Shown: in pieces, positions 1-64,000 of the stretch
Layout of the letters: each line of letters begins with the position of its first letter
How positions within the stretch are numbered: position 1 is the stretch's first letter
Program-made: the position numbers and the translations under genes
Notes under the pieces: model-generated
Databases searched by the model: none
What the model saw: the letters and a program-made list of their open reading frames with translations, nothing else
Told to the model about the DNA's origin: nothing
From: an uncultured virus (IMG/VR IMGVR_UViG_3300032304_000649)
Lineage: Duplodnaviria; Heunggongvirae; Uroviricota; Caudoviricetes
Length of the DNA: 64,000 nt
Strand: one strand, 5' to 3'
Virus record (IMG/VR): IMGVR_UViG_3300032304_000649

Positions 1-1425
1 AGGGTCTTTCTTATCTCCTCTAACTCTGCGGATGTAATACTTAGAGTGTCGAGGGTGGATTCCAGAAGCGCTATCAACGAGTTGGGAGACGGTGCCGCTT
101 GGCTTGACGCAAGTAATTGCAGCACTCTTAGGTATTCCAAGCAGTACTGCAAATTCCTCATTGGCTCTTCGAGCTTCCTCCCGCAGTCTGGTAAGTAGGG
201 CATTTAGTTTGTCTCCTTGTGTTGTGAGCAATGGGTTATCGTAAATTCCTGTAAGCGACACTCCCAGCAATCTTTCTTCCTCGGTGTTGCGCTGCCACAC
301 TTTGCGCAGATACGGAAACTTTGTAAAAGTGGCTTGGATTGTGCCAAGAATCGAAGCAATTCGTACTTTTCTAAGAAGCGTTTCCTCAGTGTCGTCATGT
401 CTTACCACCGCCTCAGTGAGATTACAGAACTGATACGGCCTGAGCACGATCTCTGAGCAAGGATTAGTTCCGAATTCAAAATTGGGATCACGATGCCCGT
501 ATTTTTCAACCGTCTTTCTAGCAGCCTCGCGATTAAAAATGCCTCGCTCTCCGGAATGTGAGTTGTAAAGTGAGAGCCATTCTTCCATGAATTTTCCGAC
601 AGTAGGTGTTTCGTTATACACCGCACTGTTGTTCGCAAGCGCACGATGCGGCGCAGTGTCCCACCAGGGTCCAGCTTTTGCATGACGAATCCTTTCATCA
701 TCAAGATCAGATAACGAGATCATTGCAGAGCGGCGCACGCCACCTACCACAACTACCTCACCAATTTTGCACATTATATCATGGCACTCCAAACTGTTCA
801 GACGGCGCCCTTGTGCGTGTTTAAACGTATTAACAACAAACTTAAATAAATCTACTAATGGTTCCGGCCCGGAAGCTCTTCCACCAAATGTTTTGAGTCT
901 TGTTCCCGCAGGTCTAACCCCGCTAACATCCCACTTTGGGACTTCGCCTGCCCAGAGGTGCGCGAGGAGTAAGCGGAGTGATTTCGCCCAGCCTTCTTTG
1001 CTGTCGTGTACGACGATGGTGTGCTCTGAATCAAACAAAGTTTCTGGCACTTCTGGCAAGTTGTTAATGTACTTGGATTCAACTGAGAATCCAACGCCAG
1101 TACCGCAGAGCAAGATGAACATGGCTTCGTCAAAGGACTTGGGGTCATCCACTGGGAGATACGAGCAATTATATACGCAAGTGTTATCACGATCGGCACT
1201 CTTTCCTGCCGTCATCATGGCGCGCATGGACGGCATCAAATCTAGGTTATGGATAGCATCAAAAATTTCATTTCGTAATTCGGTCTTACCTTGTATTGCT
1301 GGGGTGCGACTAAAAATATAGTCGACATAGCGATCTACTGTTTCTGCCCACGTTTCTCTGCGTTGTTTGTCATCTACAAAACGTGCGTAACGGCTGGCGG
1401 CTATATATTCTTGATACTGATCCAT
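1..1425 (-). CDS. nrdJ: Class II (B12-dependent) ribonucleotide reductase, runs off the left edge
   Basis: Manual translation from ATG 1425: MDQYQEYIAASRYARF..RRETWAETVDRY..MPSMRAM..NCSY..GTGVGFSVE..GTNPCSEI..CNLTE..TCVKPSGTVSQL. No stop before base 1, which is why the ORF track misses it. Confidence 0.93.
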   Translation of the reverse strand, partial: MDQYQEYIAASRYARFVDDKQRRETWAETVDRYVDYIFSRTPAIQGKTELRNEIFDAIHNLDLMPSMRAMMTAGKSADRDNTCVYNCSYLPVDDPKSFDEAMFILLCGTGVGFSVESKYINNLPEVPETLFDSEHTIVVHDSKEGWAKSLRLLLAHLWAGEVPKWDVSGVRPAGTRLKTFGGRASGPEPLVDLFKFVVNTFKHAQGRRLNSLECHDIMCKIGEVVVVGGVRRSAMISLSDLDDERIRHAKAGPWWDTAPHRALANNSAVYNETPTVGKFMEEWLSLYNSHSGERGIFNREAARKTVEKYGHRDPNFEFGTNPCSEIVLRPYQFCNLTEAVVRHDDTEETLLRKVRIASILGTIQATFTKFPYLRKVWQRNTEEERLLGVSLTGIYDNPLLTTQGDKLNALLTRLREEARRANEEFAVLLGIPKSAAITCVKPSGTVSQLVDSASGIHPRHSKYYIRRVRGDKKDP

Positions 1426-1455
1426 GTGTTGTTCTCTATGTTATATGGGTTGATG

Positions 1456-1489
1456 AAAAAGGGAGGCCGCAGTTTCTACGGACACTCCC
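1456..1489 (-). terminator. Rho-independent terminator after the SSB gene
   Basis: Minus strand GGGAG-TGTCCGTAG-AAA-CTGCGG-CCTCCC-TTTTT. Confidence 0.65.
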
Positions 1490-1519
1490 TGGACTACCTA
1501 CTACTATTGAAAGGACTAC

Positions 1520-2038
1520 TTATACTGCGAAATCTGCTGCTGCGGATGTTGCGCCGCCTAACTTATTGCCGTCCTCTAACTTCTGAACGTTGTTTAAACC
1601 TGCTGCAATGCCTTTGGAACCACTTGTATCGTAAGCATACAACGTGATTGAAGCACGACCATAGCAGCCACTATAAAATTCAGATGGATCTAAGATTGGG
1701 TTGAGATCTGCATCTACAACACCAGGTTTCTCATTAGAGTTAGCGTTGATAAAATAATGACCAGCGTAGGTTGCATCATCTTTCTCAGCATCGCCATCAC
1801 GCAAACCGCCTTTGAGCATCTTAGGAACTGTGCCGCCCCATACAGAAGCATTGGCTGTTTTGGTATCTTCAAAAGCCTTATTAAAGCGAGCAATAGTATC
1901 TTTATCTGTTTTAGGGATAAGGATTGACACAGAGTATTTCATTGTGCCATTGGGTGTTTCTGCTGGTTGAAAAACGTGCGCATAAGAGAAACGCACTTTA
2001 CCTGTTACAAATTTAGTTTTTACTGATTTTGCTGGCAT
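1520..2038 (-). CDS. Phage ssDNA-binding protein (DUF2815/APSE gp2.5-like)
   Basis: VRFSYAHVF..KYSVSILIPK..LRDGD..YSGCYGRASI..GLNNVQK, with acidic/aromatic C-terminus. Confidence 0.88.
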   Translation of the reverse strand: MPAKSVKTKFVTGKVRFSYAHVFQPAETPNGTMKYSVSILIPKTDKDTIARFNKAFEDTKTANASVWGGTVPKMLKGGLRDGDAEKDDATYAGHYFINANSNEKPGVVDADLNPILDPSEFYSGCYGRASITLYAYDTSGSKGIAAGLNNVQKLEDGNKLGGATSAAADFAV

Positions 2039-2107
2039 AAAATTACCTTTTTAACGTTAGAGACTGGGCTTCAATAGGGGCCAATCTGTCTACCCTTTAC
2101 TACAAAA

Positions 2108-2365
2108 CTATGCGTCGTACATAACACCATGATGTTTTAAAGCGTGTTGCATTGCAATGGCTTGTAAAAAATCTTGACGACATTCGTAATCATACAACAT
2201 TTCTGGATCTTCTGCAACTGCATCTAAAACTTCTTCAATGTTGTATCTTAATTGTAACACCGATTCTCTGTTTTTGCCACCGGCTAAACCGTCAAAATCT
2301 TTAATAAATTTTTCAATTACAAATTCAGGAATGTCAAATTCGGCGTCATAAAATTTTAACAGCAT
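2108..2365 (-). CDS. Hypothetical protein
   Basis: 85-aa ORF with AAAGG RBS, in operon. Confidence 0.6.
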   Translation of the reverse strand: MLLKFYDAEFDIPEFVIEKFIKDFDGLAGGKNRESVLQLRYNIEEVLDAVAEDPEMLYDYECRQDFLQAIAMQHALKHHGVMYDA

Positions 2366-2379
2366 ATTTGCCTTTCTTG

Positions 2380-2523
2380 TTATTTTGCCACCATTACTAA
2401 TCCTACGTTACCGAGTGCGTACCCAATAAACATTATACCAGTGCCGACGCCACCTTTCATAAACTGATCAATGGCTACTATAAAATAAACAAACCCCATT
2501 GCAGCTATTAGCCATGTGCTCAT
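2380..2523 (-). CDS. Small membrane protein (47 aa)
   Basis: MSTWLIAAMGFVYFIVAIDQFMKGGVGTGIMFIGYALGNVGLVMVAK; ATGA overlap with the upstream stop. Confidence 0.6.
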   Translation of the reverse strand: MSTWLIAAMGFVYFIVAIDQFMKGGVGTGIMFIGYALGNVGLVMVAK

Positions 2524-3653
2524 TGAAAGTCCTCTTTAGCAGTTTCTTTTGCTCTGACTAATTTAGGAGCTCCTTCAGGGCGTTGAACCAAACCGCCAAG
2601 CCACGCCATAACCTGTCCTTTAGCGCCTAGTTTTTCCAATGAGGCAATTGATTTTATTTTACGTGGCTCCCAGATTTGTTCTTCTGGTACACCCTTTTCT
2701 TTTAAAATCTCAGCGGCTAGTTGGGAATCAGCAATTTTACGATGCGTAATTGTTGTCCCTAATTCAAAACCCTTTGGTATTACATTTTCTGTAACTGCTC
2801 TTTCCAAAGCAAACTCTTCTACATCGTTAACCCAAGTGCGTAGGTTCTGAGCTTTTACTAAAACGTCGCTTACTTCTTCTTGGCTGAGGAGCGGGGGCGC
2901 CCTGAACTCGAGCTTTGCGAGCTCGTTGTTGAAGTCCGAGCGGGCGCGGCATTGCGCTTTGGCTTTGCAGAACTGGCACCATTCGCCTGGGAGGAAGTCG
3001 CCTGAGCCACTCCATGCTTTTTTGGCTTTTGGTTTGACGAAGTACTGCGCCCAGTCGACGAGTTTCGTGATGGTTGTGCCGTCTGTTGAGATGCTTTCGA
3101 GGCGCGGTTGGTGGATTGTGTAGCTGACTTCTTTGATGTCTGGGTATTCGTCTTTGAACTTGGAGTACGCACCGAGGGCGTAGAGTCTGAGCTGTGTGTT
3201 GTCTTGCGCTGAGACTGGGATGCCTTTTCCAAACTTGAGGTCGATGACCCGAATGGAGTGCTGAGAAAGTATAACCACATCGGCTGTACCAAAGCCATCA
3301 GGAACCCAGTCAGAGAAGTCCACACGTTGCTCAAAAAGCGGCGTGTCCGACTCCCCGATTTGGCTACGCACGTAGAGTACGTAATTATCCACGTAATCAG
3401 CGAGTTCGTCGGTGAAATATTTGTTTCTTTGTATTTCTTGCAGATCTTGTTCATATTGCTCCTGTGTGATTTGTGTGTAGTGCAAGCGCAATTTGATTTC
3501 TGCCAGAGAATGGGCAAGAGTGCCTTCCGCTGAAAAATCAAATGACCCTGATGGTTTTTTAGGTTCTGGGAGTGTTGCTTCAAGTCTAGCACTGGGCGTG
3601 CAAGAAATCCATCTTTTAGATGATGAAGCGGATAGTATAGCGTGTGCAGTCAT
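2520..3653 (-). CDS. Cas4-like PD-(D/E)XK exonuclease (DUF2800)
   Basis: HAILSASSSKRWISC, FGTADVV, IDLKFGKG, QLRLYALG, WCQFCKAK..C. Confidence 0.88.
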   Translation of the reverse strand: MTAHAILSASSSKRWISCTPSARLEATLPEPKKPSGSFDFSAEGTLAHSLAEIKLRLHYTQITQEQYEQDLQEIQRNKYFTDELADYVDNYVLYVRSQIGESDTPLFEQRVDFSDWVPDGFGTADVVILSQHSIRVIDLKFGKGIPVSAQDNTQLRLYALGAYSKFKDEYPDIKEVSYTIHQPRLESISTDGTTITKLVDWAQYFVKPKAKKAWSGSGDFLPGEWCQFCKAKAQCRARSDFNNELAKLEFRAPPLLSQEEVSDVLVKAQNLRTWVNDVEEFALERAVTENVIPKGFELGTTITHRKIADSQLAAEILKEKGVPEEQIWEPRKIKSIASLEKLGAKGQVMAWLGGLVQRPEGAPKLVRAKETAKEDFQ

Positions 3654-3683
3654 ATTAGCCTTTTTAGTCAGATTAGTGTATAT

Positions 3684-3712
3684 ATACTAATGCAAAAAAT
3701 GGGACCTGTCAA
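3684..3712 (-). promoter_or_regulatory. Sigma70-type promoter TTGACA-N17-TAGTAT containing the phage TTGCATTAGT core; the -35 lies in a hairpin loop
   Basis: Minus strand TTGACAggtcccattttTTGCATTAGTAT; inverted repeat AAAATGGGAC..GTCCCATTTT at 3696-3722. Confidence 0.75.
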
Positions 3713-3737
3713 GTCCCATTTTGACTAAATATCTTTT

Positions 3738-4127
3738 TTATGACTTTAGGGCGGAAATTAGGTTAGCTATCTCTTTGTTAAAATCGACTACAACTTCCGC
3801 TTTAAGATCTACTTTGGTATCGCGGGTTTCGCGATAGTCTTGCTGGAACTGGCCTCTGAGGGCAATCTCGGCTAGACGGCTATTGTAGTTCTTATTGTCC
3901 ACATTGGCTAGGAGTTCCCGTTCCCAAAAGGCTTGGGCGTGGACTAGGGAAAGGTCTAAGGCTTCGGCAAACTCTGGATACTTCTTTTTCCAGGCTTCTG
4001 CCGTTCCTTTTGATATACCCAATTCGGACCATATCATTTTTTGCGATGCGCCCAATTTACCTAGTTCGATCATACGATCGCACATGTCTGGGTCATACTT
4101 AGATTGAGGGTGTTTTTTGGTTGCCAT
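3738..4127 (-). CDS. Putative terminase small subunit / HTH DNA-packaging protein
   Basis: SKYDPDMCDRMIELGKLGAS..ELGISKGTAEAWKKKYPEFAEAL..AQAFWE pattern typical of phage TerS. Confidence 0.65.
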   Translation of the reverse strand: MATKKHPQSKYDPDMCDRMIELGKLGASQKMIWSELGISKGTAEAWKKKYPEFAEALDLSLVHAQAFWERELLANVDNKNYNSRLAEIALRGQFQQDYRETRDTKVDLKAEVVVDFNKEIANLISALKS

Positions 4128-4309
4128 TATTTTTTAGCTGTCTTTGCAGACTGAACAAATGCGTCCTTGGTTGGTGCGCCTTTGGCACCGGGTTTACGCA
4201 TCTTCTCACCGGAGCCGGCTTTGATGCGCTCTCGTTTGGCGTGGATGTTGGCATAAAGGCCGACTGGGCCGCCAGATTTCATTTTGGGAAGGCACTTAAA
4301 ATCATCCAT
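4127..4309 (-). CDS. Small basic phage protein
   Basis: GLYANIHAKRERIKAGSGEKMRKPGAKGAPT; N-terminus resembles ORF 47989. Confidence 0.7.
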   Translation of the reverse strand: MDDFKCLPKMKSGGPVGLYANIHAKRERIKAGSGEKMRKPGAKGAPTKDAFVQSAKTAKK

Positions 4310-4417
4310 AAATTAACTCATAAATTATACACCACAGCTCCAATAGTAACTTATAAGTTACTAACATAGCTACTGGCACGGTTGTTAAATAGAAAATGTC
4401 TTTTGTTGTCATGTGTT

Positions 4418-4498
4418 TGGTGGAGTAGCACGGTACTGCCCCGTGGTCCGCTGGGTTGCATATCAGCCTTGGCCCCTCGTCGAAACTATACCTACCCC
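4418..4498 (-). ncRNA. Mini tmRNA-like RNA (tRNA-like domain only, no tag reading frame)
   Basis: GGGGTAG/CTACTCC acceptor stem with G3.U wobble, ACCA end, TTCGAC after a stemless D-loop, GAC, then T-arm CACGG-GGCAGTA-CCGTG. Confidence 0.8.
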
Positions 4499-4554
4499 AT
4501 TGTAAAAAAGTCGCGACTTTTTTGTAAACTGGTTCAAAAAAGTCGCAACCGATA

Positions 4555-4812
4555 CTAAAATACTGCAGTGATACGGTTAAAGCGCTTGACGCCGTCAACC
4601 AATTGAGCCTCAATTGTGGTGCTGATAAACTTGTTCATCTCAATTGCGTTGTCAATGATTTCGTGCATTGTGGGGAACTGGGGCGCTTTTTCAAGCAGTT
4701 TTTTACCAGCTTCGTCAGCTACTTCCCAGGCTTTTAGCTGGGCGTTGTACTGCTCGGTTAAGAACTCCTTGGAGGTCTTGAGTAAGTCATAGCGTAATTC
4801 AAATGGATTCAT
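4555..4812 (-). CDS. Hypothetical protein
   Basis: 85-aa ORF with AGGAG RBS, downstream of a late-promoter motif. Confidence 0.7.
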   Translation of the reverse strand: MNPFELRYDLLKTSKEFLTEQYNAQLKAWEVADEAGKKLLEKAPQFPTMHEIIDNAIEMNKFISTTIEAQLVDGVKRFNRITAVF

Positions 4813-4886
4813 ATAATTCTCCTGTGTTTGTGTATGTAAAATGGGGGTTCCGGGCGCCTCCCGGCGAGACGTACTGCCCTATACTT

Positions 4887-4916
4887 ACTAATGCAAAATC
4901 TACTGCTTTTCCGCCC
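4887..4916 (-). promoter_or_regulatory. Phage late promoter motif GGGCG-N15-TTGCATTAGT
   Basis: Same motif and spacing as six plus-strand copies. Confidence 0.8.
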
Positions 4917-5840
4917 CATTTGGCTTAATTAGGAGCTTATCGCGCTCTTCAGCGCGAGCCTTAGCCTCCCTAAGTGACTCATTGATAATGAGTCGGGTTA
5001 CTGCTCCAGCCATTTCTTGGATTTGTTTTTCCTTGGCTGCTTCTTTGTCTTCCAGTGCCTTATCGATATCGTTACGGATACCAGCCCGGTTTAACAAATC
5101 TTTAAGATTCATCTTTTTGCGCCTTCTCAACGGCTTCTAGATTGGTTTTTGCCTGCTCAACCTGTGGGCCTGCTTGGTTTTGGATTGAGTTAATAAAACC
5201 GACCACCTGGATAAATGGAGACTGCGCTAATACGTTTAGCAACGCGTTAATTTCCTTTACAGAAAACTCCAACGTCACGTTAAAATCATCTAATAATTCT
5301 TGCTTCATTTTTTACTTCCTTTCTTTATTTTAAGTTCTACATCTACATCTGGTTTATATTTATTTAACTGCACAAAATGGCCGTTTCCTACCATCTGTTC
5401 AAAGCCATCCCACAGTCGTTGGTTCTGAAGTTTTGCGGCGTACTTGATGCCACTGATGTAGTTATACACATCGTCTTCTGACATCTGCTCGGGTCTATCT
5501 AAGTACTGCCGTAAGAACTCGTCTAAATAGTCTTCAACTTGGGAACATTTAATAATGTCTTGCTCCAACTCAAAGCGGTCGTATTCACTCCACAGATTCA
5601 TTTTTTACCTTTCTTTTTTGGTTCGTCATCATCACGAATAGTTTCAAACAAATTTTGAAAGTCAGCGGCAATACGTTCTTGTAAATCTATTAATTGCTTT
5701 TCAACGTTCCAGTATGCTAGTTGCATTTCTTCTGCGCTGAGTTCTTTAATTGCACAGTTAACTGCTTTGAACGTTGCTACCGCACTTTCTAATTCAATTG
5801 ACGCATTTTCTAACTGCATTAACTCTGTCCAGTATTTCAT
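4900..5840 (-). CDS. Run of four small overlapping hypothetical genes (4900-5130, 5102-5308, 5305-5601, 5598-5840)
   Basis: Translationally coupled ORFs (ATGA overlaps), no recognisable domains. Confidence 0.6.
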
Positions 5841-6022
5841 ACATTTTTTCCTTGATTAAATTTCATACACTGAGCGGCGGCTAGGGTTATTTCTGGTTTA
5901 AACGGCAGTGTTAAAAACTGTTCTTTCATTTTAATACAATGAGTTTCTGGAACAGCTATATCGCTTGCCATGAAATCACATTTAGTTCCTATGCACATGA
6001 TGGCTACAAAAATGAACTCCAT
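5837..6022 (-). CDS. Small Cys-containing hypothetical protein
   Basis: Hydrophobic N-terminus, four Cys, coupled to its neighbours. Confidence 0.55.
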   Translation of the reverse strand: MEFIFVAIMCIGTKCDFMASDIAVPETHCIKMKEQFLTLPFKPEITLAAAQCMKFNQGKNV

Positions 6023-6231
6023 TATTGGACTCCCAATCTGCGTTCAATTTCACGATCAATATACCAACGAGCTTTGCGCAAATCTTCAATGGTATCAATT
6101 TTTAAGTCAGCGCGCCAAATATATTTAATAGCATTACCTAAGCAAAAATTCATGTGCTCAGTAATCTGTATGCAGTCTACACCGCTGGGGTGCGCCGTAT
6201 AGTGCTTAGGCTTGTTTACTGGATCGTTCAC
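6022..6231 (-). CDS. DUF3310 / SaV-like protein
   Basis: DPVNKPKHYT..FCLGNAIKYIWRA..EDLRKARWYIDREI. Confidence 0.88.
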   Translation of the reverse strand: MNDPVNKPKHYTAHPSGVDCIQITEHMNFCLGNAIKYIWRADLKIDTIEDLRKARWYIDREIERRLGVQ

Positions 6232-6402
6232 GTCTCATCTCCCTTAAATGTTCATGCAAAATTTTAACTTCTTCCATTGTTGAGCATTCCCAAACACCCA
6301 TCAACTCCCCAAAACGTTTTTCGCTTAAATCAACGTCTTCAACACTTATAAGTGTTTCCATCATGTAACATCCGTCGTATAAGTATTCAATTACAAAATG
6401 GC

Positions 6403-6708
6403 TCATAGTCCTAATTCCTTTTTGATAAACTCTACACCTTTTGAGAAATGATAACGCCAATGTTTTTCGGTTACATGTATTTCATTATAACTCTGTCCAT
6501 TTAAAAAAGCAAGCAAAACCTCCCGTTGTTTAAACGGCATGTTGTTTTCTATCAAATTACGGATGTCTTGGATGTCATCTGGTTCCCAGGGTAGCCAGCC
6601 TTCAATAAGTTGGGTGGATGTACCCTCCACGTCATCTTGCTCTAATGGGTCTGGATCTTCGTCTGATAGTCTTGGAGTAACTGCTTGTATTTTATGTTTT
6701 GTTATCAT
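6403..6708 (-). CDS. Stand-alone sigma70 region-4-like protein
   Basis: DIRNLIENNMPFKQREVLLAFLNGQSYNEI..HFSKGVEFIKKEL resembles the sigma r4 pattern LP.+QREV..L...G.SY.EI...SRA...L+. Confidence 0.55.
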   Translation of the reverse strand: MITKHKIQAVTPRLSDEDPDPLEQDDVEGTSTQLIEGWLPWEPDDIQDIRNLIENNMPFKQREVLLAFLNGQSYNEIHVTEKHWRYHFSKGVEFIKKELGL

Positions 6709-7814
6709 ACTCGTGTGTCAAAAATTGCGGCTGCGTAAATGTTCCCCATACCTGCGGCTAGGCTTAAAATCTTTGGCTTGCGTTTAATCATCATGGGTTC
6801 AGATAAATAGACATCATCTTTTTGGGTGCGGTTTGGAATCGCTGGGACTATGCCTGACTGCAAACTATCTAACAACAGACAGGTTTCCAACAAACCTGAT
6901 GCGCCCATCGTGTGCCCTATCCTTTGTTTGAAGGATGTCGCAATAAACGGCGTATGAAACAACGCCTGTAAAGCCGCTTTCTCAGACATGTTATTTGACT
7001 TAGTCCCTGTACCATGCGTTTTAACAATTTGTATCTCCTCTGTGCTTATGTTACCTGATCGTAATGCTAAGGCGGCGGCTCTTACAAAGCCTTGCCCATC
7101 TTCACGTTGCCCGATTGCGTTGGTGCTTTGTTCACTAGCCACACCAGCGCTTATTAGTTTTGCTTTGGGTTTATTAACTAATACATTCTCATTCTCAAAG
7201 ACGGCAAACACTGCGCCCTGACCGATGTAAAACCCGCCGTTATGGTGGTCAAACGCAGATGGTTTAATTCCCTGCTGTTCTTTATCGTATGTCAAACACG
7301 CGCCCGATTCTCCAAAGAAATGCAATACCTTGTCGTTTATGGTGTCCTCCACGCCCAACACGCACACTCGGTCAAACCCCTGGTATGTCATCAGTTGGCA
7401 TACGTCAGACATAACTTTGAGACTGGATGCACAAGCGCTGGCATCGGTTGTGATCAGATCGTCCGCCCCGCACATCTGCCCGATACGACCAGCATACACC
7501 TGTGTCAGTGTGAGTGGTAGTAGTTTGTAGTCATAGGTCAAACGGCTTTTCCTGATAGCGTATGGGTTGATACCGGCAAAGTGTGCGTTACCAGATGCCA
7601 AGATAAAAGCAGTCTTGCCTTTGCGCTCTCTGAGTGATCTAAGTAATTCCACATCTAACACACGGTCAGCCAGTTTGTGGGGCACATAAACTAGCCCGCT
7701 ATCTTTTTTAGCAAACAATTCTGGAAACCAAAATGCTCTTTGCGGGTAAGCCATTTCATCAAATAGATCAGTATGGGTTGCCGCCACTGTGCGATAGTCT
7801 GTTAAGTAGATCAT
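6705..7814 (-). CDS. Beta-ketoacyl-ACP synthase (FabB/FabF-like)
   Basis: Catalytic triad motifs DASACASS (Cys), KTHGTGT (His), KQRIGHTMGASG (His); GFYIGQGA. Confidence 0.9.
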   Translation of the reverse strand: MIYLTDYRTVAATHTDLFDEMAYPQRAFWFPELFAKKDSGLVYVPHKLADRVLDVELLRSLRERKGKTAFILASGNAHFAGINPYAIRKSRLTYDYKLLPLTLTQVYAGRIGQMCGADDLITTDASACASSLKVMSDVCQLMTYQGFDRVCVLGVEDTINDKVLHFFGESGACLTYDKEQQGIKPSAFDHHNGGFYIGQGAVFAVFENENVLVNKPKAKLISAGVASEQSTNAIGQREDGQGFVRAAALALRSGNISTEEIQIVKTHGTGTKSNNMSEKAALQALFHTPFIATSFKQRIGHTMGASGLLETCLLLDSLQSGIVPAIPNRTQKDDVYLSEPMMIKRKPKILSLAAGMGNIYAAAIFDTRV

Positions 7815-8110
7815 TTTACGTTTTCAAGTGCCTCTTCTACGGTCTTTGGTGTTTGGGTGGAGTGTTTAAACATAAACTCAAATACATCACGGATTGTGCT
7901 TTCTTCCGTAAGTTTCATTAGTTTGACGTCTTCCTCAGACACACCATAGATGTCGGACAAATAAACACCGACCATTAAAAAGTCTAGGCTATCAAGACCA
8001 GTGTCTTTAATTAATGTGTCGAGGCTTTCTATCTTTAATTCATCGGCACTCACAGGTCTTGCGACCTTTACGATGCCGTTCATAATCATTAGCAGTTCTT
8101 GGTCTGTCAT
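7811..8110 (-). CDS. Acyl carrier protein
   Basis: Acidic 99 aa with GLDSLD phosphopantetheine-Ser motif; coupled to the KS gene. Confidence 0.85.
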   Translation of the reverse strand: MTDQELLMIMNGIVKVARPVSADELKIESLDTLIKDTGLDSLDFLMVGVYLSDIYGVSEEDVKLMKLTEESTIRDVFEFMFKHSTQTPKTVEEALENVK

Positions 8111-9450
8111 GCTGTTTCTTTCATGTTAAGTGATTCTAATAACGCTTCTTGTAAACTTATTTTACCATTTAAAACTCGTATCACTTGTTCATCAATTGTT
8201 TTACTAATTGTCAAATGATGAATGATAACCGGTTTTTCCTGCCCTTGCCTGTAAATCCGTGCGTTGGCTTGGATGTAGTTTTCTGAGCTCCATGGTAAAT
8301 CAAACCACACAGTCTGTGCTGTTTCTCCAACGTTGCACTGTAGATTGAGCCCAATACCCCCGGACTGGGGATGGGCAAGGAGCATACGAATTTTGCCATC
8401 ACGCCACGCTTGGATGTTGTCATCATCCAGCACCACTGCTTCGGGAAACTTCTCTTGGATTCTCGCAAGCGCATGCTTGAAGTGGTAGAACACGAGTGTG
8501 GGGGACGAGGACTCTTCCATGATCGACTCAAGGTACTCCAATTTAACATCGTGTACTTCTTGCCAGTCTCCGTTTTCCCCATACACCGCGCCTGATGTGA
8601 ACTGTAAGAGTTTGCCCGCCAGTGCTGCCGCTGTTGGAGCCGTGATGAGTTCACCATTGATACTAGCGACCATGTCTTTTGTAAGTGTGTCATATTGTTT
8701 ACGCTCCGCCGAGTTTATGTCTATTTTGTGATACAACTTAGTTAGTTTGGGTAGTGTCAAATAATCCTCAGCCCGCAGACTAAAACATATGTCGCTAATC
8801 TTATCCTGTATCCTTTTATCCGCCCCTGGCTGGAGCGCCCACTTATACACAACGTGTGTATGCCTATTCATCTGCCCCGGTGTCAGGTACTTTGACCTGA
8901 ACGCCGTTAAGCTCGTTTCTAACCTCTGCCCCAAATCCAAAATACCTACCTGTGACCACAAGTCAGCCATCCCTTGAGGTGTCGGAGTCCCTGTCAGAAT
9001 AATACGTCGCTCGAAGCTCTTTAAGTGTTTCTTCAAGCTCTTGAATCTTTTCGTCGAAGGATCTTTGAAGCGACTCGACTCGTCGATTATCAGATTGTTG
9101 AATTGCATCTTTGGTTGATCCAACAACCATATCAAGTTCTCGAGATTGACTACGTACACGCTCGAAGAACTCTTCAACGCTGCTAACCGTTGACTCGGGG
9201 TGCCCAGTATCTTGGCTACCTTCAGGTGTTGTAGGTGTTCCCATTTCTGTGTTTCCTGTTCCCATACTGTTTCCGCCACCCTCTTTGGCGCTACGATAAG
9301 AGTTTTCCCCTTGAGTTGCTCCGCGATAATCGTTAGTGTCGTCGCTGTCTTCCCAAGTCCAGGGGGTAGAAACAGACCCAAGTTCGGCACCGACAGCGCC
9401 CGGGATATGATCTCCTGCTGATACTGGTGTAGTTGTGTTCTCTTTAGCAC
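8107..9450 (-). CDS. SNF2-family (SF2) DNA helicase
   Basis: PGLGKT, IIDESS, LTGTP, GIGLNLQ, QANARIYRQGQ. Confidence 0.92.
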   Translation of the reverse strand: MLKRTQLHQYQQEIISRALSVPNLGLFLPPGLGKTATTLTIIAEQLKGKTLIVAPKRVAETVWEQETQKWEHLQHLKVAKILGTPSQRLAALKSSSSVYVVNLENLIWLLDQPKMQFNNLIIDESSRFKDPSTKRFKSLKKHLKSFERRIILTGTPTPQGMADLWSQVGILDLGQRLETSLTAFRSKYLTPGQMNRHTHVVYKWALQPGADKRIQDKISDICFSLRAEDYLTLPKLTKLYHKIDINSAERKQYDTLTKDMVASINGELITAPTAAALAGKLLQFTSGAVYGENGDWQEVHDVKLEYLESIMEESSSPTLVFYHFKHALARIQEKFPEAVVLDDDNIQAWRDGKIRMLLAHPQSGGIGLNLQCNVGETAQTVWFDLPWSSENYIQANARIYRQGQEKPVIIHHLTISKTIDEQVIRVLNGKISLQEALLESLNMKETA

Positions 9451-9853
9451 GTCGGTTTCCTTTTGAGGCGTTTTCTTTTTTAGTTAACAAGGTTAGATTC
9501 CATGGAACGTGTAATCCACATACATCTTTTCCTTGCAACGGTTCAATATGTTCAACTTCATATAATTCCTCCATAAAAATTGTGGCTAGTTGGGCGCGGC
9601 GATACCATACTTCTATTTCCGGTTTTAAATGCAACTTGCCCCATTTTAACATGCGGTTTAATTTTGCAACACGATACCGACTACGTTTAGCATTTGCTTT
9701 GTCTCTATTATTTTTAGACCAGCTTGCTGAGTATTCCCGATCACAAAGTTTACAATACGTTTTTAATTCATCTTGTCTGTATTTGTCTTTATTAAATTCG
9801 CTATAGCTTTTTAACTGTTTGCATTTTGGGCATTGCTTGTTTAATAAAATCAT
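8963..9853 (-). CDS. HNH-type endonuclease with an N-terminal Zn ribbon; the C-terminal part overlaps the helicase
   Basis: CPKC..CKLC; EVEHIEPLQGKDVCGLHVPWNL..ENASKGNR. Confidence 0.75.
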   Translation of the reverse strand: MILLNKQCPKCKQLKSYSEFNKDKYRQDELKTYCKLCDREYSASWSKNNRDKANAKRSRYRVAKLNRMLKWGKLHLKPEIEVWYRRAQLATIFMEELYEVEHIEPLQGKDVCGLHVPWNLTLLTKKENASKGNRRAKENTTTPVSAGDHIPGAVGAELGSVSTPWTWEDSDDTNDYRGATQGENSYRSAKEGGGNSMGTGNTEMGTPTTPEGSQDTGHPESTVSSVEEFFERVRSQSRELDMVVGSTKDAIQQSDNRRVESLQRSFDEKIQELEETLKELRATYYSDRDSDTSRDG

Positions 9854-10103
9854 CTACGTCATCCTTGGATCTTAAAATGTGAACAGGAAAGCCTTGTTCG
9901 CCTAGTTGGTCAAAGACTATCTTTTGTCTTTCGCTTACTTTTCCTGTCGGTGTTTTCAGTTCCACTAGGAACACTTGCTGGTTCAGGAACACTATTCTGT
10001 CCGGCACTCCCGATATCGTGCTTAACCATTTCAGTGAGAGCCCGTTCAATTTTTTCACGGATTTGCTCAGATGCTGCTCGATGTCGCTTTCTAAAATTCT
10101 CAT
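9801..10103 (-). CDS. VRR-NUC domain nuclease
   Basis: ESDIEQHL..SGVPDRIV..VELKTPTGKVSERQ; likely start ATG 10103. Confidence 0.85.
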   Translation of the reverse strand: MRILESDIEQHLSKSVKKLNGLSLKWLSTISGVPDRIVFLNQQVFLVELKTPTGKVSERQKIVFDQLGEQGFPVHILRSKDDVDDFIKQAMPKMQTVKKL

Positions 10104-10509
10104 AGTTTTCTTGCTCCGTTGCGTATGCCGCAAACACTTGTTTAAACAAATACTCTGTAAAGTAGGCTCGGGTCTCATCACCAATCTTGGCTTCGTCTTC
10201 CCCAATATACTCAAACACATGGGTGACAGTGTGCACACACTCATGCACTATGACACCAATACGTTCAAGTGGGTCGTAGTCCTCCATGGCTTTAAGATCA
10301 AACACAATCGCCAACATGGCGTTTTGTGTGCCCTCTTGTTGGATGTAATGCGACTCTGCTACACCGACATCTAGGCTTGAATGTTTGGTTGTTATCTTAG
10401 AATGTTTTAGTGCCGCTTGAAATGCGTCATCCGAAAAACATACCTTTACCTTGGCTTCATAAAAACCGGTGGTTGCTATATAAAACGGCAATGCTTTTTT
10501 GTTTTTCAT
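9910..10509 (-). CDS. HExxH zincin-like hypothetical protein
   Basis: IVHECVH..DETRAY. Confidence 0.6.
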   Translation of the reverse strand: MKNKKALPFYIATTGFYEAKVKVCFSDDAFQAALKHSKITTKHSSLDVGVAESHYIQQEGTQNAMLAIVFDLKAMEDYDPLERIGVIVHECVHTVTHVFEYIGEDEAKIGDETRAYFTEYLFKQVFAAYATEQENYENFRKRHRAASEQIREKIERALTEMVKHDIGSAGQNSVPEPASVPSGTENTDRKSKRKTKDSL

Positions 10510-12229
10510 TTTATTCCGTGTGCCTTTTCTATTGCTCTGGCAAACGCAACAATGTCACCTTCCGTTTGCATTCTAATTCCCGTAATCTCTTGATCTGTAA
10601 GGGGTTTTGACTTGTAGATTCCGCATAAAAATGGCCTTGGCTCCGTGACTACGGCGTCCTCATAGCCAGGTTGGTATGGCGCCTCTGCTACATAGTTTGG
10701 TTTCATTTTTTCCTCATCATGTTTAATTATCCACTGTAACGCAAGAGTCAATGTGTTAAATGCTGGTGATTTTATTGACTCATTTTCCCAATAATAACTA
10801 GGCACATCGGATACTTGCCAAGTGTCCCCAACCCATTTAGCGGTTCTTTCATGGATTGTTTGTAAGTTCATTCTATTTCCTCATACCAGCCACGTACATA
10901 AAAAGCATCCCCAAAGTCTTTAACTAACTTCTCAGGGTAGCCGTTCTCAATTAGCCACTGCACAGTGTTGTCGACGTGCTCGGGTATCTCTTTAGGAAAT
11001 CCGTACAACCATCCTTTGGGTGGATCAATCATTTTAACTTTCATTTCTCACTCGCTTTCTTTAATCCTTCAGCATATCCAATCTCATACCCGCCTTGATG
11101 TGCCATAGCCTCGTGATGACTGCATTTTTCTAATTGGTTTTCCAACTCCGCTATGCGGTTTGCTTGCTGACGCAACATTCTAGGCACTCGATTATCACAC
11201 CCAACTGCTTGCAATACTCGATCTAGTTCATCTGCTAATTCGTATGCGTTCATTTCTCTTGTGCCTTTCTTAGTATTGCTCTAGCAAAGTCTTTAATTCC
11301 TTCTAATGCTTTGTCAGGATTGTTCAGTTGCCACAATTCAAAAGCGTAAGCAAACTCCTCTATTTCATCATCTGTTAGTGTCTTTGCTGGATGGGTGTAG
11401 AGTGGTATTTTTTCCATCTGCGCTATGGTTGGTGTATGCCATGTAGTAGGCTTTGCCCACTCTAGTTTGCGTTCTTCTACGTTGATGTACGCTACTGGTT
11501 CATTGTTCATTTTTAATCCCATGATGTTCTTCAACTGTTCTGACAAAATCACGCATGCTCCACATTTGGTTGGTCTTATTCATGTTGATAATCATTACGC
11601 GGATCTCTTCGTCGGTCATTGGTGTTCGTTTGACGGCGTCTTCGTACTCTTTCACTGTGTGGTACATACTAACTCCTTCCAATTTGTTTCTTCCGGCATG
11701 ATGTTGATCGTGGTGCCCTGCTCCTTTGCCTTGGCGATCAGGTTATTGAGCACCGATGCGCCGTACAGGTGTGAGCCATAATTATGTTTGTAGCACCGGT
11801 ACACAGACCCCGAGGCGCCGTGAAAGTCGTAGTATTGTTTCTCTTCATCTACGCCCACGACGCCACTGTTCATCTGCCACGAGTCTGATCCGGCGTACCC
11901 ACCATACCAGCAACCAAACACGCGGTAGAGATGCGTGTCGCCAGCAATTATCTCAACCATTACCCACTTGTCAGGTGTGTTCATAACCCAAACCTCCTCG
12001 ATGGTGTGCGTTTGCCAAATCTTACGTATATCTTTAATGCGCACAGACGTGCATACGTTTGGTTGCGCCACCCTTGCGCGGCTCTTCGGTACATCTGCAT
12101 ACGGGCGCGTTTGTAATGATTTGGTTTCCCATTTTTGCTAATAAACACAATGCGCCGTTGCCCTACTTTACCGAATATGCTGGTAAAACCGTTGCGCAAG
12201 ATGGTTTTCTTAAAACGAAAAGGTTTCAT
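10506..12229 (-). CDS. Cluster of small hypothetical genes (10506-10871, 11041-11253, 11250-11552, 11500-11682, 11652-11984, 11981-12229)
   Basis: Coupled short ORFs typical of phage middle regions, e.g. TPDKWV..WYGGYAGSDSWQMNSG. Confidence 0.55.
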
Positions 12230-12594
12230 CGTTTTCGTTTCTCAATAGTTACAAACACCGCTACCACGTCCTCTTCGTCACTTACGCTTACATGCGGGTA
12301 ATATTTGTTTTTCTTTACAAAGTCATACACCCAGCCATTGAGCGCAAAGTACGGGCGCCCGTTCTCATCATTTAACAACTGCACAAGATCCATGTTAGCA
12401 ATCGGACTGATGCCAGACCCAAGTGCTTTTAGAAACGCTTCTTTGGCGGCGAATCGAGTGGCTAAGTAGTCTGCTGGTTTACCTCTGCGCTCGTACTCTT
12501 TCTGTTCGTGCAAACCCAAAATGTTTAACGGCACTCGTAGGTTTTTAAACCTGTTTACCTTGACAATATCAACACCTACCCCTGCGATCATCAA
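12226..12594 (-). CDS. acpS: Holo-ACP synthase (4'-phosphopantetheinyl transferase)
   Basis: GVGVDIV, LATRFAAKEAFLKALG, GRPY, HVSVSD. Confidence 0.9.
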   Translation of the reverse strand: MMIAGVGVDIVKVNRFKNLRVPLNILGLHEQKEYERRGKPADYLATRFAAKEAFLKALGSGISPIANMDLVQLLNDENGRPYFALNGWVYDFVKKNKYYPHVSVSDEEDVVAVFVTIEKRKR

Positions 12595-14912
12595 AACACT
12601 CCTTCGTCTTCAATTATGTTTTGGTCAACATACTTTTGTGCCTTGGCACTTAACTTGATGCCATCGTATACATGTTTGCGCTGACCGCCTACCATCGCCT
12701 TTGTTACTGTAACGGCATGCTCTTGAGTCGCCGCTAAGAATCTGCGTTTAAACGACATCTCTGTACCAAATGGCAGGTTCTTTTTGGTTGCCCAATGTTT
12801 GAAACAAGCAAACACATGATCTTTTGGCACTGACGATGATGGATCAAATGTTAACACTTCCTCGGCAAATGCGCCGATTGGGTTGCCAGCCTCAGCCATC
12901 ACTTCGATTAAATCCTTGCCGTTCTCAGGTTGTATGAAGTGCCCGCCACGGTCTATTCTGCGTTGCAAGCCTTCCATCGCCCAATTAAAAATGCCTGACA
13001 GTTCGCTTGATAACTTGTGGGATAGATCAGTGTCCTCTTGGTTGTAAAAGGATTTGGTCATCTTCAATACAATCATTCGCCCTGTGAGTGCGTTTGAGTT
13101 TTCGGTTAATTGCAAGGTCTCGTTGGAATAGATTACGATTCGTGTGGGGAGGTATCCGTTCCATGATTCTTTGTTTTTCCTGTTGACCGTAATAGTGTCG
13201 CCTCCAACGATTCGTAGCAACTGAGAAACAACTGCAGAGCGATTCCGCTCAGGAGCACGAGCATCTGTAAAACTAGCAAGCAACTTGCCAAGCCAAGGTT
13301 GTAAGCCAAACGTATCACATAGTTCTCCTAGTTCTGGTGCGACTGTGTTGTGTTGTCCTAAGAGGGACACCAGCACCTTGTTGATTGTTCCCTTACCTGA
13401 ACGGCGGGGGCCGATGATGTTAAAAAACTTCTGCTGGCGGGTGTCGCCACTGAGGATGTAACCAAACATTTCTTGCAAGGCTTCTATCGACTGCGGGTCG
13501 GTTGTCCATACAGACTTTAAAAAGTTATCCCATATTGGACACTTAGCCGATGGGTCATACGCAAACGGCAACGAGTTCTGTGTAAAGAAACCCAATGAGT
13601 GCGGGATCAACACACGATCTTCGAGGTGAAACAGTCCGTTCTCCAAACTGATAAGTTTGGATGCTTCGGGTTTGTTTAAACGATAGGCATCTAACCAAAT
13701 TGGTGGTCGGGTGTTTGCGTGGTTGGGTAAATGCACGATGGACTTGATCGCATCCATACACGCTGACACCGATGCTGGCGATGGGTTGAACGGCACTAAC
13801 TCACCTTTCTTACCTGGCTTTTTGCATTTGTCCAGCAGTTTGTATAAGTCTGACCGAATGGTTGCCTCTTCCATGATCTCGTAGTGTGTCCTTGCATGCA
13901 CATAAAAGTCATCCGAGTAATGGACTAAGCGGTAGCCTTCCTCTGTGACATACTGGTTTTCGAGAAAGGTACGGGCATGGTTCATAGCACCTTGGTCGAG
14001 AATGATCTCGCCCGATGCTAAGGCTTCTGCCCGCTCCATTTGGTTGATTTTAAATATAAGGCTTCGTAGGGTTGCACCTGATCCTTTAAAGGTTGTCCAC
14101 TTCTTATCACATGCGTTGGGTGTGTAGTTAGGCACACTGCCATCCCCATACGACCATCTATCCCACAACTCCAAGGCTTCCATGTCGCCGTTGAACTGGT
14201 GGTGTAGCGCAAATCCAACAGACAGCCAGTCTGTGTAACCTGACGATGGGTCTAGTTTGGCTAAGATCTCAGTTTCGACCTTATGGATGTCATATCCTTC
14301 GACAGGGGGTGTGTAGTCCGCAAACGAGTCCCCTGTACGCCTTATTTCGCGCTCAGGGACGATATCGGTTAGGTCTTGGGGGGTGGGTGGCACCTTGCCA
14401 CTAATCTCGTGTCCTGTGACCGTAAAATAGCGTCCACGGGGGTAGCACTCCAATCCCTTGTCGTGGTCAACATGGGCTGAGTGCATGTCGGCTCTGGTGA
14501 ATATTTTGACCCCTGTGCCAGATGGGGAGACTTCCATATAGCCATCGACCTTGTCTGCAATTTGCTGCAGTGCAGCATCTGTGAAAACCCCCTGTGTGTG
14601 GTCGTAGCAGTCATCCAAATCGATACCGACCAAGTTGTCGTGGTCTGAGAACACAAAGCCCACTCCATCAAATCGGTTGGGGTTGTCTTCGTAGGCATGT
14701 TGGACAGATAGGAAGTCTGCCCAAGTGTCAGGGTTGGTTGACGATGCGGACTGTCCATTTGCCTGTGTGGGTATTTTAGACCAGCGTTTGGTAGTCTCAT
14801 CGCCTATTTCTACATATCTCCATAGCACCCAACGAGGGATGCGTTTTAATTCCATGGGGATGTTGGTGAATTGTACGGGTAGGGTTTGTGGTTTAGTGTT
14901 CATAATTTTCAT
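12591..14912 (-). CDS. Primase-polymerase / D5-like SF3 helicase
   Basis: N-terminal prim-pol (GIDLDDC, EVSPSGTG, YFTVTG), PriCT-like middle, GPRRSGKGT Walker A. Confidence 0.9.
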   Translation of the reverse strand: MKIMNTKPQTLPVQFTNIPMELKRIPRWVLWRYVEIGDETTKRWSKIPTQANGQSASSTNPDTWADFLSVQHAYEDNPNRFDGVGFVFSDHDNLVGIDLDDCYDHTQGVFTDAALQQIADKVDGYMEVSPSGTGVKIFTRADMHSAHVDHDKGLECYPRGRYFTVTGHEISGKVPPTPQDLTDIVPEREIRRTGDSFADYTPPVEGYDIHKVETEILAKLDPSSGYTDWLSVGFALHHQFNGDMEALELWDRWSYGDGSVPNYTPNACDKKWTTFKGSGATLRSLIFKINQMERAEALASGEIILDQGAMNHARTFLENQYVTEEGYRLVHYSDDFYVHARTHYEIMEEATIRSDLYKLLDKCKKPGKKGELVPFNPSPASVSACMDAIKSIVHLPNHANTRPPIWLDAYRLNKPEASKLISLENGLFHLEDRVLIPHSLGFFTQNSLPFAYDPSAKCPIWDNFLKSVWTTDPQSIEALQEMFGYILSGDTRQQKFFNIIGPRRSGKGTINKVLVSLLGQHNTVAPELGELCDTFGLQPWLGKLLASFTDARAPERNRSAVVSQLLRIVGGDTITVNRKNKESWNGYLPTRIVIYSNETLQLTENSNALTGRMIVLKMTKSFYNQEDTDLSHKLSSELSGIFNWAMEGLQRRIDRGGHFIQPENGKDLIEVMAEAGNPIGAFAEEVLTFDPSSSVPKDHVFACFKHWATKKNLPFGTEMSFKRRFLAATQEHAVTVTKAMVGGQRKHVYDGIKLSAKAQKYVDQNIIEDEGVF

Positions 14913-14918
14913 GTGTCT

Positions 14919-14947
14919 ATACTAATGCAAACTTTGGGTATTGTCAA
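14919..14947 (-). promoter_or_regulatory. Sigma70-type promoter TTGACA-N17-TAGTAT with TTGCATTAGT core, upstream of the primase
   Basis: Minus strand TTGACAatacccaaagtTTGCATTAGTAT. Confidence 0.75.
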
Positions 14948-15238
14948 GAAGTTGGACAAGTCGGACAATTTGGGCATAAAGTTGGACACTTTTTTATTCC
15001 ATGAAATCAACAACTTGGCTCTAAAATTGTCCGACTTGTCCGACTTGTCCAACTTCTTTGCACAATTTACCATACCTCTATTAAATTTAAATTTTTTTTC
15101 TGTGAGTAAAAAAGTGAAATAAAGTCGGACAAGTCGGACAAGTCGGACAATTTTTCGATTAACTCCTTGATTCTGCTCAATAAAAAATTGTCCAACTTTC
15201 GTGGTTTTTGAAAATGGAAGTTGGACAAGTCGGACAAT
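14947..15238. repeat. Iteron array A (AAGTYGGAC units in both orientations around an AT-rich core); probable replication origin
   Basis: Tandem AAGTCGGAC/AAGTTGGAC and inverted GTCCGACTT units next to the primase gene. Confidence 0.85.
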
Positions 15239-15395
15239 CATAACTTTTGGTTATATAGCGCGTAAATAACATGCGCAAATAGATATAAAAGAACTGCAAG
15301 CAAAGCCCTGTTGACCCATCTTTGGGTTTTTTCCTCGATGGGGTCAAAATCAATCATTTGCTTTCGATGTGGTTTACCCATGTCATCACCGACTT

Positions 15396-15946
15396 TCATT
15401 TAAGAATCTCGTAGCCTTTTCTTTCAACCATGATGTAAGCCCACCGCCTGAAAGCCTCCCTGTTTTTAGCAGTTTGGGGGTCGGTTTCATCCCAAAGGGC
15501 ATCGATTATATGCTCACCTGTGCCATCGTTGAACTCAATTTTTATCATGTTGCCGTCTTTATCGTAAACATCGACTGGTATGGCTTTCATTCTTCCTCCT
15601 TTAATTTAGAAAAACTATCGGTTACACCTCGTTCCCGTTCATCCCAAGAATCTTGTGTGCCGTAGTCACCTCGGCTCATCCGCATTCTTTCTTCGTGCCT
15701 AAATCGTGGCTCAACCTCAAGCCATGCCAAGAATGCTTCTTTGTATTCAACCCAATCATCGTTTTGGACAAACATAGGATGGTTCATACCTGCAATATCA
15801 ACACAAGCCAAATAATCCCTTGATGGAATCCATTTTCTTGGTTTTGTCCTACAACCAATACCCATCTTATTACGAGCAGTTATATAGCGGTCATAGGCTC
15901 TTTGCTGTTCAAGGTTAAGTTCAATCATCGGTGCTTTCCTCTGCAT
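15396..15946 (-). CDS. Two hypothetical genes (15396-15590, 15587-15946)
   Basis: Coupled ORFs. Confidence 0.55.
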
Positions 15947-16493
15947 ATTTTTCTTGTTTAAGATTATTTAAAGAAATAGGTTCTTTGTTGATGTGACCTT
16001 GCAGTTGGTGTATTTTATTCTCAGACACCCCCATAATTGTCGCCAGCTCAGATATTTTAGGTTCTCGCCCTAATATTTGGGTCAAGTTTCGTTTGTTGTA
16101 GTTAAGTTTTTTGATTTGTTCCATGATGTTTATCGGTAATCGAATGAGGTTAGCCGTATTGTCTAAGTCCCTACGCACCCCTTTTTCAATAAAAGACCTA
16201 GCGTATGTGGCAAACCTAGCATTGTTCTTGGGTTGCCATCGTTTGGCTGCGATCAGTAGGGCTTTGTTACCCATCGCCAATATGTCCTCAACAGGCACTT
16301 TGCCATGATGCCATGCGGTCATTTTACGCACCACATACACAACAAAACGCAAGTTATGGGTCACTAACTTCTCCAAGGCAAGATCATCTCCCTTGGCTAT
16401 CAGTTTGGCTAGTCGGTGTTCCTCTGCCACTTCCAATGGTTCAACGCCATAAAGCGACTGTAAGTAGTCACTTAAAATGTCATTTTCTTTCAC
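15921..16493 (-). CDS. Phage sigma70-family factor with regions 1.2-2-3 and no region 4
   Basis: DYLQSL..PLE..EEHRLA..LVTHNLRFVV..RFATYA..IRLPIN..LGREP..ELA..PISLN, then stop; likely GTG start 16493. Confidence 0.85.
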   Translation of the reverse strand: MKENDILSDYLQSLYGVEPLEVAEEHRLAKLIAKGDDLALEKLVTHNLRFVVYVVRKMTAWHHGKVPVEDILAMGNKALLIAAKRWQPKNNARFATYARSFIEKGVRRDLDNTANLIRLPINIMEQIKKLNYNKRNLTQILGREPKISELATIMGVSENKIHQLQGHINKEPISLNNLKQEKYAEESTDD

Positions 16494-16835
16494 TCTTCTC
16501 GCTTTCAAAGAAATATTGGAGAAGATTAGGGAACATACAAATGCCACCCGCTAAAAGCATAAAAATTAATCCCCATGTAATGCCTCCGCCATGATCGATT
16601 GCAACCATCGCAACTAATATCAATAGAAAACCAATAAGTTTCATACAAATTCTCCTGGAAAAAAAGTCAAATTTTTGGACAAAATCAAAACGGGATAAGT
16701 CGCTTTAGGCGAATGAAAAAAAAATTAAGCCTTCCCCTCCCCTGTTTAAACACTTTGCTCTCCAATTATACCACAACTGACCCTGTTTAAACAAGGTGCA
16801 TTTATCGAGTCGTTTAAACATGGGGTCTAGGTTTT

Positions 16836-17265
16836 TTAAAAAGGGCTTTCACCCAAGGTTGCCATGCAGTATTGGTATGGGTCTTGGGGCTTGGGTAGGG
16901 CTATGAGGCGAGTTCCCTCGGTTAGATAGGGCTTTGCCTCTTGTTTACTAGCGAACTTCCTCAGAGTTTCACCGAACTCATCAACTAACATGAATTTATA
17001 TACACTTTGTTTAAACATGGTATTCATTCAAAAATTTTTTGGAGATGTAATAGCAATCTTCACCTAATTTATTTCGTAGGTGTTCACCGACCCCATCAAG
17101 GGGCTTATTGTATTCGCAAAGGTCTAATATGCTTATTGCCTCGTTGATCCATGCGGGTAATTCCGCAAGATCAACAGTATAAACTATGTCTTTGCGGTTG
17201 CGTAGCCAATCAAGATCGGTGATCTTGTAGCGATCACCGACCCTATCTACTCTTAGCCAACTCAT
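16836..17265 (-). CDS. Two small early hypothetical genes (16836-17027, 17011-17265)
   Basis: Coupled ORFs. Confidence 0.55.
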
Positions 17266-18059
17266 TCAAATACGCTATAAAAATTTGGTTTTCCTTTGAC
17301 ACCAAGGTCATCATGCACTTCACTACCAACATCTAATAGATCAAGTATAACCAATTTATCTAATATTGTCTGAGGTAATTCAGCCTTTGTAGCGACTGTT
17401 TTGGGTTCGTCTAAATGAGAATCCCCTTGATATTTTTGGTAGGTTATGTCTGATCGTTTAAACCATACATGGTAAAATACAGGATCGTAATTTTTTTGTT
17501 GAATATATTTTTCATGGTTGAGTTCTAAATAATCCATAGCCTCTTTTAATTCAAGACTTTGTGGCTTATAACCCATGTCTTTTAGTTTAAGAAAATCGGC
17601 ATACATACTTTCGGGGACACCATGAGTATTGCTTGACACTTCATAATTCATCTGATGTTGTTTTTGCCTAATGTATTGCCCCATAGCCCATAAATGGTTT
17701 GACTGCATAAACTCACCCATTGTGGGAAAACACAACATCTGAGGTGCTTGTTTAACAATCGATTTCATGTGAATAGATGTCTTAGCACTATCGGGTGCTG
17801 ATCCTACCCACCTACCACTTTTAAAACAACTACTTACATACCACTTTTTTTCATTACTCAAATAACCAATAGCCCCTATTCGTATGTCGGGTTCATTAGC
17901 CATGTAAACCTCAAAATAATTGCGGTTATCATCACCATGCCAATTTAATTGTTTTGGTATAAATGAATAATTAGGATTGCGTTTAAACAACTCATCACGC
18001 AAGGCAACAACTTCGTCAAGTATCTTTATATTTGTAGTCATATTAGTTCCAATTAGCAT
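17262..18059 (-). CDS. Hypothetical early protein
   Basis: 265-aa ORF in operon. Confidence 0.7.
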   Translation of the reverse strand: MLIGTNMTTNIKILDEVVALRDELFKRNPNYSFIPKQLNWHGDDNRNYFEVYMANEPDIRIGAIGYLSNEKKWYVSSCFKSGRWVGSAPDSAKTSIHMKSIVKQAPQMLCFPTMGEFMQSNHLWAMGQYIRQKQHQMNYEVSSNTHGVPESMYADFLKLKDMGYKPQSLELKEAMDYLELNHEKYIQQKNYDPVFYHVWFKRSDITYQKYQGDSHLDEPKTVATKAELPQTILDKLVILDLLDVGSEVHDDLGVKGKPNFYSVFE

Positions 18060-18978
18060 ATTTATCGTAGGACAACTTACCCAATTCCACCTCAGTCAAT
18101 TTGAATGGTCTTACCAATCGATAGAGATCGTTTTGAATCCTTTTCGCAAGTAAATGAGTTTTGTATTCTACAACTTGCTTATACTCATCATTAACACGCA
18201 CATAAGACGAACTTCTGATCCTGTCTTTGTAGTTTTCCAATACCCCTAGCCAACTTTCACTTGGGTCTTGTTTAAACAGTTCCTCTTTTGGTATATTCGT
18301 GAGTGGATTACCACTTGACCATTTTTCAGTTTCAATAATGTTGATCATGGCTTTAGCGTAGTCTAAGAATGGCTTGATGTTTTGATTAGCCACCTTGGTC
18401 TGATCTTTATCTAAAGATCGCACATATTCCCTGTGAACTTGGTAAGGTCTAAAGTATGAATCACCTTTTCTTTTAATAAAAACCATATCACCCTTAGCCA
18501 TTGTGTAGTATTTTGTTAGTTCCTCGATTGTGTGGGCGATATACTTTTTACCTCTGTGGTTATGCACCCCAAATTCTTTTGGTAATTTGTAGTGATAAAA
18601 ATAAAGCATAGAGGGTGAGTTTAACCATTGTGGATTCATTGATCCATAACTGCCTGTTGGAGTGTGGATAATAATAGTTTCAGTATCGTAGCACATTCTA
18701 AATGTGATTGCCCTACAATGGTTGTCATGCTCTTTTTTGTCTTTGCTAACATACGCATAAGAATTGCAAGTTAAGTAATATTCCTCATCACTCACCTTAA
18801 TAACTCTATCCTGTGTTCGACCCCTTTCACCGACAGGGCGAATGTTTAAACACGCCCGCTTACCCCTGATCGGTTTTGTGTTTTCGTATAGTTCCTTGAC
18901 CTTATCAAAGGTTAGGTATTTGTTAGGGCTTTCACTCTGCACTTGATGTGATGACCTCATGCTATTCCAATGTCCCAT
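18043..18978 (-). CDS. Hypothetical early protein
   Basis: 311-aa ORF with AAAGG RBS. Confidence 0.7.
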   Translation of the reverse strand: MGHWNSMRSSHQVQSESPNKYLTFDKVKELYENTKPIRGKRACLNIRPVGERGRTQDRVIKVSDEEYYLTCNSYAYVSKDKKEHDNHCRAITFRMCYDTETIIIHTPTGSYGSMNPQWLNSPSMLYFYHYKLPKEFGVHNHRGKKYIAHTIEELTKYYTMAKGDMVFIKRKGDSYFRPYQVHREYVRSLDKDQTKVANQNIKPFLDYAKAMINIIETEKWSSGNPLTNIPKEELFKQDPSESWLGVLENYKDRIRSSSYVRVNDEYKQVVEYKTHLLAKRIQNDLYRLVRPFKLTEVELGKLSYDKYANWN

Positions 18979-19092
18979 TTTATTTGCCTTTCAATGCTTG
19001 TTTATAAGAATAAAACTCTAAAAATTTGCTGACTAATTGCGGGTGAAAAAGATATAGCCAATCCCACAATTCCTCGTTCATTTTTTCCTGAT

Positions 19093-20295
19093 TCATAAAT
19101 CCCCCATTTCAATATGAATTGTTGATCCCACATTGGGATTAGCATCTTTGTTATCAAGTATGCACCATAATACAGGGCAACTCCACTCACCCCATGAACA
19201 TACATAACCATCTGTAAACACAATGGCACACTCAGGCACGATATTGTTTTTGGTCATGTATTTGCCAATACAATCGGGATCAGTTCCACCACCACCTTTA
19301 GGCTTTGTGGATTGTGTCATTTTGTCGAACTCGTTTAAACCATATACCTCATGCCCCGCAACTCTTGTATCCCAATAAAGTAAATCGACCAATTCGGGGT
19401 TTACATTTTCCATCATGTTGGCAACTTCAGATATAAAACGATTCAATATGTAATCACTAATCGACCCTGATGTATCAATAGCGACCACAACTCGACCCAT
19501 TGTTTCACTTACGCTAGAGGGCATATAAATATCGTGTTGTAGCCATCTGCGGTTGGGTTTAGCCCATGTGCTATCGTCTTTGCCTTTGCATACTGCACTA
19601 ACGAACTCAGCAAGGGCGGTTTTCCAATCGACCTTGGCACTCATAAGATCAGTAAATGCTCTGTTTTGATTCCCGCCTACTTTACCCGCTAAGATTGCAC
19701 CTTGTCTAATGGCTTGATCAATCTCTTTGGCTAATTCTTTTTTCTCTTGCTCGGTTAGTTTTTCTGCGTTTTCCCAATCGTGGTGATCCATTGGTTTAAA
19801 CACACCACCCTCACCATTACCCTCGCCACCACCCCCACCACCTTGGTAGTCAGGCAACAATGCGAACACATCTGCGGTGCTTAAACCTCTAAACTTTTCG
19901 TCATATAACCCGCCCTCGGGCAACACGCAAAATGGTTTGCCATGATTGTCGAGATTTTGTTTACCCTCATCTACGATCTCAATGTTAATCACAAAATCAC
20001 AAGCCACATTGGTCTTGATTGGGTTGATCTTGGCTAAGTGTTTCCATGTATCTAAATGGCGATACATCTTGTGCTTTGCCTCATGCAAAATTAGCCCTCT
20101 TAGTTCGTTGTCGGTTAGCGAATCTATGAACTTGCGACCATACCAAATATCCCGCCCATTAGTTCTAGCGGTTGGCTCGTTGTCATCAATCTTGGTATCG
20201 CCCACCATAATAAGGTTTGTATATGCCACAAACCCACCATGCCTCATAATCTCAATGTGTGCTTTTTCAATGCGTTGTTCTGCGGTTAGTGCCAT
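19093..20295 (-). CDS. DUF2201-type metallopeptidase + vWA domain protein
   Basis: TARTNG..ILHEAKH (HExxH); VAIDTSGSI (MIDAS), GGGGT, FTDGY. Confidence 0.88.
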   Translation of the reverse strand: MALTAEQRIEKAHIEIMRHGGFVAYTNLIMVGDTKIDDNEPTARTNGRDIWYGRKFIDSLTDNELRGLILHEAKHKMYRHLDTWKHLAKINPIKTNVACDFVINIEIVDEGKQNLDNHGKPFCVLPEGGLYDEKFRGLSTADVFALLPDYQGGGGGGEGNGEGGVFKPMDHHDWENAEKLTEQEKKELAKEIDQAIRQGAILAGKVGGNQNRAFTDLMSAKVDWKTALAEFVSAVCKGKDDSTWAKPNRRWLQHDIYMPSSVSETMGRVVVAIDTSGSISDYILNRFISEVANMMENVNPELVDLLYWDTRVAGHEVYGLNEFDKMTQSTKPKGGGGTDPDCIGKYMTKNNIVPECAIVFTDGYVCSWGEWSCPVLWCILDNKDANPNVGSTIHIEMGDL

Positions 20296-20310
20296 GTTTA
20301 AACATTCCTT

Positions 20311-20733
20311 TCAATCTTCGGATTGGCAAAGCACTTCGTAAAATTCATTTTCTAAATCTTGAATTTCATCTTCGGTTAAATCTACATAACAAGGGGTTAG
20401 GTCATAATCCCACCCACTTCGTTCACCATCATTACCATCAAAAGTATAAGTGGCGATTATTTTCTTACCCTCTACATCTACCTCATAAAATTTTTGATAC
20501 GAGCCAAAAATTTGATCAATCAACAATGGGTCTTTAATCTTAGGCATAGTTTAAACATTGTCCTCATAGGTTAGGTATGGTTTGTATGGTTTGAGTGCTT
20601 TACCAAAAGCCATGAGCATTGGGTTAGCCTCGTCAATGAGTTTGGTTTTTTCCTCGATAGTCTTAACCAATCTCAACTTATATTGCATGGTGTTGGATAG
20701 ATCGAGTTCAATTTTGCTTTTTGGGTTTGGCAT
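20311..20733 (-). CDS. Two small early genes (20311-20547, 20551-20733)
   Basis: ORFs joined through a GTTTAAAC junction. Confidence 0.55.
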
Positions 20734-20884
20734 GGTTATTTTGCTTTCATTTGTTGGTCAATAAATGCTTGTGCCTCGTTGAGTTTGTCATTGAATCCAT
20801 ACATCTCAGCAAATTCCTGATCGGGTGCTAGGTCAATGGCTAAGTTCATAAGCATATCAATAATTTTAATTGCCTGATCCATGT

Positions 20885-21967
20885 TTAAACACTCCCAGAG
20901 AACATATAGTTATTATCGGTAGCCCACTTTACAAACTCTTTATTGGTTGCAACAATGGCTTTTTTCTGTGTTCTCATAGCACTCGTAGCAAATAAACCCT
21001 GTGATTCTTTGCTTAATCGATTCATGTATGTAAGCCACTTAGGTAATGTTTCCTTGTCGATCTGTTGAACTGCCGAATACACAAGCATACAAACTGCTGA
21101 GGGTGATTTGGGAATGGGTGCTTTTGTTGGCTCTTTAATAATGCTTTCCCAATCGGGCAACTGCTCTGACAACTGCACAATGGTCAATGTGTCATAGGTT
21201 GCACGATCCCCAATAGTGCCTTTAAGTGCGTGTCCGAGAATGTCGATCCCTAATGGCTTGACCTTTTTAATAATGTCGCTTGCCTTTGACAAACTGCGTG
21301 GTGTCGCAAAAGCGGGGCGGGGTGTGCGTGGATCATAGATATACTCATTGTCTTTTGGATTCGTATAATCTTCAAAACTCGCTAACATCTGCGGGAATTG
21401 CTTTACAGTCTGCAATATTTCGGGGGCTATATCGTTATCCAATGCAAAGTTTTCGAGCCATTCGTCAGCCGTTGGTTTACGCACCTTTACAACTGTTAGG
21501 CGGTTGCGTGCATGAGGGGGCAACATATCGCCTATACCCTCATTGGCTAGGTTAGTGGTTGCAAATACAATCGATCCATTCGGTAGTGAGTAAGTGCCTA
21601 GTTTGCGTTCTAGCATCAAGCGTAAACAAGCGTTCATTACTGCCTTACTTGCCTTGCCGATCTCATCAAGCATTAATACGATTGGTTTGTCATGGTGAAA
21701 ACCAAATTCCTCATTAGGAATAAATGAGCATACCTCTGCCCCGTTTAAACTACGGATCTTAGGCACTAGAAAATCGCCCACATCTTTGGTTGTCATATCA
21801 CCATAACAATAATGATATTTTTCCCCTAGTTTTGCTCTTAATGCGTGTAGGATTGATGATTTGCCAATACCCATCTCACCCTGAGCCAATACAGTCGTAT
21901 GCGTTCCTACTGCTTGGATAAGGTTCGTTGTATCCTGTAATGAAATGGTTTTATATAAGTTTGCCAT
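20885..21967 (-). CDS. MoxR-like AAA+ ATPase
   Basis: GEMGIGKS Walker A, LMLDE Walker B, FATTN, ATPRS. Confidence 0.88.
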   Translation of the reverse strand: MANLYKTISLQDTTNLIQAVGTHTTVLAQGEMGIGKSSILHALRAKLGEKYHYCYGDMTTKDVGDFLVPKIRSLNGAEVCSFIPNEEFGFHHDKPIVLMLDEIGKASKAVMNACLRLMLERKLGTYSLPNGSIVFATTNLANEGIGDMLPPHARNRLTVVKVRKPTADEWLENFALDNDIAPEILQTVKQFPQMLASFEDYTNPKDNEYIYDPRTPRPAFATPRSLSKASDIIKKVKPLGIDILGHALKGTIGDRATYDTLTIVQLSEQLPDWESIIKEPTKAPIPKSPSAVCMLVYSAVQQIDKETLPKWLTYMNRLSKESQGLFATSAMRTQKKAIVATNKEFVKWATDNNYMFSGSV

Positions 21968-22100
21968 ATGGCTTTGCCTTTCGTTTCGTGGTTGGTAATT
22001 TGATAATGCCTAATAATGTTAATAATGCTTTCATACGTTAAGAATAATGCCTAAAAATAAAATAAACAATATGGTCAATGCAATTTTTTCTAATAAAGTT

Positions 22101-24056
22101 TCATTGTTCATGTTTAAACGCACCCCCTCTTAGTATGTCTAAATAAATGTCATTGATCTTAAACACAATGTTGTCGATCACTTGCTTACCATATCTGTCG
22201 CACATCTTGTAATAAGTTTTATAGTCATCGTAATCTTTACCAATGTCGGCTATGGTTTGCACGATCTCATAAAACTGTGGCTCTGTGAGTGTCGGTCTAT
22301 GTTGGTCAATAATCACGATCTAACCCCTCGATCAGTTCATTTATGCGGGTGTGGTAAAGTTCGCCCACCCTTTCCAATTCCTCAGAATCAGCCCCATAAA
22401 TGTAAAGGGTTTCGTCTAGTATTGCCTGTGCCTCTTTCACATCATCACACACCCGCAAATCGTCTAGGATTTTATTAATTGGGTTAGCCATGTTTAAACA
22501 CTCCCTATAAGTTCGTTGTCCCAATAGCGTTTAACTGTGTAGCCTAATAATTCAATTTGGGTAGCCATTAAACTATTGACCCCCATATAAATTAAATTGC
22601 CACTTTCACAAAAAACCTCAAATCTAAACTTAGTCATGTTTAAACACTCCCCTATTCGGTTTCGGTTTCGAGTTCACTCGGATCAGTCGTATAGTCGCAA
22701 CTGTCGAGCCAATCATTAAACCCACATTGGTAAGCAATCGGGTCTAGTTCCTTTAACACTCTGCTAGGGTCAAACTCTATCCCCGCTATGTTTATGGGTG
22801 AGTAGAGTTCATCTAGCATCTCGTCATAAAGTTCATACGCTTTTGATTCGTCAATATATTCAATCATAATCTGCCTCTTTGGTTGTAATGGTTTACTGCC
22901 CCCGCTTGTATAGGCGGGTCTAGGTTGGTTTAGAAAATAGCCCCTTTCATTGGTTGGTTAGTCTGCTATGTCATCTCTTACAATAAAGCCAAAAGCAAAG
23001 GAAGTAAAGATTAGCCCCACTACGCATATGGCTATTGCTTTTTCTAGCACCACATAAAGACATAACACGAATATGGCGGTGAGTATGACTGTGGTGATGA
23101 TCAATGGTAAATTACGCATTTTTAGCCCTTTATTGTTTAAGTATTTCACAAATAAAACCCTGTTTTTCCATCTGATTAATTAAAATCTCGATCTCATGGT
23201 TTAGCATGGTGTCAAGGTTGAAAACCTTACTCACTTTTAAATCGTGCCTACTGCAAACCAATTCATATCCAAACATTTTTAATTGCCCCCTATGTTTAAA
23301 CATGGCGGGGTTTCCCCCGCCCTGTGGTTGATTAAATAAAACCTGTCAATTCGTCAAAGAATACCTGTGGCTTTTCTGTGGTTTTCTCTGTTGCGTGTCG
23401 ATCCGCTAACCATTGGTTAATGTGTCTGCTTGTGGTCTTAGACCACTTTTGAGATGTCCTGTAATAGTTCCCTGTATTCATCTCATAAAACGCAACAGGG
23501 GTTTTATAACTAAACAATAAATCCCCCATGGCTAGGGATAAAACATTTATATTTTTACTGATTGGATTAAGTTCGATTTTCATAATTTTAGTTCCTATGG
23601 TTAGTGTTTAAACATGGCGGGGGATAGCCCCGCCCTGTGGTTAGATTGTCGGTTTACCGAGTGCCTCGGCTAATTGGTTATAAACTGCGGTTTTACTGCC
23701 CTTGATCCCAAATTGTGCCTTGATGATCGAATAGGCGGTTTTGCCTCGGCTCATCTTTAGCCCTTTAATCTCCAATTTGAGCATGGATAGCAAGGTTAGA
23801 TTCCTGAAATGGTTTATTTGTTCGGGTGTGTTTAAAATCATGGTTTCATTCTCCTGTGGTGTGTTTAAACATTACTCAATAAATCATGCTCTACGCAATA
23901 ATCCCAAAATGCTAGGTCTAGTGCCTCTAAAATTCGGCTCTCTATTGGTAGGTCTGTTAAATCCTGAACATAAATAAATTTGTCCTGAGTTTGTGCGTAT
24001 TCTTTGGCATTGTCTAGGTTTAAAAATTGCTCTTTGTAGTAGGCTAAGGTTTTCAT
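22101..24056 (-). CDS. Array of small early genes (22101-22316, 22306-22491, 22652-22867, 22958-23149, 23332-23583, 23641-23841, 23865-24056)
   Basis: 60-85-aa ORFs with strong RBS, several separated by repeated hairpin modules. Confidence 0.6.
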
Positions 24057-24119
24057 GGTTTCGTTTTCCTATTGGTTGGGGTGTTTAAACATGGCGGGGG
24101 TTTGCCCCGCCCTGTGGTT
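23293..24119. repeat. Three ~38-bp intergenic repeats TGTTTAAACATGGCGGGG-loop-CCCCGCCCTGTGGTT (23293, 23605, 24082)
   Basis: Near-identical copies, each directly after a minus-strand stop codon. Confidence 0.9.
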
Positions 24120-24727
24120 TATTCCTCTGTGTCCTCATCATCTAAAGCAAAATCATGGCTCATCTCACCATGACCTAGAGGACAACGGGGGGTAGCCAAT
24201 TTGAGCCATTTACTACTTATCCGCATGGTGTAGCCACAATGGACACAATCACACTTATGTAAGCGGGTAGATTGCTTTTTATAGGTAGCGTTTAGGGTAG
24301 CGTGTGGATATTCGCCCTCATACTTAACCCATTGTAGAATCGCCTGTTTTAAACCCTCGGTTGCATTGGTTGAGGTAGGTTTGCCCTCTAAACCTACGGC
24401 ATAGGCACAATCAGCAAAAACCTTGTTATGACCCTCTTTATTGCCTACTGTGGCGTGGCAAAGTTCGTGAATCAAAACATCAATTACCCGCACCGAATCG
24501 GACAAACTCGGCACAATCACAATTTCAGTAGTGTTATCGCTAGACATTGAGGCGGGATAGCACTCACCCAATGTAAAACGCTTTTGGTGTTTTTTGGTAT
24601 GAATCCCGCCACTTGATTGTGAACATGAAAGCCTAATATTGGCGGGGATTGTGTAGCCCTTACTAGCAAAGTGAGGGCGGAGATATTTATTAGTAATGGT
24701 GTTTAGCCATTGTTCTCTATTGTTCAT
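24119..24727 (-). CDS. SprT-like metalloprotease, probable first early gene
   Basis: LIHELCHA..GHNKVF; C-terminal CxxC and C. Confidence 0.75.
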   Translation of the reverse strand: MNNREQWLNTITNKYLRPHFASKGYTIPANIRLSCSQSSGGIHTKKHQKRFTLGECYPASMSSDNTTEIVIVPSLSDSVRVIDVLIHELCHATVGNKEGHNKVFADCAYAVGLEGKPTSTNATEGLKQAILQWVKYEGEYPHATLNATYKKQSTRLHKCDCVHCGYTMRISSKWLKLATPRCPLGHGEMSHDFALDDEDTEE

Positions 24728-25181
24728 AATGTCTATTCCTTATAGGTTAGTGTTTAGTTAGTGTGATTGTTATTAACCTGTTTTTACTACTGCCTTTTCT
24801 CACCCTTGAACTTAATCCTAGTGTTTTCCCGCTAACCACAATCACACTATTAATACTAAACATATGGCATAGAAACGCAAGGTTTTTATTCGGTTTTATT
24901 CCACAATATGAGAAAAATTACAGTTGGCGGTTATAACTTTTAGTTATGGTTTCGGCTCTCTTTATACTTAGGGTTTACCCTTACAAAATCGAGATCGTGG
25001 GGCGGGTGATACCTACCCCTCATCTCACAATTAAACTCAATGGCGGGGCTATAAAGGGGCTTGCTGAGGCTTTTCATATTGTGAAATAGTGGGTAATCAC
25101 TAACTCGGCAAAATGCCGTTTTCTCGCCTCACCGCCACTTTGCCCCTCGCACCCGCATGGTTATTTATCTATATGCCTCAA

Positions 25182-25344
25182 TGCGTATATACGCACCTAC
25201 GCATATTGCACCGCAACATGATGCACCATATTGGTGCATTGTTTAAACGGGGCGGGCTGGTTATATGCGTATGTGCGTATATACGCAAGCACGCATATTG
25301 CACCGCAACATCATGCACCATATTGGTGCATTGTTTAAACGGGG
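25182..25344. repeat. Two 71-bp direct repeats (92-bp period) built from palindromes
   Basis: TGCGTATATACGCA..ACGCATATTGCACCGCAACAT.ATGCACCATATTGGTGCATTGTTTAAACGGGG at 25182 and 25274. Confidence 0.9.
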
Positions 25345-25534
25345 GTTATGTTGCACCGCACCAATGTTGCACCGCACCAATTAGGGGTTGCGTTTCACAA
25401 TGTGAAATCGCATCTCACAATGCGGAATAGGGGGCTTTTCCTAATTGTCGATACCCTTTTTTTAGACCCCCACCCCCCACGGCCCGGGGGCCCCACAGAA
25501 CGCAAGTTTGTATATTTTTGTAATTTTTTAAAAA

Positions 25535-25813
25535 AGAAGTTGGACAAGTCGGACAATTTTGAAAGAAGTTGGACAATTTTTTATTTAGCAAAATCATAGA
25601 CTTAATCGAAAAATTGTCCGACTTGTCCGACTTGTCCGACTTTATTTCACTTTTTTACTCACTTTAAAAAAAAGATAAATTTAATTGGTAGGGTAAAAGT
25701 TGCAAAGAAGTTGGACAAGTCGGACAAGTTGGACAATTTTTGAGTTAAGTATTTGATTGGATTAGAAAAAAAATTGTCCAACTTCCCAAATTTTTTTAAA
25801 TAAAGTCGGACAA
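25535..25813. repeat. Iteron array B, inverted copy of array A
   Basis: 25602-25662 is the exact reverse complement of 15102-15162; same 9-mer units. Confidence 0.9.
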
Positions 25814-25832
25814 TTTTTTATTTTTTAAAATG

Positions 25833-25862
25833 GGACGCAATGCCTAATTTTTTTGCATTAGT
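25833..25862 (+). promoter_or_regulatory. Late promoter variant GGACG-N15-TTGCATTAGT
   Basis: Same spacing as the other copies; heads the packaging operon. Confidence 0.75.
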
Positions 25863-25868
25863 TAGAAT

Positions 25869-26174
25869 ATGAACGATTACGCATACCAAATCCAAGGTGC
25901 GCTCGAAAGCGCATCGGGGAAGTTTCGTGGCCTCAGAGTGCTGGTATGTGATCTTCACAATTTTGAAAGCGTAGATATACCGGTCGAAGTGTTTGATAGA
26001 GAAACCGTAAAGTTTCTTGAGTATCGCCTAAAGTTAACCGAAACTATGGATATCAACCGCTTACCAATACCAATCCAAAACAAAATTCGAGCGCCGTTAG
26101 GGCGATGGCTGGACTTCTGGGTCCTCGAAAACTTCTATGGCAATACTAGCAAACCAAAAAGTACTAACCCTTGA
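25869..26174 (+). CDS. Hypothetical protein
   Basis: 101-aa ORF directly after the promoter. Confidence 0.65.
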   Translation: MNDYAYQIQGALESASGKFRGLRVLVCDLHNFESVDIPVEVFDRETVKFLEYRLKLTETMDINRLPIPIQNKIRAPLGRWLDFWVLENFYGNTSKPKSTNP

Positions 26175-27129
26175 CTATTGGAAGCCAGCAAGCAAACTGC
26201 GAGTTGGCGATTATATTTTTAACAAAGATGGACAAATTGTCCAGGTTAAATTAATCCAAGAGTACCGCGCCCAAACCTGCTATGAGGTGTTGTTTAACGA
26301 CTACCTTACTGCCGCTGGGGACGATAAGCTAGGATTTTTGGTAGAAACTCCAAAATACCGCCAAAGAATCTGTGAGTACCAGGGCAAGAAGAAGTTTAGG
26401 CGCCCATTAAAGTTTGTATCCGTGGATAAATTGGTAGATACCAACTTAAAAAACCACGCAAACAGGTTAATCTACTCAGTCCCAACCACAAAACCCTTAT
26501 CTCTTCCCAGGCAAGACCTGCCGGTAGAGCCATTTATCTTTGGATTTTGGTTTTTTAACCGACGAGCTAACCGAAGTATGGCAGCTCCCCGGGGCACGTT
26601 TAAGTTTGTGGAGCAAAAATTCAAAGACGCGGGCTACAAACTGGTAATTGGCAAGAAAATTAACACCGGCGAGCGTGAATTTGTGGTAAGTCCCAGTATT
26701 GAATCACAATTAGCGCCAAACATACCCGCAAAAATACCCGAAAACTACCTATTAGCCTCGGCAGAGCAACGAACCGAACTGTTGTGTGGTATACTGTATG
26801 CAAAATCAAGACAATATTCAAAAACAAAAGATCAATTTAGGTTTACGTCAATTAATTACGGGCTTATGTTACAGGTTCAGGGTCTTGTCGAATCGCTTGG
26901 CCATAGAACTAAGGTACAGTTTGATGACACTTACAGATATTACACGATTAGTTTTAAAAGCCGCACAAAGTTGGTTGAAAATCAGGTCTCGCCGCCCATA
27001 AAGGTGCACCAGGCGCGCAGATACATCACCAAAATAACACCGATTGCCGCGCAGATGTGCGTGCATATTGAGACAACCGGACAGGACAACAGCTTTCTCG
27101 TAGGAGAAGGGTTTATTTCATGCCATTAA
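26137..27129 (+). CDS. Free-standing intein-like protein (Hint + degenerate LAGLIDADG)
   Basis: AILANQKVLTLDYWK..LRVGDYIF..DG; PVEPFIFGFW; IPENYLLASAEQRTELLCGI; RYITKI..FLVGEGFISCH-stop. Confidence 0.8.
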   Translation: MAILANQKVLTLDYWKPASKLRVGDYIFNKDGQIVQVKLIQEYRAQTCYEVLFNDYLTAAGDDKLGFLVETPKYRQRICEYQGKKKFRRPLKFVSVDKLVDTNLKNHANRLIYSVPTTKPLSLPRQDLPVEPFIFGFWFFNRRANRSMAAPRGTFKFVEQKFKDAGYKLVIGKKINTGEREFVVSPSIESQLAPNIPAKIPENYLLASAEQRTELLCGILYAKSRQYSKTKDQFRFTSINYGLMLQVQGLVESLGHRTKVQFDDTYRYYTISFKSRTKLVENQVSPPIKVHQARRYITKITPIAAQMCVHIETTGQDNSFLVGEGFISCH

Positions 27130-28565
27130 CAGACAAACAAGAACTTATACTAAAAAAGTTCGCACAAAACAACAAACACTGGCCCAAGCAGCAGCTAGAA
27201 GCTGCCATTTGGCAGGTGCGGTGGCATTTACAAGCCTTAGCGCACCAGAGGGAGCCAGAAGATGGTGAGTATGATACGTTTCTTATGTTGGCTGGTCGTG
27301 GATCGGGGAAGACGCACACTGCCAGCCATTGGATTGGCATCCGTGCTTGGCGTTATGACAACACCCGCTGGCTCGTCACCGCTCCCACCTCAAACGATAT
27401 ACGTGCAACTTGTTTCGAGGGGGACTCTGGACTTCTCAATATCATTCCCCCGTCACTCATACGAGACTACAACAAGTCCCTCTTTGAAATTACCCTTACA
27501 AACGGGTCTCTTATCCAAGGAATCCCAGCCTCCGAGCCAGAACGGTATCGTGGTAAGCAATATCACGGCGCCTGGTTCGACGAGCTGTGTGCGTTTGATT
27601 ACATTGACGATGCCTACGATGGCGTACAGTTTACCTTACGTCTACGGGACCCACGCATCCCTCGAGTGCAGCAGATTATTACCACCACTCCCAAGCCAAA
27701 AGAATTAATTGTAGATCTTAACGAAGGGAAAATTGGAGGCGACGTGTATGTGTCCAACGCCTCGTCCTATGACAACCGAGCCAACCTATCAGAAACGTTC
27801 TTCAAACAGCTTGAGACTTACGACGGCACTGATATTGGCCGACAAGAGATCTATGGTGAGATCCTTGACCCGGAGCAGTCGGGTATCATCAAGCGCAAAC
27901 AGTTCCGCCTGTGGCCGGCGAACAAACCCACTCCGACGTTGGAGTATGTTATTGCGTCGTATGATCCGGCGACTTCTGAAAAGACAATGAACGACCCAAC
28001 CGCCTGCACCATTTGGGGCGTGTTTGAACAACTAGACGCCGGCACGGCAATCATACTGCTAGACTCTTGGGACGAGCACCTGTCCTACCCAGAGCTGCGC
28101 AGAAAAGTAATTGACGACTTCAAGGAAGTGGTATACGGTGCGGACAACGACTTTGGCAAAGGCCGAAAAGCTGACCTAATCCTAATGGAAGACAAGTCGG
28201 CGGGTATTTCCCTAATACAAGAACTCCAAGGTGCCGGTGTGCCGGTCAGGGGGTATAACCCTGGCAGAGCGGACAAGGTGCAGCGTCTTAACATTGTTGC
28301 GCCCCTGGTAGCCAAAGGTAAAGTTTGGATACCAGAAGACAACAAACAAAAAGGGGAATACGCAAGCTGGGCAAAACGGTTCTTGCGTCAGGTTTGTTCG
28401 TTCCCAGAAGCGGGCGGGCATGATGACTACGTGGACTCATTGTCTCAGGCGTTGCGTGTGTTGCGTGATTCAGGATGGATCCAACTTGACCCATTACCAG
28501 CAAGGGATTATAGTTATGCCGATGAGGATTACTCCAAGAAGTTTGTTAATCCGTACGCCCAGTAG
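27120..28565 (+). CDS. terL: Terminase large subunit
   Basis: LAGRGSGKT, AWFDEL, TTTPKP, ASYDPA, MEDKSAG, HDDYVDSLSQA. Confidence 0.95.
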   Translation: MPLTDKQELILKKFAQNNKHWPKQQLEAAIWQVRWHLQALAHQREPEDGEYDTFLMLAGRGSGKTHTASHWIGIRAWRYDNTRWLVTAPTSNDIRATCFEGDSGLLNIIPPSLIRDYNKSLFEITLTNGSLIQGIPASEPERYRGKQYHGAWFDELCAFDYIDDAYDGVQFTLRLRDPRIPRVQQIITTTPKPKELIVDLNEGKIGGDVYVSNASSYDNRANLSETFFKQLETYDGTDIGRQEIYGEILDPEQSGIIKRKQFRLWPANKPTPTLEYVIASYDPATSEKTMNDPTACTIWGVFEQLDAGTAIILLDSWDEHLSYPELRRKVIDDFKEVVYGADNDFGKGRKADLILMEDKSAGISLIQELQGAGVPVRGYNPGRADKVQRLNIVAPLVAKGKVWIPEDNKQKGEYASWAKRFLRQVCSFPEAGGHDDYVDSLSQALRVLRDSGWIQLDPLPARDYSYADEDYSKKFVNPYAQ

Positions 28566-28594
28566 GGCGGAATACCCCCATTTATTGCATTAGT
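28565..28594 (+). promoter_or_regulatory. Late promoter GGGCG-N15-TTGCATTAGT
   Basis: Exact motif and spacing. Confidence 0.8.
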
Positions 28595-28600
28595 AGTATT

Positions 28601-28846
28601 ATGAATCCCTTAAAGACTCCACACCAAAAACTAATGGAAGAGGCCGGAATGGCGCCTCATAGTCCGGGCATGTTAAAAACCCCACAACAAATGTTGATTG
28701 AGGAAACTAACGTGGTTCCTAGGTTTGCCGAAGGAAAATCAGTAAAAGACATGCAGGCAGAATTATTTGTGGCAGAAAATCCACAAAACACCGACCCATA
28801 TTCCCATCCAGCTTTAGTAAAAGCCTTTAACCAGTTTTTCAAATAA
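28601..28846 (+). CDS. Hypothetical protein
   Basis: 81 aa with an internal LKTPxQxL repeat. Confidence 0.6.
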   Translation: MNPLKTPHQKLMEEAGMAPHSPGMLKTPQQMLIEETNVVPRFAEGKSVKDMQAELFVAENPQNTDPYSHPALVKAFNQFFK

Positions 28847-28849
28847 AAC

Positions 28850-31675
28850 ATGGCAAATCCAATACTTCCTATGCAGACGGGTGCAAACCTGCCCGGTCTG
28901 GAGAATCAAGAAAACGTCAAAGAAGCTCAGATGCAAGACGTCGAGATGGACTACTACGAGGAAACTCTAGGTCTTGAGCCCAGTGATGTTGAATCGGAAG
29001 TTGTTGAGTTAGAAGATGGTTCGGTTGTTGTAAATTTTCAAGCAAAAGAAGGCCCACGTAAAAATCCAGAGTTCTATGCCAACTTGGCAGAAAGCATGGA
29101 CGAGGGTACATTACAAAATTTAGCCGTTGAGTATTTAGACCTTATTGACGCAGACAAAGAATCACGCACACAAAGAGACAAACAGTATGAAGAAGGATTA
29201 CGAAGAACAGGTCTTGGTAAAGACGCACCAGGCGGTGCCACGTTTGATGGCGCTAGCAAAGTGGTACATCCAGTTATGGCAGAGGCTTGCGTTGATTTCG
29301 CGGCTTCGGCAGCTAAAGAACTTCTTCCGCCAGACGGTTTAGTTAAATCTAACATCAAGGGTGAATCAAACCGCCTAAGAGAAGAAACAGCAGATCGTAA
29401 AGTTAACTTCCTTAACTGGCAGCTAACAGAACAGATTCCAGAGTACCGCGACGAGATGGAGCAGTTACTCACTCAGTTGCCTTTGGGTGGTTCACAGTTT
29501 CTTAAGTGGCGTTGGGACGAAGAACAAAAGCGACCACTGTGCGAATGGGTACCAATTGATAACATTCTGTTACCATACGCGTCTACTAACTTCTACACAG
29601 CGCAACGTGTAACCGAAGTACAAGACATTACCGAAGACACGTTCCTACAACGTGTTGAGCAGGGCATCTACATTGACATCGACAGTGCGTACTCATCTGA
29701 CGCGCCGTTGAACGATCAGACCCAGTCTGAAAAAGCAAACAACAAGATTGAAGGCAAAGACATGCCTTCTAAGAACATTGACGGATTGCGTCGTGTTTAC
29801 GAGATTACATGTTTCATGCGTTTGGAAGAAGACGCAGAGACAGACGGCCAACGCGCCCCTTACATTTTAATGATTGACGAGACCACAAGCAAAGTCTTGG
29901 GTCTGTATCGTAACTGGGAAGCAAATGATGCGAAGTTTGAAAAATTGGACTGGTATGTCGAGTTTAAATTTATCCCTTGGCGTGGCGCTTATGCTATTGG
30001 TCTTCCCCATCTTATTGGCGGCCTTAGCGCTGCTCTCACTGGCGCTCTACGTGCTTTACTTGATGCGGCGCATATTAATAATTCCCAAACACTACTTAAA
30101 CTCAAGGGTGGACGAATTGGTGGCCAAAGCGATCGAATCGAACCTACGCAAGTAGTTGAGATTGAAGGCGCACCTGGAGTAGACGACGTTCGTAAGATTG
30201 CAATGGCTATGCCATTCAATCCACCGTCTTCCGTATTGCTGGAGTTAATGGGATGGTTAACCAATGCAGCTAAAGGCGTAGTAACCACCGCAGAAGAAAA
30301 AATTGGCGACGCTAGTATGGAAACGCCAGTTGGCACTGTGCAGGCACTTATTGAGCAAGGCGCTAAAGTATTCTCTAGCATCCACGCGCGCATGCACCGC
30401 AGCCAGGCTAAATCGTTGGCAATTATTTCCCGTATCAATCACTGGTACTTGTCGGAGATGGACAACCAGTCTGGTGAAGAAATCCAGGTTCGTGACTTTG
30501 CATATAACAGCGACGTACGTCCAGTATCCGATCCTAATATTTTCTCTGAGACACAACGTTTGGCACAAAACCAAGCGCTGTTACAAATGGCTCAGAGCGC
30601 ACCGCCCAATATGTTCGACATTCGTGCGGTATACCGCCGAATCCTTGGACAGCTTAAAGTTCCCGCAATTGATGAGGTCTTACCAAATCCGTTAGGTGCA
30701 AAAGAATCCAATCCAGCGTTGGAAAACGTGTCGATGACTATGGGTCGACCAGCAGCAGCGTACCCCGATCAAGATCACATCAGCCACATCAAGATCCATA
30801 TGCAATACGCTATGGATCCTGCATATGGTGGGAACCCCGTAATTGGTCCGGCGTTTGCGCCCCATGCCCTAGAGCATATCAAACAACATTTAACTTTGCA
30901 CTATCTGCAATCTATGCGTGGTTATGTAGCGCAGGCTTCAGGCGGGCGCGATGTTCTTGAGTTGCACCAAGAAAAGCCATTGGATTTGGAATCACAACAA
31001 GCCTTGGCCTTGGCAGCTCAGTTGGTATCACAAGATGCACAGATGACTATGCAGCCATTTGTTCAACAGATCCAACAGTTGGCACAAAAAGTACAACAAG
31101 CTCAACAGCAACAGCGTCAAGTTCAAGCCGAGTCTGATCCAACCGCTCAAGTTATTCTTAAGACCCAAATGGCTGAAACCCAGCGCAAACAAGCTGAAGC
31201 TCAGGCTAGAATGCAGATGGAAACAGCTAAACATCAGCAAGATTACGAACTTAAGATTGCTGAACTGCAACGTCAAGTGCTTGACCTACAGGCTAAGTAC
31301 GAAACTCAGGCTACTATTGACTCACAGAAGAACGCAACCCAAATTGCACTGGCGGACATTAACAACTCAGCTAAAGAACGTGTAGCGTCAATTACAGCCG
31401 GCGCCGGTTTGGCTGCTGACCATCTTGCTATGCAGCGAGAGCAAAATGAACTAGCCATCCAGGCAACTAACGAAGCCGAACGTAGCATTCGTGACCATGG
31501 CATCGAAATAGAAAAACAACGTTTTGCACATGAAACCCAAATGGCACAAAAACAAGCTGATGCTATGTTAGCGCAACAGCAAGCGGCAATAGATACACAA
31601 AACCAAGCAACACTGCAACAACAACAAGCAAGTTTACAACCACCCACACCCCCAACAGGAGCAACAAATGTCTGA
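28850..31675 (+). CDS. Portal protein with a long Gln-rich coiled-coil C-terminus
   Basis: 941 aa after TerL; VVHPVMAEAC..GLPHLIGGL..ETPVGTVQALIEQG; position and size fit a P22-like portal. Confidence 0.8.
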   Translation: MANPILPMQTGANLPGLENQENVKEAQMQDVEMDYYEETLGLEPSDVESEVVELEDGSVVVNFQAKEGPRKNPEFYANLAESMDEGTLQNLAVEYLDLIDADKESRTQRDKQYEEGLRRTGLGKDAPGGATFDGASKVVHPVMAEACVDFAASAAKELLPPDGLVKSNIKGESNRLREETADRKVNFLNWQLTEQIPEYRDEMEQLLTQLPLGGSQFLKWRWDEEQKRPLCEWVPIDNILLPYASTNFYTAQRVTEVQDITEDTFLQRVEQGIYIDIDSAYSSDAPLNDQTQSEKANNKIEGKDMPSKNIDGLRRVYEITCFMRLEEDAETDGQRAPYILMIDETTSKVLGLYRNWEANDAKFEKLDWYVEFKFIPWRGAYAIGLPHLIGGLSAALTGALRALLDAAHINNSQTLLKLKGGRIGGQSDRIEPTQVVEIEGAPGVDDVRKIAMAMPFNPPSSVLLELMGWLTNAAKGVVTTAEEKIGDASMETPVGTVQALIEQGAKVFSSIHARMHRSQAKSLAIISRINHWYLSEMDNQSGEEIQVRDFAYNSDVRPVSDPNIFSETQRLAQNQALLQMAQSAPPNMFDIRAVYRRILGQLKVPAIDEVLPNPLGAKESNPALENVSMTMGRPAAAYPDQDHISHIKIHMQYAMDPAYGGNPVIGPAFAPHALEHIKQHLTLHYLQSMRGYVAQASGGRDVLELHQEKPLDLESQQALALAAQLVSQDAQMTMQPFVQQIQQLAQKVQQAQQQQRQVQAESDPTAQVILKTQMAETQRKQAEAQARMQMETAKHQQDYELKIAELQRQVLDLQAKYETQATIDSQKNATQIALADINNSAKERVASITAGAGLAADHLAMQREQNELAIQATNEAERSIRDHGIEIEKQRFAHETQMAQKQADAMLAQQQAAIDTQNQATLQQQQASLQPPTPPTGATNV

Positions 31676-32125
31676 TGAGAATTTAAAAGGTTTTCGCCAA
31701 GTTTACCAAGAAACTGGCAACATGGGTTACGGCGGCGGTCCTGGTGAAAAAACCATCGACAAAGGCCCATCCGGCAGCCATCGTGATAACAACTGGAAAA
31801 AAGGCGCAGCCCAAAACAAAATGGCCAAAGATTGCAAAGTTGGCCAAGATAAAAACCTCAAAGATATTGGCGGCGGCAATTTTTATTGATTTTAGGGCGG
31901 ATTCCTTCATAACCTTGCATTAGTAAAATTATGAAGGACTTTATATCTGAAATTATTTCGCGTACGCGAGACGAACAAGCAAAACTGGCGATTACTCTTA
32001 CCGCCGGCATTAATGTTAATTCTTTTGATGATTACCAGCGTTTAGTTGGTAGATTTGAGGGATTTAAAGAAATTTTAGACATCATTGATGAAATTTTAAG
32101 AGAAGACGACGAAGACGAATCGTAA
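31668..32125 (+). CDS. Two small hypothetical genes (31668-31889, 31931-32125)
   Basis: Head-cluster ORFs. Confidence 0.6.
31895..31924 (+). promoter_or_regulatory. Late promoter GGGCG-N15-TTGCATTAGT
   Basis: Exact motif and spacing. Confidence 0.8.
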
Positions 32126-32147
32126 GATTTAAGAAAGGAGATGCCGC

Positions 32148-32588
32148 ATGGCATTTGATTTATCACAAAAAGAAGACCCAGATCTTCGCTCGGAAGCGGA
32201 ATGCTTTCCGGACATTGATCCAGGTATTGAAGTAGCCGGAGACCGTGTTTTAGTGCAGTTACGACGGGAGAAGGACAGAAGCAAGGGCGGAATCATTTTA
32301 GTTGATGAAACCCGGCAAACGTTACGTTTCAATGAGACTGTAGCTAAAGTACGCCAGATTGGCCCACTAGCATATAAGTCGCCAGATACCCTAGAGCCTT
32401 GGATTGAAGGCCCTTGGTGCAAAGAAGGCGATTTGGTTAGAACCATCAAGTACGGCGGTGACCGTTTTGTTGTTAATCCGGATGATGAAGGCGCCCCCGT
32501 GGTGTTTATTACCATCCAAGCACGTGAAATCATCTCACGCATTAAGTCGTTTGACCATGCGCAGAAGATGAAAGCGTTTGTAGACTAA
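32148..32588 (+). CDS. GroES-like co-chaperonin
   Basis: GDRVLVQ..SKGGIIL..KVRQIGP..CKEGDLV..KYGG. Confidence 0.85.
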   Translation: MAFDLSQKEDPDLRSEAECFPDIDPGIEVAGDRVLVQLRREKDRSKGGIILVDETRQTLRFNETVAKVRQIGPLAYKSPDTLEPWIEGPWCKEGDLVRTIKYGGDRFVVNPDDEGAPVVFITIQAREIISRIKSFDHAQKMKAFVD

Positions 32589-32603
32589 TTTTGAAAGAAA
32601 ATT

Positions 32604-33593
32604 ATGGCAGATAATGAAAAAGACATACCCGTCAAAGAACAAACTGACGGCAGCGCACTGGTAGCGTATGAAATGGAACCAGATCCTCTTGCTGATGCTG
32701 AAGAAGAGCCTAAAAAAGAAGTAAAGGCAGAAGAAACGGACGAAGAGCCAGATGAAGATCAAGAAGATTCTTCAAATGAGCAAGACGAAGACGAAACAGA
32801 CGAAGATCGGGAACGGATTCGTGAAGCACGCAGAGAAGAGCGTCGGCTAAAGAAAGAATTATCTAAACAGCGCGACGCAACAGCTCGTAACAAGATTAGC
32901 GCACTTGAGCGCCGCAACGCTGAGTTGGCTGAACGTTTAGCCAAAGTAGAAAACGCAGCAGCATCTTATCAATTTGCACAACTAGATAAGTCCATCGAAG
33001 ATGAGGCTACCAGAGTTGAGTATGCAAAAATGAAAATGTTGCAAGCCGCGCAATCTGGCGATGCAGCAGGTCAAGTTGAGTTTTTAGAGCAATTGACAGA
33101 CGCTAAAGAGCGTTTGAAACAAGCTCAGTATTACAAAAAACAACAGCTCGAGCAGGCAAAAGCCCCTAGGCAAAACGTACCAAACGAAATTAGCACCGAA
33201 GTGCAATATAATGCAACTCAGTGGTTAAAGAAAAACTCTTGGTACGATCCGCAGGCTCGAGATACAGATAGTAGAATCGCCAAGGTAATTGATCAAGAAC
33301 TCGCAGCAGATGGTTGGGATCCAAGTGATTCCGAGTACTGGGAAGAGTTAGACAATCGTTTATCGGCACGTCTGCCACACCGCTACACTTCAAAAGGCGG
33401 TCAGCAAACCCGTAGAGCGGGCCCAACGGCTTCTAGCCGGGTGGCAAATACAACCAGCGCAAAGCCTGGAACCATTACGCTAAGTCGTGAGCGCGTTCAG
33501 GCAATTAAAGACGCTGGCTCGTGGGACGATGTTGAGAAACGAAACAAAATGATCCGCGCATACGCATCGTATGATCGCGCTAACAAAGGATAA
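32604..33593 (+). CDS. Probable scaffolding protein
   Basis: Acidic N-terminus, coiled coil, position before the capsid genes. Confidence 0.6.
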   Translation: MADNEKDIPVKEQTDGSALVAYEMEPDPLADAEEEPKKEVKAEETDEEPDEDQEDSSNEQDEDETDEDRERIREARREERRLKKELSKQRDATARNKISALERRNAELAERLAKVENAAASYQFAQLDKSIEDEATRVEYAKMKMLQAAQSGDAAGQVEFLEQLTDAKERLKQAQYYKKQQLEQAKAPRQNVPNEISTEVQYNATQWLKKNSWYDPQARDTDSRIAKVIDQELAADGWDPSDSEYWEELDNRLSARLPHRYTSKGGQQTRRAGPTASSRVANTTSAKPGTITLSRERVQAIKDAGSWDDVEKRNKMIRAYASYDRANKG

Positions 33594-33598
33594 TTATC

Positions 33599-34153
33599 AT
33601 GGCAAATACAAGAATCAAACGCGACTTAGAAGATCGTTTAATAGATCGAGTCGAAGAAGTAAAAGATCGTATGGCATCGGAAGATCCAAACGCAAAATCA
33701 AAGCGCGAACGTGCAGAAGCGTTCAGAGATAAGTGGCAAAATAGCGCGTTGCCAGACCTTCCAGGGGGAATAATTCCTGGATTCCATTTGTGCTGGTTAT
33801 CCACCACAAATAATTATGACAGTATCGACAAACGCATGGCGTTGGGTTATGAGCCAGTGAAAGCCGCCGAATTAGGAAAAGGCTTTGAATCGCTAGGTAA
33901 AATGAGCTCGGGCAAGTTTGAAGGCTGTGTTAGCTGTAACGAAATGGTTCTCTTTAAATTACCAGAAGAAATCTATCAGGAAGTGATGCGTATGCTGCAC
34001 CTTGAGGATCCCCTCGAGCACCAGCGTAACATTACCGCAAACGTCCGGAGCACTGCTCAGGAAGGTAAAGGCGGTAGATCAATTCTTGAGGGTGGAATTT
34101 TGGAAATGGACAAAGAGGCCGCAAAGGCGAATAGTAATATTCGTTTCTCATAA
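33599..34153 (+). CDS. Hypothetical head-cluster protein
   Basis: 184-aa ORF. Confidence 0.65.
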   Translation: MANTRIKRDLEDRLIDRVEEVKDRMASEDPNAKSKRERAEAFRDKWQNSALPDLPGGIIPGFHLCWLSTTNNYDSIDKRMALGYEPVKAAELGKGFESLGKMSSGKFEGCVSCNEMVLFKLPEEIYQEVMRMLHLEDPLEHQRNITANVRSTAQEGKGGRSILEGGILEMDKEAAKANSNIRFS

Positions 34154-34186
34154 CATTCTTCAAAAATTAACAAAGGAAAACTATAA

Positions 34187-34849
34187 ATGTCCACAACATT
34201 TAAACCCTTTGGTCTGAAGCCGGTGTATCATCCAAGTGGTCTTGATCGTGCTGTTCCATTCGTTGGAACCAACACTTTCGTCACTGGTACTACATTTACA
34301 GCTCCTTACTCTTTGAGTGCTGGCGAAACTTTTTACCAGTACCAACCAGTAAGTCTTACCGCTTCGGGTCAATTGACCATTGCAAACCAAACCGCTGCCT
34401 CTGGCACCGTATATGGCGTATTTGACGGTGTAGAATATACAACCGCTGAAGGCCGTCGTACTGTTGGCAAGTCTGCATCTAAGGCAACTTTAGACGCAGC
34501 TACTCAAATCGTATTTTGGATCTTCGCAGACCCATCACTCGTTTATGAGGCTCAAGTAAACGGTTCAGCATCAACCGCCTCTATCGGTCGTCAGTACAAC
34601 TTTGATACAACCACAGGTTCAAGAGTAACCGACGGTTATACCATTGGTACAGGTGGCGCAGGCTTCTCCACCACAGCATTGTTGGCAACTCCTGTTGCTA
34701 CCACTGTTCAAGGACAAGTTCGCGTAGTAGGTCTAGGCCGTGAAGTAGCTTACCCAACAGGCGAATTAAACGCTTGGGGTGACACTTACACGATTGTTCA
34801 GGTCCAAATCGCTAACAACACGTTTGTTGCGCCTAAGGTCTCGATTTAA
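34187..34849 (+). CDS. Probable capsid decoration/minor head protein
   Basis: PFGLKPV..GVFDGVEY; beta-rich, immediately before the major capsid gene. Confidence 0.6.
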   Translation: MSTTFKPFGLKPVYHPSGLDRAVPFVGTNTFVTGTTFTAPYSLSAGETFYQYQPVSLTASGQLTIANQTAASGTVYGVFDGVEYTTAEGRRTVGKSASKATLDAATQIVFWIFADPSLVYEAQVNGSASTASIGRQYNFDTTTGSRVTDGYTIGTGGAGFSTTALLATPVATTVQGQVRVVGLGREVAYPTGELNAWGDTYTIVQVQIANNTFVAPKVSI

Positions 34850-34871
34850 TTAACAACGAAAGGAACTAAAC

Positions 34872-35789
34872 ATGGCAACCCCAATGCGTAGTACAGACTT
34901 TCGTGCGGTAGTCGAGCCGATTATCAACGAAGTCTTTGATGGCGTTTATGAACAACGCGCTGACGAGTGGAAGGGATTTGTAGAGCAGATCCAAGGTATT
35001 CCACGTAATTATCACGAAGAAGTAATGCTGTTCGGTATGAATGCCGCACCTGCGATGCCTGACGGAACTCCTGTCAGCTATGACCAGGGTGGTACTCTGT
35101 ACATCACACGTTTCATCTATCAAATCTATGGCTTGGCATATGCCTTGACCAAGGTATTGATGGAAGACGGTGATCACATCCGTATCGGCAGCACCTTCGC
35201 CAAGCACTTAGCTCAGTCTATGATTGAGACCAAAGAGACATTGTGCGCTAACTTATTAAACTTTGCATTCACAGCCGGCTATGTTGGCGGTGATGGCGTA
35301 ACTTTAGTAAACACAGCCCACCCTGTAGCTAACGGTCTGACATACAGCAACCAGTTAAGCACTGCTGCTAGCTTGTCACAAACTTCTGTTGAGCAAATGC
35401 TCATCCAGATCCGTTCTGCAATCGACAACAACGGTAAACGTATCCGTTTGAAGGCAGAGCAGTTAGTAGTTCCACCAGCACTCGAGTTCCAGGCAGAGGT
35501 AATCCTCAAGTCTGTTCTTCGTTCTGGTACTGCTGACAACGATCTCAACCCAATCAAGTCCACTGGAATGCTTCCAAAGGGTACACACGTTGTAACCCGT
35601 TTGAGCTCTTCCAAGGCATGGTGGGTACAGACCGATGCTGAGAATGGTCTCATGCTCGTAATGCGTCGTCCAATGGAGAAATCCATGGAAGGCGACTTCG
35701 AGACTGATTCTATGCGCTACAAAGCCACCGAGCGTTATGCGACCGGCTGGCACGATGCCCGTAACATCTACGGCACCGCTGGCGTTTAA
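34872..35789 (+). CDS. Major capsid protein (Mu gpT-like HK97 fold)
   Basis: GGDGV..HP; LVVPPALEF; GTADNDLN; YKATERY..GW.D.R.IYG; strong RBS and terminator. Confidence 0.85.
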   Translation: MATPMRSTDFRAVVEPIINEVFDGVYEQRADEWKGFVEQIQGIPRNYHEEVMLFGMNAAPAMPDGTPVSYDQGGTLYITRFIYQIYGLAYALTKVLMEDGDHIRIGSTFAKHLAQSMIETKETLCANLLNFAFTAGYVGGDGVTLVNTAHPVANGLTYSNQLSTAASLSQTSVEQMLIQIRSAIDNNGKRIRLKAEQLVVPPALEFQAEVILKSVLRSGTADNDLNPIKSTGMLPKGTHVVTRLSSSKAWWVQTDAENGLMLVMRRPMEKSMEGDFETDSMRYKATERYATGWHDARNIYGTAGV

Positions 35790-35808
35790 TTAGCACCTTC
35801 GTAGTTCT

Positions 35809-35837
35809 AAAAGCCACCCCACAAGGGTGGCTTTTTT
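35809..35837 (+). terminator. Rho-independent terminator
   Basis: AAAAGCCACCC-CACAA-GGGTGGCTTTTTT. Confidence 0.85.
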
Positions 35838-35845
35838 ACTATTTG

Positions 35846-35875
35846 GGGCGGTTTTTATGTTTAATTTGCATTAGT
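35846..35875 (+). promoter_or_regulatory. Late promoter GGGCG-N15-TTGCATTAGT
   Basis: Exact motif and spacing. Confidence 0.8.
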
Positions 35876-35970
35876 AGTTATAGGAAGATTAATCCCATCC
35901 TGACCACCGACCCTTCCCGGTGAGACGACTCAGAGACAGTTTGGGATACCCACTGAGATAAGGAAACATC

Positions 35971-36543
35971 ATGTCTAGCACATTTACATCCCCTATTCGC
36001 GTATTTAAGCGTAACAACCCAACAAACGACGGCACAATTGCTCCAGATAACACTGGCGCCGTTCGTATCAGCCAACAAGACGTAATTTTAAATCCAATTA
36101 CGGCCGTAACCGCTGTAGCTACCACACTAACAACAGCCCCTGTTGGCACAACCACGGCGGTTCCTTTTGTAATACCCGCCGGCTCGATCATTGAGTCATT
36201 TTCTCTTTATCAAACCACAGTCCCCGTTGGTTTAACTGGTGGCGTGATCACTATGTCTATTAGCATCACCAACCCATCAACTGGCGCTGTGACTACTACC
36301 GCTCTCGGCACAATTACCCCAACAGCGGCCGGTGGCCGTATCGCTGGTGTGTTTACCGCTAGTGCTGCTGTTGCCACTATTATTGCTAACATTGGCCCAC
36401 TTGACGCAACATTGACATTCTCCGCAGCAGCAGTGACAGTATTGACAAGCGGCACATTGGGCGGCACATTGGATGTTAACTACACGGCACGTAACGCTGA
36501 TGGTTCGATCATTGCCTACGGTTCTGGTTATACAAATAACTAA
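35971..36543 (+). CDS. Virion structural protein
   Basis: Thr/Ala-rich beta protein after the capsid gene. Confidence 0.65.
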   Translation: MSSTFTSPIRVFKRNNPTNDGTIAPDNTGAVRISQQDVILNPITAVTAVATTLTTAPVGTTTAVPFVIPAGSIIESFSLYQTTVPVGLTGGVITMSISITNPSTGAVTTTALGTITPTAAGGRIAGVFTASAAVATIIANIGPLDATLTFSAAAVTVLTSGTLGGTLDVNYTARNADGSIIAYGSGYTNN

Positions 36544-36589
36544 TTAAGACGGCGGGGCAACCCGCCTCTTTCACCGTCTAGGAGAAATA

Positions 36590-37387
36590 ATGTCAGCAAG
36601 ACCATCAAATACATTCGTATCACCCCCACACTCCGTAACCGTCCAAGGCGCTTACGAGCCATTTAACCTTCAAGTAGCTCGTGGTCAAATCATGGGTCAC
36701 TCTGGTTTTTCTATTTTTGGATACAATCCAGACTTAGACACATCAGAGGAATCCGTTTGGCCAGATGGTGGTACAGTACCACACCCAACGACAGCTTCTG
36801 TATTATCTATTGTTTCAACAAGCACAGACGACGACGGCAGTCCTGCGGGCACTGGCGCACGTACAGTTTACATTGAAGGCGTAAACGGCAACTATAATGT
36901 TGTTAGTGAAACAGTTGTTTTAAATGGAACAACGGCGGTTTCAACAACAAATTCATACTTGTATATTAATTTCTTTTACGTAGCCACAGTGGGAAGTGGT
37001 GGCGCTAACGCAGGTGAGATTACAGCAAAAGTAAGCACAACTTTGTATGACCTTATTGCAACAGGGTATAACAACAGCGTAACAGCTCACTATTGTGTGC
37101 CAGCCGGATACACTGCGTATTTAGTGGAAGGCAGCATTAGTGCAGGACAAGCATCTGGCTCATCATCTGTTACCGGGTTTTTAAAACAACACGGACCCGA
37201 TGGAATTTTACGTATTGCTGCTGTTACAACACTAAACAACGGTTTTGCTAACTACAATTTCCAATTTCCAATCGTAGTTCCAGAAAAGAACTGTATTGGC
37301 GCGACGGCAATTGGTGCGGCTGCAAACAACTCAGTCAGTGCGTATTTTAATATTGTATTAATTAAGAACGATAGTCAAGCGGCCTAA
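36590..37387 (+). CDS. Virion structural protein
   Basis: 265 aa, GTGARTV..GYTAY. Confidence 0.65.
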   Translation: MSARPSNTFVSPPHSVTVQGAYEPFNLQVARGQIMGHSGFSIFGYNPDLDTSEESVWPDGGTVPHPTTASVLSIVSTSTDDDGSPAGTGARTVYIEGVNGNYNVVSETVVLNGTTAVSTTNSYLYINFFYVATVGSGGANAGEITAKVSTTLYDLIATGYNNSVTAHYCVPAGYTAYLVEGSISAGQASGSSSVTGFLKQHGPDGILRIAAVTTLNNGFANYNFQFPIVVPEKNCIGATAIGAAANNSVSAYFNIVLIKNDSQAA

Positions 37388-37389
37388 AC

Positions 37390-38001
37390 ATGCCAGTCTA
37401 CCTTGATACTCGAGGTAATTCAGTACTGTCTGTGGCGATCTGTGATCGCTGCAGCAGGAAGTTTGCGTATACAGATTTAATGCCCGATCCAAATTTTCCT
37501 GGTATGCGGGTATGTGCAGCAGATAGAGATAATTTTGACCCCTGGAGATTACCAGCGCGTCAAACAGAAAACATTGCGTTGCGTTTCCCACGCCCAGATG
37601 TATCTGTGGCAACCGGACCAAACTTGCTTAATACACAAGGTAACGCCAACGATCCGCAGCAATACGATAACTTTACCTTAGAAGGCATTTTACCAGCCGC
37701 AGCTGCTCAAGGTAATTTGAACACCATGAGTGGCACCGCCGCGCCCGTGCGCGCGTCTGTCAGTGAGATTACTCCAAACAGCGGATCAAGAGCTGGTGGT
37801 TACACTGCAATAATTGGTGGCGATAACTTTAGAAATGTGTCTAACGTATTAATTGGTGGCGTGCCTGCCAGTTTTACAGTAATTGATCCCAATAATATTA
37901 GTGTTACAATACCAGCGTATGGTGTGTCAAGCAGTGTAGACGTTATTGTTACGACAAATGTTGATTCGGCGATTGCTTTAAACCTATTTACATATACTTA
38001 A
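37390..38001 (+). CDS. Cys-motif protein with an IPT/TIG Ig-like domain
   Basis: AICDRC..RVC; C-terminal ITPNSGSRAGG..IGGDNF..VLIGG..ISVTIP. Confidence 0.7.
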   Translation: MPVYLDTRGNSVLSVAICDRCSRKFAYTDLMPDPNFPGMRVCAADRDNFDPWRLPARQTENIALRFPRPDVSVATGPNLLNTQGNANDPQQYDNFTLEGILPAAAAQGNLNTMSGTAAPVRASVSEITPNSGSRAGGYTAIIGGDNFRNVSNVLIGGVPASFTVIDPNNISVTIPAYGVSSSVDVIVTTNVDSAIALNLFTYT

Positions 38002-38006
38002 AATAA

Positions 38007-39596
38007 ATGGCTAATCAACCGATAACAAGACTGCCAGTAGCGACAGCACTGACCGGTAACGAAGTTACGGTTGTTGTCCAAAACGGCGTAACCAAACAAA
38101 CACAACTCCAAGATATTTCTAATCTTGGTGGCCCAACTGGACCCACTGGCCCGCAAGGCGCCCCCGGCCCGACAGGCCCAACAGGCCCCACCGGGGCAAC
38201 TGGACCAACGTCTACGGTGCCTGGACCGACAGGTTCTACTGGACCACAAGGCCCAACTGGCCCAACTGGCTGGACTGGCCCACAAGGTCCAACTGGCCCA
38301 ACTGGCGATACTGGGCCGACCGGCCCAACCGGAGACACCGGACCGACTGGTCCCACTGGTTGGACTGGACCACAAGGTCCCCAAGGAATACAAGGACCCA
38401 CCGGCCCGATTGGACCACTAGGCCCAACTGGCGACACCGGACCGATTGGCCCGACTGGTGACACTGGACCACTGGGCCCGACTGGCCCACAAGGAATACA
38501 GGGACCGACTGGTCCAACAGGATGGACTGGCCCACAAGGAATACAGGGACCGACTGGTGACACAGGCCCGCAAGGCATACAAGGTCCGACAGGACCAACT
38601 GGAGATATTGGGCCGACCGGTGACACGGGACCACAAGGACCCACCGGACCGCAAGGAATACAAGGACCCACCGGTCCGACAGGTTGGACTGGACCACAGG
38701 GCATACAAGGACCCACTGGAGCGACAGGCCCACAGGGCTCGTCGTCTAGCTTGTTCCTGTATATGGCAAACACTGGTTCGACAAGCGGTGACCCAGGTGC
38801 TGGATTTATTTTGTGGAACAACTCTGCGCAGACAAGTTCGACACAGATTAATATCCACCACCTAACAGATAATAATATCGACATTGATATTTTCTTAGCG
38901 ACGCTAGTAAATACCGAGGTCATCACAATCCAAGATCAAACTGTAAGTGGAAACTTTCAGACTTGGACGATTAATGGCACACCAACCAATGTCAACCCAA
39001 ATACGGCGAATAGCTACTGGACGGTACCAGTAACTATTACGGCGTCGGGCGGAACTGGCGCGTCAAACTTTGCAAACAATTTGCCGTTGTTCTTGGCGAT
39101 TGTTAGCGGTGCGCAAGGACCCACTGGACCACAAGGACCAACCGGACCCACCGGACCACAAGGACCAACCGGACCGCAAGGTATTCAAGGACCGACAGGC
39201 CCGACAGGATGGACCGGGCCACAAGGCATCCAAGGTCCCACAGGAGACACCGGACCACAAGGTATCCAAGGACCGACAGGCCCAACTGGACCACAGGGCC
39301 CAACGGGGGACACTGGACCACAAGGTCCGACTGGACCTCAAGGCATACAAGGGCCAACCGGCCCAACTGGCTGGACTGGACCGATTGGCCCAACTGGCGA
39401 TACTGGACCGACAGGACCAACGACTTACCCAGCAGCTGGCGTGGCAGTATCTACTGGCACAGCGTGGGGTACGTCATTAGTGGCAGCAAGCGCTAACACC
39501 GCAAGCGCGCTGGTACAGCGCGATACCAACGGTAACTTTAGCGCTGGTACAATAACCGCAACGGCATACATTGGAGTGAGTGGCGGTACATTTTAA
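38007..39596 (+). CDS. Collagen-like (GPT/GPQ repeat) fibre protein
   Basis: Two long Gly-X-Y tracts separated by a globular domain. Confidence 0.92.
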
Positions 39597-39609
39597 TTAG
39601 GGGTAGCAC

Positions 39610-40653
39610 ATGAAAATCGCCGTATATGCGATTAGCAAAAATGAAGAGCAGTTTGTAAAAACATTCTGCGAGTCCAGTAAGTTAGCCGATTATATTATGA
39701 TCGCCGACACTGGTTCTACGGATGGTACGGTCGAGGAGGCTAAAAAGTATGGGGCTGTTGTTCATAGCATTTGCATTTCTCCTTGGCGCTTCGATCATGC
39801 TCGGAATGCCGCTTTGGCACTACTTCCCGCAGACATCGACGTTTGCATATCGCTAGACTTAGACGAGCAGTTAGAGCCAGGCTGGCGTGAAGAATTAGAG
39901 CGTCTCTGGACACCAGAGACTACCAGACTCAGTTATAAGTTTGACTGGGGACACGGTAAAGTGTTTTACAGTACGAAGGTACACACCCGCAAGGGTTACC
40001 ACTGGCATCATCCCTGCCACGAGTACATTAGGCCAGATCATCGGACCAAAGAAGTGTTTGCGTATAGTGAGATGTTGATGATTACGCATCATCCTGACGA
40101 AACAAAGTCACGAGGCCAGTACTTAGATCTGCTGGAGATGTCGGTCAAAGAAGACCCAAGCTGTCCACGTAATGCGTTTTATTATGCTAGGGAGTTAACG
40201 TACTACCAGAAATGGAACGATGCAATTGTGGCACTGCAAAAGTATTTAGCGATGCCAGAGGCGACGTGGAACAACGAGCGTGCATACGCCATGAGGTTAA
40301 TCGGTAACTGCTACGACAACCTTGGACATGACGGCATCGGTTGGTACCGTCGTGCGGTGTCAGAAGATCCGGGCGTGCGTGAGACGTGGTGTGAGTTAGC
40401 ACAGGCGTGCTACAGAAAAGGATTATGGGAGGAGTGTTACGGCGCGGCATGTAACGCACTCAAGCTGACAGAGTGTACATTCACATACACAATCGACGCA
40501 AACAACTGGAAGGCAAGACCGCACGACTTGGCGGCAATTGCAGCGTACAGGTTAGGATTTAAAGAAGAAGCAATTAAGCACGGCACTAACGCCTTGGAGT
40601 TTGAACCCAATAACGAGAGATTAATAAAAAACCTCGAGTATTATAAGGAATAA
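39610..40653 (+). CDS. Glycosyltransferase family 2 with TPR-like C-terminus
   Basis: ISKNEEQ..DTGSTDGT..RFDHARN..SLDLDE; helical repeats. Confidence 0.88.
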   Translation: MKIAVYAISKNEEQFVKTFCESSKLADYIMIADTGSTDGTVEEAKKYGAVVHSICISPWRFDHARNAALALLPADIDVCISLDLDEQLEPGWREELERLWTPETTRLSYKFDWGHGKVFYSTKVHTRKGYHWHHPCHEYIRPDHRTKEVFAYSEMLMITHHPDETKSRGQYLDLLEMSVKEDPSCPRNAFYYARELTYYQKWNDAIVALQKYLAMPEATWNNERAYAMRLIGNCYDNLGHDGIGWYRRAVSEDPGVRETWCELAQACYRKGLWEECYGAACNALKLTECTFTYTIDANNWKARPHDLAAIAAYRLGFKEEAIKHGTNALEFEPNNERLIKNLEYYKE

Positions 40654-40655
40654 AT

Positions 40656-41516
40656 ATGGCACAGGCAGGTTTTACACCGATCAGTTTATACTACAGCACT
40701 ACTGCGAGTGCTGTGCCGACCGCTGGCAACCTGGTTCCTGGCGAGTTAGCAATAAACATTAACGACGGCAAGCTGTACTTTGAAAACAGTTCCGGCGTTG
40801 TTACATTACTGGCGCAGAGCAGCGCGTCGTCCCCTGTCACATCTATCTCGTTTGGCACGACAGGATTAACACCCTCTACGGCAACGTCGGGCGCGGTAAC
40901 TGTCGCCGGCACGTTAGTTGTTGGTAACGGCGGTACGGGTCTAACTTCTCTAACAACTGGCCGCATACCTTACGGCGCTAATACCGCCGCGTTTGGTAAC
41001 TCTGCAAATCTGTTCTTTGACAGCGCAAATACACGATTAGGTGTTGGCACATCATCGCCAGCCGTAACGGCCTCGTTGGTTGGTATTGACGCGATGTTAA
41101 TCCCCAAGGGCGCAACAGGCGATCGGCCAGCTGGCGTGTCTGGTTATTTGCGCTTTAACACAACGACAAGCGAGTTTGAGGGATACAACGGCACGGCGTG
41201 GGCTTCGGTTGGTGGCGCGGCGTTAAGTAACGACACTACAACTTCAACTAATATTTATCCGTTATCTGCCGCGGCAACAAGTGGCACGGCAGCAACACTC
41301 TACACATCGAACGCTAAGTTTTTATATAAGCCAAGTACTGGCGAACTACAGGCTAGTGCAGTAGTTGCCAGCAACGGTATTTTTGTAAACAGTCAAACAG
41401 TAGCTACTAGCTACACCATTGCTGCAGGAAATTCAGGAATGTCTTCTGGTCCAGTCACCGTAGCAAGCGGACAATCAGTAACCGTCGCCAGCGGAGCTCG
41501 CTGGGTAGTTCTATAA
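40656..41516 (+). CDS. Tail fibre-associated protein
   Basis: GELAININDGKLYF; LRFNTTTSEFEGYNGTAW. Confidence 0.75.
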   Translation: MAQAGFTPISLYYSTTASAVPTAGNLVPGELAININDGKLYFENSSGVVTLLAQSSASSPVTSISFGTTGLTPSTATSGAVTVAGTLVVGNGGTGLTSLTTGRIPYGANTAAFGNSANLFFDSANTRLGVGTSSPAVTASLVGIDAMLIPKGATGDRPAGVSGYLRFNTTTSEFEGYNGTAWASVGGAALSNDTTTSTNIYPLSAAATSGTAATLYTSNAKFLYKPSTGELQASAVVASNGIFVNSQTVATSYTIAAGNSGMSSGPVTVASGQSVTVASGARWVVL

Positions 41517-41525
41517 GGAAATAAT

Positions 41526-42923
41526 ATGGCAAGCATAGTCGTAACAGGCGATACATCAGGTGCAATAACTATTGCTGCCCCAGCGGTAGCAGGAACAAAC
41601 ACCCTAACCTTACCCGCAAGCACAGGAACCCTAGTCGTTACTGGTGGAGCGCAGACTATTGAGTTTGCAGACGGCTCTGCTTCTGCTCCTTCAATTACGA
41701 ACTCAGGCGATACCAACACAGGTATGTTCTTCCCAGCAGCCGACACTATTGCCTTTACAGAAGGTGGTACTGAGTCAATGCGTATTGACTCTAGTGGTCG
41801 AGTTGGTATTGGTACAACTTCGCCAACGCAACAATTAGATGTTACAGCAACAAGTTCTGCAACCTCAATTATTGTTGCCCAAAACACAACAGCAACTAGT
41901 GGTGGCGCACAACTAAGGGCTGGTAATCCGCAAAACCTTTTTATCATTGGTACTGATAGCAATGCTGGTGGATTAACTGGAACAGCAAACTCAAGTTTTC
42001 TTTACACATCTAGCACATCTCCGATTGTTTTTCTGCCAAACGCTACAGAACGGATGCGTATTGACTCTAGTGGTAATGTAGGTATTGGTGCCAGTCCTAG
42101 TTTTCAATTAGATGTTGTTAGAGCATCGGCATCTACACCACAAGTTAGAGTTCAAAATACAACAACAACATCACAAACTGTTAGCTTAACAGCAGCAAAT
42201 GATGCTGGAACAAGTGTTGGAATGGGTGTTTTTGGTTCTGCTGCTGGTACTGCTGGAATGATTGGTGCTGGTGCTCCTATTATTGGAACTGCAGCAACTG
42301 AATTAAATATATATGCTAACAACGGAAGTGGTGTTATTAAGTTTGCTACTGGCGGCTTAACAGAACGGATGCGTATTGACTCTAGTGGTAATTTGTTGGT
42401 TGGTACTACAAATTCAAGCGGTCAAGCAGGTATAGGTTTTAAAGTAATCCCATCCGCAACATATCCACAATTAAGTATGGTTGGCTCTGCAACAACAAAC
42501 GCAGCCACAACTTTAGAGATGTATTCTACTGGTGCTGCTGCTTATCGTTTTTATGTTGGCTATGGTGGAACTGTTTTTGCTACAAATACAACCATTTCTG
42601 CAATTTCAGACCAGCGTTTAAAAGAAAACATTGTTGATTTAGATGATGGTCTTGATTCATTAATGGCACTAAAGCCACGCAAGTTTGATTGGAAAGAAGG
42701 CAAAGGCAAAGACATTAAAGGCGATAGAGGGTTTATCGCTCAGGAATTTGAAACTGTATTTCCTGATCTTGTTGATGAATGGAAAGACCCAGCACCTGAA
42801 GGCGAAGAGCCATACAAATCTGTTCGTGCTGACTTAATTCCTGTGTTGGTAAAAGCAATCCAAGAACAACAGCAAATCATCAACGACCTCAAAGCCCGCA
42901 TAGAAACTTTGGAGAACACATAA
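41526..42923 (+). CDS. Tail fibre with C-terminal S74-type auto-chaperone
   Basis: Three MRIDSSG repeats; SDQRLKENI..GFIAQE..LVKAIQEQ. Confidence 0.85.
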   Translation: MASIVVTGDTSGAITIAAPAVAGTNTLTLPASTGTLVVTGGAQTIEFADGSASAPSITNSGDTNTGMFFPAADTIAFTEGGTESMRIDSSGRVGIGTTSPTQQLDVTATSSATSIIVAQNTTATSGGAQLRAGNPQNLFIIGTDSNAGGLTGTANSSFLYTSSTSPIVFLPNATERMRIDSSGNVGIGASPSFQLDVVRASASTPQVRVQNTTTTSQTVSLTAANDAGTSVGMGVFGSAAGTAGMIGAGAPIIGTAATELNIYANNGSGVIKFATGGLTERMRIDSSGNLLVGTTNSSGQAGIGFKVIPSATYPQLSMVGSATTNAATTLEMYSTGAAAYRFYVGYGGTVFATNTTISAISDQRLKENIVDLDDGLDSLMALKPRKFDWKEGKGKDIKGDRGFIAQEFETVFPDLVDEWKDPAPEGEEPYKSVRADLIPVLVKAIQEQQQIINDLKARIETLENT

Positions 42924-43780
42924 TGGCTTCTGTAATTTCGGCTGGAACAACATCTGGCACATCACTAAACCTATCTGCTGATACGTCAGGCGTACTGCAA
43001 CTCGCCACCAACGGCACAACCACGGCTGTAACGATTGATACATCACAGAACGTGGGGATTGGTACTGCTAATCCTAGTAGAAAGTTGACTGTTAGTAACC
43101 CTTCAGCTACAAGCACAACACTATTAGCAAATATATTGACAAGGCTTGAATCAAACGGTAGCGGTGCGGATTGTTCACTTCAATTTTCTGACATCGTAAC
43201 AAATTCCGCTGGTATCTCAATGAACCAAGGCAATTTAGTAACTACGATTGCTGGCGGTGAAGTAATGCGTGTTAACACTTCTGGTACTGTTAGATTTATT
43301 TCTGCAATCGGTGTAGGTAACGCAACACCAACTACATCAGGTGCAGGCATTACATTCCCAGCAACCCAATCCGCATCGTCTGACGCTAATTGCCTAGATG
43401 ATTATGAGGAGGGTACTTTTACTCCAGTTTTAGTTCCAGGTTCAGGGTCAATTACAACTCAAAGGGCTTACGGCTATTACACAAAAATAGGAAATAGCGT
43501 TACTGTTCTTTTTGCCGTGTCAATAGATAATGGTGGAACTGCTAGTGGTGTTGGTACTTTAACTGGTTTACCTTTTACATCACAATCTGTCACTCCTTCT
43601 ATTGCTGGAAATCGTGCTGGCACTTGCGCAGCTAGAGAAGATGGTTTAACAGGAAATTGGTATTTTGGGTATGTTCTTTCTAACACTACACAGATGGTAC
43701 TTTCAACATCAACAAATGGCGCATTAAGTTACACCAATACTTCTGCTTATGTTGCAAGTTTTGTATATCGAACAGCTTAA
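42923..43780 (+). CDS. Tail fibre-like protein
   Basis: LDDYEEGTFTP..YTKIGN..GLPF. Confidence 0.75.
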   Translation: MASVISAGTTSGTSLNLSADTSGVLQLATNGTTTAVTIDTSQNVGIGTANPSRKLTVSNPSATSTTLLANILTRLESNGSGADCSLQFSDIVTNSAGISMNQGNLVTTIAGGEVMRVNTSGTVRFISAIGVGNATPTTSGAGITFPATQSASSDANCLDDYEEGTFTPVLVPGSGSITTQRAYGYYTKIGNSVTVLFAVSIDNGGTASGVGTLTGLPFTSQSVTPSIAGNRAGTCAAREDGLTGNWYFGYVLSNTTQMVLSTSTNGALSYTNTSAYVASFVYRTA

Positions 43781-43827
43781 TTAACTAACTTGGATTGAGT
43801 TAGTCGGACACTTAAAGGAGATTTAAA

Positions 43828-44082
43828 ATGGCATTAACAAAAGAAGTAGCAGTAGACCAAATTACCATCACCGATAACGGCATCGTGCTGTATCGTGAAG
43901 CTACACGCATTATGGAAGATGGCAATCAATTAAGCCAAACTTACCACCGTACCTCATTAACACCAGGACAAGACCTCGCTGGTCAGCCTGAGAAAGTCGT
44001 AGCCATCTGCCAAGTAGCTTGGACACCCGAAGTAATCGCAGCATACGCAGCACAGCAAGAAGCCAATAAGTTAGGAGCGTAA
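43828..44082 (+). CDS. Small fibre-associated protein
   Basis: 84 aa, AAGGAG RBS. Confidence 0.65.
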   Translation: MALTKEVAVDQITITDNGIVLYREATRIMEDGNQLSQTYHRTSLTPGQDLAGQPEKVVAICQVAWTPEVIAAYAAQQEANKLGA

Positions 44083-44083
44083 T

Positions 44084-45685
44084 ATGCCAGTCGTAATTAA
44101 CGGTTCTACAGGAATCACATCTCCAGGTGGCGACACCAGCGCAGCCGACAATACTATAAACGGGATAACTGTTGGTAAGGGTGGTGGTGCTGTTTCAAGT
44201 AATACTGCTATTGGTGCAAGTGCGTTAGCGGTAAATACTACTGGTAATAATAATACTGCTGTTGGTACACAAGCTGGTAATGCACAAATTACTGGTGCAT
44301 CCCTTACTGCCGTTGGTTATCAAGCTGCAAGGCTTACAACTGTTGGGCAAGTTTCTGCTTTTGGAGATAGGTCTTTAAGAGATAATACAACTGGTAGCAA
44401 TCTTGCTTCTTTTGGTTACGCATCTTTGCTATTAAACACTACAGGCTCATACAATTCCGCATTTGGTGACCAAGCATTATTCAGCAACACCACCGCATCT
44501 AACAATACAGCAGTAGGTTATCAGGCATTAACAGCAAACACAACAGGCGATACATTGACTGCTGTTGGTTACAGGGCTTTAGATGCTAATACAACTGGAT
44601 TTAACAACACAGCAGTTGGAAACAATTCTTTAGGTGGCAACACTACTGGTATTTATAACACCGCAACTGGCGATACATCTTTATTCACAAATACTACTGG
44701 CACACGAAATACTGCTTTTGGTAACGATGCTCTTTACTCTAACAATACCGCCTCTTTTAATACCGCAGTAGGATATCAGGCTTTATACGCAAATACGTCT
44801 GGTCAGTACAACACAACAATCGGTTATTTTGCTGGTAAAAACAATACGACTGGTTCGGTAACTGCTGTTGGTGGTTTTGCTCTTGCTCTTAATACGACTG
44901 GCACACGAAACGTAGCCGTTGGTGGTAATGATGGAGCTGGAACTGATGCAGCTTTATATACAAATACTACGGGCAGCTATAACACAGCAGTTGGTGTTGG
45001 CGCATTAAAATCTAGCAATTCTTCCTACAACACCGCTTATGGTGCTAACGCTGGCGGCGCAGTAACAACAGGAAACGAAAACACATTTGTAGGTTATTTT
45101 GCTGGGGCATCACTTACAACAGGGCTTAAAAACTTATTTATTGGTGGTGCGCAAGGTAGTGGTTCTGGTGGCTTAATAACAACTGGCTCAAGCAATGTGG
45201 TTATTGGTTCTTTTTCAGGCAACCAAGGCGGTCTAGACATCCGTACAGCAAATAACAACATCATTCTTTCCGATGGAGATGGTACTTGGAGATTGCGTTT
45301 AGATGGCACTTGCAAAATTCCATCGGTTTATGACAACACTACAGCAAATGCCGCCAATACTCATGTGTTTTCGGATGGTTCAATTTATCGTTCTACATCA
45401 GCTCTTAAATACAAGCAAGACATTCGTGAATTGCCATCTATTGATGTAAATAAATTTAGACCAGTAGTGTATAAATCTAAGGCTGACAAAGATGACCAAA
45501 CCAAAGACCATTTCGGTATTATTGCTGATGAAGTAGATGCCGCTGGTATCAAAGAATTGGTTACATACGGAGCAGATGGCGAAGTAGAAGGTTTCCAATA
45601 TGAACGCTTAACTGTAGTTCTCTTAAAAGCAGTTCAAGAACTAAAAGCAGAAGTAGATTCACTAAAAGCACAACTTAACAAATAG
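44084..45685 (+). CDS. Beta-helix repeat fibre with S74-type chaperone
   Basis: NTTG..NTAVG repeats; TSALKYKQDI..GIIADEV. Confidence 0.85.
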   Translation: MPVVINGSTGITSPGGDTSAADNTINGITVGKGGGAVSSNTAIGASALAVNTTGNNNTAVGTQAGNAQITGASLTAVGYQAARLTTVGQVSAFGDRSLRDNTTGSNLASFGYASLLLNTTGSYNSAFGDQALFSNTTASNNTAVGYQALTANTTGDTLTAVGYRALDANTTGFNNTAVGNNSLGGNTTGIYNTATGDTSLFTNTTGTRNTAFGNDALYSNNTASFNTAVGYQALYANTSGQYNTTIGYFAGKNNTTGSVTAVGGFALALNTTGTRNVAVGGNDGAGTDAALYTNTTGSYNTAVGVGALKSSNSSYNTAYGANAGGAVTTGNENTFVGYFAGASLTTGLKNLFIGGAQGSGSGGLITTGSSNVVIGSFSGNQGGLDIRTANNNIILSDGDGTWRLRLDGTCKIPSVYDNTTANAANTHVFSDGSIYRSTSALKYKQDIRELPSIDVNKFRPVVYKSKADKDDQTKDHFGIIADEVDAAGIKELVTYGADGEVEGFQYERLTVVLLKAVQELKAEVDSLKAQLNK

Positions 45686-45693
45686 GAGTAGAT

Positions 45694-46523
45694 ATGACTG
45701 AAATCACCGCAGAAGAAATTGCTCGCCATTACTCGGCAGCAATGGATTCAGTAAACCTCATTAATGCTGGTAAGCCCGAAGATATGGCTGATGATGAGTG
45801 GGCTGATACTGTTGCTCGCAACAAAGCTCACCTAGTTATTATGCTGGCTAAAGACTTTTGGACAACGGAAGATTTAGCACCACTACAACAGGCCGCACAA
45901 TAATGTCCGACCTAATAGATAAAAACGAAGCCGCGCTATCCGCGCACGAGGCGGTCTGTGCCGAGCGCTACGCCGGCATCAACGCCAGACTAAAACGCAT
46001 CGAGCAGATCCTAGTCGGGTCGGTGGGATTCATTGTGGCGACCATGATCGCCCTACTCATAAAACTACACTAATGGATAATGTCAGACCAATTTGGCTTT
46101 TTAGAAGGAGCAAAATCTCTTGGTAGCACCCTTGACTCCGCGCGCGGGGTCAGCAAGGAGTTATCTACCAGCATCGCCAACGTACAAAAAGAAGCAACCG
46201 ACCTAGCCCAGCAACGCGCCCAAGAGCGCATCAGGGCACAAAAGGTTCACGTCGACCAGACCATACTAAAGGCATTTGACGAGTTCAAAATCATCGAGGA
46301 AGTCAAGCGCCTCGAGCAAAAGATGAAGGCCGAGGTAACACGAAACTACGGCCCCAAGGCGTGGGATGACATACAGGTCATCAAGGCGCGTCTCTTAAAG
46401 GAGAAAAAAGAAAATGAAAAGCTGTTTAACAAAGACCTACACGAAATTAAAAGAGTACAGCTCTATTGCTTTATCGTCGCTGGTGTCATTGCTTGGTACC
46501 TTACGTGGGGTCATAAGGGGTAA
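45694..46523 (+). CDS. Three small genes (45694-45903, 45903-46073 with C-terminal TM, 46080-46523 with C-terminal TM)
   Basis: Coupled ORFs before the lysis genes; HEAVCAERY motif. Confidence 0.6.
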
Positions 46524-46529
46524 AAAATA

Positions 46530-46943
46530 ATGTTCCCGATCACAGCGCTGTTTGACATCGGCACCAAGCTAATTGACAAGCTGATCCCGGACCCAGAGGC
46601 TAAGGCCAAGGCACAACAAGAGCTCATCAAGCTCCAGCAAGAGGGCAAGTTAGCCGAGCTAAACGCCGACAACATTGAGGCACAGGAGCTAACCAAGCGC
46701 CAGCAGGCCGACATGGCAAGCGACTCGTGGCTATCCAAGAACATCCGCCCGATGACACTGATCTTTATACTGATCGTGTACACCATATTCGCCGCCATGA
46801 GCGCCGCAGACATCGAGGTCAACAACAACTACGTTGAGCTCTTGGGTCAGTGGGGCATGCTGATTATGTCATTCTATTTCGGCGGACGCTCGCTGGAGAA
46901 GATCATGGAAATGAAGAAAGGCAAAAGTGAACCTAAGCCCTAA
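46530..46943 (+). CDS. Holin (3TM/GTA-type)
   Basis: KLIPDPEAKA..SDSWLSKNIRP..FYFGGRSLEK. Confidence 0.8.
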   Translation: MFPITALFDIGTKLIDKLIPDPEAKAKAQQELIKLQQEGKLAELNADNIEAQELTKRQQADMASDSWLSKNIRPMTLIFILIVYTIFAAMSAADIEVNNNYVELLGQWGMLIMSFYFGGRSLEKIMEMKKGKSEPKP

Positions 46944-47361
46944 CTTTACACTAGAAGAACTAACCGCCAGCGAGGTGGCACAGCGCAAGGGGCTAGACAA
47001 CACCCCAAACGCCACCGAGACGGCTAACCTAGTACGCACCGCAGAGTTACTAGAACAAGTCAGATCGCTACTTAACAAGCCGATCCTTGTAAACTCAGCG
47101 TTTCGCTCTAAACCAGTTAACGACTCTGTCGGCAGCAAGGACACTAGCCAGCATAGGCTAGGTTGTGCCGCCGATATCAGAGTCCCCGGATTGACCCCCA
47201 AACAGGTCGTACAGGCCTGCATCGATGGAGGAATACCATTTGATCAAATTATCGAAGAGTTTGGCTCCTGGACGCATATCAGCGTGCCAAACACTAAAGA
47301 ACAGCAACCAAGGCGTCAGGCCTTAATTATTGACAAAAACGGTACAAGACCGTACAATTAG
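46927..47361 (+). CDS. Peptidase M15A endolysin
   Basis: LSPNFTLEEL..SAFRS..SQHRLGCAAD..WTHIS. Confidence 0.88.
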   Translation: MNLSPNFTLEELTASEVAQRKGLDNTPNATETANLVRTAELLEQVRSLLNKPILVNSAFRSKPVNDSVGSKDTSQHRLGCAADIRVPGLTPKQVVQACIDGGIPFDQIIEEFGSWTHISVPNTKEQQPRRQALIIDKNGTRPYN

Positions 47362-47380
47362 TCTAAATTAAGGAGACGTT

Positions 47381-47914
47381 ATGCTACGACATCAGTTGGC
47401 GGTATACGCCTGCGCGATCGCGCTTGTTTGGGGAATGTGCTTCCATGATCCCCTGGCTAAATGGGCTATAGCCCACACCCCATTCCAATGGGTTGCGGAC
47501 TCAACCGTTGAGTTAATCGAACACTTTGAAGGAAAACGCTACCGCGCTTATCAGGATGCTGGCGGCTATTGGACAACTGGGGTGGGGCATTTAATACGCC
47601 AAAAAGACACCCATTTGCTTCACAAAGAGCTTTCTGAAGCCGAGGTAATGGGTATCCTACACCGGGACCTAGAAAAGTGCTCTACGGCCCTGGAATCGGC
47701 TTTAAACACTATTCCTAAAAGGCACCAGATTGACGCCCTAATGAGCCTGTGCCACAACATTGGACCTAACAACATTATGCGTTCTGAGGTAGTCAAACAC
47801 CTAAACGATGGTAATGTGCACAAGGCTGGAGATGCGTTCCTTAACTGGAGCACCCCACCAGTACTTAAAAAGCGCCGTCAGATTGAGCGCACATTGTTCT
47901 TAGCAGGGGCGTAA
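47381..47914 (+). CDS. GH24 lysozyme with hydrophobic N-terminus (SAR-like)
   Basis: FEG..AYQDAGGYWTTGVGH (E-D-T triad); RRQIERTLF. Confidence 0.88.
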   Translation: MLRHQLAVYACAIALVWGMCFHDPLAKWAIAHTPFQWVADSTVELIEHFEGKRYRAYQDAGGYWTTGVGHLIRQKDTHLLHKELSEAEVMGILHRDLEKCSTALESALNTIPKRHQIDALMSLCHNIGPNNIMRSEVVKHLNDGNVHKAGDAFLNWSTPPVLKKRRQIERTLFLAGA

Positions 47915-47936
47915 ACCCCTGTATTTTTGCATTAGT
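47907..47936 (+). promoter_or_regulatory. Late promoter GGGCG-N15-TTGCATTAGT
   Basis: Exact motif and spacing. Confidence 0.8.
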
Positions 47937-47988
47937 AGATATAAGGGCTGATCACCCTATTCACCAATAAACCTCGAGGAAATACAAA

Positions 47989-49323
47989 ATGGAAGGCTTT
48001 AAATCACTCCCCAAGATGCAATGTTTTAAAGAAGGCGGCTCTGTTAAAGCCATGTGCTATGGCGGCAAAATGAAAAAAGGCGGCCACGCCGAGTCCAAAG
48101 AAATGAAAAAGGACATTGCCCAAGACAAAAAGGTTGTCAAGAAGGCATTTGCCATGCACGACAAGCAATCCCACGAGGGAGAAAAGACTAACCTGTCCAA
48201 GCTCAAAAAAGGTGGGCGGATGAAGAAAGAGGTTGGTACAGTAAAAAAGTATAAAGCCGGCGGCGCTATCGAAATGAAGAAAGACGCCGGTGATAAAGAT
48301 GACATCAAAAAAGTTAAACAGACCAAATCTAAAAAAGCAGCCGCGCCCAGCGCCGCATCTAAAGATGTAATGAATACCCCTAAGTTTTTCAAAAAGGGCA
48401 ATGCAGTAAAAAAATGTAACGAAGGCGGGTCATTAAAATCTGTTGACGCAGAAGAAAATCCAGGATTGGCTAAATTACCCACCAATGTACGTAACAAAAT
48501 GGGTTACGCTAAGAAGGGCGGTAAAGTAAAAAAGTATAATAGTGGCGGAGATGTAAAAGATCCACAAAAGCTGGTTGATGAAATTGCGCTTGAGGAAAAC
48601 ACCCAAGACCGTGAAATGATTATGAAGCCAGTTCGAGCCGCTGGAAAAATGATCACTAAAGGTATTAGTGCTGCTAAGTCTGCGTTAAAAGGATCTAATG
48701 CAGAACGTGAAGCTGTTGCCAAGAAAAAAGGCGGCAAGATCAAGAAGTTTAACACTGGTGGTTCCACTGGCCCGCTCACTCCCGAAGAAGAAGCATATCT
48801 AGGTGGTGCTGATCGCACCGATCCATTTATTATGGCTCGTATGCGTTCTGCGTTAGGTCCAAAGAAACAAACCTATATGCCAAATGCAAACCCTGCAATG
48901 GATAACCGTGATGTTGGAATGGTTGAATCGACTCCTGCTCCCACTGTCCCCCTTCGTCCTGATGTCGATCCAGACACTGGTTTAGCTTACCCACAAGAAA
49001 ATCAATTGCGCACTGCCCCAATGGCACCACGCCCAGTTCGTCGTCCAGCGGCGGCTCCTGCGGCTCCTAGTATTAGTTCAACAGACACAGCACGTTTAGA
49101 TGAAATTGCTAGAGGCCAAGGCGTGTTCCCTGAAGGATCTGCAGCGTTGCCAAAACGTTCAGGAAAACGCCAATCTATTGGTAAAAGTTTCTTTACAGCA
49201 ACTCCTGAAGAACAAGCTGCATCATTTGGACGTGGTGCTGAAGCTCGCAAAAACTTAGGCAAAAAAATGGGACCATTAACTATGCCAAGTTTTTCTAATG
49301 CTTTAGAAAGATACAAACCTTAA
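47989..49323 (+). CDS. Lys-rich low-complexity protein with repeated xxxGG motifs
   Basis: 444 aa; FKEGG, MKKGG, YKAGG, YNSGG, FNTGG and others. Confidence 0.75.
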
Positions 49324-49324
49324 T

Positions 49325-49492
49325 ATGCCAATAGAGTCTAAACAACAACAGAAGGCAATGTACGCCGCCGCGGCTGGTAAGTCAACCCTTGGCATTCCTA
49401 AAAAAGTTGGTAAAGAGTTTATTAAGGCCGGCAAGGCAAAACCAAACCTTCCACAAAAAGTAACTAAACGCGCATCCGGTAGAGGACGTTAA
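49325..49492 (+). CDS. Small basic protein (55 aa)
   Basis: [32 protein letters not shown].. Confidence 0.65.
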
Positions 49493-49495
49493 TTT

Positions 49496-50563
49496 ATGGC
49501 TTACTCTGGTACAACTAACCAGACCAAGATCAATGTAGATCAGTTGATCTCGTACGCATATCGTGATGCTGGCAAGACGGCAGAAGAAATCACGCCCGAG
49601 TATATTGACGCCGGTAAACAGGCTCTGTTCTACATATTACAGAACATGTCTAACCGTGGCGTTAACCTGTGGTTGTTAGAAAACTATCTGTGCGGCGCCG
49701 TTACGGCACAGCAACAGCTCATCCTGCCCCCTGGTACGATTGACGTGCGTGAGTCAAACTGGGTCTATATTATTAACTCAGAGGCCGCTGAATATCTACC
49801 AACAGCCAACCCGGACTCCCCCGCAGCCTTTGATCAAAACCTTGATATCACAGCAACCTCAACCATTGGTGCAAATTTTTTTGGTCTTGAGTACCAAGAC
49901 GCCCTCCCAGTCTTTTATGTCGGCTTTAATGGCTACGCGTCTGGTGGTGGTACTACAACTTACAATTTTGCGTACGAGGTTAGTGATGACGGTGTAACCT
50001 GGACAACTGTCGAACAGTTACCAGAGACCACACTAAAAGATCGCGAGTGGGCCTACTTTAATATTAGCACCACGCCAAACCATTATTTCTACCGCCTGCG
50101 TGAGACAGTGGCGACCACATTTACGGTTCGCCAAATTGTGTTCTCAACCAGCCAGCAAGTTATTCCGTTGGCACGACTAAACCGTGACGACTACTGGAAC
50201 CTACCAAACAAACAGTTCCCATCGGTACGTTCATTACAGTATTGGTTTGATCGTACCATCGTGCCCTCGATGTATCTATGGCCCGTACCAAACAATGACT
50301 TCCAAATGTTTCAGTTAATTATTGAAAGAGAAATGCAAGACGTTGGATCGTTGACTAACGAACTATATGTACCAAACCGTTGGATTGGTTCCGTCCAAGC
50401 GTCACTGTCACATAAACTGGCGATGCAGTTACCACAAATTGATTTAGCGCGTATCCAGTACTTAGAAGCGCAGGCCACTAAACTAGAGTACGACGCGGCA
50501 CAAGAAGAGCGCGACAAGTCGCCAATTTACTTCCAACCAGCGATTGCATATTATACAAGATGA
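49496..50563 (+). CDS. Probable head-tail adaptor/tail protein
   Basis: NRGVNLW..LPPGTID..YLWPVP; position. Confidence 0.6.
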   Translation: MAYSGTTNQTKINVDQLISYAYRDAGKTAEEITPEYIDAGKQALFYILQNMSNRGVNLWLLENYLCGAVTAQQQLILPPGTIDVRESNWVYIINSEAAEYLPTANPDSPAAFDQNLDITATSTIGANFFGLEYQDALPVFYVGFNGYASGGGTTTYNFAYEVSDDGVTWTTVEQLPETTLKDREWAYFNISTTPNHYFYRLRETVATTFTVRQIVFSTSQQVIPLARLNRDDYWNLPNKQFPSVRSLQYWFDRTIVPSMYLWPVPNNDFQMFQLIIEREMQDVGSLTNELYVPNRWIGSVQASLSHKLAMQLPQIDLARIQYLEAQATKLEYDAAQEERDKSPIYFQPAIAYYTR

Positions 50564-51099
50564 CACATTCTGTATATTGGATTCGGCATAAAGATCACAC
50601 TGATATGTTTAATCAGGGGTATATTGGTGTTTCTAAAAATGTTGAATCTCGTTGGTTTAGACATAGTCGATACTCAGATAATCAACACTTAAAAGCTGCA
50701 ATTAAAAAATATGGATGGGATAACTTGATAAAACAAGTTATTTTAATTGGTGAAAAATTGTATTGCTATAATTTAGAAGCCAAAATTAGGCCAACTAAAC
50801 AAATTGGTTGGAATATAGCTGAAGGCGGGGTAAACCCACCTATATCAAAACCAAGAGGCCCTAATTATTTAAGCCCGCTAAAAGGCGTTTCAAAACCAAC
50901 ACCTTGGATGGTTGGTAGAAAAGTATCAGATAAAGAAAAAAAGTTAGCATCAGAGCGTCGTAAAGTAAAAGTTAAATATCAAAATGTTATTTACAGTAGT
51001 TTTGAAGAATTGGCTGCTTTTTTAAATATTAAGTATTCTACATTAACAAATAGGATTTATAGAAATGCTGCTAAATACGGCTACGAGGTCTTAAAATGA
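50560..51099 (+). CDS. GIY-YIG homing endonuclease
   Basis: VYWI..GYIGVSK..RW..H..AIKKYGWDN..GWNIAEGG; AT-rich insert between structural genes. Confidence 0.85.
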   Translation: MTHSVYWIRHKDHTDMFNQGYIGVSKNVESRWFRHSRYSDNQHLKAAIKKYGWDNLIKQVILIGEKLYCYNLEAKIRPTKQIGWNIAEGGVNPPISKPRGPNYLSPLKGVSKPTPWMVGRKVSDKEKKLASERRKVKVKYQNVIYSSFEELAAFLNIKYSTLTNRIYRNAAKYGYEVLK

Positions 51100-51716
51100 G
51101 CGGCGCATACGTAATGACCTACAACAATCTGGTAGATGACGTCCAGCGTTACATGGAACGTGACGACGCCGGGTTTGTTGCGCAGATCCCGAGCCTAATT
51201 GGTTTGGCCGAGGCCGCCATTGCCGCCGAATTAAAATCGCTACTGCAGTTAACTGTGGTAGAGACCACGTTGGCAACTAATCAAGATGTGTTGGCAAAAC
51301 CAGCACGCTGGCGTAAGACTGTGTCAATGAAAGTTAACGGCGCGCCTGTTTTGTTACGTTCACAGGATTATATTGCACAGTACCAATCAGAATCCGCCAA
51401 CGGGCTGCCTAAGTACTACGGCGAGTATGACTACAACAACTGGAACTTTGCGCCAAAGCCAGACGATGACTACCCAGTAGAAATTATTTACTACAGCCTA
51501 ATCCAGCCGCTAGACACCTCTAACCAAACTAACTTGTTCACGCGCGAGTGCCCACAGGCGATGTTGTTTGGAACTTTACTACAGGCCCAGGGTTATCTAA
51601 AGGCGTTGGATAAACTGCCGGTTTGGAAAGCATACTACACCGAGTCATTAGCCGCGTTGAAGAAAGAAGACAACTCGCGTCGTATTGATCGAAATACTAC
51701 GGTCCAGGAACCATAA
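51096..51716 (+). CDS. Probable tail tubular/adaptor protein
   Basis: PKYY..FAPKPD..EIIYY pattern; position. Confidence 0.6.
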   Translation: MSGAYVMTYNNLVDDVQRYMERDDAGFVAQIPSLIGLAEAAIAAELKSLLQLTVVETTLATNQDVLAKPARWRKTVSMKVNGAPVLLRSQDYIAQYQSESANGLPKYYGEYDYNNWNFAPKPDDDYPVEIIYYSLIQPLDTSNQTNLFTRECPQAMLFGTLLQAQGYLKALDKLPVWKAYYTESLAALKKEDNSRRIDRNTTVQEP

Positions 51717-51719
51717 TAT

Positions 51720-52982
51720 ATGCCAATCTACACATCACCGTTTACCGGCACAGTCGTACAGCCAACCGATGTATCGTACTACGAGCTTAACTTTAGTGCG
51801 AACGTACAGCTCTACTGGCCTGCTGTTGTCAACCCACAGCAGGTACCAGCCGCGCGTATTATCGACGCTACACCGTCCACATCTGGATTGGTTATCTCGC
51901 TGCCAGAGGGCAACCAAGGCACCACCGGCTCGGACATTTTAATCCGTAACTTTGGCGCAAACACATTCACCGTTGAAGATTTTACTGGCACAGGATCAGT
52001 ATCAATCGCCGCGGGTGTATCTAAATACTTCTACCTATCTGATAATACTACCTCTGCTGGTGTTTGGCAAAACGTTACGTTTGGTGCCGGAACATCGTCG
52101 GCCGACGCTGCCTCATTAGCTGGCGCCGGATTAGTAGCGCTTGCCGGCAAACTAAACACTACACAAAACGTTGTGGCTGTGTCATCGACCCCATCAATTA
52201 CAGACGCAAGCCGCGCATCCACATTTGTTTGGACGGGCGGTAACGGCACGTTTACTTTACCTACGGCAGCTAGTTTAAGTGGTGGTTGGTACATTGCGTT
52301 TAGAAATAATGGCACGGGTGCAATTACAGTTACGCCGCAGGGCACGTCAACAATTGACAGTCTGTCGACCATCACTGTCAACCCATCTGAATCTGGCTTT
52401 ATTTTATTCCAGCAATCTACTGGTAACTTCTTTACCGTTGGATTAGCGGTTCCGTCTAACGTAACTTTTACATCGGCAACGTATGATGTAGACTCTATTA
52501 TTGGTAATACGTTTAGCTTAGTGTCTTACGCGCCAATTATCCAGACATACGTCGCATTAGCTGGAACACGTGCGGTTGACTTAGATGTCACACTACCTGC
52601 AACCACCCAGTTGTATGTGTTGGTAAACAACACCGGACAAGCTGGGTATGATGTTACGTTTCAAATCTCTGGCAGTTTACAGACACCCGTTCCGTTAGGT
52701 AACGGTGGCGTTATCTTGGCGTTAAGTGACGGTAACCAACTGTATGTGATTAGCCAGACAACCGTAGGTATTTACCTTGCTGATAACGGCTCCGCAGCAG
52801 CACCATCATTTTCGTTTACAAATGATACCAACACGGGTATGTATTTAATTGGTACAAACAATTTAGGTTTTTCAGCAAACTCAGTATTAATGCTAGACAT
52901 TGATAACACTAACACATTGAGTCCACAAGTATCTACACCAGCAACATTTAACGCAGGGTTAATTGGTGGCGGGACGTTCTAA
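51720..52982 (+). CDS. Tail structural protein
   Basis: 420 aa beta-rich; AAAPSFSFTNDTNTGMY. Confidence 0.65.
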   Translation: MPIYTSPFTGTVVQPTDVSYYELNFSANVQLYWPAVVNPQQVPAARIIDATPSTSGLVISLPEGNQGTTGSDILIRNFGANTFTVEDFTGTGSVSIAAGVSKYFYLSDNTTSAGVWQNVTFGAGTSSADAASLAGAGLVALAGKLNTTQNVVAVSSTPSITDASRASTFVWTGGNGTFTLPTAASLSGGWYIAFRNNGTGAITVTPQGTSTIDSLSTITVNPSESGFILFQQSTGNFFTVGLAVPSNVTFTSATYDVDSIIGNTFSLVSYAPIIQTYVALAGTRAVDLDVTLPATTQLYVLVNNTGQAGYDVTFQISGSLQTPVPLGNGGVILALSDGNQLYVISQTTVGIYLADNGSAAAPSFSFTNDTNTGMYLIGTNNLGFSANSVLMLDIDNTNTLSPQVSTPATFNAGLIGGGTF

Positions 52983-55117
52983 TGGCCGGAGAAAACAATT
53001 TACCAGAACAGTATAATCTGGTCTACACGCTTGCCGTTCAACCCGGCATAAAACGAGACGGCACAATATTTGAGTCACGTGAGTTTAGTGACGGAGAATG
53101 GTGCCGTTTTCAACGAGGCACGCCTAGAAAAATGGGTGGCTACCGTGAGCTGTTTGCCACGTTTACGGGCATCCCGCGCGGCATGATTGCCAACTCGTTT
53201 AACGGCGTTAACTACGTATTTGTTGGTAATGAGTATGGTTTAGAAGTATTTACAACAGGCACTACGTTTGGTGTTGGCAGTGGTCCGCTTACTGTAAATA
53301 TTTTACCTGGCTATTCACCATTTACCTTGGTGTCAAACACTACTAGCCAGTTTGTTGTGGCAACCGATGTCACCGCTGCATTTCCTGCTAATATGACGGT
53401 AATATTTGATGATGATATAACTACCGCAACCACAGTTATTAGTTCGTCGTATTCGTCACCAAACACAACGGTAATTGTAACAACATCCAGTATTGCAGGA
53501 ACGCCGACAACGGTGTCGTTGTATGACGTAACGTTTACGCCGGATCCAAATTTGTTGTGGCAGTTTGATTTGCAGTATTCACCTGCCGGCGGATCGTTGC
53601 AAGTATTGGCACACCCAGGCCGTAACTTGGCTAACATTGACAACGCCATACAGACACAGGTCTTAACTGGCGGATTGTTACCGGACTCACTAAACGAGTG
53701 GAATTTTTATGGTTTGGCTGATACTGGTGGGCAGAACCCAACATATCGCCCAATTGAAGTAGACGGTGGCGTCTGTGTACTGTACCCCTACACGTTTGTG
53801 TACGGCTCGGACGGATTTATTGCTAACAATCATGTTGATACAAACACAACGCTAACTTTATATAACCAGCAAACAATTACCGACTGGAACGGCCCAACAT
53901 CTAACCAGGTTAACATGGCCTCGTCTAAAGTTGTTAAAGGCATACCAGTACGTGGTGGTACTAACTCACCATCTGGATTGTTCTGGGCAACCGATAGTTT
54001 AATTCGTGTCTCGTTTACCGGCACGACTCCGCTGTACTGGCGCTATGACATTATTTCTAGCCAGATCTCGACCATATCATCTTCTTGCTTTGTTGAAATG
54101 GATGGTATATTTTACTGGATGGGTGTCGACCGTTTCTACCTATACAATGGTGCGGTCTCTGTATTGCCAAATGATAAAAACGTAAACTGGCTATTTGATA
54201 ACCTCAATTTTGTACAGCGCCAAAAGGTATGGGCAACCAAAGTACCTCGGTATAATGAGATCTGGTTCTTTTATCCCCGCGGCGATGCCACAGAGTGCAC
54301 CGACGCAATTGTGTACAATGTCAAAGATAAGATCTGGTACGACGCTGGAAGCGCGCCAGGATCACGTAGATCGTGTGGGTACACCACAGAGGTGTTCCCA
54401 ACACCAATCTGGGCTGGTTGGGAAGATTTAAATACGTTTAGTGTTCCGTTTGAGGTAATTGACGAGCCACCCAGCGAGTCTCCACCCAATAATAACCAGG
54501 TGTATATTAACGGTGACGTGACGGCTACATTTGGCGCTGGCGACTATATCTCGCTGACAAACACTGGCAGCCCCGTTGTTTATAAAATTGTTACCAGCGT
54601 GTTTATGTTTACGTCTGCCATAACGGCGACTAACCCAGAGGGTGTGACATTAATTACTGTAGATATAAACTTCGATCCCATTCAAGTAGCAGGTGATTAT
54701 ATCTATTATATTGAAGGTGGATACCCACTTTGGCAGCATGAGTTTGGCACAAACGCCATCACGTTTAACCAAGAATTTGCAATTACGTCTAGCATTACAA
54801 CTTGTGACATTAGCTGGGTTGGTGGAATACCATCACAAGACAGCGCTACTGGTATCAATCGACGCATGCACCTAAGACGTATTGAGCCAGACTTTGTACA
54901 GTCCGGCACAATGGCTATGACCATCTTAGGCCGTAAATTTGCCCGTGGAGATACAGAGACTTCAGGGCCATTTTACTTTGACCCGGACACAGGTAAAATT
55001 GACTTGCGCGTGGAGCATCGCGAGGTTAGGCTTAAGTTTGAGTCCAACGTACTCGACGGTAACTTTGAGATGGGCCGCCTGCTTATTACGGCAGAGTACG
55101 GCGACGAGCGTCCGTGA
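52982..55117 (+). CDS. Probable tail nozzle/stabilisation protein
   Basis: 711 aa; PGIKRDGT..WCRF..FYWMG..NEIWFFYP. Confidence 0.6.
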   Translation: MAGENNLPEQYNLVYTLAVQPGIKRDGTIFESREFSDGEWCRFQRGTPRKMGGYRELFATFTGIPRGMIANSFNGVNYVFVGNEYGLEVFTTGTTFGVGSGPLTVNILPGYSPFTLVSNTTSQFVVATDVTAAFPANMTVIFDDDITTATTVISSSYSSPNTTVIVTTSSIAGTPTTVSLYDVTFTPDPNLLWQFDLQYSPAGGSLQVLAHPGRNLANIDNAIQTQVLTGGLLPDSLNEWNFYGLADTGGQNPTYRPIEVDGGVCVLYPYTFVYGSDGFIANNHVDTNTTLTLYNQQTITDWNGPTSNQVNMASSKVVKGIPVRGGTNSPSGLFWATDSLIRVSFTGTTPLYWRYDIISSQISTISSSCFVEMDGIFYWMGVDRFYLYNGAVSVLPNDKNVNWLFDNLNFVQRQKVWATKVPRYNEIWFFYPRGDATECTDAIVYNVKDKIWYDAGSAPGSRRSCGYTTEVFPTPIWAGWEDLNTFSVPFEVIDEPPSESPPNNNQVYINGDVTATFGAGDYISLTNTGSPVVYKIVTSVFMFTSAITATNPEGVTLITVDINFDPIQVAGDYIYYIEGGYPLWQHEFGTNAITFNQEFAITSSITTCDISWVGGIPSQDSATGINRRMHLRRIEPDFVQSGTMAMTILGRKFARGDTETSGPFYFDPDTGKIDLRVEHREVRLKFESNVLDGNFEMGRLLITAEYGDERP

Positions 55118-55365
55118 GTATCCAAACATTCTTTCCAATCAACCCAGAGTATATGTCCTGGGATGATTGGAACGGTAACTTCCTACATTACTTTAGCGAA
55201 GAACCAATTATGTATGACACCGAGGATAATTGGAAACAGGTCGCTAAAAACATAAGCCAGCTAACCACGTTCGAGAGCTACCCGGTCCCAGACCCAGAGG
55301 CATTTGAAACTTGGCAAGACTGGGCCTCAGCCCTTAGCTTTATTTTAAACGGCCCAACCACTTAA
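55114..55365 (+). CDS. Hypothetical protein
   Basis: 83 aa, coupled. Confidence 0.6.
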   Translation: MSIQTFFPINPEYMSWDDWNGNFLHYFSEEPIMYDTEDNWKQVAKNISQLTTFESYPVPDPEAFETWQDWASALSFILNGPTT

Positions 55366-55369
55366 TTTA

Positions 55370-55399
55370 GGGCGATAAATGCAATATTTTTGCATTAGT
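55370..55399 (+). promoter_or_regulatory. Late promoter GGGCG-N15-TTGCATTAGT
   Basis: Exact motif and spacing. Confidence 0.8.
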
Positions 55400-55435
55400 A
55401 TATGTAAGAATCATATCTTTTAAACAGGAACAGCT

Positions 55436-55903
55436 ATGACTCAAATGGTCGACAGCAAACAACAAGAACTAGGTACAGACATGATCGTACAGATCGCGGC
55501 TGAAAATACCCGTTCGCCTTACCCATTTAAGAAAGTCTTTTTACTGTTCGTATCTGAACTAGGTTTACCTAACGCCAGATTGTATAAGTTTGGCAATACT
55601 GTTTTTGTAATTCACCCTTCCGAAAAACGCCAAGAGTTTGGTATCTTCCGTGCCCTTAATGCCGACACTGCTGAAAATTTTGTACAAAACAGCAAGATGT
55701 TTATAGACAAAGCAATTGAAGATGGCTTTACTGGATTGCAAACTACCTTCTCTGATCCGTCGCTCTTAAATATTTTTAAGTATATTGCCCGCGAAGAACA
55801 AGAACTAGGAAACCCAAATATGGGTTACACTGTACAAAAATCAACAGACAACAAACAAATTCGAGTAACTCTTGTATTGCAAGGTGAAAGGATGGGTGCG
55901 TAA
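55436..55903 (+). CDS. Hypothetical protein (possibly GNAT-like) heading the ejection-protein operon
   Basis: 155 aa alpha/beta; the GNAT idea rests on position and size only. Confidence 0.5.
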   Translation: MTQMVDSKQQELGTDMIVQIAAENTRSPYPFKKVFLLFVSELGLPNARLYKFGNTVFVIHPSEKRQEFGIFRALNADTAENFVQNSKMFIDKAIEDGFTGLQTTFSDPSLLNIFKYIAREEQELGNPNMGYTVQKSTDNKQIRVTLVLQGERMGA

Positions 55904-57918
55904 TGGCCGTCGTTGTTGAAGTTGTATCAGACGCATTTGAAGCGGTTGGTGACGCGGTTGGTGCCGTCGGTGATGCTATTGCAGATGCAGCGCAAGTTGT
56001 TGGTGACTTTGTTGCAGATACAGCACAAGCCGTTGGTAAAACAGTAGAAGCAATTGCTAATGATCCAGCTAAAGCATTACCGCTTATTGCCGTTGCTATT
56101 GCTGCACCATATGTAGCTCCATATCTATGGGCCGGCGCGTCTACAGCTTCAGCAGCCATGGTATTAAATACTGGTTTAGCTTTAGCACAAGGTGCTGATC
56201 CATTACAAATAGCACAAAACATTGGTACCAGCATTATAACTCAAGGCATTACATCCAGTTTACCGGTTGATCTTAGCACTGGATATAATTTTGCTGATCA
56301 AGCAATTGTTAATACTGCAGCCGCTGCAGCGCAAGGAAGAGATCCTGCTCAAGCATTAGGTTCTATGATTGGTGGTGCTATTGTTAGAGGCGGTGTTAAT
56401 GAAGTAGCTGGTGGTGTTAGGGATTTTGCTGGATTAGATGATAGCACTGCTCCTGTAATTGACAGAAGTGAATCCTATACACCACCAACACAAACAGCAG
56501 AAACAAACTTACCTTCTGATGACGTAACAATGTCTCAGACATTTAGAGACGCTATTCAAAACGGTTTTTCACCAGAAGAATCATACGCAATTGCTAAGGG
56601 CCAAATAGACGCAGAACAATCTGGCCCATCGCCCTACGCTAAAACAGCCAGTACAATAACTAGTGATCAACCACAAGCATCTGTTACTGTAACTGGTGCG
56701 GATGATGTGCAGGGTGAAGGCATATCTTTACCTGCCCCTAGCAAGGAAGAACTTGACCAAGATTTAGCTGACGGTAAAATTACTCAAGAAGAATATGACC
56801 GCATGGCGCCAACTGCTACCGAAGCAAAATCTACATTAGATTATGTTGACCCATATAAAGAAGAATCACCGATAGATGCTACCGGTGAAGATTTTGATAT
56901 GAGTGCGCCTGTTCCAGAACCAAAAGAAATTGTTTCTGATGGGTTGGAAAATCAAAAACCTGACACACGTGGTAATCTAATATATACCTACGATGACGGA
57001 TCCACATTAACATTATCTCCAGACGGTGAAGTTATTGATGTTACTGAAGCAACTGATGTTGGTGGTTTAGGTAGCTTAGATGGCACCGGTGAAGATTTTG
57101 ACATGGGTGGTCCCGGAGGCACTGGCGAAGATTTTGACATGGGTGGTGAGTACCAAGAAGAAGAATACACAGAAACACCAGATGAAAAATCGGGTTCTGG
57201 TTTCTCAGTAAAATTTGGTAAACCACGTTCATCAAGAGCAGCAACCATTCGCAGAGGCATGATTGCTAAACCAACAAGACCAACACCCGGCGCAAATGAA
57301 AGTGCTGCCGATCCTGGCTTATTGTTAAACTCACAATATGGTTCACAACTAACATCTAACGTATTAGGTGGTAATCCTGAATATAGTTTAATTGGTTCTA
57401 TAGCGGAAGAAGAGCCACAGGGTATGGCTGGTGGCGGTAGTGCTACGCAAGGTGTTTATGATTTAAGTTATACTGCTTCTTCACCGTTTTTAAGCAGCGG
57501 TTCAGACATTATGGCGTTAAAGCCGGGCTTAATTAAACCAAAAGTAAACTATGAACTGCCAGGCTACCCCTATGGTAAAGAATGGAAAGCTGCTAAGGAA
57601 GGCGGCCCAATTGGACATAATCCTGAGTTCTTTAGTGAAGGCGGTTTAAATTCATTAAAGAACAGTTACGTAAAAGGTAAAGGCGATGGTACTAGCGATA
57701 GTATCCCAGCCATGTTGGCAAACGGTGAGTTTGTAATTCCTGCAGATGTTGTATCATCATTAGGTAATGGTAGTAATGATAGTGGTGCAGAAATATTAAG
57801 CGAATTCTTAAAAACAATTCGTGAACATAAACGTAGAGCAGACTCAAGAAAATTACCGCCGGATAGTAAAGGCGCGTTGGGATACCTAACGGAAGCGAAA
57901 AAGAAGGTGAAAAAATAA
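55903..57918 (+). CDS. Probable internal virion/ejection protein
   Basis: Hydrophobic Ala-rich N-terminus; GDGTSDSIPAMLANGEFVIPADVV. Confidence 0.65.
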   Translation: MAVVVEVVSDAFEAVGDAVGAVGDAIADAAQVVGDFVADTAQAVGKTVEAIANDPAKALPLIAVAIAAPYVAPYLWAGASTASAAMVLNTGLALAQGADPLQIAQNIGTSIITQGITSSLPVDLSTGYNFADQAIVNTAAAAAQGRDPAQALGSMIGGAIVRGGVNEVAGGVRDFAGLDDSTAPVIDRSESYTPPTQTAETNLPSDDVTMSQTFRDAIQNGFSPEESYAIAKGQIDAEQSGPSPYAKTASTITSDQPQASVTVTGADDVQGEGISLPAPSKEELDQDLADGKITQEEYDRMAPTATEAKSTLDYVDPYKEESPIDATGEDFDMSAPVPEPKEIVSDGLENQKPDTRGNLIYTYDDGSTLTLSPDGEVIDVTEATDVGGLGSLDGTGEDFDMGGPGGTGEDFDMGGEYQEEEYTETPDEKSGSGFSVKFGKPRSSRAATIRRGMIAKPTRPTPGANESAADPGLLLNSQYGSQLTSNVLGGNPEYSLIGSIAEEEPQGMAGGGSATQGVYDLSYTASSPFLSSGSDIMALKPGLIKPKVNYELPGYPYGKEWKAAKEGGPIGHNPEFFSEGGLNSLKNSYVKGKGDGTSDSIPAMLANGEFVIPADVVSSLGNGSNDSGAEILSEFLKTIREHKRRADSRKLPPDSKGALGYLTEAKKKVKK

Positions 57919-58985
57919 TGGCTGGCTTATCTAATTTTATATCAAACGAGGCGGTCCAATCCACCTCGATGCCATCGTGGTTTGATACCGCGCAACAAAA
58001 CGTTGTTAACCAAGCCACCACTGCGGCTGGCGGCGTTCCTAGTTTACAAAACACTGTAGCTGGTCAAGCCATTAATCAACTTAGCGGACCACAAAACCCA
58101 TTTACTCAAGCTCAAGGTACATTAAACCAAATCTCTTCTGGTGCGGCTAATCCTTGGCTTGTCAGCGATACCGGTCAAGTAACTCCGAACGTAGCTACCC
58201 CCATGGGTGGTTTATTCCAGGCACAAAACCAAGCATTACAACAACTTATGCCTGAGTATACTGCTCCTGTCCAAGGCGGGAATATTGCTTCTGGTAACTT
58301 TGGTAGTTTGCGTGGCCAAACTGCAGTTAACAAAGCAATGGCTGATGCACAGTCTAAGTTGTTTGCCGACCAAATGAACGCAGCACTACAAGCCCAGGGC
58401 GTTGGCGCACAAGCAGCGGGCGCGTTGGGTCAAGTAGGAAGCCAAGGTGTTCAGTCTATGACATCATTAGGACAGGCTCAACAGTCTGATCCGTTCTTTG
58501 CCTCATCCGCTCTTGGTAAAATCCTTGGCGGTATGCAGATCCCAACCACAACCAAAAACGTTACTAACCTATCACCGCTTAACCAGATTGGTTCTATTGT
58601 TTCTGCTCTTGGTGGTTCTATTAGTGGTACTGATAAGTTACTCAAAGAGCTATTCCCTGCGGTAGGAAAACCTGGAGAACCCGGCTACAAACCTGCTGGT
58701 GGTTTAACAGAGTTCTTTAAACGTGCTGGAATTAACATTGGCGGCACCGGTGGCGGCGGTGGCGTAATTGGCGGCGGGGGCACTGGAGAAGATTTTGATA
58801 TGGGTGGCGGCGGTGGTGGCGGTGGTGGCGGCACTGGAGAAGATTTTGATATGGGCGGCGGCGGTGGCGGCACCGGAGAAGATTTTGATATGGGTGGCGG
58901 TGGCGGCGGATCTGATTTTGATTGGAATACCTACGAGCCATCAAACCCATACGAAGGTTATGACATAGGCGACTACGAGATCTAA
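57918..58985 (+). CDS. Probable ejection protein with Gly-rich repeat tail
   Basis: Gln/Gly-rich; GNFGSLRG; three GTGEDFDMGG. Confidence 0.65.
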   Translation: MAGLSNFISNEAVQSTSMPSWFDTAQQNVVNQATTAAGGVPSLQNTVAGQAINQLSGPQNPFTQAQGTLNQISSGAANPWLVSDTGQVTPNVATPMGGLFQAQNQALQQLMPEYTAPVQGGNIASGNFGSLRGQTAVNKAMADAQSKLFADQMNAALQAQGVGAQAAGALGQVGSQGVQSMTSLGQAQQSDPFFASSALGKILGGMQIPTTTKNVTNLSPLNQIGSIVSALGGSISGTDKLLKELFPAVGKPGEPGYKPAGGLTEFFKRAGINIGGTGGGGGVIGGGGTGEDFDMGGGGGGGGGGTGEDFDMGGGGGGTGEDFDMGGGGGGSDFDWNTYEPSNPYEGYDIGDYEI

Positions 58986-58987
58986 TT

Positions 58988-60931
58988 ATGGCAGATATTA
59001 CACCTGGACTTAATACTTTAGAAGACGACGAGAAACAAACTGGTGCTGGTGCTGCTGTAAAAGCCACCGGCAAAGGTTTGTCACCTGTTGGCACCATTGC
59101 TATGGACCCAACTCAAACTGCTGAGTTATTAGCCAATATGCAAGGTATGGTTGACCAACGCACTGGTGCGTTTAATACATTTATGAGTGGGCTACAGCGC
59201 GCATCTGCCTGGGGATCTGGTGGCGAAAAAGGCCCAGCGGCCGCATTGGCTCAACTAGACCAACAAAAATTAGCAGAAGATCGTGAACTGTTTAACATGC
59301 GCCAACAAATGGCTGCATTACGTTCATCTGCTGCACAACAAAAAGCCTTTAACGAGCGTAAACAAGCTGAGTTAACTGGCGGTGCTCCAACCGGCGGCGC
59401 CGGTGGTACTGGCGCTCCTGGTGGTGCTAGTATGCGCCAGTCTGTATTTGATCAAATGCCTGCAGAAATTAAAAGAGCATTAAGCAACGCAAGAACACAA
59501 GAAGAGTGGAACAGCATTTACAATCCGTACGCTCAAAAAATAGCGCAAATACAAGCACAGTTTAGATACAACCCAGCTACTTACGAAAACAAAATTAAAT
59601 TTGTTGATCCAAGAACTGGAAAACTTGATTACATTGACGCTGAAACTGCTAAACGTTATAAAGAAATGGGTTACGGCGACAATGTTATTATGCCAACACC
59701 ACAAGCTGCGCCCAGACCAACTGGCGGAATATCTCCAGAAGCAATTGAAAAAGTTGAAAGCGGCGGTAAACCCGGGTTAGTAAGTCCTAAAGGGGCGGAA
59801 GGTGTAATGCAAGTTATGCCAATGACGCAAGTAGATCCTGGATTTGGCGTAACACCAGCTAAAGATAAATCTCCCGAAGAACTTAAACGTGTTGGCCGTG
59901 ATTATTATGCTGCAATGCAAAGAAAATACGGCGATGATAATTTAGCCGCAATTGCTTACAACATGGGTCCAGGTAAAACTGATGCTTGGTTGGCAAAAGG
60001 TGGGGAATTTAACCAGTTACCAAAAGAAACACAAGAGTATATTGGTAGAGTTAATTTAGCAAACGCTAAACTAAATCGTGCCCCCGCCCAAGTTGCAGTT
60101 CCACAAACTCAAGCTGGTACGCGGGAACGCGTTACTATACCAGAGGCTGAAACAAAACAAGCTGGTGCAAAAGCTAGAGCTGAAGCTGCGGGCACTGCTT
60201 CCGGTAAATATATTGGTGGTGCAGAAGCAACTGTTCGTGAAGCAGGAAACACTTCTAAAGACCGTTTATCTTCTTTAGAATATTTAGATGGTTTAATTAC
60301 TAACCCTAAAACAAGCAGAGTATTTGGTGTTTTTGAACACCCTGATTTTGCTTCTGCAATTGGTAAAATAGTAGACAACGGAATAAAACTGGGTCGTCTG
60401 GGCGATGTTGGTGTTGATTTAGCACCAATTGTTCGTAGTGTAATGCAAGGCGCATCCCAAGAAGAAAATGACGCAGTACAAAAAGCCACTAGAGAATTTG
60501 CAAAGATTAAACTTAATGAGGCTAAGATTTTATTGGCTGGTCAAGGTGCAGTGTCTGACGCTGAACGTGGTCTAATACAAGAACTTTCTGGTAGTGTAAA
60601 GAATTCTCCCGGTGCTTTAAAAGATTATCTTGCCTGGGGTAAAATGCGTGCTGAATATGATTACAATGTTGGTGAAGCATATAAAATTTATAGAAGGCAA
60701 AACAAAGGCACCACATTTGAAGACTTTTTAGATTCTGGAACTGCAGATGATATAAGAGATGCCTACGACCAAAAATTAGCAGATTTTGCTAAAAAAACTG
60801 GCATAGATATGAATAAGCCTCGTACAGAGTCAAGCCCAAGCCAAAAACCTGCTGCTTCTTCTTTTACGTATAAAGATCCAGATAAAGAAAAAAGATATCA
60901 ATTGTACTTACAACAAAAAGGTACTAAATAA
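58988..60931 (+). CDS. Ejection protein with SLT lytic transglycosylase domain
   Basis: VESGG..SPKGAEGVMQVMP..AYNMGPG..ETQEYI. Confidence 0.85.
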   Translation: MADITPGLNTLEDDEKQTGAGAAVKATGKGLSPVGTIAMDPTQTAELLANMQGMVDQRTGAFNTFMSGLQRASAWGSGGEKGPAAALAQLDQQKLAEDRELFNMRQQMAALRSSAAQQKAFNERKQAELTGGAPTGGAGGTGAPGGASMRQSVFDQMPAEIKRALSNARTQEEWNSIYNPYAQKIAQIQAQFRYNPATYENKIKFVDPRTGKLDYIDAETAKRYKEMGYGDNVIMPTPQAAPRPTGGISPEAIEKVESGGKPGLVSPKGAEGVMQVMPMTQVDPGFGVTPAKDKSPEELKRVGRDYYAAMQRKYGDDNLAAIAYNMGPGKTDAWLAKGGEFNQLPKETQEYIGRVNLANAKLNRAPAQVAVPQTQAGTRERVTIPEAETKQAGAKARAEAAGTASGKYIGGAEATVREAGNTSKDRLSSLEYLDGLITNPKTSRVFGVFEHPDFASAIGKIVDNGIKLGRLGDVGVDLAPIVRSVMQGASQEENDAVQKATREFAKIKLNEAKILLAGQGAVSDAERGLIQELSGSVKNSPGALKDYLAWGKMRAEYDYNVGEAYKIYRRQNKGTTFEDFLDSGTADDIRDAYDQKLADFAKKTGIDMNKPRTESSPSQKPAASSFTYKDPDKEKRYQLYLQQKGTK

Positions 60932-62820
60932 TGTCCCAGTTTACTCCTCAAGAATTGGAAGAGTTTGAGTTCCGTGAAAGAGCAGAAAAAGAATTTGCTG
61001 CTAAACAAACACCTGACGCAAGAGATACAGAAGCCGCAGTGAGCAATGTGGTGTACCCAGCTGTTGGAGCTGCAGTTGGAGCCGCCGCTGGTAGTTTACC
61101 AACTAAGATAGTCAATGGTATGGTCCAAGACCCGATGACCGGAAAATGGATGGCGGTAGAAAATTACGCTCGTCAAATGGCTCAGGGTAAATATTACGGC
61201 GGTCAAAACTACAATCAGGTTTGGGACAAAATTCGTGAATATAATTTAGATCCAACCCAAGGCCCACGTCTTGAAAAAGAAGCCATGGCTAATAGATCTA
61301 CGGGTCAGAAAATGTTGGCAAATACTCCTAAACCACTACAAGGTTTAGTTTCTAAACCAATGGGTGTGATCGGTCGTGGCACTGTTGGTCTTGGTGCTGG
61401 TCTGCAAGGTTCAGATGCGCTTAATCGCTACAAAGCTGGTGACACCAGCGGTTCAATAATTAGCGGCATTGGTGCGTTAGGTACTGCAGCGGCTATGATC
61501 CCACACCCTGTAACACGTATTGGTGGTACGGCTATTGGACTAGGTGCTGAGGGTTTAAATACGTTCCTTGATTATCTTAAAAAGAAAAGTCAAAAGCCCG
61601 CACAGCCACAGGCTCAACCACAACAAATGGCTGAGGGTGGATCAGCAAAGAAAAAGATGTCTAAGGCTGAACGCGCAGCTAAGGCAATACGTGAGAATAA
61701 TAAAAAAAAAGTTCCGCAGTTAGCTGATGGCGGACAAGTAGGTATGGCAACGCCTATTGATGCACTACCTGTAAAATTTGGTACGGAAGCACCAAATTCT
61801 AACCCATATGGATTTACTGCTCCGACGGGTCCTTCTACACAGGCTTTAGTACCTTACTACAACAAAACAACTGGAGAATCTTGGACTGCGCCTAGCGGTG
61901 GATACACGCCACCATCGGCTGATTGGCTTCAAGGTTCTCCTGGTAATTCACAAGTAGCACCGTTGCCAGGTTTTGCTCCTGGCATGGACCCTGTAAAACC
62001 AAACAAAATGCCAGCTACGTTAGCTGAATGGCAAGCCCAGCAGGGTCCCGTAATGACTGCTGATGTTAAGCCTTGGGCTGGAACAGTTGATGCTAGCGGT
62101 ACTTGGAAAGCAAATACTCCTGAAGAAGCGGCTGCGGCTTATGCAAAATTTGCAGCCGAATCTAATGCTGCAACTCCTATAGGTATAACCCCTCCGTCTG
62201 GTGGCGGGTCTGGTTTAAGTGGTTTAATTGCTCCGACTTTGCCCGTTCCAATGCCGCAGCAACAGCCCTATATGCCTATGATGGGCAATAATCTAACACC
62301 ACCACCAATATATAATAACCCTAATTTTGTGCCTACACAAATTGGTGGCAATCTACCTAGTGGTGGATCGGGTTTAAATAGTTTAGTTAATCAACCAACA
62401 AACGCACCTAAGCCAGTTGCTCAAATAACACCGCAACAACCGTTTCAACAAAGACGTGTTGCGCCCCCGTTAAGTGGTAATATAAACCCATCGTTTGCTA
62501 AAAGAGCCCTGCCTTATACTCCAAAGCCAATACCAAAACCTATGCCTAGAAGAAGAATGTTTGCTGAGGGTGGCAGTACTACACCAGCATGGCAACGTTC
62601 TGAAGGCAAGAGCCCATCGGGCGGTTTAAACGCTTTAGGTCGTGCTTCATACAAGCGTGAGACTGGTGGCACATTAAAGGCACCACAGCCAGAAGGCGGC
62701 TCACGTAAGAAGTCATTCTGCGCCAGGATGGGCGGGATGAAGAAGAAACTAACTTCTTCAAAGACCGCCAACGATCCGGATTCACGCATCAACAAAGCAC
62801 TCCGTAAGTGGAAGTGCTAA
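60931..62820 (+). CDS. Pro-rich virion-associated protein with basic C-terminal domain (DUF6321-like)
   Basis: AWQRSEGKSPSGGLN..RKKSFCARM..SRINKALRKWKC. Confidence 0.65.
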   Translation: MSQFTPQELEEFEFRERAEKEFAAKQTPDARDTEAAVSNVVYPAVGAAVGAAAGSLPTKIVNGMVQDPMTGKWMAVENYARQMAQGKYYGGQNYNQVWDKIREYNLDPTQGPRLEKEAMANRSTGQKMLANTPKPLQGLVSKPMGVIGRGTVGLGAGLQGSDALNRYKAGDTSGSIISGIGALGTAAAMIPHPVTRIGGTAIGLGAEGLNTFLDYLKKKSQKPAQPQAQPQQMAEGGSAKKKMSKAERAAKAIRENNKKKVPQLADGGQVGMATPIDALPVKFGTEAPNSNPYGFTAPTGPSTQALVPYYNKTTGESWTAPSGGYTPPSADWLQGSPGNSQVAPLPGFAPGMDPVKPNKMPATLAEWQAQQGPVMTADVKPWAGTVDASGTWKANTPEEAAAAYAKFAAESNAATPIGITPPSGGGSGLSGLIAPTLPVPMPQQQPYMPMMGNNLTPPPIYNNPNFVPTQIGGNLPSGGSGLNSLVNQPTNAPKPVAQITPQQPFQQRRVAPPLSGNINPSFAKRALPYTPKPIPKPMPRRRMFAEGGSTTPAWQRSEGKSPSGGLNALGRASYKRETGGTLKAPQPEGGSRKKSFCARMGGMKKKLTSSKTANDPDSRINKALRKWKC

Positions 62821-62821
62821 C

Positions 62822-64000
62822 TTACTTCCTATAACGTTTACCGTACCAACCCTCCGCAGCAAGAGGAAAATCGGGAGCCCATGATGGTGGCGTAGTCATA
62901 ATACGGACCACATCATTCATTGCGGACTCCCCGTTTTGTTCTTCTACAAGAAGGAGTACCTCGTCATGGATGCTGTTTATAACGCTATATCCCGCATTTT
63001 CAAGATTGAGCATGGCATTAGCCAAGAAGTCCCTAGCAGTAGCCTGAACGGCGGACTGGAAGATACTGCTACCAATCAAAGCATTTCTACTCCACTGCCG
63101 AGTGTAGGTGTTTTGGGAATGGACAGTAACACCCATCTTTTGCGCGCCCCATGGTGTGGTGAGCAACTCGAGCTCTGGCCTTTGCCAGCAGATCAATCTA
63201 CCACTGGGTAGTCTCATCCACAGTGCGTTCTTTGTGACTTTCAGTTTAATCTTACTACCAGCATCAAACGTTGTGCCTGGGCTCTGTGCGGCTTGAATTG
63301 AAGCGGTCTCACACTTAGTCCATAAGTTCTTAACCATCAGATACGACGCCCGGTAGTTATCTACCGCACTCTTGGCTTGGGTCTCGGTTATGTTGACGCC
63401 CATACCGGCGGCATACTTAACTAAGCCCTTAGCACCCTGACCAAACATTGCGCCCAGAACCGCCGACTTAGCAATTTGTCTTTGATCCTTCGTAACTTCT
63501 TCATACGGGACTCGGTACAGGGATGTGGAGGCGAATACTTTATACTCATCTAGTCCTTTCCTAAATAGCTCTATCTTATCTTTTTGATCCGCAAGATATA
63601 CGCCAACTCGGTTTTCAATGCTTGAAAAATCCACATCCACGAATGTATGGCCTTGTGGCGCCCTAATAGCAGATCGAACGAGTGAGGACAGTTCGTCCAT
63701 CGATCCATTTGCCTCGCCAAAAAGTCGTGGTATCGCCGCCTCAATCTCTGCATCACTGATAGTGGGGCGAGCAATATTTTGAAGATTAAGTCCACCGCGA
63801 GAAGCCCAGCGACCAGTAGAAGCCCCGTGATAGACGAGCGTGTTTCGTATCCTGCCATTCCTTTGTACCTCCAACATTTTAGCGTACTTAGCCACGCTAG
63901 TTTGGCTTCCTTCTTGGCGCAACTCTAGCGCCCTCTTAACATCTTCCCCTGAAAACAAATTATCAAAGTTAGTGCTTACTAACTTATTTGAAACGGACTC
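62822..64000 (-). CDS. Family A DNA polymerase, C-terminal part (truncated by the right edge)
   Basis: TGRWAS..NLQNI; DFSSIENRV (motif A); RQIAKSAVLG (motif B); IHDE (motif C). Confidence 0.93.
   Translation of the reverse strand, partial: ESVSNKLVSTNFDNLFSGEDVKRALELRQEGSQTSVAKYAKMLEVQRNGRIRNTLVYHGASTGRWASRGGLNLQNIARPTISDAEIEAAIPRLFGEANGSMDELSSLVRSAIRAPQGHTFVDVDFSSIENRVGVYLADQKDKIELFRKGLDEYKVFASTSLYRVPYEEVTKDQRQIAKSAVLGAMFGQGAKGLVKYAAGMGVNITETQAKSAVDNYRASYLMVKNLWTKCETASIQAAQSPGTTFDAGSKIKLKVTKNALWMRLPSGRLICWQRPELELLTTPWGAQKMGVTVHSQNTYTRQWSRNALIGSSIFQSAVQATARDFLANAMLNLENAGYSVINSIHDEVLLLVEEQNGESAMNDVVRIMTTPPSWAPDFPLAAEGWYGKRYRK

Follow-up and report, generated by a model that had tools for sequence, protein, structure and literature searches.

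The locus examined here raised the question of whether a phage can carry a tmRNA reduced to its tRNA-like domain (TLD), and what such an RNA would do in an infected cell. The window analyzed, a stretch of 64,000 nucleotides, represents a tailed phage genome whose replication arm lies on the minus strand and whose virion arm lies on the plus strand. A first-pass annotation had described within it an 81-nt mini-tmRNA with no mRNA or tag domain, and had proposed that this RNA is expressed late, can be charged with alanine, and either sequesters host SmpB and EF-Tu or acts on stalled ribosomes without adding a degradation tag.

Sequence and Fold of the Element

The sequence quoted in the first-pass annotation was found as described when the minus strand was read from 4498 to 4418: the acceptor stem has 7 bp and includes G3·U70, the discriminator is A73, CCA is encoded, and the D-loop, the GAC connector, and the T-loop lie further inward (Table 1). 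The AG of the D-loop fits the G at T-loop position 2. A P2 arm occupies the place of the pseudoknots and tag ORF; the interval had been counted as about 29 nt plus a G, and the 30 nt that lie between UCGAC and GAC are not filler but fold as P2. Pair probabilities for P2 in single-sequence folding were weak (0.44–0.51 for the outer helix, 0.74 for the inner), and the folding energy of the element was no better than that of shuffled sequences (z 0.37). No tag frame was found in the element, and P2 is closed in cis by a short loop. The element is almost certainly a TLD-only tmRNA, as judged from its sequence and that of its relatives.

Table 1. Coordinates of the element, its parts, and its neighbors in the window, and of two carrier contigs with both tmRNA forms.
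Feature	Position	Strand	Evidence or remark
TLD-only (tag-less) tmRNA gene, 81 nt, standard order (predicted)	4418..4498	-	Sequence, held-out covariance model, family covariation
Acceptor stem 5' strand G1-G7, with G3	4492..4498	-	Pair probabilities 0.85-0.99
Stemless D-loop, 12 nt, ending UCGA	4480..4491	-	Sequence, D/T-loop covariation
P2 arm: outer helix, tandem purine mismatch, A-rich internal loop, 2-bp inner hairpin (4458-4467)	4449..4479	-	
GAC connector and T-arm (5 bp, GGCAGUA loop)	4429..4448	-	Sequence, alpha_tmRNA match, fold, covariation
Acceptor 3' strand with U70, discriminator A73, encoded CCA	4418..4428	-	Sequence
Promoter-like motif GGGCG-N15-TTGCATTAGTA, heading the inferred unit	4886..4916	-	Kept in 8/8 clade loci checked
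85-aa ORF, first gene of the inferred unit	4555..4812	-	No PHROG or Pfam match
16-bp hairpin and U-run just 5' of the RNA	4509..4550	-	Fold -21.7 kcal/mol
60-aa basic ORF, phrog_16028, downstream neighbor	4127..4309	-	PHROG match; also in L114, L151, L168
Terminase small subunit (terS), last gene of the inferred late unit	3738..4127	-	phrog_309, E 2.7e-13
Contig G016:C1, both forms	mini 41861-41933; full-length tmRNA 88065-88440		Tag ends ALAA
Contig G024:C1, both forms	mini 46486-46567; full-length tmRNA 77588-77979		

Detection by Standard Tools and by a Held-Out Model

ARAGORN reported 0 genes in the window, with no call at the element at default or relaxed thresholds, and no Rfam model (RF00023, RF00005, and RF02544 included) reached its gathering score there. 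The check with Rfam and ARAGORN that the annotation had proposed thus yielded one partial match, 15.2 bits to the alpha_tmRNA model over the 3' half of the element and below gathering. A generic TLD descriptor, however, marked the element as its sole site in the window, and a covariance model (R1), for which 24 sequences from other phages were used and the window's clade and mycobacteriophage DS6A left out, recovered it at full length with 39.8 bits (E 3e-7), the runner-up in the window scoring 10.2 bits. Because it was the only descriptor site and stood so far above the next R1 match, the element is far beyond chance despite the silence of the standard tools. The R1 match and the covariation described below both supported its identity as a tag-less TLD.

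Full-length copies were also matched by R1 in the cultured phages LuckySocke (92.7 bits), BRock (84.1 bits), phiPsal1 (80.3 bits), and Riptide (64.0 bits), whose records carry no annotation of the mini RNA. These cultured carriers include the Streptomyces phages LuckySocke and BRock as well as Pontimonas phages, the Streptomyces hosts being S. lividans and S. mirabilis. The model missed one 101-nt form (L004), and when the element was compared by blastn with 50,697 phage records, only short chance matches appeared. In local mode, RF00023 passed its gathering score in 21 of 33 relatives' contigs, the window copy staying below threshold; it was the only Rfam family covering the minis (11/20 loci).

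Assignment to known RNA classes was considered and rejected. The element has neither the D-stem nor the anticodon arm of a tRNA-Ala, with ARAGORN silent and no match to RF00005; it lacks the pseudoknots and tag frame of a canonical tmRNA (RF00023) and falls below that gathering score; and for mt-tmRNA (RF02544) there was no Rfam match and no smpB in the carrier contigs.

Conservation in the Window's Clade

A pattern scan of IMG/VR returned 30 loci, 29 of them near-identical to the window and one an unrelated 101-nt form. Identity to the window within the clade was 0.99 over the 81-nt element (n = 28), against 0.83 in the upstream 60-nt block and 0.76, then 0.68, in the two successive 60-nt blocks downstream (n = 27 each), conservation falling sharply at both edges. 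Substitutions inside the element were confined to loop and mismatch positions. In one clade member (L030), a tRNA-Thr gene lies 5 nt before G1 and replaces the upstream hairpin.

Compensatory changes were provided by the syntenic relatives L114, L151, and L168, which share the 60-aa downstream ORF. In a 12-sequence alignment including the window, 14 of 21 pairs had changed on both sides; acceptor and T-stem were 100% paired and P2 83%, and acceptor pairs 5 and 6 showed double-sided changes among close relatives. Stem covariation in related phages, which the annotation had named as a test, was therefore present in acceptor, T-stem, and P2. The GGCAGUA T-loop, read earlier as typical of alphaproteobacterial and mitochondrial tmRNA, proved an unreliable guide to origin, since the syntenic relatives carry UUCGACA, UGCGAAU, or UGCGACU instead. 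The nearest cultured relatives are the Caulobacter phages RW, GB2A, RLK, and KcrB (capsid 66%), which does not in itself establish the host of the window phage. A search with R1 found the RNA in none of five capsid relatives (0/5), a search that included no positive control, R1 elsewhere finding DS6A and four cultured phages. Because the closest cultured phages are without the RNA, it appears dispensable in the window's lineage.

A Tag-Less Family Across Viruses

A TLD descriptor with an 18–48-nt middle, in which acceptor pairs 1–3 and two T pairs are fixed by the pattern, returned at least 120 loci in IMG/VR. Among the 120 matches listed, 115 paired 7/7 in the acceptor, 120 paired 5/5 in the T-stem, and 110 paired at least 5/6 in P2. 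The 108 unique sequences among these had paired acceptors in 103 cases, T-stems in 108, and P2 in 99, where a strand-swap control gave 13.6, 11.3, and 13.3, respectively. With a 49–79-nt middle, both stems passed in 43 of 101 loci, and the others resemble 3' ends of ssrA that match the 5' pattern by chance. Among the matches listed, passing lengths spanned 68–129 nt and peaked at 81–83 nt, and the union of scans amounted to at least 203 distinct viral sequences of 68–129 nt. A metagenome scan limited to the window's T-loop gave 57 loci, 36 of them unique, of which 27 passed.

Applied to GTDB assemblies, the same descriptor gave 119 parsed loci among the matches listed, only 8 of which passed (5 with P2); the 111 that failed the stems were mostly ssrA 3' ends with chance 5' matches. 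The class is therefore virus-enriched and rare in bacterial assemblies. An alignment of 24 rows with 11-nt D-loops, picked for clean alignment, had 97% of its cells paired, against 39–52% in slid controls, and 18 of 23 pairs had changed on both sides. On these scans, the putative tag-less mini-tmRNA is a common, virus-enriched, and mostly unannotated RNA family in phages, and the RNA predicted in the window is one member of it and not an oddity.

Longer tag-less forms of 94–129 nt with structured inner domains (L004 at 1501-1601, L099, and a subset of L192-L285) and minimal forms of 68–70 nt (L107, L067, and L072) were also seen, and possibly reflect several independent reductions.

Alanine Identity, Elbow, and Inner Motif

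Alanine identity was assessed in a scan whose pattern contained no acceptor letters (at least 120 loci, 119 parsed, 79 unique), with the 5' strand taken as the best-pairing 7-mer. Among the matches listed, a full acceptor was found in 77 of the 79 unique sequences, and all 77 had G1-C72, G2-C71, and G3·U70; U70 and A73 were present in 79/79, and pairs 4–7 were free to vary while G3·U70 was fixed. CCA was encoded in only 14 of the 79 listed. This pattern indicates that the predicted AlaRS identity elements are under selection in the family.

The D-loop purine before the conserved G covaried with T-loop position 2, in agreement with the tRNA 18-55 contact. Across 150 sequences, uncorrected for kinship, the D18/T55 combination was G/U in 98, A/G in 42 (the window's type), crossed in 2, G/C in 6, and unassigned in 2. 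Contacts between D- and T-loop have been reported as required for SmpB binding, and SmpB binds this elbow in tmRNA, according to the accessible text of PMC3968760. An inner motif, consisting of an A-rich loop and a small hairpin, occurred in 60 of 73 members of the 79–85-nt class among the matches listed, versus 13 in shuffles, the motif having been defined after the alignment was viewed. Our impression was that it resembles the internal loop found distally in P2 of full tmRNAs. A kink-turn was tried as its identity and set aside as a poor fit by eye.

Locus and Predicted Expression

Reading from the promoter-like motif, the unit runs through the 85-aa ORF, the hairpin, the RNA, the 60-aa basic ORF, and terS (Table 1). 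The motif occurs six times in the window versus 0 in 100 shuffles, with a pattern written after the copies had been seen; the other five copies all lie in the virion arm (28565, 31895, 35846, 47907, and 55370, plus strand). A sigma-70-family protein is encoded by the phage (15921-16547, minus strand), and the six-copy motif is likely its target. Late expression of the mini RNA in the window phage, already proposed in the first-pass annotation, gained support and is likely because its promoter motif is common to virion genes; the RNA would be processed from the late unit that the motif heads. The upstream hairpin may be a terminator-like or 3'-stabilizing hairpin of the upstream mRNA, and may attenuate the unit; a hairpin of different sequence stands at the same place in L012 and L021. 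Look-alikes of the 85-aa ORF in the Atlas were all viral hypotheticals with scores below 0.9, and flank comparisons did not find it as a family-wide partner.

Contigs from freshwater RNA libraries covered the element in 4 of 4 runs examined, out of 20 RNA runs listed, the runs having been chosen for holding the region. Two of the four contigs end about 30 nt past the CCA, one reaches 4121, and one enters a different downstream sequence. As such contigs carry no strand, end, or level information, this cover is a weak hint of transcription.

Two variant motif copies, with TTGACA for GGGCG, stand before the genes for the exonuclease (3695) and the primase (14930). The RNA contigs had no cover over terS, which was not taken as evidence. 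A perfect 20-nt AT-rich palindrome lies downstream of the RNA at 4344-4363, with variant palindromes in the clade. A sigma70-like TTTACA/TACAAT site abutting G1 was rejected as the promoter: transcription from it would begin within the stem, and L012, L014, L021, L024, and L030 have lost its -10.

Partners and Neighbors

The observation in the first-pass annotation that the window holds no smpB was borne out among the ORFs scanned, a part of all ORFs (42 against PHROGs, 28 against Pfam), and smpB was not found in the clade's near-complete contig G001. Across the family it was found in 0/50 carrier contigs and 0/12 near-complete ones, with controls positive in 10/14, so any SmpB partner would be the host's. 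Integrase occurred in 3 of 50 carrier contigs, the nearest about 9 kb away and none in the window's clade. No conserved partner gene emerged, as the 103 loci listed fell into 74 flank clusters; the largest shared cluster in an all-against-all comparison held 8 of 151 loci. Only 7 of 74 lineage representatives had a PHROG head or packaging neighbor, and the late context is therefore claimed for the window phage and not for the family. Genes for tRNA lay in the examined flank at 20 of 103 loci (83 without), and an RNA ligase, RtcB-like ligase, or polynucleotide kinase flanked 3 of 74 lineage representatives. Mini and full-length tmRNA occurred together in 2 of 33 contigs (Table 1). A separate tag-coding piece or permuted gene, which the annotation had named as a finding that would overturn its reading, was not found.

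Other Features of the Window

A beta-ketoacyl synthase (6705-7814, minus strand), an adjacent 99-aa ORF (7811-8110, minus strand), and a phosphopantetheinyl transferase (12226-12594, minus strand) form a small acyl-synthesis set in the phage; no family name was found for the 99-aa ORF, which may be a carrier protein. The window's only Rfam match at gathering was a DUF2815 RNA motif (2036-2096, minus strand) upstream of the gene for an ssDNA-binding protein. Iterated 9-nt repeats with inverted copies fill two blocks 10.6 kb apart (14946-15263 and 25534-25831), possibly replication origins. Many intergenic repeats with GTTTAAAC, some followed by GC-rich hairpins, occupy 20866-25344, and an 83-nt direct repeat lies at 25170/25262, near the strand switch. 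An endonuclease VII-like ORF (8963-9853, minus strand) has a long C-terminal frame that shares about 490 nt with the helicase gene (8107-9450), and a GroES-like protein is encoded at 32148-32588 (plus strand), just downstream of one late-motif copy.

Comparison with Known Systems

The closest described RNA is that of mycobacteriophage DS6A, a "TLD only" tmRNA of "standard, no CDS" form according to the accessible portions of Hudson et al. 2014 (PMC4131195) and Nawrocki et al. 2025 (PMC11915505). We located it at JN698994 28478-28560, an 83-nt RNA compared with 81 nt in the window. Both share the standard order, G3·U70, A73, and a P2 with an A-rich loop and small hairpin, and both were found by R1, which was trained on neither (59.7 bits for DS6A, 39.8 for the window). 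They differ in the T-loop (GGCAGUA with an AG D-loop in the window, UUCGAUU in DS6A), in the connector (GAC and CAC, respectively), and in the CCA, which is encoded in the window's element, unlike in the DS6A RNA; the phages are unrelated. An RNA of the DS6A type has been reported to inhibit endogenous tmRNA in E. coli, perhaps via SmpB titration, and secondary sources disagree as to whether this was done with the DS6A RNA or with "a similar molecule" (PMC4131195, PMC11915505, each as accessible in part). The 2025 database counts 79 tmRNAs from phages and a total of 9 standard no-CDS sequences, with one phage case seen in its accessible text (PMC11915505). A search of the full-text literature, covering few subscription journals, found no report of a widespread phage tag-less tmRNA family, though Table S2 of PMC11915505 may list more. 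The RNA type and the titration idea are thus already in print for one phage, and what is new is the scale of the family.

Mitochondrial tmRNA and plastid tmRNAs of about 65 bp in Mallomonadaceae likewise have a TLD without a tag frame (PMC11915505, in part). These organellar RNAs (RF02544, plastid) are mostly permuted (72 permuted no-CDS sequences), have a dedicated nuclear SmpB, and are the only tmRNA of their compartment, whereas the phage mini would act beside an intact host tmRNA. Canonical one-piece tmRNA (RF00023), full-length phage copies included, shares all TLD features with the mini; the mini has no pseudoknots, resume codon, or tag, and a much shorter P2. A functional analogy, with no homology, can be drawn to RqcH/RqcP alanine tailing, in which untemplated alanine serves as a ClpXP degron (on Ala tails as degrons, see the accessible text of PMC8012679). 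RqcH is a protein that works on split 50S with tRNA-Ala, whereas the mini would be an RNA on 70S with SmpB; TLD with SmpB has been reported to yield polyalanine without mRNA in vitro (PMC3929946, in part).

Proposed Mechanism and Alternatives

The window RNA may well compete, as a DS6A-type RNA charged with alanine, for host SmpB and non-stop ribosomes, a reading to which we give about even confidence. Host tRNA-processing enzymes would cut the RNA from the late transcript, host AlaRS would charge it with alanine, and host SmpB and EF-Tu would bind the charged form. The resulting complex would be a rival of host tmRNA both in binding SmpB and in occupying the vacant A site of non-stop ribosomes, and the nascent chain would be moved onto the alanine with no reading frame offered. 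Because the chain would be accepted without a frame, SsrA tagging would fall and the chain would end in at least one untemplated alanine. Release would need a host factor, such as peptidyl-tRNA hydrolase after drop-off, or ArfA/ArfB. At the sequence level, competition is supported by the TLD fold, the elbow, selection on AlaRS identity, the lack of a tag frame and of a phage SmpB, and the virion-type promoter motif. The reported inhibition of E. coli tmRNA by a DS6A-type RNA and the polyalanine made by TLD with SmpB in vitro also speak for it, as does, weakly, the cover by RNA-library contigs. The earlier expectation that no degradation tag would be added may be wrong, because of the polyalanine made by TLD with SmpB in vitro (PMC3929946) and the ClpXP recognition of Ala tails (PMC8012679), as far as the accessible text of each goes.

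Several points weigh against competition. G3·U70 could serve stability or EF-Tu protection without a ribosome role, and a block of rescue could hurt the phage's own translation. The terminator-like hairpin just upstream and the lack of the RNA in the closest cultured phages also count against it, and the presence of mini and full-length tmRNA in two phages is awkward for a simple inhibitor.

A more tentative possibility is an RNA-only rescue shunt, in which the charged mini would hijack SmpB to add untemplated Ala tails on non-stop 70S ribosomes, redirecting quality control during virion assembly in many hosts and habitats. Whether a tag-less tmRNA can rescue ribosomes has been stated as an open question for mitochondria (PMC11915505, in part).

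It is rather unlikely that the RNA is a pure SmpB sponge, whose off-ribosome binding would starve and destabilize host tmRNA while charging only shields the 3' end. This mechanism has been suggested in print for DS6A-type RNA, which reportedly inhibits in chargeable and unchargeable form alike (PMC4131195, in part), and both the conserved elbow and the lack of a phage smpB fit it. However, since the TLD inhibitor was reported to work uncharged, the invariant G3·U70 is not obviously needed by a passive sponge; together with A73, the 81–83-nt peak, and the inner motif, it suggests constraints beyond SmpB binding. Charged TLD·SmpB is, moreover, active on ribosomes in vitro (PMC3929946, in part).

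We regard as unlikely a decoy role, by which the RNA would draw off anti-phage toxins or sensors that recognize tmRNA or tRNA acceptor ends. CoCoNuT systems have been predicted, and only predicted, to bind tmRNA via SmpB-like folds (PMC10542128, in part); some carriers have nearby tRNA or ligase/kinase repair genes; and patchy presence among related phages and coexistence with a full tmRNA fit a counter-defense gene. No defense system has been shown to target the TLD, however, most loci have no nearby tRNA, and strict alanine identity is explained no better by a decoy than by the other readings.

That the element is one half of a two-piece tmRNA, with its coding piece elsewhere or in trans, is highly improbable. 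The alpha-type T-loop and the infection of Caulobacter, an alphaproteobacterium, by the closest cultured phages point that way, as most Alphaproteobacteria have two-piece tmRNA according to the accessible text of a paper on two-piece phage tmRNA (PMC9004378); against it, the order is standard and not permuted, P2 closes in cis, Rfam's permuted-form models gave no match, and translation of all six frames yields a single tag-like peptide, which forms the C-terminus of ORF 36590-37387. Scarcely credible is a non-functional remnant, either an att-site ssrA fragment or a captured gene in decay: ssrA often serves as an integration site, the descriptor's bacterial matches are mostly ssrA 3' ends, and the folding energy is unremarkable, but both ends and P2 covary, the few integrases are never adjacent, conservation drops at the edges, and the reading is effectively refuted by stem covariation, identity elements, and D/T covariation.

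Implications

If the shunt were true, the family would be an RNA counterpart of RqcH tailing, its 81–83-nt length and inner motif would reflect ribosome-contact constraints, and it would offer a tractable model for the tag-less mitochondrial tmRNA. Phage interference with trans-translation is largely unexplored, and the copies in cultured Streptomyces phages, together with the 81-nt size, make this family experimentally tractable.

Follow-up and report, generated by a model that had tools for sequence, protein, structure and literature searches.

Host-operator-like boxes in a fixed slot beside the putative packaging terminus of a freshwater tailed phage and its relatives

The array and its genomic setting

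The DNA analysed here, a stretch of 64,000 nucleotides (the window), represents most of the ~64-kb genome of a podovirus-like freshwater tailed phage. Leftward from 24727 it carries replication and early genes, and rightward from 25869 the genes for terminase, portal, capsid, SU10-type adaptor and tail. The gap that separates the first early gene from the terminase genes is filled by an array of boxes, most of them palindromic, which ends immediately left of a conserved GC box. The array is thus located at the early-gene end of the genome, as proposed in an earlier note on this DNA. Its DNA was present as DNA contigs in all 20 runs listed, 12 of which are labelled freshwater metagenome. The features of the locus are as follows (strand given where one applies).

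24119..24727, minus strand: SprT-like first early gene (phrog_6361), transcribed away from the array
24853..24880, minus strand: candidate sigma-70 early promoter, 7/12 consensus bases, picked by eye and below the scan threshold
24898..24914: IclR-type box that adjoins the candidate early promoter and could be regulatory
24933..24947: 15-bp dyad with an echo at 15240 (one mismatch)
24970..24981: 12-bp Burkholderiales intergenic dyad
25071..25087: IclR-type box
25146..25158, plus strand: motif X, conserved and non-palindromic; left border of the variable slot and putative left end of a terminal repeat
25170..25344, plus strand: tandem duplication of a 92-bp unit that carries one ArsR-type and one PmeI-site palindrome together with a PhaR-type and an NtrC box
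25182..25195: putative ArsR-type operator, second copy at 25274-25287
25222..25238: perfect NtrC-type box, second copy at 25314-25330
25349..25379, plus strand: two PhaR-type boxes in tandem, more copies near 25206 and 25298
25392..25428: two IclR-type boxes in tandem, the second occupying a fixed slot at -75
25430..25456, plus strand: conserved G-run, ~20 variable bases and C-run; right border of the array, aligned in 49 relatives
25468..25500, plus strand: GC-rich stretch and GC box (from 25487); putative packaging terminus
25527..25862, plus strand: 9-bp repeat array on the terminase side of the terminus, with an IHF-type site at 25746 and a conserved late-promoter-like word at 25852
25869..26174, plus strand: conserved small ORF preceding the terminase genes, used as anchor for collecting relatives
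26137..28565, plus strand: terminase large subunit, two ORFs (26137-27129 and 27120-28565)

All motifs listed in the earlier note were recovered at their coordinates and exceeded chance expectation. The 17-bp NtrC-type dyad is present at 25222 and 25314 and nowhere else in the 64 kb, even when three mismatches are allowed. The 10-bp PhaR-type word was found at 25206, 25298, 25351 and 25367, the 14-bp palindrome in two copies (25182, 25274) and the IclR-type dyad at 24898, 25071, 25392 and 25412 (exact only at 25393), with one more loose match at 12205. When dyad centres with 5-bp arms were counted, the region 24895-25430 held 17 of them, compared with 6.8 ± 2.9 in 200 dinucleotide shuffles (maximum 16), and the densest 536-bp bin of the window, which starts at 25193, held 24. 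A single tandem duplication (25170-25252 and 25262-25344, 90% identical) accounts for both copies of the NtrC box and of the 14-bp palindrome and for two of the four PhaR words, and these copies are therefore not independent. Good SlmA-binding sequences (SBS), Fur boxes and CIRCE boxes are absent from the window's array, which holds a degenerate SBS copy only.

Database searches with the region gave little. Blastn with 23300-27100 and with three arrays against 50,697 named phages returned nothing useful, so that no named phage resembles this DNA at the nucleotide level. The nearest named terminases, those of Caulobacter phage RW and MW202545 (42%, 54%), come from genomes with other layouts in which the array is absent. 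An Rfam search of the stretch had no match, and for the ORFs overlapping the array (25113-25430 and shorter ones) no PHROG or Pfam family was found in a scan that covered the 105-codon ORF. Promoters predicted by a promoter and terminator scan were at chance level (7 vs 8.4), and a search of 13.3-30.2 kb that tolerated one mismatch gave no sigma-54 promoter. In 21 of 49 relatives (see below) a leftward sigma-70 promoter (at least 9/12) lies at -510 to -690 relative to the GC box; the window's candidate, which the scan did not detect, lies at about -620.

Several other elements of the window were recorded. The 9-bp repeat array and its late-promoter-like word have an inverted duplicate at 14921-15215, before the primase gene, and the repeat unit varies among relatives whose terminases are 86-95% identical, as origin iterons do when their binding protein changes. 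The 8-bp PmeI-site palindrome (819-25340) is concentrated in the first 25.4 kb, with 31 copies there (0.6 expected) and a single one in the remaining 38.6 kb (0.8 expected). Many of them lie over start codons, three surround a promoter-like site (16744-16812), and the palindrome is present in the arrays of 13/49 relatives and rare in host-like genomes. It was rejected as a host box, the 10-bp form having 0-2 copies per genome vs 1-4 for the control, and is possibly a phage repressor or stoperator site that marks the early region. The ORF 26137-27129 is a separate 330-codon frame preceding terL with a weak terminase-profile match, and a TerS-like gene (3738-4127) lies in the replication region, far from terL. 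Host-like genes encode a ketoacyl synthase with an adjacent small ORF, AcpS, GroES and a sigma-70-family factor (6705-8110, 12226-12594, 32148-32588, 15921-16547). A DUF2815 RNA of Rfam (2036-2096) precedes the gene of an ssDNA-binding protein. Three 39-bp repeats with a GC-rich stem-loop (23292-23330, 23604-23642, 24081-24119) separate the first early genes, and contigs from other runs diverge at them, which suggests cassette exchange.

A fixed slot with changing boxes

To compare related phages, we collected 461 IMG/VR stretches that encode a relative of the terminase and kept 80. Altogether, 377 viral loci were examined; the anchor ORF was present in 152, of which 112 covered the whole 550 bp to the left of the GC box and 49 remained as distinct, loci being left out when they were too short, had no GC box match or were redundant. 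The zones total 26,950 bases. Six motifs were fixed in advance, with preset consensus sequences. Here, we found 84 NtrC boxes in 34/49 relatives (shuffle mean 0.10), 51 PhaR boxes in 24/49 (0.20), 18 Fur boxes in 12/49 (0.05), 10 CIRCE boxes in 10/49 (0) and 14 sigma-54 boxes in 8/49 (0.05). The sixth motif, the IHF-type site, was not found on the array side and occurred 51 times in 41/49 relatives on the terminase side (shuffle 1.25). In 107.8 kb of terminase-side coding DNA there was no NtrC, PhaR, Fur, CIRCE or SBS match and there were two sigma-54 matches; 70.6 kb of early-gene DNA held none of these six. Five further patterns were taken from the phage DNA itself, which renders their shuffle tests circular: the IclR-type (30 in 18/49), the SBS-type (65 in 28/49), the 12-bp dyad (17 in 15/49), a REP-like word (12 in 9/49) and the ArsR-type palindrome (4 in 2/49). 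REP-like words inside arrays (L011, L058, L341 and others) might help to reshuffle the array.

The slot of about 300 bp can hardly be aligned among the 49 relatives and has been refilled with near-perfect host-type operators in shifting mixtures; Fur, CIRCE, sigma-54 and SlmA-type sites occupy the same slot in relatives. Array identity to the window was 0.57 (median of 47; shuffled baseline 0.52), while terL DNA reached 0.79, and these values indicate that boxes are retained as a class and not as a sequence. As to conservation of motifs and spacers in related phages, a question raised by the earlier note, the class of box and its place are kept; the sequence and the set of boxes are not. The boxes are confined between motif X (found 24 times in the 49 zones, at a median of -348 relative to the GC box) and the G-run/C-run pair (-58 to -33). 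A fixed slot at -75 to -80 is filled in 29/49 relatives by NtrC (14), IclR-type (8) or SBS (7) boxes, which belong to regulators of unrelated processes; no recognised box was seen there in the other 20. Perfect NtrC boxes make up 57 of the 84 in the relatives' arrays, and no perfect NtrC site was found in the 18 bacterial genomes searched.

Contig depths suggest a genome end at the right border of the array. In run X1, from which the window may itself derive, depth was 105.6 up to 25250, 187.9 for 25223-25342, 137.1 for 25315-25631 and 106.3 from 25602, which corresponds to 1.8x and 1.3x for the array contigs relative to the flanks. The 31-mers of the 187.9-depth contig are unique in the window. 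These depths come from assembled contigs and the terminus signal from this one run; run X3 gave about 2.4x in one bin, and X2 and X5 were confounded by strains. From the depths, the doubled part was computed to end at ~25430-25455, or further right if depth tapers, and this end coincides with the conserved border of G-run, C-run and GC box. A short direct terminal repeat of ~300-340 bp, at about 25146-25487, is likely on this evidence, with its right end putatively at about 25430-25490; if a third copy of the 92-bp unit had collapsed in the assembly, the 187.9 contig would likewise be doubled, and such an extra copy or GC bias could give part of the signal. Near the GC box, contigs of relatives ended at scattered positions with no sharp peak, and a contig break at +32/+62 in one sample was not taken as terminus evidence. 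The layout resembles that of the Kuravirus phiEco32 (NC_010324), which also has leftward early genes and the terminase on the other side, and, as a further parallel, the window encodes an SU10-type adaptor and a phage sigma factor. phiEco32 has a verified 193-bp terminal repeat that ends in a base run similar to the GC-box border of the window; unlike the window's array, its repeat holds none of the tested boxes. In T7- and lambda-type phages the early-gene end enters the cell first, and the same order is assumed for this phage.

Host counterparts and occurrence in other phages

Counterparts of the boxes were sought in bacterial genomes, among them five host-like ones (G046, G065, G081, G097, G111) of ~2 Mb and 43-46% GC from the family of Pandoraea, whose profile we take to be Polynucleobacter-like. 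NtrC-type boxes with one mismatch were present in three of the five, two of them ~190 bp before glnA, in line with the NtrC enhancer consensus that had been recognised in the window's two perfect dyads. Boxes similar to the PhaR-like TGC-N3-GCA words precede 11 of the 12 phasin loci shown, near the start. The IclR-family-like boxes fit the group 1 consensus given in PMC8222616, and counterparts lie before aceA and an IclR-family gene; genome-wide counts in the host-like genomes were 3-9 vs 2-4 for the control. The 14-bp palindrome was present in 2/41 genomes and once directly before an ArsR-family gene (L624). This context does not support the LysR-type reading for the 14-bp palindrome in the earlier note. 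Fur-type boxes (x3) were found in 5/5 host-like genomes (control 0), and CIRCE in 31/31 genomes with one copy before groES. The 12-bp dyad is intergenic in Betaproteobacteria (24 among the 80 genome matches listed) and has one copy per genome in the five host-like genomes, three of which also had a control match. The REP-like word was present in 16/41 genomes, usually in two inverted copies next to a gene for an IS200-like transposase.

A TetR-like label for one dyad was dropped, since this dyad contains the SlmA-binding sequence described in PMC3020112. The slmA gene was found in 5/5 host-like genomes. SBS-like counts in host genomes (4-11) were not above the reversed control (6-9); the 29 matches in four single-contig genomes leave 0.59-1.44 Mb, in the middle of these chromosomes, free, many being orthologous, with counts likewise not above control. 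The first SBS-type pattern matched 7 of 121 Burkholderiaceae genomes at two mismatches, no more than its control. Host-box searches in one genus (8 genomes) gave few matches, and a DNA search of window positions 1-20000 against 101 genomes gave nine short matches, seven of them in acpS, too weak to name a host. Taken together, host-context matches exist for seven box types, and the counterparts before glnA, phasins, aceA and an IclR-family gene agree with the earlier view that the boxes are of host operator type. Judged by these sequence matches, the host would belong to the Burkholderiales.

Box arrays also recur beside unrelated terminases. The NtrC pattern was found at no fewer than 120 IMG/VR loci (at least 120), its reversed control at 57 loci in all. 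Among the matches listed, 80 NtrC loci had full flanks; at 36 of them at least two more boxes lay within 350 bp, and 34 had a terminase match (25 of the window's clade). None of the 57 control loci had that many additional boxes and two had a terminase match, a control that is undercounted because the terL query set was built from the array loci themselves. A perfect 20-bp SBS was present at 40 IMG/VR loci, several of which are near duplicates. At 31 of these, compared with two of the 57 control loci, terL was found, always with the boxes 176-1858 bp upstream, and in 20 of the 31 the last SBS box ends no more than 9 bp from a G or C run. The terminases fall into at least six groups under 45% identity, and many phages carry 3-6 SBS per array. 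Three further loci (L725:1850-2500, L737:2900-3300, L743:1-500) show sigma-54 or SBS box arrays with no terL match in the fetched flank.

Arrays were found in 0 of the 14 named phages examined (T7, SP6, phiKMV, LUZ24, phiEco32, JG068, RSB1, P26059B, RW, DU_RP_II, RpY1, DSL-LC04, DSL-LC05, HTVC027P), P26059B being a weak negative because its record was not opened at the terminus. The array-less phages include the close terminase relatives DSL-LC05 (71%) and DSL-LC04 (79%). The array therefore appears to be dispensable in many lineages. Narrow searches of the open-access literature found no prior report of such arrays; their absence from print is not established by this.

Possible roles of the array and comparison with known systems

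The reading we favour, tentatively and at slightly less than even chances, is that the array recruits host proteins to the end of the genome and that their coat shields or anchors the DNA that enters first. The earlier note had named this as one of three options; binding and entry order are presumed here. The array would lie at the last-packaged tip of the genome, which would be the first part to enter the cell, and host proteins already in the cytoplasm would bind the near-perfect operators as the tip arrives: NtrC, PhaR and IclR- and ArsR-type repressors for the window, and Fur, HrcA, sigma-54 holoenzyme or SlmA for relatives. Such a bulky coat may hinder end-loading nucleases or end sensors and may stop the tip from slipping back, until RNA polymerase gets to the early promoter, ~600 bp behind the tip, and phage proteins are made. 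If the identity of the bound protein matters little, boxes could be swapped freely while their place is kept. The interchangeable binders, near-perfect sites, promoter distance and fixed place at the terminus suggest that end occupancy is selected and not regulatory logic. Against a protective coat, RecBCD is able to evict single bound proteins, and the sequence picture would be much the same if the array served titration or packaging.

Titration, the main rival and itself somewhat unlikely, may also add to an end-coating effect. Here, hundreds of replicated arrays would soak up low-copy host regulators and thereby derepress iron uptake (Fur), chaperones (HrcA), phasins (PhaR) and the glyoxylate shunt (IclR-type), and SlmA on phage SBS would block FtsZ rings and cell division. 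Tandem SBS on a multicopy plasmid indeed cause a lethal division block with SlmA, according to PMC3573117; slmA is encoded by all five host-like genomes, many phages have 3-6 SBS per array, and perfect boxes would outcompete host sites. The CIRCE variant of the phages is similar to the copy at host groES, and a GroES gene is present in the window. However, titration requires no fixed place, yet the boxes lie directly against the G/C run and the other genome parts examined have none. Moreover, the box set varies between close relatives, the window lacks a good SBS, Fur or CIRCE box, and soaking up NtrC would lower nitrogen assimilation. The fixed spacing to the G-run would also suit an aid to packaging, in which host proteins on the boxes would slow the terminase down or mark the position of its cut, or help to copy the terminal repeat, comparable to the help that IHF gives on the other side of lambda cos, and the terminase-side IHF-type sites in 41/49 relatives suggest that host proteins are used at the terminus. 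We consider this role unlikely, since such a scaffold usually requires one specific protein and not interchangeable ones, box copy number ranges from 0 to 7 or more, and close relatives package without the array.

That host regulators tune early transcription to the nitrogen and carbon state, as the earlier note had considered, fits poorly and strikes us as very unlikely, because a sigma-54 promoter is missing from the window region, the box set shifts and most boxes lie 200-500 bp from the promoter slot. Repressor-type boxes are this far from the sigma-70 promoter slot, SBS and REP-like sites are not transcription signals, and regulon identity is not kept. Nevertheless, no more than about 100 bp separate the boxes at 24898, 24933 and 24970 from the candidate early promoter, IclR-type boxes and the 12-bp dyad are found near the promoter slot in some relatives, and NtrC is able to act at a distance. 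Still less credence is due to the view that the boxes are sites of phage proteins or neutral repeats that merely resemble host boxes. One 92-bp duplication supplies part of the window's count, the five phage-derived patterns have circular shuffle tests, and SBS-like words are not enriched over the reversed control in host genomes; but the six preset consensus motifs are enriched 40-fold or more over shuffles, the same SBS word stands beside unrelated terminases, and seven box types have host-context matches.

If the array does recruit host proteins to the genome end, many unrelated tailed phages may have independently evolved a DNA-only cloak, in which perfect operators next to the packaging cut would draw any abundant host DNA-binding proteins onto the first DNA to enter and protect it from end-directed nucleases or sensors. 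Replicating genomes with SlmA sites would also stop host division with no protein of their own; this wider claim is plausible at best and we would not put it as high as an even chance. Survival and uptake of a linear phage genome before any phage protein is made are an open question for most phages. A cis-acting operator array would then be a new class of counter-defence that is invisible to gene-centred screens, the boxes would name host regulators and thus provide a host-prediction signal for uncultured phages, and SBS arrays would offer a possible protein-free block of cell division.

Known systems share single aspects of this picture. At lambda cos, of which cosQ is also part, the host protein IHF has a site, so that a host DNA-binding protein is found at a packaging terminus as proposed here, where IHF-type sites lie on the terminase side; unlike lambda cos, the locus carries many unrelated and interchangeable host operators in variable number on the early-gene side. 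Sites of host regulators are known from phage promoters, for instance in LexA- or CtrA-controlled phage genes, and these are likewise host transcription-factor boxes on phage DNA. In such cases one regulator acts at a promoter, whereas the array holds up to eight kinds of boxes, is promoter-distant and does not conserve the regulator. The end-protection proteins T4 gp2, Mu Gam and lambda Gam deal with the same problem of the incoming end that is proposed for the array, and the injection-stop region of T5, with its DnaA boxes, likewise has host boxes in a non-coding repeat region. However, gp2 and Gam are phage-encoded proteins and T5 has one internal stop signal, while the array would be DNA-only and work with host proteins from the moment of entry. 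Nucleoid occlusion by SlmA relies on the SBS, for which PMC3020112 gives a 12-bp consensus. The division block by SlmA and SBS, as described in PMC3020112 and PMC3573117, shares with the arrays the same word, tandem copies and a multicopy replicon; in these sources it is known from chromosomes and engineered plasmids, whereas here the word is found in phages, with a fixed position next to the putative terminus and among mixed operators. In our analysis, the known relatives of the idea differ by relying on one factor or on a phage protein.
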